From Gemmatimonadales bacterium (lineage in GTDB: Bacteria; Gemmatimonadota; Gemmatimonadetes; Gemmatimonadales; GWC2-71-9): a stretch of 21,853 nucleotides of DNA. The notes under the pieces were generated by a model. The model made no database searches. It saw only the letters and a program-made list of their open reading frames with translations, and was not told where the DNA came from. Both the position numbers and the translations under genes were made by a program. Below, piece after piece: positions 1-21,853 of the stretch (positions within the stretch are counted from its first letter, which is position 1; every line of letters begins with the position of its first letter). Location: positions 1-21,853 of the forward strand of contig JBFJHJ010000042.1 of the NCBI GenBank assembly GCA_041613315.1, written 5' to 3'.

Positions 1-560
1 ACCGACAGCACATTGTTGAAATCGTGCGCCACCCCACCGGCGAGGCGCCCCACCTCCTCCAGTTTCTGCGCCTGGCGGAGCTGGGCCTCGAGCATCTCCC
101 GCTCGCGGTCGCGGAGCTGAGTCAGCGCCCGCTCGACGCGTTTGCGCTCCGTGATGTCCTGGCAGGTCGTGACGACGCCGATCGGCTCGCCCGCGACATC
201 ACGCACCACATCCGACAGTAGCTCGACGGGGAACTCGCTCCCGTCCTTCCGCACGTTGACGCTCTCACGCTTCCAACTGGTGAGCGTCCGTAGCGCTTCC
301 CTCGTGAGTGGTGTGCGCTCCCCCTCCGTCGCGAAGACCGCGACGCTTCGGCCTAGCAGCTCGCTCACCGTGTAGCCGTGCATGACCGCATCGGTCCGGT
401 TCGTGTATACGATCCGGCCGTCGGGATCGGTGATCGTCACGCCAAGCTGCATCGTCTCGAGCGCGTGGCTGAGGCGGTGCAGGGTGTCTTGGGACGGCGC
501 CCGCAGGCCCGAGTCCCACGGCCTTGGCTTCACCGGCTGACCATCCATAGGCTCACGCAT
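1..560 (-). CDS. PAS-domain histidine kinase, CckA/NtrB-like, running off the left edge
   Basis: Not in the ORF track. Hand translation from ATG 560 (overlaps the TGA of the upstream receiver gene): MREPMDGQ...GVTITDPDGRIVYTN...RKDGSEFPVEL...QDITERKR...EAQLRQAQKLEEVGRLAGGVAHDFNNVLS. This gives PAS/PAC plus the HDFNN H-box. Confidence 0.92.
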   Translation of the reverse strand, partial: MREPMDGQPVKPRPWDSGLRAPSQDTLHRLSHALETMQLGVTITDPDGRIVYTNRTDAVMHGYTVSELLGRSVAVFATEGERTPLTREALRTLTSWKRESVNVRKDGSEFPVELLSDVVRDVAGEPIGVVTTCQDITERKRVERALTQLRDREREMLEAQLRQAQKLEEVGRLAGGVAHDFNNVLS

Positions 561-1047
561 CGGCCACGCCGCTCTGCCGTGGCGTCGTGTCGGCCGCCGC
601 CAGCAGCGTCTGAAGCGGCTCGCGCAGCTCGTCCAGGGTCCACGGCTTCGCGAGAAACGGGACACCGGAGTCGAGCTGGTCCCACCCACCCTGACCGCGG
701 GACGGGTTCCCGCTCATCATCAAGAACTTCATCTCGCGGTCGCCGCCGTCACGCACCGCGCGATACAACTCGCCCCCCGACATCCGCGGCATCGCCATAT
801 CCGAGAGAATCAGGTCGATCTCGCCGCCACGGGCGCGGTAGATCTCCAACGCCTCGTGGCCGTCCGCCGCGACGAAAAGTCGAAACCCCAACCGTTCGAG
901 GACGCGGCCGGTGAGACGCCGCACGTCCGGATCGTCGTCGACGACCAGGATCGTCTGGCGCGGCCTTCCGGGATCGCCGGCGGACCCGCGATGCCAGTGG
1001 GCCTCGTTCTGCGGCGCCCGTTCCGGTGGTCTCGTCATCAGACTCAT
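553..1047 (-). CDS. Stand-alone response regulator receiver protein
   Basis: ILVVDDD, LILSDMAMP (phospho-Asp), MMSG and FLAKPW motifs; GAGGGAG ribosome-binding site before ATG 1047. Confidence 0.92.
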   Translation of the reverse strand: MSLMTRPPERAPQNEAHWHRGSAGDPGRPRQTILVVDDDPDVRRLTGRVLERLGFRLFVAADGHEALEIYRARGGEIDLILSDMAMPRMSGGELYRAVRDGGDREMKFLMMSGNPSRGQGGWDQLDSGVPFLAKPWTLDELREPLQTLLAAADTTPRQSGVADA

Positions 1048-1057
1048 CGCTCCCTCG

Positions 1058-1255
1058 TTAGTTGCCGACCGGGGGCCGGCTCGCTGAACGCTGTTTCGGG
1101 GTGCGCTTGGACTCTCGCGGCACGGCCTCCCGCCACGCGAAGTGCCGGTCGCAGGACGGGCAGATCACCCACGCCCCCAGAACGTCCTGCCGCACATGCG
1201 TCGTGACCGAGCGGCAGTGGGGACATTGCAGTCTCATCTCCTGTTGCTCCGGCAT
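1058..1255 (-). CDS. Small zinc-ribbon-like protein (CxxC-x17-CxxC)
   Basis: CPHC...WVICPSCDRHFAW. GGAGG precedes ATG 1255 (alternative start 1237). The track start at 1345 lies upstream of the sigma54 promoter. A paralogous motif occurs at 10094-10186. Confidence 0.75.
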   Translation of the reverse strand: MPEQQEMRLQCPHCRSVTTHVRQDVLGAWVICPSCDRHFAWREAVPRESKRTPKQRSASRPPVGN

Positions 1256-1306
1256 AGGTCCGGTCCTCCATTCCATCCGGTGTTCCCGCCTTGCAGCACG
1301 GATAGA

Positions 1307-1322
1307 AGCAGAGACCGTGCCC
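1307..1322 (-). promoter_or_regulatory. sigma54 (RpoN) -24/-12 promoter
   Basis: Minus strand GGGCACGGTCTCTGCT, GG-N10-GC, close to the TGGCACG-N4-TTGCW consensus. Confidence 0.8.
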
Positions 1323-1348
1323 ATGCGATGCCGAGATTCCGCCATGCT

Positions 1349-1374
1349 GTAAGTCCATTTAATACAACCATTTG
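1349..1374. promoter_or_regulatory. IHF-like dyad between promoter and enhancer
   Basis: GTAA-gtcc-ATT-taata-CAA-ccat-TTG; AT-rich, with the CAA-N4-TTR core of the IHF consensus. Confidence 0.6.
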
Positions 1375-1419
1375 AGACACGTCTTATCGTTAGGTGTTGC
1401 CCCGTTTCCCCCGTGCCCC

Positions 1420-1447
1420 GTTACCGGCTCGTAACGCGCGTCGTAAC
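1420..1447. promoter_or_regulatory. Putative upstream activator (enhancer) site, copy 1
   Basis: GTTAC-cggctc-GTAAC-gcgcgtc-GTAAC; the same spacing occurs in three other intergenic regions. Confidence 0.78.
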
Positions 1448-1463
1448 GCTCCCCGACGCGCCA

Positions 1464-1958
1464 CTATTCGGCCGGCGCGTCTTCGAGCGCGTGAAACAGT
1501 CGCGCCTCCAGCACTTCGCGGTCACGCTCGCGCCCGCGGTTCGCCACCTCGCCGCGCTCTGGCCGGTCCGAGATGTCCTGACACGTCGTCACGATGCCGA
1601 TCGGCTCGCCGTCGGCCCCCCGGATCACGTCGGAGAGCAGCTCGACCGGAAACACGGTCCCGTCCTTGCGCACGTTGAGCGTCTCCCGCTTCCAACTCCG
1701 GAGCGCCTGGAGCCCCTCCAGTGTGAGCGGACGGCGCGCGCCCTCCGGCGCGAAGACTTCCACGTCGCGTCCGGCGAGCTCCTCGACCGTGTAGCCATGC
1801 ATCTCGGCCTCCGTCCGGTTCACGTACACGATCCGGCCCTCGAGGTCGGCGATGGTGACCCCCATCGGCATCGCCTCCAGCGCGGACGACAGCCGGCGCA
1901 GGGTCTCCGCCGCTTGTTCCAGTGCGACGCGGTCTGCGTCGCGCTCTTTATCACGCAT
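1464..1958 (-). CDS. Stand-alone PAS/PAC domain protein
   Basis: GVTIADLEGRIVYVN...HGYTVEELAGR...RKDGTVFPVEL...QDISDR; no output domain; starts 18 nt after the stop of the giant barrel gene. Confidence 0.88.
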   Translation of the reverse strand: MRDKERDADRVALEQAAETLRRLSSALEAMPMGVTIADLEGRIVYVNRTEAEMHGYTVEELAGRDVEVFAPEGARRPLTLEGLQALRSWKRETLNVRKDGTVFPVELLSDVIRGADGEPIGIVTTCQDISDRPERGEVANRGRERDREVLEARLFHALEDAPAE

Positions 1959-1976
1959 CGTCGCGCCCCGTGGGTC

Positions 1977-4900
1977 TCAGTTGTGGCCGAGCCGCGCCCG
2001 CCAGAACTCCGCTAGCGACGCAAACGACCGCTCGGTCAGTGCGGCGCCGAACGTGACGAACCACCCGGCCCCGCCGTTCACGGCGAAGTCGGGATCCCGC
2101 AGGTCGCCGAGGCGGTAGCCGCCGGCCACTTCCAGGCCGCGCACCGGCTGCAACACGAGTTGCGGGGCGAGATCCCAGCGGTAGGTGTCGCTGGTGCGTT
2201 CGATGAGCAGGCGACCCTCGCCCCGCACCCCCAACCACGGCGTCATCTCGAGGTCGAGTCGCGCGCCCGCGTAGTCGGCGAGCGATCGGAGATCCTGCGC
2301 CGTGCCGTCGGGGTGGGCGACACTGGCCGAGCTGCGACGCACGGCGTAGCGGGCGGCGAGCTCGCCCCACGCCACCGGCGCCCAGATCGCCTCAGCGGCG
2401 AGGATGGTCCGGGTCTCGTGGCCGTCGGTGGCCAGCACGGCGCCGCCTAGAGGATTCACGGCGTCCACGTACTGCACCTTGGCGAGCACGTTGAGCGCGT
2501 CGGAGCCGACCGGCCGGAAGGCGAGGCCGTTGAGCGACGAGAGCTGCCGGTGCGAGGTGGTCCCGCCGGGCAGCGCCTGCTCCGTCGCCAGCAGCTCCTG
2601 CCGGGTGAGCAGGGCGAACGAGCGGCCCAGCGACACGTCACCGGCCGCGGTGACGAGCCGGCTCGACCGGATCTCACCTTCCCGCAGTTCCCCGCGCGCG
2701 CTCAGGCGATACGGCGCGCCGGGCGGCAGCAGTTCCACCCCCAGGCCGAGCGACCAGTAGTCCTCTTCCTGTTGGAGGAACGGCAGGGCGCGCACCGGAT
2801 CGGCGACCGGTGCAGCGGCCAAGCCCATCCGACGCTCGAAGAGCGCCTGGACGGTCCAGGCCTGTCCCAGCTTGAGGCGGTTGTTGAGACCGACGACGGC
2901 GGCATTGTGCGCCCCGTCGGCGCCGGCGATCTGGTACGAGCCCCACGCCTCGGTGCCGAACCCGATGTCGGTCCGCATCCCGAGATTGGTGAGTGCGTAG
3001 CTCGCGCCGCCCGGCAACAACACCTGGCGATGGAAGGCCTCGAGCGAGACCCGCGGGCCGACGCGGAGCCGGGCACCGCCGCCCACGTGATCCGGCCGGA
3101 CGACGCTCCCGCTGGAGCTGAGCTGGCGGCGGCCCTCGGTCCACAGGCTGAGCGCGGGCACCGGGGTCCAGCTCAGCTTGAACTCGCCGGCCTGTGAGAG
3201 ATCGGTGCCGGTGCCGGTCTCGAACCGATCGGCCGCGACGCCGGCCTCCACCTGGACCTGGCCGCCCAGGGACTGCACCACGGTCCCGCTCGTGCGGGAA
3301 CGGGTCACATCCTGCGCGTCGAAGTGCTGGCTCGTGTGCTCGACGCGAAGCTCGCTCGCCCCGACCTTGAACCGGCCGCCCAGGCGCAGCTCCTCCGTCC
3401 CGCCCTGGAGCGCCACGTTCGCCGGATTGTGGAACTCCTGATCCGCGTGCAGCCACGCGCCACTCAACATCACGGCGCCACCAGCCAGGGACAGGGTGCC
3501 CTCGACGGCGGTCGCAAATCCGCTCGAGTCGGGCGACTCGGAGTGCGCGACCTCGGCCCCAAGCGCGAGCCCGTCACGGCGCAGGATCTTGAGGTCCACG
3601 CCGGCGAGCCGCCGCTCCGCACCCGGCCGCCCGTCCTGGATGAAGGTCGTTCCGAGCTGCAGGGAATCGACCAGGTCGCCCGCCAACGCCCGCGCGTCCA
3701 CCGCCGCCCGCACGCCCCACACCGTGGACGCCGAACCGCCATCCTCGGCCTCGTAGGTCACGACGATGAACACCGGGTTGCCGGACGCGTCGGTGGCCGG
3801 CACCGGGCGCTTGAAGAGCAGGAGCCCCAGCCCGTAGTCGATCTGGTAGTCCACGAACCGGCCGAGCACCTGACGCGCGACCGTCCGCTGCGGGTTCTCG
3901 AACGCGCGCGTCTCGATCGTGATCCGCTCGGTCCCCGGCCTGATATCCGGCCGGAGATTGTAGGGGCCGGACACGCCGGCGCCCCGCACCTGGAGCTGCT
4001 CGACGCGCTGGCTGGTGGAGCTCCCGAAGCCCTGCCACACCACCGGGCCGGTCGTGACGCGGCCGGCGGCCCCCGCCAGCGTCCGATCGTAGCCGGAAAG
4101 GGTGAGTCCCTCGGCGAAGGCGCCGGTCGAGACGTCACCCAACGCCACCCAGTCGAAGCCGCGCTCCAGGCGGGCCGCGAAGGCGTACGGCGAGGCGCTC
4201 ATGGTGCGCCGCGCGCTCGCGTCGCCCAGAATCGGGTAGCGCGACTCCTCCAACGGATCGTACGAGCGACCGAACGCGTCGCGACCGGCGTCGAGCCGCC
4301 GCGAGTCGAAGCTCAGCACGACCGACGTGCGCCGATCCAGCCGCCCTCGCGCCGTCACCGCGCCGAACGCGTCCGGACTCGCGCCCACGCCCACCCGCCC
4401 GACCGCCGTCACCATGAGCGGCCGGATCGCCGGCAAGACCTCGAGCGCGACCTGCTGCACCGCGTCCCCGGACGCCACCCGGAGCGTCCCCGTCCGCACC
4501 TCCCGACCCGGCCGGAGCGCCACGTCCACCCAGCCGGACTCGTCCGAGCGGACCTGCAGCCCGACCGACGACGGATCGGCGTCTGCACCGGCCGGCTCCG
4601 CGCCCTCGGCCGACACGGTCACGAACGCCCCACCCGTCACCGGCACACCCCACCGGTCCACGACCCGGACCGCAACCGTCTCGACGCTCTGCCCGTCCGC
4701 GACGAGTTGAACCGGGGCACCGTTCACCACGAGCCGGGCCGGCCGGCCCGACACGTGGACGGCCACGCTGTCCCACCGCTCCTGGTTCCACGAGTTGGTC
4801 ATCCGGACGCGCAGCACGTGCGGCCCGCGATCGAGGGACACCGCGATGAAGTCGTGCACGCCGTCGGGCCGGAGCTTGGCCCGCGCGATGATCGAGTCAC

Positions 4901-7900
4901 CGTCGAACAGCTCGACCGGCGCGCCCGGCTCGCCGCGCACGCCCACGAAGACCCGATCGCTGGGAAGCACCGCGCCATCGGCGGGGGTGAACACGGTGAC
5001 CGCTGGGCCGTTCAGGAACGCCCGCGTGCCCTCGGCCTCCCGTTCTTCGGCGCTCCTCAAGGCGGCGACGACGACCGGTGCGGACTCACGGCGTGCCACC
5101 GGCGCGATCACTGCCGCCCCCGCCGGGGCGAGCGAGCCCTCCACGGGCCGGAGCGGGTTGTGCACCTCGGCCAGCAGCCGGGTGGGTGACCCGTCGCCGA
5201 GCGCCACCAGGACGGCCGCCGAATCCGACCGGGCCGCGCGCGCGCGGAACGTCCGGGTCGCCCCGGCCGGAATGCTCGCCAGCGCCCAACGCCCGTCGCC
5301 CAGCGCGGTGACGTTGGAGCCGTCGTCGCTCGTCAGTCCCACGGCCTGCGGATCGAAGGTCAGGACGAGACCCGCCAGCGCGGCGCCCGATGGGTTGGTG
5401 ACCGCGACCTCGTACTCCACCGCGCGCGTCGCGCCGTCACGCTCAACGAGACGAACCTCGACCCGACGGTTGCGCTGGGCCGATTCCGTGTCCGACACAC
5501 CGGCCATCGGCTCGGACGAGCCGACCCCTCTGACCGCGACGACCGGGCCGGTGAGACCGCTTCCCTGAAGCTCGTACGCCACCCATTCCGCCCGGGCGTC
5601 CGAGAGGACCCAATTGTTCCAGTACGGCGCGCCCCGCACGTCGGCGCTGTCGGCGTGCCCGACGATCTCCACCACGCAGTCGGGATGCTCGGCGCGCGCC
5701 GTGCTGAGGTGCCGCACGAGCCGCGCCGGGTCGAGCGCGTAGGTGGGCCGCGCGCTGTTGGTCGCGAAGTGTGCGACCGCCGCGCGGTCGGCCCGGGCAC
5801 CCGGCACGAGATCGGCGAGCCCGGAGCAGACGGGGCGCGCGGTAAAGCGCACCGGCACCGGAAGCCGCTCGGCCTGCGGCGCGCCTTTGCGCGGCACGAC
5901 CGCGAAGTTCATCCGGGGCGTCGTCCAACCGCTGCCGTCCCGGACGACGATGTCCGTGCCGGCGCCGACCGCGTACGCCGCCGGGAGCGTCGCGGGATCC
6001 AGCCGGTAGGCGTGGCGCCCGGGCCGCATGTTGTGGAACGAGAACTTCCCGTCCGGATCGGTCGTGACGATCTCGCCGTCGTCGCTCCACACGTCGACCC
6101 CTTCGATCCCCGGCTCACCCCCGTCCTGGACGCCGTTCCGGTTCACGTCGGCAAAGACCTTGCCGATTGCCGCCCGGGTCTCCATCGGCCAACCGCGCCG
6201 GACCCGGACCCACGCCGTCACCGACGCCGACCGCACGAAATCCGCCTCGGCGGTCGCGTAGGCCGTGTTCTCCAGCACCTCGCGGTCGGCCGACACAACG
6301 GCAACCGCGTAGCGGACCGTGTGGCTGGCCCCGGGGGCTAGCGGCCCCGCGATGTAGATCGTGAGGTTGGGTCCGTCCGCCGTGACCGAGTCCGCGCCGC
6401 GGACGCTGCCCCGAGCGTAGCGACCCCCGTCGGGCAGCCGGTCGTAGATCCGGATGTCGGCGAGCGGCAAGGTGCCGGTGTTTCGGACCGTCAGCGTGTA
6501 GGGCGCGGTCTCGCCCAGCCCTACCTCCAACACGTCGGCGGCCTTCTCGAGGTCGAGCTGGTTGGCGGCGATCCCGAACAGCGTCACCGGCGGGGCGGCG
6601 GCCGTGGTCGTCGGACCGTTATCGGCGTCCATGACGACGCCGTTCACGGCCACCACCGAATCGCGGACGCTCGCCGCGACGCTCAGCTGGAGGACGATCT
6701 CGGCCGTGGCGCCCGCCGCCACGTCGCCGACCGCCCAGGTGAGGACCGATCCGGCGACGGCCGCCGCGGGCGTCGCGCTCACGTAGTCGAGCCCCGTCGG
6801 CAGCGTGTCGGTCAAGACGACGTTGCGCGCGGCGACCGTTGGCGAGGTATTGCCGTAGCGGATCCGATAGGCCACCACGTCGCCCACGCGCGCCGTCGCC
6901 GCGCTCTCGAGCAGCTTCTCCACGAAGAGCTCGGGGAGCACGAGCGTCGTCGTCACCGCGTTCGACACGACGGAATCGGTGCCGGCGACCGTCTCGTAGC
7001 TCGCCCGGGCCACGTTGGACGGCGAGCCGCGTCCGTCGAGCCTCGCCTGGAAGCTCACCGTGCCGCGAGCGCCCGGCGCCGCGGCGGCGATCGTCACACT
7101 CACGCGGTTGGCGCCGGCGTCGTAGGCGCCGGCATCGTCCCCGGCGACGTCGGTGAGCGGCGCGCCGTCCAACAGCAGGCTCCCCGCCACGTAGGCGGTG
7201 CCGAACGGCACGGCGTCCGTGATCACCAGGTTGGTCGCCGGAGTCGACCCGCTGGCGTCGTACGTCACGGCGTAGGTGACGACGTCGCCCGTGGTGGCCG
7301 ACGCCAGGTCCACGACCTTGGAGAGGCCCACCACGATGCCGACGTCCCGCACCGACACGATGTCCTGGAGCTGGTCGGCGACCGCCGCGTCGAACTGGCT
7401 GACCCCGCGAACGTCGATCGTGTCGGCGGTGCCGCGCACGGTGGCGACGCCCGGGACATCGACGACCACGAGCAGGTAGGCCGAGTCGCCCGCGGCGAGC
7501 GCGACCGGTGCGGTGACCAGGGGGTCGCCGGCGTCCAGCGCTCCGTCACGATTGGCGTCGATGTGGAGGCGGACGGCCCATCCGGCGCGCGAGACGGCCG
7601 TCAGGGCGACCACGTCGCTGCCGTTGCCGAGGTTCGCCAGCGTGTGCGGGAAGACGACCGTGTTGCCGGGGTCGGCGATGCTCGTGCGCGCGGGCTCCAG
7701 ATCCAGGCCGGCCACCTGCCCAACGGTGAGCAGGGAGGTGTCCGACGTCACGGAGAGGGTGAGGCCGTTCGCCGCCTGGTAGGTGGCCGCGGCCCAGTTG
7801 CGGATGGTGGTACCCGCGGGCGTCTGCGCCCGCAGCTCGGTCCCGCCCAGCGCCAGAAACGCCACAAGCCCGGCCACCATCACGTGACGGTGCCGGTGCC

Positions 7901-7943
7901 AGCGTTCCTTCGCTGTAAGACCGACTGCGAGCCAGGTGTTCAA
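1977..7943 (-). CDS. Giant secreted outer-membrane protein: DUF11 repeats, SdrD-B-like domain, OmpA-like domain and predicted large C-terminal beta-barrel
   Basis: TTG start after AGAGG; signal peptide ending ELRA|Q. Three GD/E-x-x-x-Y...TD/YDxxP DUF11 repeats; GKVFADVNRNGVQDGGEPG; OmpA motifs FATNSA, IVGHADS, LSDARA, RNRRVEV; about 800 aa of alternating amphipathic strands at the C-terminus. Confidence 0.9.
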   Translation of the reverse strand: MNTWLAVGLTAKERWHRHRHVMVAGLVAFLALGGTELRAQTPAGTTIRNWAAATYQAANGLTLSVTSDTSLLTVGQVAGLDLEPARTSIADPGNTVVFPHTLANLGNGSDVVALTAVSRAGWAVRLHIDANRDGALDAGDPLVTAPVALAAGDSAYLLVVVDVPGVATVRGTADTIDVRGVSQFDAAVADQLQDIVSVRDVGIVVGLSKVVDLASATTGDVVTYAVTYDASGSTPATNLVITDAVPFGTAYVAGSLLLDGAPLTDVAGDDAGAYDAGANRVSVTIAAAAPGARGTVSFQARLDGRGSPSNVARASYETVAGTDSVVSNAVTTTLVLPELFVEKLLESAATARVGDVVAYRIRYGNTSPTVAARNVVLTDTLPTGLDYVSATPAAAVAGSVLTWAVGDVAAGATAEIVLQLSVAASVRDSVVAVNGVVMDADNGPTTTAAAPPVTLFGIAANQLDLEKAADVLEVGLGETAPYTLTVRNTGTLPLADIRIYDRLPDGGRYARGSVRGADSVTADGPNLTIYIAGPLAPGASHTVRYAVAVVSADREVLENTAYATAEADFVRSASVTAWVRVRRGWPMETRAAIGKVFADVNRNGVQDGGEPGIEGVDVWSDDGEIVTTDPDGKFSFHNMRPGRHAYRLDPATLPAAYAVGAGTDIVVRDGSGWTTPRMNFAVVPRKGAPQAERLPVPVRFTARPVCSGLADLVPGARADRAAVAHFATNSARPTYALDPARLVRHLSTARAEHPDCVVEIVGHADSADVRGAPYWNNWVLSDARAEWVAYELQGSGLTGPVVAVRGVGSSEPMAGVSDTESAQRNRRVEVRLVERDGATRAVEYEVAVTNPSGAALAGLVLTFDPQAVGLTSDDGSNVTALGDGRWALASIPAGATRTFRARAARSDSAAVLVALGDGSPTRLLAEVHNPLRPVEGSLAPAGAAVIAPVARRESAPVVVAALRSAEEREAEGTRAFLNGPAVTVFTPADGAVLPSDRVFVGVRGEPGAPVELFDGDSIIARAKLRPDGVHDFIAVSLDRGPHVLRVRMTNSWNQERWDSVAVHVSGRPARLVVNGAPVQLVADGQSVETVAVRVVDRWGVPVTGGAFVTVSAEGAEPAGADADPSSVGLQVRSDESGWVDVALRPGREVRTGTLRVASGDAVQQVALEVLPAIRPLMVTAVGRVGVGASPDAFGAVTARGRLDRRTSVVLSFDSRRLDAGRDAFGRSYDPLEESRYPILGDASARRTMSASPYAFAARLERGFDWVALGDVSTGAFAEGLTLSGYDRTLAGAAGRVTTGPVVWQGFGSSTSQRVEQLQVRGAGVSGPYNLRPDIRPGTERITIETRAFENPQRTVARQVLGRFVDYQIDYGLGLLLFKRPVPATDASGNPVFIVVTYEAEDGGSASTVWGVRAAVDARALAGDLVDSLQLGTTFIQDGRPGAERRLAGVDLKILRRDGLALGAEVAHSESPDSSGFATAVEGTLSLAGGAVMLSGAWLHADQEFHNPANVALQGGTEELRLGGRFKVGASELRVEHTSQHFDAQDVTRSRTSGTVVQSLGGQVQVEAGVAADRFETGTGTDLSQAGEFKLSWTPVPALSLWTEGRRQLSSSGSVVRPDHVGGGARLRVGPRVSLEAFHRQVLLPGGASYALTNLGMRTDIGFGTEAWGSYQIAGADGAHNAAVVGLNNRLKLGQAWTVQALFERRMGLAAAPVADPVRALPFLQQEEDYWSLGLGVELLPPGAPYRLSARGELREGEIRSSRLVTAAGDVSLGRSFALLTRQELLATEQALPGGTTSHRQLSSLNGLAFRPVGSDALNVLAKVQYVDAVNPLGGAVLATDGHETRTILAAEAIWAPVAWGELAARYAVRRSSASVAHPDGTAQDLRSLADYAGARLDLEMTPWLGVRGEGRLLIERTSDTYRWDLAPQLVLQPVRGLEVAGGYRLGDLRDPDFAVNGGAGWFVTFGAALTERSFASLAEFWRARLGHN

Positions 7944-8000
7944 GTTGACCTCTTTGCTCGAGCGTGCTGCGGTACTGCTGCCTAGGCGCTGGCTACCAGT

Positions 8001-8016
8001 AGCACGGGACGTGCCG
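8001..8016 (-). promoter_or_regulatory. sigma54 -24/-12 promoter
   Basis: Minus strand CGGCACGTCCCGTGCT, GG-N10-GC, about 60 nt upstream of the 7943 start. Confidence 0.78.
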
Positions 8017-8039
8017 CGGTGGGCGCTGCGGGGCCGATC

Positions 8040-8066
8040 GTAAGCCCTTCTTTCACAATGGATTAC
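8040..8066. promoter_or_regulatory. IHF-like dyad
   Basis: GTAA-gccc-TTC-tttca-CAA-tgga-TTAC. Confidence 0.62.
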
Positions 8067-8106
8067 AGACCTTCAGAGCAGTGGGGAAACCACGGAAGGG
8101 GCTCCG

Positions 8107-8134
8107 GTTACCGTCCGGGAACACGTCGAGTAAC
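8107..8134. promoter_or_regulatory. Putative enhancer site, copy 2
   Basis: GTTAC-cgtccg-GGAAC-acgtcga-GTAAC. Confidence 0.78.
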
Positions 8135-8187
8135 CGCGCTGGGGGAGGCGGGATCGTGAGTCGGGGTGGCGCGTGCCCAAACGACGA

Positions 8188-8217
8188 GCCCCCATCGGCC
8201 CACGGGCCGATGGGGGC
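8188..8217 (-). terminator. Strong hairpin after the shaft-like gene (terminator or mRNA stabiliser)
   Basis: Perfect inverted repeat GCCCCCATCGGCCC-ac-GGGCCGATGGGGGC, 30 nt after the stop. It is followed on the minus strand by TCGTCGTTT, a weak U-tract. Confidence 0.65.
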
Positions 8218-8247
8218 GGTGTCGCTCCGCCCGACTTTGGGGGCGGG

Positions 8248-9483
8248 TTAGTTCACGCTCGCCCGGATCCAGAAGAACCGGCTCGCGCCTGCTGCGAGGG
8301 ACCCCGAGAGGTCCGCGTCGACATCGTTGCCGACGTTGTTGAACGTCCATCCTGCCGCGTCACCGGTGGCCGACGCGAAGGTCAGCTGCGCCGGGAGCAG
8401 GTCGTCCACGTGCACGCTGTCCGCCGGCGCGGAGCCGCCGTTGGTGACCGTGATCCGGTACTGGATGAACTCGCCCGGAAGCACCCGGTCGGCCGCGCCG
8501 ATGACCGTCGTCTGGTCGTCGCGGTACGCCACCTTGGCGATGGTCAGGGCCGGCCGCACCACGGTGAGGTCGGCAAAGCCGTTGTCGCTGATCGCACTGT
8601 TCGTCACCGAGCGGGCCATGAGCACGAGTGTGTCAACCGTACCCGCGGCGACCTGGCCGATCGAGTAGATGACGTCGATGTTCTGCGACGCGCCGGACAG
8701 GACGCCGGTGATGCGCGTGCTGTCGCCGGCCACACCGTTGACCGAGACGATGGTGATCGCGACACCGGGGTTCGACGCAATGAGGTCGAATCCGTCGGTG
8801 CCGTTTCCGGTGTTGGTCACGGTGAACGAGAACGTGTAGTTCGTCCCGTTACTGGGCAGCTGCTGGAGGTTCTGCCCGCCGTCGGGCGTCACCGTCACGG
8901 CCACCACCTGATTGGGCGTGATCGTCGTGGCATCGTTGTCCGACACCCCGGCGTCACGGCGCGACGTGGCCGTCATCGTGTAGACCGTCGATTGACCGCC
9001 GGTCCCCGCGGCGACGTCGTAGATCACCTGGATGGTGATGGACCCACCCTGGGCGATCCCAACCGAGGACAGCGCGGTGTTGAGCGCCGCCAGGCTGCCG
9101 TAGGTCGTTCCCGCGTAGCGGTAGCCCGTCACCGTGATGATGCCGCCGACGGAGATCGCCTCCGAGACGGTGACACTGTCCGTGCCGTTCCCGATGTTGT
9201 CGATCTGGAACGCGATCGTGTCCGCCGTGCTGGGCGACGCCGGCGCCACCGCGGCGGCGGCGGCGATCACGTCAATGCCGGCCACGAAGCCGACCGTGAC
9301 GTCCACCGTGTCCGCCACGGGCGTATAGGTATTGTTGTTCGCGTCGGTGAACGTCACCGTCGCGATGTTGCGGATGACCGTCCCCTCCGGGGTCTGGCCA
9401 TGCGCCGGGCGCGCGATGAACGCCGCTGCCAGCGCAGCGAGCGTCAGGAGCAGCCCGATCTTGATCAAGCGGTTGCCGTGCAT
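8248..9483 (-). CDS. Secreted DUF11/Ig-like protein, putative fibre shaft subunit (~411 aa)
   Basis: AAGGAG ribosome-binding site before ATG 9483; signal peptide ending PAHG|Q; two NxGNGTD Ig-like domains; C-terminal DUF11 (LTIAK...PGEFIQYRITVTN...DDLLP) ending FWIRASVN. Confidence 0.9.
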   Translation of the reverse strand: MHGNRLIKIGLLLTLAALAAAFIARPAHGQTPEGTVIRNIATVTFTDANNNTYTPVADTVDVTVGFVAGIDVIAAAAAVAPASPSTADTIAFQIDNIGNGTDSVTVSEAISVGGIITVTGYRYAGTTYGSLAALNTALSSVGIAQGGSITIQVIYDVAAGTGGQSTVYTMTATSRRDAGVSDNDATTITPNQVVAVTVTPDGGQNLQQLPSNGTNYTFSFTVTNTGNGTDGFDLIASNPGVAITIVSVNGVAGDSTRITGVLSGASQNIDVIYSIGQVAAGTVDTLVLMARSVTNSAISDNGFADLTVVRPALTIAKVAYRDDQTTVIGAADRVLPGEFIQYRITVTNGGSAPADSVHVDDLLPAQLTFASATGDAAGWTFNNVGNDVDADLSGSLAAGASRFFWIRASVN

Positions 9484-9499
9484 CGAAAGTCTCCTTGGC

Positions 9500-10216
9500 T
9501 CACTCATCGTCGTTAGGGCTGCTCGCTCGTCTGTCGCGAGCCGAATCATTCTCAAGACCGGCCGGTGGGGCGAGCTCCGCTCGGAACTCGGCCGTCACCT
9601 GGGCGCCGGGTGCCACCCATCCCTTCACCGTCCACCGCACGTGGGTGTACGCCTCGGGCGGCGCGGGCCGCTCGACCCGCTCGCCGTCCACCTCCACCAC
9701 CACCGTGGGGTGCGTGACGAACGTGGCTCCGCCGTCAATCGAGTACTCGACGGTCACGTCGTCGCGGTCGGCCGTCGCCGAGGCCAGCACATAGCGCAGC
9801 CCCGACGGGACCGGATTCGTGAAGACCACGCCGCGCACCTCGGCGGCGGTCACGTTCGTGAACAGCAGGCGGTAGCGGACCGTGTCGCCCGGAAGCAGCG
9901 CAGCGGCGTCCCCCCCGCGCGCCTCGAACTCCTGGTGCCGCGCGTCGCCCGCCTGGAGATTCTCCGCCGTCACCACCAGCGCCCGGGCCGGCTCCGGCTC
10001 CTGGCCCGCCAGTGGCGCCGCGGTCGCGACCGCACAGACCGCGAGGACGGCCGCCACGCCCGCCGCGAACGGCGTGCGGGCACGGGCGCCCTCCCACGCG
10101 AAGTGCCGATCGCACGCGGGACAGATCACCCACCCACTTCGGACGTCGTTCGCGTCGTGGCTCCCGATCGCGCGGCAGTGCGCGCAGCGAATCATCACGA
10201 CACTCCGTGCTGACAT
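9500..10216 (-). CDS. Single DUF11-like protein with N-terminal zinc ribbon and signal-like segment (~238 aa)
   Basis: GAGGAGTGAGGGG before ATG 10216; CAHC-x17-CPAC; hydrophobic AAGVAAVLAVCAVATAAPLAG|Q; PGDTVRYRLLFTN...NPVPSGLRYV...EYSIDGG...YTHVRW. Confidence 0.87.
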   Translation of the reverse strand: MSARSVVMIRCAHCRAIGSHDANDVRSGWVICPACDRHFAWEGARARTPFAAGVAAVLAVCAVATAAPLAGQEPEPARALVVTAENLQAGDARHQEFEARGGDAAALLPGDTVRYRLLFTNVTAAEVRGVVFTNPVPSGLRYVLASATADRDDVTVEYSIDGGATFVTHPTVVVEVDGERVERPAPPEAYTHVRWTVKGWVAPGAQVTAEFRAELAPPAGLENDSARDRRASSPNDDE

Positions 10217-10302
10217 CCCCTCACTCCTCTGTGGCGGAGCGGCGCTCGGCCGCCCAGTGTTCACCCTGCGGGTGTACCTGCGCCCGCTCGTTCCTTGCTA
10301 TT

Positions 10303-10318
10303 TGCAGGGGCCGTGCCG
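10303..10318 (-). promoter_or_regulatory. sigma54 -24/-12 promoter
   Basis: Minus strand CGGCACGGCCCCTGCA, GG-N10-GC. Confidence 0.8.
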
Positions 10319-10343
10319 GACCGGCGACTTCAGGTCCAACAGC

Positions 10344-10370
10344 GTAACACCCTGTTCCACAAGCGTTTGC
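10344..10370. promoter_or_regulatory. IHF-like dyad
   Basis: GTAA-cacc-CTG-ttcca-CAA-gcgt-TTGC. Confidence 0.6.
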
Positions 10371-10413
10371 GATCAACTGCCGGTGCTCTCAGTCGAGCCG
10401 TTCACGCCCCAGT

Positions 10414-10441
10414 GTTACCGAACGGGAACGGGCTCGGTAAC
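10414..10441. promoter_or_regulatory. Putative enhancer site, copy 3
   Basis: GTTAC-cgaacg-GGAAC-gggctcg-GTAAC. Confidence 0.78.
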
Positions 10442-10495
10442 CGCCATGACGCCGCAAGCGTGAGCTCGGCGCACCGGCATCGAAGGCTCTCCCAT

Positions 10496-13400
10496 TCACC
10501 GCACCCGCGCGACGAACTCGAACTGGCCCGTGTCGTCGGGTGCGATGTGGCTCAGCGGATCCTGCAGCGCCCAGCGGATGTGCGTGACGCAGTCATCGTA
10601 GCCCGCGGGCGCGCTGCACCCCGCATCCACCGGCGTGTACGTCCAGGAGGCGGCCCCATCGTTGGAGTAGCTCACGGTGACCCCCACGCCGGGGGGAAGC
10701 GTGGTCGCGACGCTCCCGACTTTGAAGCCCACCTGCGCCGGAAGCGAGTCCACATGGACCACGCTCACCGCCGCTTCGCTGCCGGCGTTGGTCACGGTGA
10801 TCGTGTAGCTGAGATCGGTACCGGGCAGGGGCGTCCCGCCCGGGGTCACGGTTTTGCCGATCGTGAGGTTGGGCCGCACGACCACCAGTTCCAACCGGGC
10901 GTCGTCGGCCTTGCTTGGAGCGCCGACGGAGCGCGCGGTCAGGACCAGCGTGTCGGTGGTCCCCGCCGGCACCGAGGCCACGGCGTAGGTCACGGTGACC
11001 GTGGCGGTCAGGCCCTGCCCGAGATTCGCGAGGCGCGCGCTATCGGGGTTCGCCCCCTGGGTCACGCCGGGCCCCGTGATCGAGATGACGGTGATCGTGC
11101 CGCCCGGGAGCTTGACGGTCAGGAGATCATAGCTGTCGCTGATGCTCCCGATGTTCGCCACGGTGAAATCGACCGTGTAGTTGGTGCCGTTGCTCGGCAG
11201 GCGCGACGCCCTTTGCGTATCGGGCACGACGGCCACGTCGTAGGTCGGCCCGAAGATGGTCTTGGTCCGCGTGTCCGACGTGTTCGCCACGCCGTCGTTG
11301 TAGACCTCCAGCTCCAGCCGGCGGGCGAACGACGCGGACGTGAAGTTCATGAAGCTCAGCCCCTTCACGTTCAGCCAGTCGTCGGCCGCGAAGTTCGTGA
11401 GCACGTCGATCACCAGCGTCTTGCCGCCGTCCTCGTAGGTCACGGTACTCGACACCTTGTTCCGGGCGCGGCCGGAGAGTTGCGGGCTGACGTCCGTCGT
11501 GTCCCAGATCATGTCCAGGCCGGCGGGAATCCTGATCCGGATGTCGTTGGCCGCCGTGATCTGTGGGAACGGGTCGTCGGTCACCCGGAGCGTGACCATT
11601 TCGGTGACGGGATCGCCCACCGTGAAGCTCTGATCGGCGGCCGATGAGAGGTTGGGCGTAACGGCGATGAACACGATGAAGACGACCTTGTCGTCCTCGG
11701 CCGAGACCGCACCGTCGTTCCGCACCTCCAGCTCCAGGTTGTCATCCGGCGAGGCGGCGGTGAAGTTCCGGAAGCTCAGTCCCGAGATTGTGATGACGTC
11801 GTTCGGCGCGAAGTCGGTGAGCACGTCGATCACCAGGGTCTTGCCCCCGTCCTCATAGCTCACCGTGCTCGACACCTTGCCCGCCGCCGTGCCGAGGATC
11901 AGCGCCGAGACGTCCGTCACGTCCCAGCTCATGTTGAAGCCCGCCGGGATCCGGATCCGGATGTCGTTGACCGCGGTGATCGACCGCGTGACGGCATCGT
12001 CGGTCACGGTGATCGTGCTGATCGTGGTCGGCGCGTCGCCCACCCGGAAGCTCTGGTCGAACTCCGAGGAGATGCGCGGCACACCAGCGGCGATGACCGT
12101 GATCGTCTTGTCGTCGGTCGCCATCACCGTGTCGTCGTTGCGCACTTCGAGCTCGAGCCGGGCCGGCCCCGAGGTCGTCGTGAAGCTGGCGAAGCTCAAC
12201 CCCGACACGGTGATCTGGTCTCCCGCCACGAAGTTGCTCGTCACGTCGAGCACCAGCGTCTTGCCACCGTCCTCGTAGCTCACCGTGCTCGAGACCTTGC
12301 TCGCGGCCGCACCCCCGATCACCGCGGAGAGATCGGCGGTGTCCCACGTCATGGTGAGCCCCGCTGGGATGCGGATCCGGATGTCGTTGGCCGCCGTGAT
12401 CGAGGCGACCGTGCTCTCGGTGATCGTGATCGTGCCGATCGGCTGCGGCGGGTCCCCCACCGGGAAGTTCTGGTTCGCCGCCGAGGAGATCGTTGGCCGC
12501 ACCACCTGGAGGTCAGCCGACCCGTCGTCGAATACGGCAGGCGTCGTCACCGAGCGCGCCCGGAGCCTCAGCGTGTCCACCGTCCCGGCCGGGACGTCGC
12601 CGATCGAGTAGACAACGGCGATGTTCTGCGATGCGCCGGCCGCCAAATTGGTGATCCGCGTGCTGTCCCCGGCCACGCCGTTGACGGAGATGATCGTGAT
12701 CGCCGCCCCCGTCTTCGAGGCCAACAGATCAAAGGACTGCGAACCCGCTCCCGTGCCGTTCGTCACGGTGAACGTGAAGCTGTAGGTCGGGCCGCTCGGG
12801 AGGTGCCGCAGGTTCTGCCCGTTATCGGGCGTCACGGTCACCGAGGGGAGCACCTGCACCTCGAACGCGCCAACATCGCTCGCGGGACCCTGCGGGCGCG
12901 CAATGCCTCGCTGGTCGGTGGCGGGCGCGTCGGCCGCGAGCGCGTAGTCTATCGCGGGGCTGCCGACTCCTAGCGCGCGGGTAAAGCTGTTACCCCCGTT
13001 GTCCTGCAATGGGCCGAGGAGCGGGTCGCCGGTGAGGTCCGTCGGCGCGCAGCCCGTGCACCCCCCCTGGACCACGTTCCGCCCGTTGGAGACGAGGCTT
13101 CCGCCCGTGCCGCCGATCTGCCCACCCGTGTTGTTTGCCACGATCGTGTTCCGCAGGGTCAGGGTCCCCCCGCTTCGCATGATCCCCCCACCGCTCCCGC
13201 TGGGTGCGCTGTTGTGGCTGATCGTGCTGTTGATCAGCGTCAGCTGCACGCCGTCGTTGAGAATCCCGCCGCCCTGGCCCCCTGTCGTGACCGTGTTCCC
13301 GCTAACTGTCGAGTTTCGCAGCGTCAGCGTCTGCCTGTTGATGATGCCGCCCCCATCGCTGCCGCCGGCGTTATTCCCGCTGATCGTGCTTTGGACGACG

Positions 13401-13789
13401 GTGAGCGTCCCGTCGTTGCGGATGCCCGCGCCGTCCTGGCCGGCCCCTCCACGGATCGTGAGCCCCGTGAAAGTGACCACGACATTGTCAACGCGAAACA
13501 CGCGCGAGGCACCGTTCGCGTCGATGACGACGCGGCCACCGCCCGTGTTCTGAATCGTGAGGTTCCGGCTGATACGGAGCTCGCCTGATCCACTGCTCGT
13601 CAGGAGATACGTACCGGGGACGATGTTGATCGTGCTGATGCTGGGGTTCGCGATGGCGGCCCGAAGCTCGGCCATCGTGGTGACGGTCGTCGACTGTCCC
13701 TGCGCCGCCTCCCACGAGAATACGAGCGCCACGAGGGCCCCCAGGAGGACCCATCCCGTCCGTCGGATTTCGCTGCGCGCTGGGCTCAT
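10496..13789 (-). CDS. Secreted adhesin-like protein: beta-helix/choice-of-anchor-Q-like head, Ig-like repeats, C-terminal DUF11 (~1097 aa)
   Basis: AGGGGAG before ATG 13789; signal peptide ending AAQG|Q. GGGI-x-N...NSTISGN-type beta-helix repeats; DPLLGPLQDNGG...SPAID...DQRG...DVGAFE; three ~140-aa repeats; terminal DUF11 ending FEFVARVR. Confidence 0.9.
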   Translation of the reverse strand: MSPARSEIRRTGWVLLGALVALVFSWEAAQGQSTTVTTMAELRAAIANPSISTINIVPGTYLLTSSGSGELRISRNLTIQNTGGGRVVIDANGASRVFRVDNVVVTFTGLTIRGGAGQDGAGIRNDGTLTVVQSTISGNNAGGSDGGGIINRQTLTLRNSTVSGNTVTTGGQGGGILNDGVQLTLINSTISHNSAPSGSGGGIMRSGGTLTLRNTIVANNTGGQIGGTGGSLVSNGRNVVQGGCTGCAPTDLTGDPLLGPLQDNGGNSFTRALGVGSPAIDYALAADAPATDQRGIARPQGPASDVGAFEVQVLPSVTVTPDNGQNLRHLPSGPTYSFTFTVTNGTGAGSQSFDLLASKTGAAITIISVNGVAGDSTRITNLAAGASQNIAVVYSIGDVPAGTVDTLRLRARSVTTPAVFDDGSADLQVVRPTISSAANQNFPVGDPPQPIGTITITESTVASITAANDIRIRIPAGLTMTWDTADLSAVIGGAAASKVSSTVSYEDGGKTLVLDVTSNFVAGDQITVSGLSFASFTTTSGPARLELEVRNDDTVMATDDKTITVIAAGVPRISSEFDQSFRVGDAPTTISTITVTDDAVTRSITAVNDIRIRIPAGFNMSWDVTDVSALILGTAAGKVSSTVSYEDGGKTLVIDVLTDFAPNDVITISGLSFRNFTAASPDDNLELEVRNDGAVSAEDDKVVFIVFIAVTPNLSSAADQSFTVGDPVTEMVTLRVTDDPFPQITAANDIRIRIPAGLDMIWDTTDVSPQLSGRARNKVSSTVTYEDGGKTLVIDVLTNFAADDWLNVKGLSFMNFTSASFARRLELEVYNDGVANTSDTRTKTIFGPTYDVAVVPDTQRASRLPSNGTNYTVDFTVANIGSISDSYDLLTVKLPGGTITVISITGPGVTQGANPDSARLANLGQGLTATVTVTYAVASVPAGTTDTLVLTARSVGAPSKADDARLELVVVRPNLTIGKTVTPGGTPLPGTDLSYTITVTNAGSEAAVSVVHVDSLPAQVGFKVGSVATTLPPGVGVTVSYSNDGAASWTYTPVDAGCSAPAGYDDCVTHIRWALQDPLSHIAPDDTGQFEFVARVR
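11250..12496 (-). repeat. Three tandem intragenic repeats of ~139-141 aa
   Basis: Units start near 12496, 12079 and 11656. Each has ITAxNDIRIRIPAG, KVSSTVxYEDGGKTLVxDV and LELEVxND. Confidence 0.92.
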
Positions 13790-13885
13790 CGCTCCCCTAC
13801 GTATCCAGATCGGCTCGCCGCCGTCGGTTCTGGACGCCGGCCGCGCCGGCCGCCTCACGCTGTCGTACCGGTCACTTGTCCCTGA

Positions 13886-13901
13886 AGCAGCACTCGTGCC
13901 G
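13886..13901 (-). promoter_or_regulatory. sigma54 -24/-12 promoter
   Basis: Minus strand CGGCACGAGTGCTGCT, GG-N10-GC. Confidence 0.8.
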
Positions 13902-13916
13902 CCGCTCCGACTTGGC

Positions 13917-13942
13917 GTAAGATGTTGTCTCGCATGACGATG
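13917..13942. promoter_or_regulatory. IHF-like dyad (right half degenerate)
   Basis: GTAA-gatg-TTG-tctcg-CAT-gacg-ATG; the left half reads CAA-catc-TTA on the minus strand. Confidence 0.5.
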
Positions 13943-13976
13943 GAGGGAACGCACCGGCCCGGGCCGGCGGGAGCGC

Positions 13977-14004
13977 GTTACCGTCCGGTGACGGCCGCGG
14001 TAAC
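13977..14004. promoter_or_regulatory. Putative enhancer site, copy 4
   Basis: GTTAC-cgtccg-GTGAC-ggccgcg-GTAAC, 23 nt from the activator gene stop. Confidence 0.78.
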
Positions 14005-14027
14005 GGAAACCCCGTTTGGAAGGTGAG

Positions 14028-15404
14028 CTAGTCCAGCAGCCCGTACTTCTTCCTTCTTTCCCACAGGCTCTTGCGGGAGATCCCCAACACCTCGGCGGCC
14101 CGCTGCACGCTCCCCTCGCACGCATCGAGCGTGCGGCGGATGTACTCCTTCTCCACGTCGGCCAGCGTGAGCCCCTTGGGGATCGCGAAGGCGTCCCCGG
14201 CAGCGCGTGCCGCGTCCGGCACCCCCGCCACGGCTTCGAACGGCGGCAGGTGCTCCGGCAAGAGCGCCGCGCCGTCCGCGAAGATCATCGCTCGCTCGAT
14301 CACGTTCCGGAGCTCTCTCACGTTTCCCGGCCATGGCCATGCCTCGAGCTGCTGGAGCGCGGCCGGCGCGATCGTCGTCACGTCCTTGCGGAACTCCCGG
14401 CTGAAGAACTCGCGGAAGTGGTCGGCGAGGGCCGGGAGATCCGCGATGATCTCCCGGAGCGGCGGGAGCGTGATCGTGGCCACGCGGACCCGATAGTAGA
14501 GATCCGCCCGGAACTGCCCGCCCTTGACGGCGTCTTCCAGGTTCCGGTTGGTCGCCGTGACCAGCCGTGAGCGGACTTCGATCTCGTCGGTCCCGCCCAC
14601 CCGGCGGAACCGCCGCGACTCGAGCACGTTGAGCAGCTTCGCCTGGAGCTCCGGCGAGAGATCCCCGATCTCGTCCAGGAAGACCGTGCCGTCCTCGGCC
14701 ACCTCGAAGAGCCCCCGCTTGGACTCGCGGGCGTCGGTGAACGCGCCCTTCTGATAACCGAAGAGCTCGGCCTCCAGGAGTTGCGGCGGGAGCGCGGAAC
14801 AGTTGATCTCGACGAACCGGCCGCCCGAATGGGGACTCGAGTAATGGATGGCGCAGGCCACCAGGTTCTTGCCCGTGCCGCTTTCGCCCAACAACAGCAC
14901 CGTGGCGTGAGGCGTGTCGGCCACGCGCCGCACGAACTGACGCACCGCCTCGATCTTGGGATCGGCTCCGAGGATCGCCCCGGCGGAAAACTCCTTCTTG
15001 CGGGCCCGTTCCAGAGACGCCGCGTCTTCCTTGATCGGCCGTTCCTTGAGCGCCCGCTTGAGGACGGTCGTCAGCTCGTCGATGTTGACGGGTTTGGTGA
15101 GGTACTCGTTCGCGCCCGCCTTGAGGGCCTCGATGGCCGTGGCCATCTCAGCGTGGCCCGTGAGCACGAAGACCGGCAGATGCGGGTCGCTCTGGCGCAG
15201 CCGGCGGGTCACCTCGATGCCGTCCAGGTCGGGCATCACGAGGTCGGTGATGACCGCGTCGGGTGGCTCCTCGGCCCGGCGGGTGAAGAGCTGTTCCGCC
15301 CGCTCGAACACCTCCACCCGAAAGGTCCCCGCGCCGCGCAGGTTCACGGCCAGGAGCTTCCCGAACGAGAGGTCGTCGTCCAGGATGTAGACTTTAGGCG
15401 CCAT
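14028..15404 (-). CDS. NtrC/AtoC-family sigma54-dependent response regulator (REC-AAA+-Fis HTH)
   Basis: ILDDD/TDLVMP receiver; GESGTGK Walker A; GAFTDA loop; FLDEIG; RADLYYR; WPGNVRELRN; AAEVLGISRKSLW helix-turn-helix. Confidence 0.96.
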   Translation of the reverse strand: MAPKVYILDDDLSFGKLLAVNLRGAGTFRVEVFERAEQLFTRRAEEPPDAVITDLVMPDLDGIEVTRRLRQSDPHLPVFVLTGHAEMATAIEALKAGANEYLTKPVNIDELTTVLKRALKERPIKEDAASLERARKKEFSAGAILGADPKIEAVRQFVRRVADTPHATVLLLGESGTGKNLVACAIHYSSPHSGGRFVEINCSALPPQLLEAELFGYQKGAFTDARESKRGLFEVAEDGTVFLDEIGDLSPELQAKLLNVLESRRFRRVGGTDEIEVRSRLVTATNRNLEDAVKGGQFRADLYYRVRVATITLPPLREIIADLPALADHFREFFSREFRKDVTTIAPAALQQLEAWPWPGNVRELRNVIERAMIFADGAALLPEHLPPFEAVAGVPDAARAAGDAFAIPKGLTLADVEKEYIRRTLDACEGSVQRAAEVLGISRKSLWERRKKYGLLD

Positions 15405-15484
15405 CTATCGAATCTTTCTTCCCATGAGCGTCGCTCACAAGCCCGCCGGGCACCCCCGGCGCCCCCAGCGGTAACCTCCGCGCC

Positions 15485-15868
15485 ATGGCGAAAGGCTTCA
15501 GCGTCGTCGTCATCGAGGACGATCCCGATCTCAGAAAGCTGATCCAAGTCACCCTGCAGTTTACGGCGGGGTGGGAGGTCGCGACAGCCGAGGACGGCCC
15601 GAGTGGCATCGCGGCCGTCCAGGCGGCGCGCCCCGACGCCGTCGTCGTTGACCTCATGATGCCGGGCATGGACGGCTACGAGGTCTGCCGGCGGCTCAAG
15701 GCCGACAAGGCGACCACCGGCATTCCGCTCGTCTTGCTGACCGCACGGAAGGAGGTGGACGAGAACCGCGTGCGAGCGGCCGGGGCCGCCGGCGTGATTC
15801 TCAAGCCCTTTAGCCTCGACGAGTTGGCGCCCCGCATCCGTGGACTGAGCGGCCACCAGGAACCATGA
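15485..15868 (+). CDS. Single-domain response regulator (CheY-like)
   Basis: VIEDD, VDLMMPGMDG, LLTA and LKPF motifs. Confidence 0.93.
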   Translation: MAKGFSVVVIEDDPDLRKLIQVTLQFTAGWEVATAEDGPSGIAAVQAARPDAVVVDLMMPGMDGYEVCRRLKADKATTGIPLVLLTARKEVDENRVRAAGAAGVILKPFSLDELAPRIRGLSGHQEP

Positions 15869-16239
15869 GCGAGCCGACCAGCGCGGAGCCGTTCGATCAC
15901 GAGCGAGCGTTGGCGCAGGTGCGCCGCGAGTTCGTGGGCGGGCTCGGCGCCCGCCTCGTGTCCATACGCGTGGCGCTGGACCGGCTCGCCCGAGAGTTCG
16001 CCCCGCGCCACGCGGAGGCGTTCTACCTGCCGGTCCATTCGCTGAAAGGCACCGCGGCCGCGTTCGGCGCGACCGAGCTGGTGCCGCATGCGACGCGCCT
16101 GGCCGATCTCGGCCGGGTGTGGAGAGAGAGCGGCGCCGCCCCGCCGGCGACCGACGTCGCGAGCGCCCGCCGCGAGCTCGAGCTGTTGGAGACCGCGGTC
16201 CAGCACTACGTCGACCGCCTCCCGGATGGCGGCTCGTGA
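15865..16239 (+). CDS. Stand-alone HPt (histidine phosphotransfer) protein
   Basis: VHSLKGTAAAFG HPt motif; ATGA overlap with the preceding gene. Confidence 0.9.
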   Translation: MSEPTSAEPFDHERALAQVRREFVGGLGARLVSIRVALDRLAREFAPRHAEAFYLPVHSLKGTAAAFGATELVPHATRLADLGRVWRESGAAPPATDVASARRELELLETAVQHYVDRLPDGGS

Positions 16240-17885
16240 GCAAACCGGCCCGGAAGGCCAGCCCTTCGGCGGCGCACCGCCTGGAGTTGGTGGGCGAGCT
16301 CGCCTCGCTCATCAACTCGACGTTCGACCTGGACGAGATCTTTCAGGAGGCGATCCTCAAGCTGCGCGGCGTGATGGAATTCCGCCGGGCGAGCGTCGCG
16401 CTGGTCACCGACGACCGGGCCTCCTATTACCTGCACACGTTGTACGACGCCGCCCGTGAGGGCTTCATCGAGCGGAGCGGCTCCTACCCCATCGGAGCCG
16501 GGCTCACCGGCAAGGCGATCAACACCGGTACGCCGATCCGGGTGGACGACTTCCACGGCACCGAGGGCATCCGGCTCAAGGGCGAGCGGCGCGTCTCCAT
16601 TCTCATCATCCCGCTCCGGGTGGACGGCGAGGTGATCGGCACGCTCAACCTCGGGGCCGAGGCGACGGCGCCGTACGGAGATGACGACCTCGAGCTGGCG
16701 GTCCTGCTGGGCCGGCAGATCGAGACCTCGCTGCACTACTCCAAGCTCCTCGCCACCATCGAGCAGCAGCGCTCCCGACTCGAGGCGGAGCACGCGCAGG
16801 TGCAATCGGAGCGGAGCCGCCTGGTAGCCCTGATCGACGCCAGCGAGGCCGCCGTGTTGATGGTGAGTCACGGGAGGGTGGCGCACACGAACCGGGGGTT
16901 CGCCCGGCTCATCGGCCGGCCCCGCGAAGTCCTCCTGGGCTCGCCGATCGAGCCGGTGCATGAGGCGTTGGCGGGAGCGTTCGCCGACCCGGCGATGCTC
17001 ACCCCTCAGGTCGCGGCACTAGCCGGCGGCGAGGCGCTGCACGACCGCGTGCAGTTCACGTTCCCCGAGCGCGTCATCTGTGAGCGGACCGTGGCGCCCG
17101 TGCTCGACCGGACCGACCGCGTCCTCGGCCATGTCCTGATCTATCGGGACGTGACGCGTGAGGCCGAAGCGGCGGCCGCGAAGGACGAGTTCGTCTCCAT
17201 CGTGAGCCACGAGCTCCGGACCCCCCTCACCTCCATCAAGACATCGCTCGACCTCCTCAGTCGCGGAGCCGCTGGGGAGCTGCCGGCGGCGATGGCCGAC
17301 CTCGCGGACATCGCGCTCCGGAACCTCGACCGGCTCATCCGGCTGGTGGACGACCTCCTCGACCTCTCTCGGATCCAGAGCGGGCGTGTGGTCACCGAGC
17401 TCCACCCGGTCTCCGCGACGGAAGCCGCCGCCCGGGCCCACGAGGCGGTGCGGGCGTTCGCGGAGGACCGGGGCGTGCGGCTGGAAACGACCTTCCGCCA
17501 GCGACCGATCACGGTGATGGGGGACGCCGACCGACTCGAGCAGGTCTTCGTGAACCTGCTAGCCAACGCGGTCAAGTTCTCTCCCCGCGGGACGCGTGTG
17601 TGTCTCAGCGGGTGGATCGACGGCGACTCGGCGCTGTTCGAGGTGACCGACGAAGGGCCGGGGATTCCGGCGGACCAACTCGAGACGATCTTCGAGCGGT
17701 TCCGGCAGCTCGAGACCGCGACCACCCGTAGTCACGGCGGGGCGGGGCTCGGGCTCGCGATCAGCCGCGGCATCGTGCAGCACGTGGGCGGCCGCCTGTG
17801 GGCCGAGAGCGAAGAGGGGGCCGGGTCGCGGTTCTACGTGCGGCTCCCGCTCGCGGCTGCGGAGCAGGAAGGGAAACAGGCGTAG
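16236..17885 (+). CDS. Cytoplasmic GAF-PAS histidine kinase
   Basis: GTGA overlap gives GTG start 16236. GAF (IIPLRVDGEVIGTLNL), PAS-like segment, SHELRTPL H-box, NLLANAVKF, DEGPGI and GAGLGL; no transmembrane helices. Confidence 0.93.
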   Translation: MSKPARKASPSAAHRLELVGELASLINSTFDLDEIFQEAILKLRGVMEFRRASVALVTDDRASYYLHTLYDAAREGFIERSGSYPIGAGLTGKAINTGTPIRVDDFHGTEGIRLKGERRVSILIIPLRVDGEVIGTLNLGAEATAPYGDDDLELAVLLGRQIETSLHYSKLLATIEQQRSRLEAEHAQVQSERSRLVALIDASEAAVLMVSHGRVAHTNRGFARLIGRPREVLLGSPIEPVHEALAGAFADPAMLTPQVAALAGGEALHDRVQFTFPERVICERTVAPVLDRTDRVLGHVLIYRDVTREAEAAAAKDEFVSIVSHELRTPLTSIKTSLDLLSRGAAGELPAAMADLADIALRNLDRLIRLVDDLLDLSRIQSGRVVTELHPVSATEAAARAHEAVRAFAEDRGVRLETTFRQRPITVMGDADRLEQVFVNLLANAVKFSPRGTRVCLSGWIDGDSALFEVTDEGPGIPADQLETIFERFRQLETATTRSHGGAGLGLAISRGIVQHVGGRLWAESEEGAGSRFYVRLPLAAAEQEGKQA

Positions 17886-17936
17886 CCGCGTCCGTTCCCG
17901 CCAAGAAGGGCGGCGCCCGACCCGGGAGGCGAACAC

Positions 17937-18359
17937 ATGGACATCTTGGAGAGACGTCCTCGGGCGGTACGCTTCGTGGACTTCACGCTCGAAAAACTCG
18001 AGGGCGGGCGGTGCCGCGCGCGCGTCGAGCTGGACCGGCAGCTCAACCCCGCGCTCCGGCAGCGCTACATCGGGACGGCGGAAGACGCGGCCTCCGCGGC
18101 AGGGACGATCAAGTGCTCCGCGCTCGCCGCCCTCGAGGCGCTCCGCCGCGTCGTGGGTGCGGCGGAGGAGGACCTCACGCTCGAGGACCTCAAGGCGGTC
18201 AAAGTGTTCGATGAGTCGGCGGTGATCGTGGCCCTTCGCGCGCGCCACAAGACGCAGGCCAGGCGGCTCGTGGGGTTCTGTCTGGTGGAGGAGAACGCGG
18301 CGCAGGCGGCGGCGCTGGCGGTGCTCAACGCGACGAACCGGTTCCTCGGGACCGGATGA
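17937..18359 (+). CDS. Conserved-looking hypothetical protein, possibly resembling the LeuA allosteric domain
   Basis: GGAGG ribosome-binding site; two beta-beta-beta-alpha units ending AALEAL and AVLNATNR; fold resemblance judged by eye only. Confidence 0.75.
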   Translation: MDILERRPRAVRFVDFTLEKLEGGRCRARVELDRQLNPALRQRYIGTAEDAASAAGTIKCSALAALEALRRVVGAAEEDLTLEDLKAVKVFDESAVIVALRARHKTQARRLVGFCLVEENAAQAAALAVLNATNRFLGTG

Positions 18360-18442
18360 GAGTCCCGGCCGCGGCAGTGCGCAGCGATCCTGCAGTCGAG
18401 TGCGCAGCCGAGATCACACCTATCTGGTTGTGACGTAGATTC

Positions 18443-18471
18443 TTGCGCAGGCCCTCCGGGCCGCATATGGT
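18443..18471 (+). promoter_or_regulatory. Candidate sigma70-type promoter
   Basis: TTGCGC-N17-TATGGT, about 80 nt upstream of ATG 18550. Confidence 0.45.
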
Positions 18472-18549
18472 GTCACGCCTCCCGGGCCCTGGTCGTCCGG
18501 GACCAAGAGGGGATCGGGCACTCACACGGAACGGGAGGGGACTGCGCCC

Positions 18550-18918
18550 ATGAATGGTCGCTCGAATTGGCGTCGGACGCTCGTCCGCTACCTGCCGCTG
18601 ATCACGGCCTCAGCCGGCGTCGTGATCGTGTACGTCAGCTCGTTGTACGAAGACCGTCTCACCGCCCTTTTCATCATCACGGCGGGCCTCGTCAGCTTGC
18701 TGGCGAGCATCTGGTACGCGGCGAACCCCTTTCTCAAGACCGAGCGCCGTTTCTTCGCGCTGCGCGAAGAGGTGGCCCAGTTCATCAACCTCGTGCGCGA
18801 GCTGAATCAGGGCGCGATCGCCGGCGCGCGAGACGCCACCGAGCGGGCCAAGGCGGAGATGCATCGGTCGGTTGACCGGATGGGCTCGCTTGCGGGGAAG
18901 GAGGGGCCCGCGGATTAG
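18550..18918 (+). CDS. Hypothetical two-TM membrane protein (paralog A)
   Basis: GGAGG ribosome-binding site; two hydrophobic segments, then IWYAANP...ERR..ALR.EV...EMHRSVDRM. Confidence 0.85.
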   Translation: MNGRSNWRRTLVRYLPLITASAGVVIVYVSSLYEDRLTALFIITAGLVSLLASIWYAANPFLKTERRFFALREEVAQFINLVRELNQGAIAGARDATERAKAEMHRSVDRMGSLAGKEGPAD

Positions 18919-18973
18919 GCGGCCCCCCGAGCGATCCGCGGCGACGACGGCGTGGGAACGCCCGTTCAGGTGA

Positions 18974-19046
<73 letters not shown>

Positions 19047-19247
19047 GGAAGCGGAGAAGTATACAGCGGTAAGGCCGTCAGCTGCACCTCCCGGCGCGTG
19101 CGACTTCAACTCGCGCTTCGCGCTGGCATTCTGCAACACCCACCTGCACTCGTCAATCACGGCCGTCGCGGATGGGGTGCGTCGCGGCACGCTCGCGATC
19201 CGCCGACTGCCTGCCGTGGCTGCGCCTTGCCGTGGCACCACGGGTCA

Positions 19248-19263
19248 CGGCACGGAGCTTGCT
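19248..19263 (+). promoter_or_regulatory. sigma54 -24/-12 promoter upstream of the pilin
   Basis: CGGCACGGAGCTTGCT, one mismatch to TGGCACG-N4-TTGCT. Confidence 0.8.
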
Positions 19264-19304
19264 AATGTGGGGGCGCTCGCAGACATGTGGAGATGGTCGG
19301 GGCT

Positions 19305-19868
19305 ATGAGCACCGCTGCCGTGCTGGCGCCCTCGCCGGGCGACGCGCATCACCACCTGCCGGCGCCCATCGCAGGGCGGGGGGCGGTGGCGCGCGCGCAT
19401 GCTCGGGTGATGAGCACTACGGGGTTCAGCCTGGTCGAGCTCGTGGTGGCGATCATCGTCCTCGGCATCCTCGCCGCGATCTCGGTAAAAGTCGCCGACG
19501 GGAGGCGCGCGGCGTACGTGGCGGCCATGATGTCCGACCTGCGGAACCTGGTCACGGAGCAGGAGCACTATCACCAGGACAACGCGCAGTACGCGAACAA
19601 CCTCCAGCAGCTCAAGTGGGACGCGACGCCCGGCGTGACGCTCGTCATCGTCGGCGGACCCGACGGCTGGACGGCACGCGCCCAGCACCCGAACCGCCCG
19701 GACATTCGCTGCGCGGTCTACATCGGTGACGCCAAGCCAATCTTCGACCCGGCCAAGGTCGAAGGGCAGATCGAGTGCGACCCCAAGGGCGGCGGGGGTG
19801 GAGGAGGCGGTGGCGGCGGGGGTGGCGGCGGTGGTGGCGGCAAGGGCAAAGGCAAAGGGCCGGGCTAG
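19305..19868 (+). CDS. Type IV pilin-like protein with poly-Gly/GK tail (start uncertain: 19305 or 19410)
   Basis: Class III signal G|FSLVELVVAIIVLGILAAI; MMSDLRNLVTEQE helix; C-terminal Cys pair (RCAVYIG...IEC). Confidence 0.9.
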   Translation: MSTAAVLAPSPGDAHHHLPAPIAGRGAVARAHARVMSTTGFSLVELVVAIIVLGILAAISVKVADGRRAAYVAAMMSDLRNLVTEQEHYHQDNAQYANNLQQLKWDATPGVTLVIVGGPDGWTARAQHPNRPDIRCAVYIGDAKPIFDPAKVEGQIECDPKGGGGGGGGGGGGGGGGGGKGKGKGPG

Positions 19869-19903
19869 TCGACACGTACATCCGAGCAGCGCCTGGAGGA
19901 GCG

Positions 19904-20338
19904 ATGGCGGTGAACACGCAGCTACCCGAGCATCAGTCGCACCCAGCGGAAGCACAGCCCGCCAAAGCGGCCCGCGAGCGGCGCCGCGTGGTTCTGTACG
20001 TCCCACTCGCCTCCGCCATCTTCGGCATGGTCCTCGTCTTCGCCGCGGTCGTCGCGCTGACGAACGACTACGCGAAGATCGCGGTGGCGTCAGTCGGCCT
20101 CCTCGCCTTCCTCGCGGGCATCTGGTACGCGGCGCACCCTTACTTCGCCAACGAGCGCCGAAACTGGGCGCTTCGGGCCGAGGTGTCGGCGTTCATGAAG
20201 CTGGTACGAGCGCTCCACCGATCGAGGCACGACCCGGACGCTGCGGCCACGATCGAGCGGCTTCGCTCGGAGATGCACGCGTCCGTGGACCGCATGGCCG
20301 ACCTCTCCAAGATCAGGACCGACCAAGCTGCAGTCTGA
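19904..20338 (+). CDS. Hypothetical two-TM membrane protein (paralog B)
   Basis: GGAGGAG before ATG 19904; IWYAAHP...ERR..ALRAEV...EMHASVDRM matches 18550-18918. Confidence 0.85.
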   Translation: MAVNTQLPEHQSHPAEAQPAKAARERRRVVLYVPLASAIFGMVLVFAAVVALTNDYAKIAVASVGLLAFLAGIWYAAHPYFANERRNWALRAEVSAFMKLVRALHRSRHDPDAAATIERLRSEMHASVDRMADLSKIRTDQAAV

Positions 20339-20371
20339 GCCGATCGTCGGGGCGTCCGCGCCCGCGGGCGT

Positions 20372-20818
20372 TCAGTCGTAGCGCTGCAGCTCGGGCGCGT
20401 CCGGATACCGCTCCCTCACCGTCCGGATCACCCGTCTCGCCTTGGCCGGATCGCGCTTGATCGCCCGGTAGATCTCTTCCAGGCGGATCGCCGCGTTGAT
20501 GTCCACCTGCCGCGTGGTGGGGCGCTCGAGGTGCCGCTCCAGCAGTTGGATCGTCTCGTCGAGCGTCGGCCGCACGTTGGGCGGCGGCCCCAACCCGTCG
20601 CCGGCGAGCGTACGGGTGGTCCACGCCTCGAGCGGCGCGAAGACGTGGGCGACGAGCAGGTCCCACGCCCACCACACGGCGCCGAACGCCGCGGCGGCAG
20701 CGAGCCAGCGCGGGTCGCGCGCAAGGAGCAACCCGATCAACGTGAAACCGACCGTGGCCGTTCCGAAGATCGCCCGCACGACCCGGCCGGCACCGATGGG
20801 AAGGGGCTGTGGCGGCAC
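20372..20818 (-). CDS. Hypothetical membrane protein with helical C-terminal domain
   Basis: The C-terminal third of track ORF 20372..21739 is protein-like (two hydrophobic segments, AAIRLEEIYR...ERYPD). The GTG start at 20818 is an estimate. Confidence 0.7.
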   Translation of the reverse strand: MPPQPLPIGAGRVVRAIFGTATVGFTLIGLLLARDPRWLAAAAAFGAVWWAWDLLVAHVFAPLEAWTTRTLAGDGLGPPPNVRPTLDETIQLLERHLERPTTRQVDINAAIRLEEIYRAIKRDPAKARRVIRTVRERYPDAPELQRYD

Positions 20819-20866
20819 GCGTCTATCCAGTTGACGGGGGACCGTTTGGCGCTGACAGTTCAAGGT

Positions 20867-21607
20867 ATGCCTAGAAGCGGATCGGCGCGTTCGCAAGAGG
20901 CCGTGCTCGAGGGCCGGCGCATCGTCGTGACCCGGCCCGAGCCCGACGCCGGGCGGCTCGCCGCGCGATTGCGAGCGGCGGGGGCGACGCCCGTCCTCGC
21001 TCCGGCCATTCGCATCGCATTCACGGACCCGCCGGAGCTGGACGCCGCGCTCTCCCGAATCGCAACGTTCGACTGGGTCGTGTTCACCAGCAAAAACGGC
21101 GTGGAGGCGGTCTTCCGCCGCACGCGCCGCCTCGACGGCCCGCGCATCGCCGCGATCGGCCCCGCGACGGCCGCCGCGCTGGCGGCGCATGGCGTGACGG
21201 TCGACCTGGTCCCCGCCGAGTACGTGGCGGAGGCCGTCCTCGAGGCGTTGGGCGACGTGGCGGGCCGTCAGATCCTGCTCCCCCGCGCCGACATCGCCCG
21301 GCGCGCCCTGGCCGACGGTCTGCGCGCCCGCGGGGCCACGGTGGTGGAGATCGCGGCGTACCGCACCCACCCCGTCGCCGGCGAGCGTCCGGATCTGGCA
21401 GCGGTCGACGCTGTTACCTTTACCAGTTCTTCGACCGTCCGTGCGTTCCTGGACGAGGGACCGCTGCCGGCGAGCGCCAGAGTGGTGTGCATCGGTCCCA
21501 TCACGGCGCGCACCGCGCGAGCGCTCGGCGTGCCGGTGAGCGAGGTCGCGGACGAATACACGGAGGACGGCCTGATCGCCGCGCTCGTGGCGGCGTTCAG
21601 CCGGTGA
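20867..21607 (+). CDS. hemD: Uroporphyrinogen-III synthase
   Basis: RIVVTRP, DWVVFTSKNGV, AAIGPATA, FTSSSTV and CIGPITA motifs. Confidence 0.95.
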   Translation: MPRSGSARSQEAVLEGRRIVVTRPEPDAGRLAARLRAAGATPVLAPAIRIAFTDPPELDAALSRIATFDWVVFTSKNGVEAVFRRTRRLDGPRIAAIGPATAAALAAHGVTVDLVPAEYVAEAVLEALGDVAGRQILLPRADIARRALADGLRARGATVVEIAAYRTHPVAGERPDLAAVDAVTFTSSSTVRAFLDEGPLPASARVVCIGPITARTARALGVPVSEVADEYTEDGLIAALVAAFSR

Positions 21608-21626
21608 CGGTGAGAGAACGACGCGT

Positions 21627-21853
21627 ATGCCCAGCGAACGGCGCCAACTCGTACGGTATCTCTTCCTGAGACTCGAGCCCGAGTGGCGGCGCCTGAACGC
21701 CGCCGAGCAGGCCGAGCAGAAAGAAGAGTTCGGCCTCACCGTGATGCGGTTTCACGGCCGGCTGCTCCTGCGGTGCTACAGCTTGATGGGCACCCGCGGC
21801 GACTGTGACCTCATGTTCTGGCAGGTCGCGGAGAACCTGGAAACGCTCCAGGC
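21627..21853 (+). CDS. Chlorite dismutase family protein, probably coproheme decarboxylase (HemQ/ChdC), partial
   Basis: Hand translation MPSERRQLVRYLFLRLEPEWRRL...YSLMGTRGDCDLMFW; WRRL and YSLxGxRxDxDLMFW motifs; adjacent to hemD. Confidence 0.82.
   Translation, partial: MPSERRQLVRYLFLRLEPEWRRLNAAEQAEQKEEFGLTVMRFHGRLLLRCYSLMGTRGDCDLMFWQVAENLETLQ

Follow-up and report, generated by a model that had tools for sequence, protein, structure and literature searches.

Genes and promoters at the locus

The window (the whole stretch of DNA analysed, 21,853 nucleotides) lies in a Gemmatimonadales genome and carries predicted fibre, zinc-ribbon and signalling genes beside an NtrC-family activator.

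3..575, minus strand: hybrid histidine kinase with PAS, truncated at the end of the contig
553..1047, minus strand: single-domain receiver
1058..1252, minus strand: stand-alone C4 zinc-ribbon microprotein, roughly 60 aa long, beginning at 1252 or 1237
1464..1958, minus strand: PAS-only gene, DNA 74% identical to the PAS region at 126-488
1977..7943, minus strand: predicted outer-membrane base of about 1970-1990 aa, with donor hairpin, three complete DUF11 domains and SdrD_B
8188..8217, minus strand: 13-pair RNA hairpin after the major-subunit stop codon, no U tail (region z = -2.7)
8248..9483, minus strand: predicted major subunit of 411 aa, with donor hairpin (residues 30-67), two complete Ig-like domains and an acceptor DUF11 domain (310-411)
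9500..10195, minus strand: in-frame fusion of a C4 zinc ribbon, a signal peptide and one DUF11 domain of the acceptor-only kind
10496..13789, minus strand: predicted tip adhesin, with signal peptide, beta-helix and choice-of-anchor Q, repeated Ig-like domains and a C-terminal DUF11 acceptor
14028..15404, minus strand: NtrC-family activator, likely binder of the motif described below, with receiver (PF00072; acidic pocket D9-D11, phospho-Asp D54, K104), AAA+ domain (PF00158, 212 bits; Walker A GESGTGK, GAFTDA loop) and C-terminal Fis-type HTH (PF02954, HTH_8; helix SRKSLWERRKK)
15485..15868, plus strand: single-domain receiver, divergent from the activator
15865..16239, plus strand: Hpt phosphotransfer protein
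16119..17885, plus strand: GAF-PAS-HisKA-HATPase kinase, no membrane helix (start at 16119 or near 16233)

All four fibre genes scored above the TIGR01451 cut-off (DUF11; PF01345/TIGR01451), and the base protein also has an OmpA peptidoglycan-binding domain and a large C-terminal beta-barrel. A donor hairpin was looked for in the tip adhesin and none was found. The product of 9500..10195 is likely a cap or chaperone, and 59 of 59 homologues carry Ala where the Lys aligns; its ribbon (10070-10198) is 51% identical to the stand-alone microprotein. The zinc ribbon matched no family above cut-off, and the Atlas gave just small clusters without names. Judging from its DNA, the PAS-only gene is likely a truncated duplicate, and a 593-aa version of the PAS hybrid kinase is present at the end of contig C5.

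All 25 listed NCBIfam families scored the activator under their cut-offs (the best, AtoC, at 422 against 714), and its orthologues form one clade (stem 1.01, SH-aLRT 100). Identity with NtrC, AtoC, ZraR, PrsR, NtrX or FlgR was rejected on these equivalog cut-offs and on the separate, long-stemmed position of the clade. A gene at the cut end of contig C46 was considered as a seventh activator and not counted, because its closest relatives are proteins with a receiver and membrane segments that lack an AAA+ domain.

Sigma-54 promoters have a site for an enhancer-binding protein about 80-150 bases upstream, often with an IHF site in between. The first-pass annotation had read four such arrays, each with an IHF-like dyad, upstream of minus-strand genes, and exact matching placed all of its motif copies and GGCACG-N4-(C/G)TGC(A/T) boxes at the coordinates it gave.

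1307..1321, minus strand: sigma-54 site 1, pattern match; predicted start near 1296
1350..1374, minus strand: IHF-type dyad 1, 10 of 12 positions
1420..1447, minus strand: enhancer copy 1, exact match, 30.3 bits
8001..8015, minus strand: sigma-54 site 2, pattern match; predicted start near 7990
8041..8065, minus strand: IHF-type dyad 2, 11 of 12 positions
8107..8134, minus strand: enhancer copy 2, exact match, 29.1 bits
10303..10317, minus strand: sigma-54 site 3, common to the next two genes; predicted start near 10292
10345..10369, minus strand: IHF-type dyad 3, 11 of 12 positions
10414..10441, minus strand: enhancer copy 3, exact match, 30.7 bits
13886..13900, minus strand: sigma-54 -24/-12 site 4; predicted start near 13875
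13918..13942, minus strand: IHF-type dyad 4, 10 of 12 positions
13977..14004, minus strand: enhancer copy 4, before the tip-adhesin gene and 23 bases behind the activator stop codon, 29.8 bits

The box GGCACG-N4-STGCW is exact at 1307, 8001, 10303 and 13886, with the -24 GG and -12 GC correctly spaced at 4 of 4 sites. The 28-base motif GTTAC-N7-GTYMC-N5-GGTAAC was matched exactly by the window pattern scan at 1420, 8107, 10414 and 13977, each copy lying upstream of a dyad (YAA-N4-TTG-N5-CAA-N4-TTR, 10-11 of 12 positions) and then of a -24/-12 site, with 76-98 bases between the motif end and the GG. The dyad is taken by us to be of IHF type from the E. coli IHF consensus; the genome carries rpoN and two HU/IHF genes. 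This promoter logic, in which sigma-54, IHF and an activator stand next to the activator's surface-structure genes, is textbook.

Shuffled sequence gave no match to the window pattern in 100 shuffles, even with two mismatches, a test that is circular because the pattern was derived from the same four sites. Less circular is the count of GTTAC-N18-GTAAC genome-wide: there are four, every one in the window, against an expectation of 0.07 per spacing. A matrix was also built from 29 sites in other genomes, chosen by the window pattern at up to two mismatches. In the genome-wide scan that the first-pass annotation had proposed, the window copies stood out at 29-31 bits, the runners-up reaching 14.4 and 12.9, and they are the sole strong copies in the 2.63 Mb genome. 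The genome has two weaker, distant sites with sigma-54 boxes (contigs C11 and C46), and 4 of 5 closed relatives have such sites as well, so the description of the regulon as local was too narrow.

Two further claims about the motif were sharpened by the other genomes. It had been read as a degenerate palindrome with a third half-site, and comparison across genomes gives, on the gene strand, the consensus GTTAC-N7-GTTAC-N5-GGTAAC, that is, forward, forward and reverse half-sites with centres 12 and 11 bases apart: an inner palindrome, GTTAC-N6-GTAAC, plus a third half-site one turn upstream. The internal spacing, held to be invariant, is constant among the window copies, but forms one base shorter exist in genomes G013 and G020.

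The fibre genes had been proposed to be separately promoted instead of forming one operon, and this is half right: the 9500-10195 and 8248-9483 genes, 16 bases apart, share the 10303 promoter. The 1307 promoter serves no fibre gene, contrary to the earlier assignment, and precedes the zinc ribbon, receiver and PAS kinase. The window has a promoter ahead of the barrel gene, but this is not general: just 5 of 15 activator-bearing clusters have one. No intrinsic terminators and no sigma-70 promoters were found on the minus strand between the fibre genes. Separate promoters might tune subunit ratios, with which the hairpin after the major-subunit gene is in keeping.

Local duplication of a single promoter cassette would also yield four copies, some of them, notably that at 1420, being passengers. 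Promoters 1 and 3 are indeed alike in spacing (98 and 96) and both precede a zinc ribbon, and promoter 1 has the likely truncated PAS duplicate as its neighbour. However, the bases in common are limited to the half-sites, the dyad and the -24/-12 elements while the spacers have diverged, and other genera too have promoters of this kind ahead of kinases and zinc ribbons; duplication is therefore a very unlikely account.

Distribution of the motif and the activator

The spacing of the promoter elements was followed across genomes. A sigma-54 box lies 50-120 bases downstream of 54 of 55 motif sites, and a dyad matching at least 9 of 12 positions accompanies 48 of 55, each against 3% of random windows. 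Distances from motif to dyad cluster at 21-23, 31-34 and 39-46 (52 of 55 rows) and those from dyad to GG at 15-19 and 24-29 (50 of 55); the omitted rows, three and five respectively, have a dyad score of 7, are off register, or have a weak or abutting sigma-54 box. The clusters are about 11 bases apart, as expected of helical phasing.

When metagenomes were scanned with the motif alone, 50 of 74 distinct loci belonged to this system and 24 lay outside it. The motif might on this evidence be an RNA element, a repeat or a mobile-element end with no role in initiation, as about a third of exact matches are outside the system and some sit in GTTACC-rich repeats. Such a reading is scarcely credible, given that the motif lies upstream of the predicted start with its helical phase kept, and that its orientation to the sigma-54 box is fixed: the box is on the predicted side at 48 of 73 metagenome loci and on the opposite side at 0 of 68.

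The motif, at up to one mismatch, was then scored in 300 Gemmatimonadales genomes. An activator orthologue is present in 20, detected in 19 by its C-terminal 147 aa and in G128 as a gene cut at a contig end. The motif is found in 19 of these 20 genomes, against 3 of the 280 others; the twentieth, G126, has two copies where they would be expected, both degenerate, and the three stray genomes have no sigma-54 site. A reversed-pattern control matched in 6 of 300. These counts are not independent events, because the genomes are related.

Fibre genes and activator can be told apart in this set. The motif is missing from all six fibre genomes that lack the activator, four of the five with readable upstream DNA having kept the sigma-54 site, and it is present in both fibre-less activator genomes (G151 and G320, without a major subunit), where it precedes kinase genes. 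The motif thus tracks the activator rather than the fibre genes. G168 and G204, which keep the kinase, Hpt and receiver with no activator there, have no motif. The genome's five other activators occur in 2, 55, 2, 59 and 22 of 60 relatives, whereas the activator under study and the motif or a variant each occur in 6 of 60; the distribution of those five does not fit that of the motif. Around 29 orthologues, 38 matrix matches were found in 25 loci, the other four having no motif within the sequence examined, and there were none in 51 loci around other activators. Autoregulation through the motif was looked for, and 0 of the 38 matches lay upstream of the activator 3' end.

Co-occurrence alone is compatible with binding by another member of the module, since its parts go together: the zinc ribbon, present in 17 of 300 genomes, and Hpt, present in 21, nearly share the activator's profile. 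The assembly is 83% complete and may lack a further regulator. The zinc-ribbon microprotein or such a regulator would then bind the motif, with the activator acting from elsewhere or from solution. Against this, G151 and G320 have motif and activator without a zinc-ribbon match, G168 and G204 have Hpt and no motif, the motif stands at enhancer distance and is helically phased, and the activator recognition helix is near-invariant although the orthologues are overall just 56-80% identical. Another binder is consequently unlikely. Co-occurrence, synteny, helical phasing and the exclusion of the five others strongly support the first-pass nomination of the adjacent activator (14028-15404), which is, as a prediction from sequence, the likely binder.

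The activator might bind the motif mainly as a repressor or dual regulator, in the manner of FleQ, or work without sigma-54. Nearly all of its orthologues have GAFTDA instead of GAFTGA, which would suit such a role, but FlgR, a validated activator, has the same G5-to-D change (PMC3162934). Conservation keeps the sigma-54 boxes and dyads at a distance suited to activation, and no sigma-70-like site was found in 1-16500, making these readings decidedly improbable.

The predicted pilus

The target products are predicted, on the basis of models, to form a pilus in which DUF11 domains are split and a donor hairpin provides donor-strand complementation between subunits. A two-copy model of the major subunit scored 0.71, the best of three controls scoring 0.00; of solved homodimers, 20 of 30 attain the mark for a complex, and of monomers 1 of 23. 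Of three complex runs one scored just 0.02, and the runs agreed in at least 2% of contacts with a partner pLDDT of at least 88. In the modelled interface, residues 30-67 pack against 310-411.

DUF11 is the CLIPPER domain, a CnaA-like Ig fold of surface proteins with a Lys-Asp-Asn isopeptide triad (PMC12617251; PDB 9IFR). It is described there as intramolecular, in adhesin stalks (PMC12617251), whereas the terminal domain here is split between subunits in the model, which would divide the triad, Lys and Asp belonging to one subunit and Asn to its neighbour. In the modelled register residue 317 faces residue 39 of the next chain. Among 102 major subunits K317 is invariant (102/102) and residue 361 is D or E in all (102/102; D361 here), while N39 is found in 62 and replaced by Ser in 40; of 51 tip adhesins, 24 have Asn in place of the Lys. 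With N39 often Ser and the tip Lys often Asn, a covalent lock cannot apply throughout.

A profile of the lead hairpin detected the last hairpin in 0 of 96 complete internal DUF11 domains, the likeness being by eye only. No solved structure matched the 411-aa protein by sequence, and fold searches gave just generic Ig-like domains (Z up to 11.3). The barrel of the base protein had no Pfam match and a weak Foldseek likeness to LptD, SlpA, BtuB and FimD (TM up to 0.30), FimD being among these weak matches only (TM 0.18-0.23). No Pfam match to an usher (PapC/FimD family) or a chaperone (PapD family) was found.

Proposed circuit and related systems

The motif is probably the enhancer of the adjacent activator, which would switch on the predicted pilus, the zinc-ribbon microproteins and signalling genes. 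Promoter anatomy, rarity, conservation and co-occurrence with one activator clade are its directly supported parts. The divergent soluble GAF-PAS kinase would signal through the receiver and Hpt to place phosphate on D54 of the activator; this order of transfer is suggested by adjacency, Hpt being near the activator orthologue at 26 of 29 loci, the receiver at 23 and the kinase at 21. One HTH dimer would occupy the inner palindrome and a further HTH the third half-site, favouring hexamer assembly, and an IHF/HU protein would bend the DNA so that the AAA+ ring contacts sigma-54 polymerase. Promoter 4 would then give the tip, promoter 3 the zinc ribbon/acceptor and major subunit up to the hairpin, and promoter 2 would re-start transcription for the barrel base. 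Promoter 1 would supply the second zinc ribbon, receiver and hybrid kinase, possibly as feedback. Subunits would be linked head to tail, each N-terminal hairpin completing the C-terminal DUF11 domain of the next subunit, and in some lineages a Lys-Asn isopeptide bond may lock the joint.

A fuller version is speculative and, on balance, doubtful: a dedicated Gemmatimonadota phosphorelay would read the rigid enhancer by setting three HTHs of the activator ring on its three half-sites, have a zinc-ribbon microprotein as built-in feedback regulator, and dose the parts of a new class of pilus built of split CLIPPER domains head to tail, sealed by intermolecular isopeptides and exported through its own very large outer-membrane barrel.

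Chaperone-usher pili polymerise by donor strand and share a tip-shaft-barrel layout. Donor-strand polymerisation with an exchange-and-lock isopeptide is described for BsaA of Clostridium perfringens (PMC11580942). Both differ from the predicted fibre, which would have a different fold family, a two-strand hairpin as donor, and a barrel fused to the donor hairpin, DUF11 domains and OmpA.

The activator resembles CbrB of Pseudomonas, an IHF-dependent, NtrC-family sigma-54 activator with three subsites of the same GTTAC/GTAAC core (PMC6296734, PMC8871633). The CbrB site, as presented in those accounts, is TGTTAC-N12-14-GTAACA-N15-19-GTAACA, that is, forward, reverse, reverse, loosely spaced and without a palindrome (PMC6296734, PMC8871633), whereas here the order is forward, forward, reverse, nearly rigid (centres 12 and 11 apart) and with an inner palindrome. 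CbrA is a membrane transporter-fused kinase, in contrast to the soluble GAF-PAS kinase with receiver and Hpt. Identity with CbrAB was rejected on these two grounds, the subsite arrangement and the membrane kinase. In the PrsR/PEP-CTERM system a motif and sigma-54 box are likewise repeated before surface-protein genes, and PrsR was assigned to its motif by phylogenetic profile (PMC1569441), so that reasoning and strength of proof are as here. PrsR has other targets and another kinase, and TIGR02915, with a cut-off of 502.6, gave the activator a score of 358.

Literature searches, which covered few subscription journals and no supplements, returned no paper on the activator, motif or cluster; the activator-motif pair and its regulon were not found described in the literature searched, and the predicted pilus type would be uncharacterised. 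The locus offers a regulator, a binding site and a regulon for Gemmatimonadota, a common but barely studied phylum. For the question of how an activator ring sits on DNA, its rigid forward-forward-reverse site has an unusual geometry, and the motif doubles as a marker that locates distant targets. An uncharacterised, predicted type of pilus is tied both to one particular soluble sensor and to a microprotein that is conserved, and these ties suggest a way in which the fibre might be switched on for study.

Promoter anatomy and layout of the locus

The first-pass annotation had placed four copies of a 28-base motif and four -24/-12 boxes on the minus strand, and their coordinates proved correct. 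From right to left, the locus comprises:

Divergent from the activator: receiver, Hpt and soluble GAF-PAS kinase
14028-15404, minus: NtrC-family activator (REC-AAA+-HTH)
13977 (motif) and 13886 (box), minus: promoter 4
10496-13789, minus: tip-like adhesin
10414 (motif) and 10303 (box), minus: promoter 3
9500-10195, minus: zinc ribbon-small DUF11 fusion
8248-9483, minus: 411-aa DUF11 protein (major subunit), followed by a hairpin
8107 (motif) and 8001 (box), minus: promoter 2
1977-7943, minus: 1988-aa DUF11-SdrD_B-OmpA-barrel protein, followed by a PAS remnant
1420 (motif) and 1307 (box), minus: promoter 1, followed by zinc ribbon, receiver and PAS kinase

In a gene-strand alignment, the four regions had nothing in common beyond the half-sites, the promoter bases and an AT-rich dyad. 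The genome carries rpoN and two HU/IHF genes, and the promoter architecture is of the standard enhancer-IHF-sigma-54 type. The motif was rare when searched genome-wide: with up to two mismatches, the pattern occurred at these four places only in 2.63 Mb. GTTAC-N18-GTAAC was found four times against 0.07 expected per spacing, and the same scan at other spacings from 0 to 40 gave just two occurrences at N6 and one at N30. The motif was absent at seven other sigma-54 boxes that have a dyad scoring at least 9/12; the dyad is therefore generic and the motif specific.

Elsewhere in the window, a fifth good sigma-54 box (19249-19263, plus strand, one mismatch) stands without motif or dyad upstream of a type IV pilin-like gene (19287-19868) with an N-methylation motif and a Gly-rich tail. 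This gene and tRNA-Phe (18974-19046) are flanked by genes for two paralogous small membrane proteins (18550-18918 and 19775-20338, plus strand; 71% DNA identity over 119 bases), and a 140-aa protein is encoded immediately after the kinase (17937-18359, plus strand); none of these three proteins had a Pfam match. Positions 1-1306 match the end of another contig of the genome, C5 (106694-107996), at 91.7%, the match stopping beside the sigma-54 site; the matching stretch is either a duplicate or an overlap between strain variants. C5 carries the 593-aa hybrid kinase in full.

Pairing of the activator with the motif

The activator has 29 named close orthologues, all from Gemmatimonadota records (66-80% identity, the next matches having 37-43%). 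Its orthologues form one clade with a long stem and have the helix SRK(N/S/T)LWx(K/R)RK in common; the activator passed none of the cut-offs of the named families compared. A matrix built from 29 distinct sites in the orthologue loci had the consensus GTTAC-N7-GTTAC-N5-GGTAAC and gave 38 matches in 25 of 29 such loci, none of them upstream of the activator's end, and no match in 51 loci around other activators. Any single half-site can be degenerate (the middle one in three of the window's copies, the first at a site on contig C11, the last on contig C46 and in genome G126), and forms one base shorter occur in G013 and G020, the genes of the latter also being frameshifted.

A sigma-54 box lay downstream at 54 of 55 distinct motif sites, against 3% in random DNA, and a dyad of at least 9/12 was present at 48 of the 55, against a 3% background. 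Distances fell into classes of 21-23, 31-34 and 39-46 from motif to dyad (52 rows) and of 15-19 and 24-29 from dyad to GG (50 rows), as would be expected if the face of the helix is important. Scanning metagenomes with the motif alone, from which 80 of at least 120 loci were taken, yielded 74 distinct loci (50 in this system, 24 unrelated), with the box on the predicted side in 48/73 and on the opposite side in 0/68. In G280, a strong motif copy (L164 4449-4476) abuts a tRNA-like sequence, with no sigma-54 box downstream.

Across 300 genomes of the order, matches to the activator's C-terminal region left a clean gap (E <1e-47 in 19, >1e-34 in the rest), and G128, where the gene is cut at a contig end, brought the total to 20. 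The motif was found in 19 of these 20 and in three of the other 280, counts that cover related genomes rather than independent events and that include two unpublished genomes (G122 and G281) solely among the 280 negatives; a reversed-pattern control was found in 6/300. G126 has two degenerate copies at the expected place, and all three stray genomes lack a promoter at the motif. Among 60 relatives, the activator was present in six, the same six where the motif or one of its variants lies next to it, the first motif pattern giving additional single strays in three others; the genome's five other activators were present in 2, 55, 2, 59 and 22 of the 60.

The major subunit was found in 24 genomes, 18 with the activator and six without, and the motif was absent from those six. 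Upstream DNA was readable in five of them, four of which carry a sigma-54 box; other activators therefore presumably drive these clusters. In two genomes that have the activator and no major subunit, the motif persists upstream of kinase genes; it is absent from two in which kinase, Hpt and receiver stand beside a different gene. The motif is genuine and conserved, the adjacent activator very probably uses it as its enhancer, and the overall reading of the locus is likely to be correct.

Regulon members and operon structure

The most constant first gene of the regulon encodes a zinc ribbon (MxLRCPxC...W(V)VCPxCExPFxWRE), found in 17 of the 300 genomes, all of which belong to the 20 activator-bearing ones; the six fibre genomes that lack the activator have no match. 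Most copies are separate genes of ~60 aa; of 24 that were aligned, three are fused to the small DUF11 protein, among them the gene behind promoter 3. There, a cytoplasmic-type ribbon (10070-10198) stands in frame ahead of a signal peptide, as in loci L055 and L072; signal peptidase may free the fused ribbon, or a second start may give rise to it.

A second zinc-ribbon type is driven by a distant promoter copy in four closed genomes, and the window's genome has two weaker motif sites with dyad and sigma-54 box, on C11 and C46. Though small, the regulon, previously described as local, therefore extends beyond the locus. The C11 site precedes a secreted 248-aa protein (L296 267-1010) without a Pfam match, whose WHNHP motif resembles a JAB/MPN-type metal site; in L148, the gene for a homologue (E 2e-10) comes second downstream of a motif. 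The C46 site precedes a receiver. The activator's usual place is occupied in two genomes by a receiver plus membrane-segment protein (L298 7114-7812, L299 7345-7974), whose closest relative in the window's genome is the gene truncated at the start of C46, itself preceded by the motif.

The proposal that each fibre gene is separately promoted held in part. Across clusters, the usual pair consists of one promoter ahead of the tip gene and one ahead of the zinc ribbon/small gene, but a promoter between major subunit and barrel gene was found in only 5 of 15 activator-bearing clusters, with a strong hairpin ahead each time. Where it is missing the genes abut, and in many of these clusters a hairpin falls within the opening codons of the barrel gene. 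In six loci without the internal promoter (L059, L044, L057, L060, L072 and L100), long RNA hairpins were predicted, without a shuffle control, within the barrel gene's signal-peptide codons (first 110 bases past the major-subunit stop); translational dosing by these is possible. No U-tailed terminators were found on the minus strand between the fibre genes of the window. The operon layout would fit dosing, with much shaft and little base. In two activator-less clusters (L152 13050-13640, L156 9230-9800), the tip gene is divergent from the rest, with two sigma-54 boxes.

The predicted fibre and related systems

The 411-aa protein was modelled as three Ig-like domains (pLDDT 91), and sequence and fold searches found no close solved relative. 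In a two-copy model the chains were arranged head-to-tail, residues 30-67 entering domain 310-411. Its score was 0.71 (runs 0.71, 0.73 and 0.02) against 0.00 for the best control, with a complex-score mark that 20 of 30 solved homodimers and one of 23 monomers attained; contact agreement was at least 2% and pLDDT at least 88. The barrel protein has the same hairpin at its N-terminus, and the tip and small proteins have a C-terminal acceptor-type domain, with no hairpin found. The last 819 residues of the barrel protein were modelled with ~40 strands (pLDDT 78), the best Foldseek matches being outer-membrane barrels (TM <=0.30). In the modelled contacts, K317 faces N39 of the neighbouring chain and D361 is nearby, which across two chains would match the Lys-Asp-Asn triad given for DUF11 (PMC12617251); N39 is replaced by Ser in 40/102 rows.

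Surface structures are a familiar target of sigma-54 control (PMC3162934). CbrB has the closest half-site, TGTTAC/GTAACA, but in a different order and with looser spacing than the motif here (PMC6296734, PMC8871633), and PrsR with PEP-CTERM genes is the closest case in logic (PMC1569441). The literature search found no paper on this activator-motif system. What is new is a probable activator-site pair of unusual geometry, and the main output of its regulon is predicted from the models to be an uncharacterised pilus.

Follow-up and report, generated by a model that had tools for sequence, protein, structure and literature searches.

Four adjoining genes of a soil Gemmatimonadales bacterium probably encode a surface fiber that assembles without sortase or chaperone, from a split CLIPPER (DUF11) domain complemented between polypeptide chains. 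All four genes are on the minus strand and their products are predicted from sequence to be secreted. The acceptor would be a seven-stranded C-terminal half-domain with a lysine and a catalytic aspartate; the donor would be the missing two-strand hairpin, which contains an asparagine and with which the following protein begins once its signal peptide has been removed. The order of subunits would be an adhesin at the tip, followed by one or many copies of a 411-aa pilin, and then a giant protein as the anchor.

Results

Organization of the locus

The genes lie within the window, i.e., the whole stretch of 21,853 nucleotides that was analyzed (Table 1), and are named here for their proposed roles. 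The three large ones had been recognized in a preliminary description of this DNA, and retranslation of their products found every feature listed there in its place; the fourth gene, encoding a small protein, had been overlooked. The order adhesin, small protein, pilin, giant is kept in 33 of 44 related loci.

The adhesin, whose ATG at 13789 is preceded by GGGGAG, consists of a signal peptide, a right-handed β-helix, a choice-of-anchor Q domain, three repeats of ∼130 aa, a PSNGTNY Ig domain, and a truncated DUF11 domain (Pfam Beta_helix and DUF11; NCBIfam choice_anch_Q), which ends with ...FEFVARVR-stop. The pilin carries the putative donor hairpin behind its signal peptide, then a pair of Ig-like domains, and lastly a DUF11 domain that is truncated and would serve as acceptor. 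In the giant, the signal peptide is followed by a donor hairpin, an Ig domain, three complete DUF11 domains, SdrD_B, an OmpA-like domain, Ig-like domains, and a β-barrel of ∼820 aa.

Table 1. Position and basis of assignment of the features in the window (roles as proposed in the text).
Feature	Position	Strand	Basis
Sigma-54-dependent response regulator, immediately upstream of the gene cluster	14028..15404	-	Pfam Response_reg, Sigma54_activat, HTH_8
GGCAC-N6-TGC site (sigma-54 -24/-12-like) upstream of the adhesin gene	13887..13900	-	core-pattern scan
Putative tip adhesin	10496..13789	-	translation, Pfam, NCBIfam, no donor-HMM match
Putative adhesin acceptor half-domain, LTIGK...VHVDSLP...FEFVARVR-stop	10499..10873	-	Lys and Asp present, closing strands absent
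Small protein, putatively acceptor only	9500..10264	-	translation, weak DUF11 match, conserved position
Putative shaft pilin, 411 aa	8248..9483	-	translation, Pfam, AF2 model
Putative pilin donor hairpin, mature N-terminus QTPEGTVIRNIATVTF...VDVTV	9259..9396	-	alignments of relatives; carries candidate isopeptide Asn
Putative pilin acceptor half-domain, LTIAK...VHVDDLLP...FWIRASVN-stop	8251..8568	-	seven strands, Lys and Asp
Putative giant anchor protein, 1988 aa	1977..7943	-	translation, Pfam, PDB sequence matches, AF2
Putative giant donor hairpin, QTPAGTTIRNWAAATY...SLLTV	7722..7826	-	donor HMM E 6.4e-8
Complete DUF11 domain no. 1 of the giant	6936..7346	-	K10, D44, N111 invariant in alignment of 21 sequences
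OmpA-like peptidoglycan-binding domain of the giant, residues ~725-840	5424..5771	-	Pfam OmpA; PDB sequence matches to PomB, MotB, TssL, Pal
C-terminal β-barrel of the giant, residues 1168-1988	1980..4442	-	AF2 pLDDT 76, about 40 long strands

Truncated C-terminal DUF11 domains

The C-terminal DUF11 domains of the 411-aa protein and the adhesin were said to stop right before the last two strands, which is borne out by Pfam coverage of both and, for the pilin, by hhalign and the strands of the AF2 model. The DUF11 profile (114 positions) matches the pilin from positions 12 to 84, up to its last residues, with 47.1 bits, and the adhesin from positions 2 to 54 with 27.2 bits (cut-off 24.6); the giant scores 109.9 bits. 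A profile of pilin C-terminal domains aligned with columns 17-103 of 139 of complete DUF11 no. 1 of the giants (hhalign, probability 95%, E 2.3e-8), the alignment ending at the FQARL strand of the complete domain. The AF2 model of the pilin (pLDDT 89) contains three Ig-like domains, and DSSP assigns seven strands to residues 311-411, in addition to two N-terminal ones. VIA-align of this model returned generic Ig and macroglobulin-like matches, among them AgI/II isopeptide domains (Z about 10). A sandwich of nine strands that has all three residues (Lys, Asp, and Asn) on the same chain was found only in the internal domains of the giant, not in the C-terminal domains of pilin, adhesin, or small protein. 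The three internal domains carry these residues as previously described and look like ordinary members of the family.

N-terminal hairpins of pilin and giant

The mature pilin begins at 9396 (QTPEGTVIRN...), after an ordinary signal peptide that ends with AHG before the mature Q and lacks a lipobox cysteine; the mature giant begins at 7826 (QTPAGTTIRN...). Among relatives, the hairpin comes right after the signal peptide in the pilins, and in the giants it does so in 38 of 40 loci. A donor HMM, built from 23 pilin N-termini and run over 3331 stop-to-stop segments, matched the giant N-terminus of the window at E 6.4e-8, which indicates that pilin and giant N-termini are homologous. All matches below 1e-3 were either pilins (37) or giant N-termini (22); neither the adhesin of the window nor any other adhesin or small protein among the segments was matched, i.e., this HMM found no N-terminal hairpin in them.

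Of the earlier claim that these N-termini are the closing strands of DUF11, the mutual homology and the position directly after signal peptides stood, whereas the sequence likeness to DUF11 closing strands was not significant. Pfam returned no match for the 45-residue hairpins (window pilin, window giant, and gene B of L012) even at E 10, hhalign of the hairpin profile with complete DUF11 gave no meaningful alignment (E 0.05, wrong region), and an HMM of the cis closing strands scored 0-3 bits on the hairpins. Identity at the sequence level was therefore dropped, and the resemblance draws on the N-x-A-xxx-Y/F pattern, on gene fission, and on the two-copy model (see below).

Natural fission and fusion

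Eight loci have the giant gene naturally divided in two where the boundary was predicted, after the equivalent of ...TVSFQARL (about 7038 in the window). The first gene then ends with ...FQVRV-stop and keeps Lys and Asp (8/8 first halves), and the second encodes its own signal peptide followed by the closing strands, with Asn present in all eight. When unsplit, this domain (DUF11 no. 1) contains K, D, and N in 21/21 sequences. According to hhalign, the column at which pilin acceptors end is also that of the fission of the giant gene.

The reverse event is seen in P0107 and P0108, the latter standing for 10 member sequences, in which the truncated end of the pilin is fused directly to the adaptor hairpin. 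Over its residues 21-411, P0108 is 63% identical to the pilin, and its residues 416-683 correspond to positions 37-304 of the giant (E 9e-76). The acceptor Lys is lost in both fusions; the N-terminal hairpin is kept in both, despite the second hairpin following the acceptor in the same chain.

Two-copy model of the pilin

Two copies of the mature pilin were modeled with ESMFold2, using its own alignment of 27 rows, in three runs. In two of them the N-terminus of one copy was placed in the C-terminal domain of the other, and the third was without an interface (ipSAE 0.71, 0.71, and 0.02; best control 0.00). Among proteins with solved structures, 20 of 30 pairs of one chain reach the ipSAE mark, as does one of 23 single chains. 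The runs share at least 5% of contacts, and the pLDDT of the partner is at least 88. At the predicted interface, residues 30-67 of copy 2 face residues 310-367, 395-396, 410-411, and 209-214 of copy 1. Continued along the strands, the register (361:41, 359:43, 313:43, 311:45) would bring K317 next to N39; this pair is missing from the 25 listed with the lowest error, in which K317 appears together with D58. It may be that the modeling just restores a complete domain of a familiar kind.

Conservation of the Lys/Asp/Asn triad

The preliminary description had expected the three residues to be conserved in homologs. This holds for the pilin, where they are nearly invariant: the acceptor Lys is present in 37/37 relatives, the acceptor Asp in 35/36, and the hairpin position is occupied by Asn in 33 of 36 relatives, by Asp in two, and by Ser in one. 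It holds less well at the tip, where Lys is kept by 22 and Asp by 31 of the 33 adhesin acceptors, and poorly at the anchor, where the hairpin Asn is present in 15 of 38 giants. Residue conservation and the contact pattern suggest that a Lys-Asn isopeptide bond perhaps locks the interface between subunits. Because the giant hairpin has Asn in only these 15 relatives and a third of the adhesins lack Lys, such a lock is best supported, and would have its highest likelihood, for the links between pilins and for the one within the anchor. With Asn missing from 23/38 giants, Lys from 11/33 adhesins, and Ser replacing Asn in one pilin, such a bond could not be universal. The truncation itself is uniform at the tip, with 31 of the 33 adhesin rows ending at the same hydrophobic strand followed by R/K and stop. 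As a side observation, the Asp found at the Asn position of two pilins would also be able to form such a bond.

Small Lys-less protein

The small-protein gene sits between those of adhesin and pilin in 33 loci. In its product, a CxxC...CxxC stretch and a hydrophobic segment accompany a single half-domain of the DUF11 type, which matches DUF11 weakly (E 1.4e-4; 22.6 bits, under the cut-off of 24.6) and stops shortly after VTAEFRAEL. Glu occupies the Lys position and Asn the Asp position; none of the 33 relatives with a residue at the former position has Lys. Most relatives have an ordinary signal peptide. Lacking Lys, this acceptor might bind the hairpin reversibly and act as a cap or holder.

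Putative membrane anchor

The giant would be held by its OmpA-like domain together with the huge outer-membrane barrel. The barrel may be the export pore, through which the fiber would grow tip first until the giant's own hairpin stops growth and anchors it. In a PDB sequence search with the giant, only the SdrD and OmpA-like domains matched. The mid-chain position of the OmpA-like domain makes for an awkward topology. Foldseek matched the barrel only to generic large outer-membrane barrels (TM up to 0.32); FimD appeared at ranks 32 and 43 (TM 0.17-0.23), among LptD, SlpA, BtuB, and SprA. An ESM Atlas search yielded clusters without a name, the one lead being Porin_4 for 33% of members. None of these searches placed the barrel in a particular family.

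The barrel family numbers 2879 representatives at E<=0.001. Among the best 150 of these, 61 are M-start proteins of at least 1400 aa, and 45 of the 61 have the motif h-x-N-x-A-xxx-Y/F/W in residues 11-100, compared with one in a control stretch.

Discussion

Alternatives to a split-domain fiber

In the AF2 monomer of the pilin, residues 30-66 form two strands (pLDDT 84-90), so the hairpin may dock onto its own chain. It would then complete its own C-terminal half-domain, giving a compact surface monomer in which two Ig domains separate the parts of a circularly permuted DUF11 domain, and the resemblance to the giant N-terminus would reflect shared ancestry only; the single two-copy run without an interface is consistent with this. 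Such closure is nevertheless quite unlikely, considering that adhesin and small protein are acceptors without a hairpin, that the giant has a hairpin without an incomplete domain, that P0107 and P0108 retain the N-terminal hairpin with another following the acceptor in-chain, and that the other two runs chose the trans arrangement. Moreover, monomer models of known donor-strand pilins have likewise been reported as self-closed in the accessible part of one study (PMC11821415). Complementation in trans might also join just one adhesin, one pilin, and one anchor into a fixed three-part modular adhesin, with the pilin as an adaptor instead of a repeating shaft, as would befit the single pilin gene of the cluster and the P0107 and P0108 fusions, which behave like fixed-order adaptors. 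However, donor and acceptor of the pilin are predicted to be compatible, and no other link conserves the triad as well, which renders this arrangement improbable.

The strongly conserved peptide directly after the signal peptide, with its nonsignificant similarity to DUF11 closing strands, could instead be a signal for export or sorting that the barrel recognizes, in which case the C-terminal domains would be short, stable Ig variants and no strand complementation would occur. This reading is very unlikely: fission in the eight loci puts the same kind of hairpin, which in fused relatives is the end of a complete DUF11 domain, at a mature N-terminus, the acceptors end at the very column of that fission, and adhesin and small protein lack the peptide, yet need export too. 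The split-domain fiber, with the roles originally assigned (giant, donor only, as anchor; 411-aa protein, donor and acceptor, as shaft; adhesin, acceptor only, as tip), fits every comparative test run, namely gene order, fission, fusions, and the two-copy model.

Relation to known systems

The published systems are compared here as described in the accessible parts of the respective papers. CLIPPER (DUF11, PF01345) is an intramolecular isopeptide domain of fibrillar adhesins with 4+5 strands (crystal structure 9IFR; PMC12617251). Giant, pilin, and adhesin belong to the same family (above the Pfam cut-off of 24.6) and have the same triad, with Lys in the first strand, Asp, and Asn in the penultimate strand. 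In that paper, however, the bond forms inside a single chain, in long individual adhesins made up of tandem repeats, whereas here the last two strands and Asn would be on another polypeptide; its accessible part does not mention a split or intermolecular form (PMC12617251).

The closest described systems, BsaA and archaeal threads, have other folds. BsaA fibers of Clostridium perfringens (TasA family) undergo donor-strand exchange followed by an isopeptide lock involving N35, K74, and E56 (bioRxiv 10.1101/2024.11.04.621531). They resemble the proposed fiber in that an N-terminal segment enters the sheet of the next subunit, donor Asn bonds with acceptor Lys near an acidic catalyst, and no sortase takes part; they differ in their TasA-like instead of CnaA-like fold, single-strand donor, one-membrane host, and lack of an outer-membrane barrel, tip adhesin, or donor-bearing anchor. 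Membership in the TasA/BsaA family was rejected because no TasA-type family was among the Pfam matches of the three large proteins (E <= 0.01) or the small protein (E <= 0.001). In the thread of Sulfolobus acidocaldarius (Saci_0406), the N-terminal amino group of Asp24 is bonded to Asn57 of subunit n+2 by a proposed isopeptide (PMC9715654). Donor-strand complementation, a proposed covalent intersubunit isopeptide, and no known assembly enzyme would be features in common with the proposed fiber; the fold is unrelated, the organism archaeal, and the bond partners are others (PMC9715654).

Chaperone-usher pili (type 1, P) resemble the proposed fiber in their acceptor-only tip adhesin, donor-and-acceptor shaft, outer-membrane barrel, and probable tip-first growth (PMC11821415). 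Their donors are one strand, whereas those of the cluster would be two-strand hairpins; its barrel is not recognizably an usher by Foldseek, its terminator would lie within the barrel protein, and a covalent lock may be added. A PapD-like chaperone (PF00345) was not found in the genome (83% complete; positive controls detected), and chaperone-usher membership was rejected on this ground. In the same genome, with the same completeness and controls, the sortase family PF04203 was not found, in line with the sortase-free assembly proposed at the outset, and pilin and adhesin end right after their last strand without an LPXTG-type sorting signal; a sortase-dependent pilus was rejected accordingly. 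Type V pili (FimA/Mfa1) were rejected for want of a FimA-type Pfam match and of a lipobox cysteine in the pilin.

In searches of the openly accessible literature, no description of this system was found. It is conceivable, though still doubtful, that the cluster represents a new and widespread class of Gram-negative pili. A natural split catcher/tag would there polymerize and covalently lock subunits without chaperone, sortase, or ATP; the ∼40-strand barrel would be export pore and built-in terminator/anchor in one; and the Lys-less acceptor would hold the hairpin reversibly until displaced upon irreversible capture by a Lys-bearing acceptor. If the split-domain reading is right, two-membrane bacteria would have a further pilus pathway beside chaperone-usher, type IV, type V, and curli, one in which the pilus self-assembles from split isopeptide domain chemistry. 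In SpyTag/SpyCatcher and DogTag/DogCatcher, a tag that bears a strand and a catcher, both derived from one isopeptide domain, reconstitute and bond spontaneously; these pairs are laboratory-made from Gram-positive adhesin domains, whereas in the cluster the split would be natural and would serve assembly. Nature would then have reached the tag/catcher principle of protein engineering, and hairpin/half-domain pairs that are orthogonal and have co-evolved naturally would be on offer as a family. Graded triad conservation (strong between shaft subunits, weaker at tip and anchor, lost in fused halves) would provide natural controls. The barrel family by itself counts 2879 representative clusters, so the system may occur commonly in soil and water, and it may account for many genes annotated just as "DUF11 repeat protein".

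Sigma-54-like sites

A loose sigma-54 pattern allowing two mismatches yielded 16 matches in comparison with 17 expected, i.e., chance level, and enrichment was seen only for the tighter core pattern. GGCAC-N6-TGC matched five times versus 1.59 expected, a number reached by 2 of 100 shuffles. Beside the site upstream of the adhesin gene (Table 1), further sites of this kind are located at 10304-10317 and 8002-8015.

Truncated putative acceptors and donor hairpins

Four genes, encoding a putative tip protein (adhesin), a small protein, a pilin and a giant putative anchor protein, follow one another in the same orientation on the minus strand of the window, which is one entire contig from a metagenome-assembled genome (2.6 Mb, 83% complete) assigned to Gemmatimonadales by named homologues. 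For adhesin, pilin and giant, the preliminary description had proposed a self-assembling fibre of split DUF11 domains (PF01345; CLIPPER), in which a two-strand hairpin at the mature N-terminus (the donor, carrying Asn) would complete a C-terminal half-domain (the acceptor, carrying Lys and Asp) of another chain, possibly via an isopeptide bond. Every motif and coordinate it named was correct when compared with the translations.

Features of the gene cluster, its surroundings and related loci
Feature	Position	Strand	Remarks
Adhesin	10496-13789	-	beta-helix, choice-of-anchor Q domain, three repeats, C-terminal DUF11
Adhesin residues ~550-960	about 11250-12480	-	three tandem repeats (~130 residues); every repeat contains DIRIRIPAG and KVSSTV(S/T)YEDGGKTLV motifs; no family match
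Small protein	9500-10264	-	DUF11-like half-domain
Pilin, 411 aa	8248-9483	-	truncated C-terminal DUF11
Giant, 1988 aa	1977-7943	-	three DUF11 domains, SdrD_B, OmpA-like domain, long C-terminal region matching no family
Predicted barrel of giant	1980-4442	-	
Sigma-54-dependent response regulator	14028-15404		adjoins cluster directly upstream
Cluster flanks	3-1958; 16119-17885	-; +	PAS-domain proteins, response regulator, GAF-PAS histidine kinase
HemD-domain gene	20531-21607		uroporphyrinogen-III synthase
GGCAC-N6-TGC	13887-13900	-	sigma-54 promoter-like, upstream of adhesin gene
GGCAC-N6-TGC	10304-10317	-	sigma-54 promoter-like, upstream of small-protein gene
GGCAC-N6-TGC	8002-8015	-	sigma-54 promoter-like, upstream of giant gene
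GGCAC-N6-TGC	1308-1321	-	pattern match
GGCAC-N6-TGC	19249-19262	+	pattern match
Locus L019	102-7378		giant gene upstream of pilin gene, opposite to the usual arrangement
Locus L045, barrel gene	18566-21661		Neomarinimicrobiota
Locus L046	9719-19811		distant cluster, two pilin-like genes
Locus L048	9513-12504		distant cluster, two pilin-like genes

On the pilin, the Pfam DUF11 profile aligned over positions 12-84 of 114 only, reaching the final residues of the protein; on the adhesin, positions 2-54 were covered. When the profile of 25 pilin C-terminal domains was aligned with that built from the first, complete DUF11 domain of 21 giants, the match (probability 95%, E 2.3e-8) spanned columns 17-103 of 139 and stopped at the strand ...FQARL, so that about 36 columns are missing. 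The AF2 model of the pilin contains seven strands in residues 311-411 and two at the N-terminus; the solved CLIPPER domain is reported to consist of four and five strands and to contain Lys 715, Asp 748 and Asn 806 (PMC12617251).

The N-termini of pilin and giant are homologous, as an HMM of the pilin hairpin matched the N-terminus of the window's giant (E 6.4e-8). Among 3331 stop-to-stop segments from the window and 44 related loci, its matches below 1e-3 were solely pilins (37) and giant N-termini (22), and no adhesin or small protein was among them. A likeness of the hairpins to DUF11 closing strands was not demonstrable at the sequence level by Pfam, profile-profile or HMM comparisons; what they have in common is confined to the N-x-A-xxx-aromatic pattern and a short second strand after it.

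At least 1094 relatives of the pilin were present among 8000 scored candidates, and most of the 120 matches listed were about 410 aa long. An alignment of 27 relatives (60-88% identity) showed an invariant Lys in the first strand and Asp in at least 90%, with the hairpin among the most conserved regions. The gene order small protein-pilin-giant was conserved in 33 of 44 loci (genome-contig scan), the others being mostly short contigs or distant relatives, and an adhesin-type gene was located directly upstream in 25.

Natural fission and fusion of the split domain

In eight loci (L012, L013, L015, L022, L025, L034, L036 and L043), the giant is encoded by two genes. In the product of the first, signal peptide and hairpin are followed by an Ig domain and then by a DUF11 domain ending with ...FQVRV, the same column as the pilin end. 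The product of the second has its own signal peptide, and once mature it begins with the closing hairpin (e.g. ...SNTAAATYETIAG...), directly followed by the remaining giant. Lys and Asp were present in 8/8 first genes, and Asn in 8/8 second genes; in fused giants, the corresponding K10, D44 and N111 of the first DUF11 were invariant (21 sequences, window included). As the giant is fused in some genomes and split in others, the same domain occurs either within one chain or across two secreted chains. This fission and the conserved gene order support the donor/acceptor pattern whose conservation in homologous clusters the preliminary description had proposed to test.

The reverse event was also found. 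In two longer relatives, P0107 (672 aa) and P0108 (683 aa, with 10 members in its cluster), the pilin is fused to the adaptor, that is, the hairpin-bearing N-terminal module of the giant type: the truncated pilin end leads over a few residues into the adaptor hairpin, without a signal peptide at the joint. Residues 21-411 of P0108 matched the pilin (63% identity, E 2e-152) and residues 416-683 matched residues 37-304 of the giant (50% identity, E 9e-76), and its C-terminus ends anew at ...FQVRVGG. Where the two parts are joined, both fusions have another residue in place of the acceptor Lys (Ala and Gln, read by eye), which is expected if Lys mattered only for linking separate chains. That both fusions kept their N-terminal hairpins argues against these hairpins serving their own chain.

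Two-copy model of the pilin

Two copies of the mature pilin were modelled with ESMFold2 on a custom 27-row alignment, in three runs and with three controls. The ipSAE values were 0.71, 0.71 and 0.02, and that of the best control was 0.00; in calibration on solved proteins, 20 of 30 one-chain pairs and 1 of 23 single chains reached the mark. The runs shared at least 5% of their contacts, with a partner pLDDT of at least 88. The modelled interface is asymmetric, with residues 30-67 of one copy facing residues 310-367, 395-396 and 410-411 of the other, and residues 209-214, the invariant PSNGTNY loop, also take part. In the residue pairs listed (361:41, 359:43, 357:45 and 355:47; 313:43 and 311:45/47), the first strand of the hairpin would lie along the strands of Lys and of Asp alike. 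An extension of this register would place K317 beside N39; that pair was outside the 25 pairs of lowest error, where K317 was listed with D58 instead. The model supports head-to-tail complementation, short of proof, and may be no more than the rebuilding of a familiar whole domain.

A possible covalent lock at some joints

The completeness of the Lys/Asp/Asn triad differed between the links of the proposed fibre. Between pilins, the relatives have Lys in 37/37, Asp in 35/36 and Asn in 33/36 (otherwise Asp in two and Ser in one), and inside the anchor, where the first DUF11 is fused or split, the triad is complete. At the tip, where the pilin hairpin would contribute Asn, the adhesin acceptor has Lys in 22 and Asp in 31 of 33 rows, one or two of which are mis-assigned fragments. 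At the anchor, Lys and Asp would stem from the pilin acceptor, and the giant or adaptor hairpin has Asn in 15/38 (Ser in 10, Ala in 8, others in 5); Asn is present in the hairpin of the window's giant. Conservation of the triad was strong for the pilin-pilin and anchor-internal links, weaker for Lys at the tip and poor for Asn at the anchor. Judged from these residues, an isopeptide probably forms where all three are present and would be dispensable at some joints; for the organism of the window, its presence is slightly favoured.

The small putative acceptor protein

The small protein consists of one DUF11-like half-domain ending shortly past a ...EFRAxL strand. At the Lys position, Lys was found in none of the 33 relatives with a residue there (Glu in the window), and the Asp position is occupied by Asp in 21 rows and Asn in 14. 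Its acceptor would therefore be unable to lock, which may point to reversible binding of a hairpin; a function as holder or cap is our guess. Its position between adhesin and pilin is as conserved as that of the pilin (44-locus scan). Its relatives mostly carry a standard signal peptide, and the CxxC...CxxC N-terminal extension is confined to the window's protein and its two closest relatives.

The predicted barrel of the giant and its distribution

Residues 1168-1988 of the giant were modelled as about 40 long strands plus a small inserted beta domain (AF2, 23-row alignment, pLDDT 76, pTM 0.63). About 40 predicted strands would place it among the largest single-chain barrels. The inserted domain (model residues 145-233) carries an invariant DYxIDY motif. 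Foldseek retrieved generic large outer-membrane barrels only (LptD, Deinococcus SlpA with TM 0.32, BtuB, FimD and SprA). Sampling of 401 Gemmatimonadota genomes gave near-full-length orthologues in 27 and any match below 1e-30 in 47; in a library of 1.84 billion proteins, the family comprised 2879 representatives at E <= 0.001 and 1282 at <= 1e-30. Asn is frequent in this wider family: in M-start representatives of at least 1400 aa (61 of the best 150), the hairpin pattern h-x-N-x-A-xxx-Y/F/W occurred within residues 11-100 in 45/61, versus 1/61 in a control stretch. A barrel class of ~1000 aa is devoid of the hairpin (motif absent in 25/30; e.g. P0204, P0210 and P0215).

The barrel of locus L045 is a gene of its own, downstream of a hairpin-bearing open frame of 2227 aa (stop to stop). 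The same logic of hairpin and half-domain recurred in two Pseudomonadales loci, L046 and L048. Their small acceptor protein kept Lys and Asp (by eye); L046 also encodes a hairpin-bearing giant (open frame of 2325 aa, stop to stop), and the contig of L048 ends before that point.

Proposed assembly and known systems

All four proteins would be exported by Sec, and the adhesin would enter the barrel first. As the fibre grows, each pilin hairpin would then complete the half-domain at its base, with bonds forming where the triad is present, until the last joint was made by the N-terminal hairpin of the giant itself, held beneath the barrel. From there the fibre would extend via the barrel into a stalk that the OmpA-like domain anchors to peptidoglycan. 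Such assembly recalls the tip-first passage of chaperone-usher pili through a barrel; searches of the genome (83% complete) detected neither a sortase nor a PapD-type chaperone.

CLIPPER and DUF11 are the same domain, and the bonds reported for it are intramolecular only (PMC12617251). Donor-strand exchange with a subsequent isopeptide lock has been described for the Clostridium perfringens protein BsaA (bioRxiv 10.1101/2024.11.04.621531), whose N35A variant reportedly still forms non-covalent oligomers, and has been proposed for Sulfolobus threads (PMC9715654), each with an unrelated fold and in a single-membrane cell. The literature searched, which covers few subscription journals, yielded no description of a split DUF11 fibre. 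Compared with known isopeptide-locked donor-strand fibres, the proposed fibre would differ in its fold and in its new outer-membrane apparatus. The split-domain reading itself is supported by gene order, fission, fusion and the two-copy model, but the covalent bond it invoked is still inferred.

A histidine kinase is encoded beyond the regulator that adjoins the cluster. GGCAC-N6-TGC, which resembles sigma-54 promoters, occurs at five sites in the window versus 1.59 expected, a number reached by 2 of 100 shuffles. Together with the three sites just ahead of cluster genes, this would fit control by the neighbouring sigma-54 activator.
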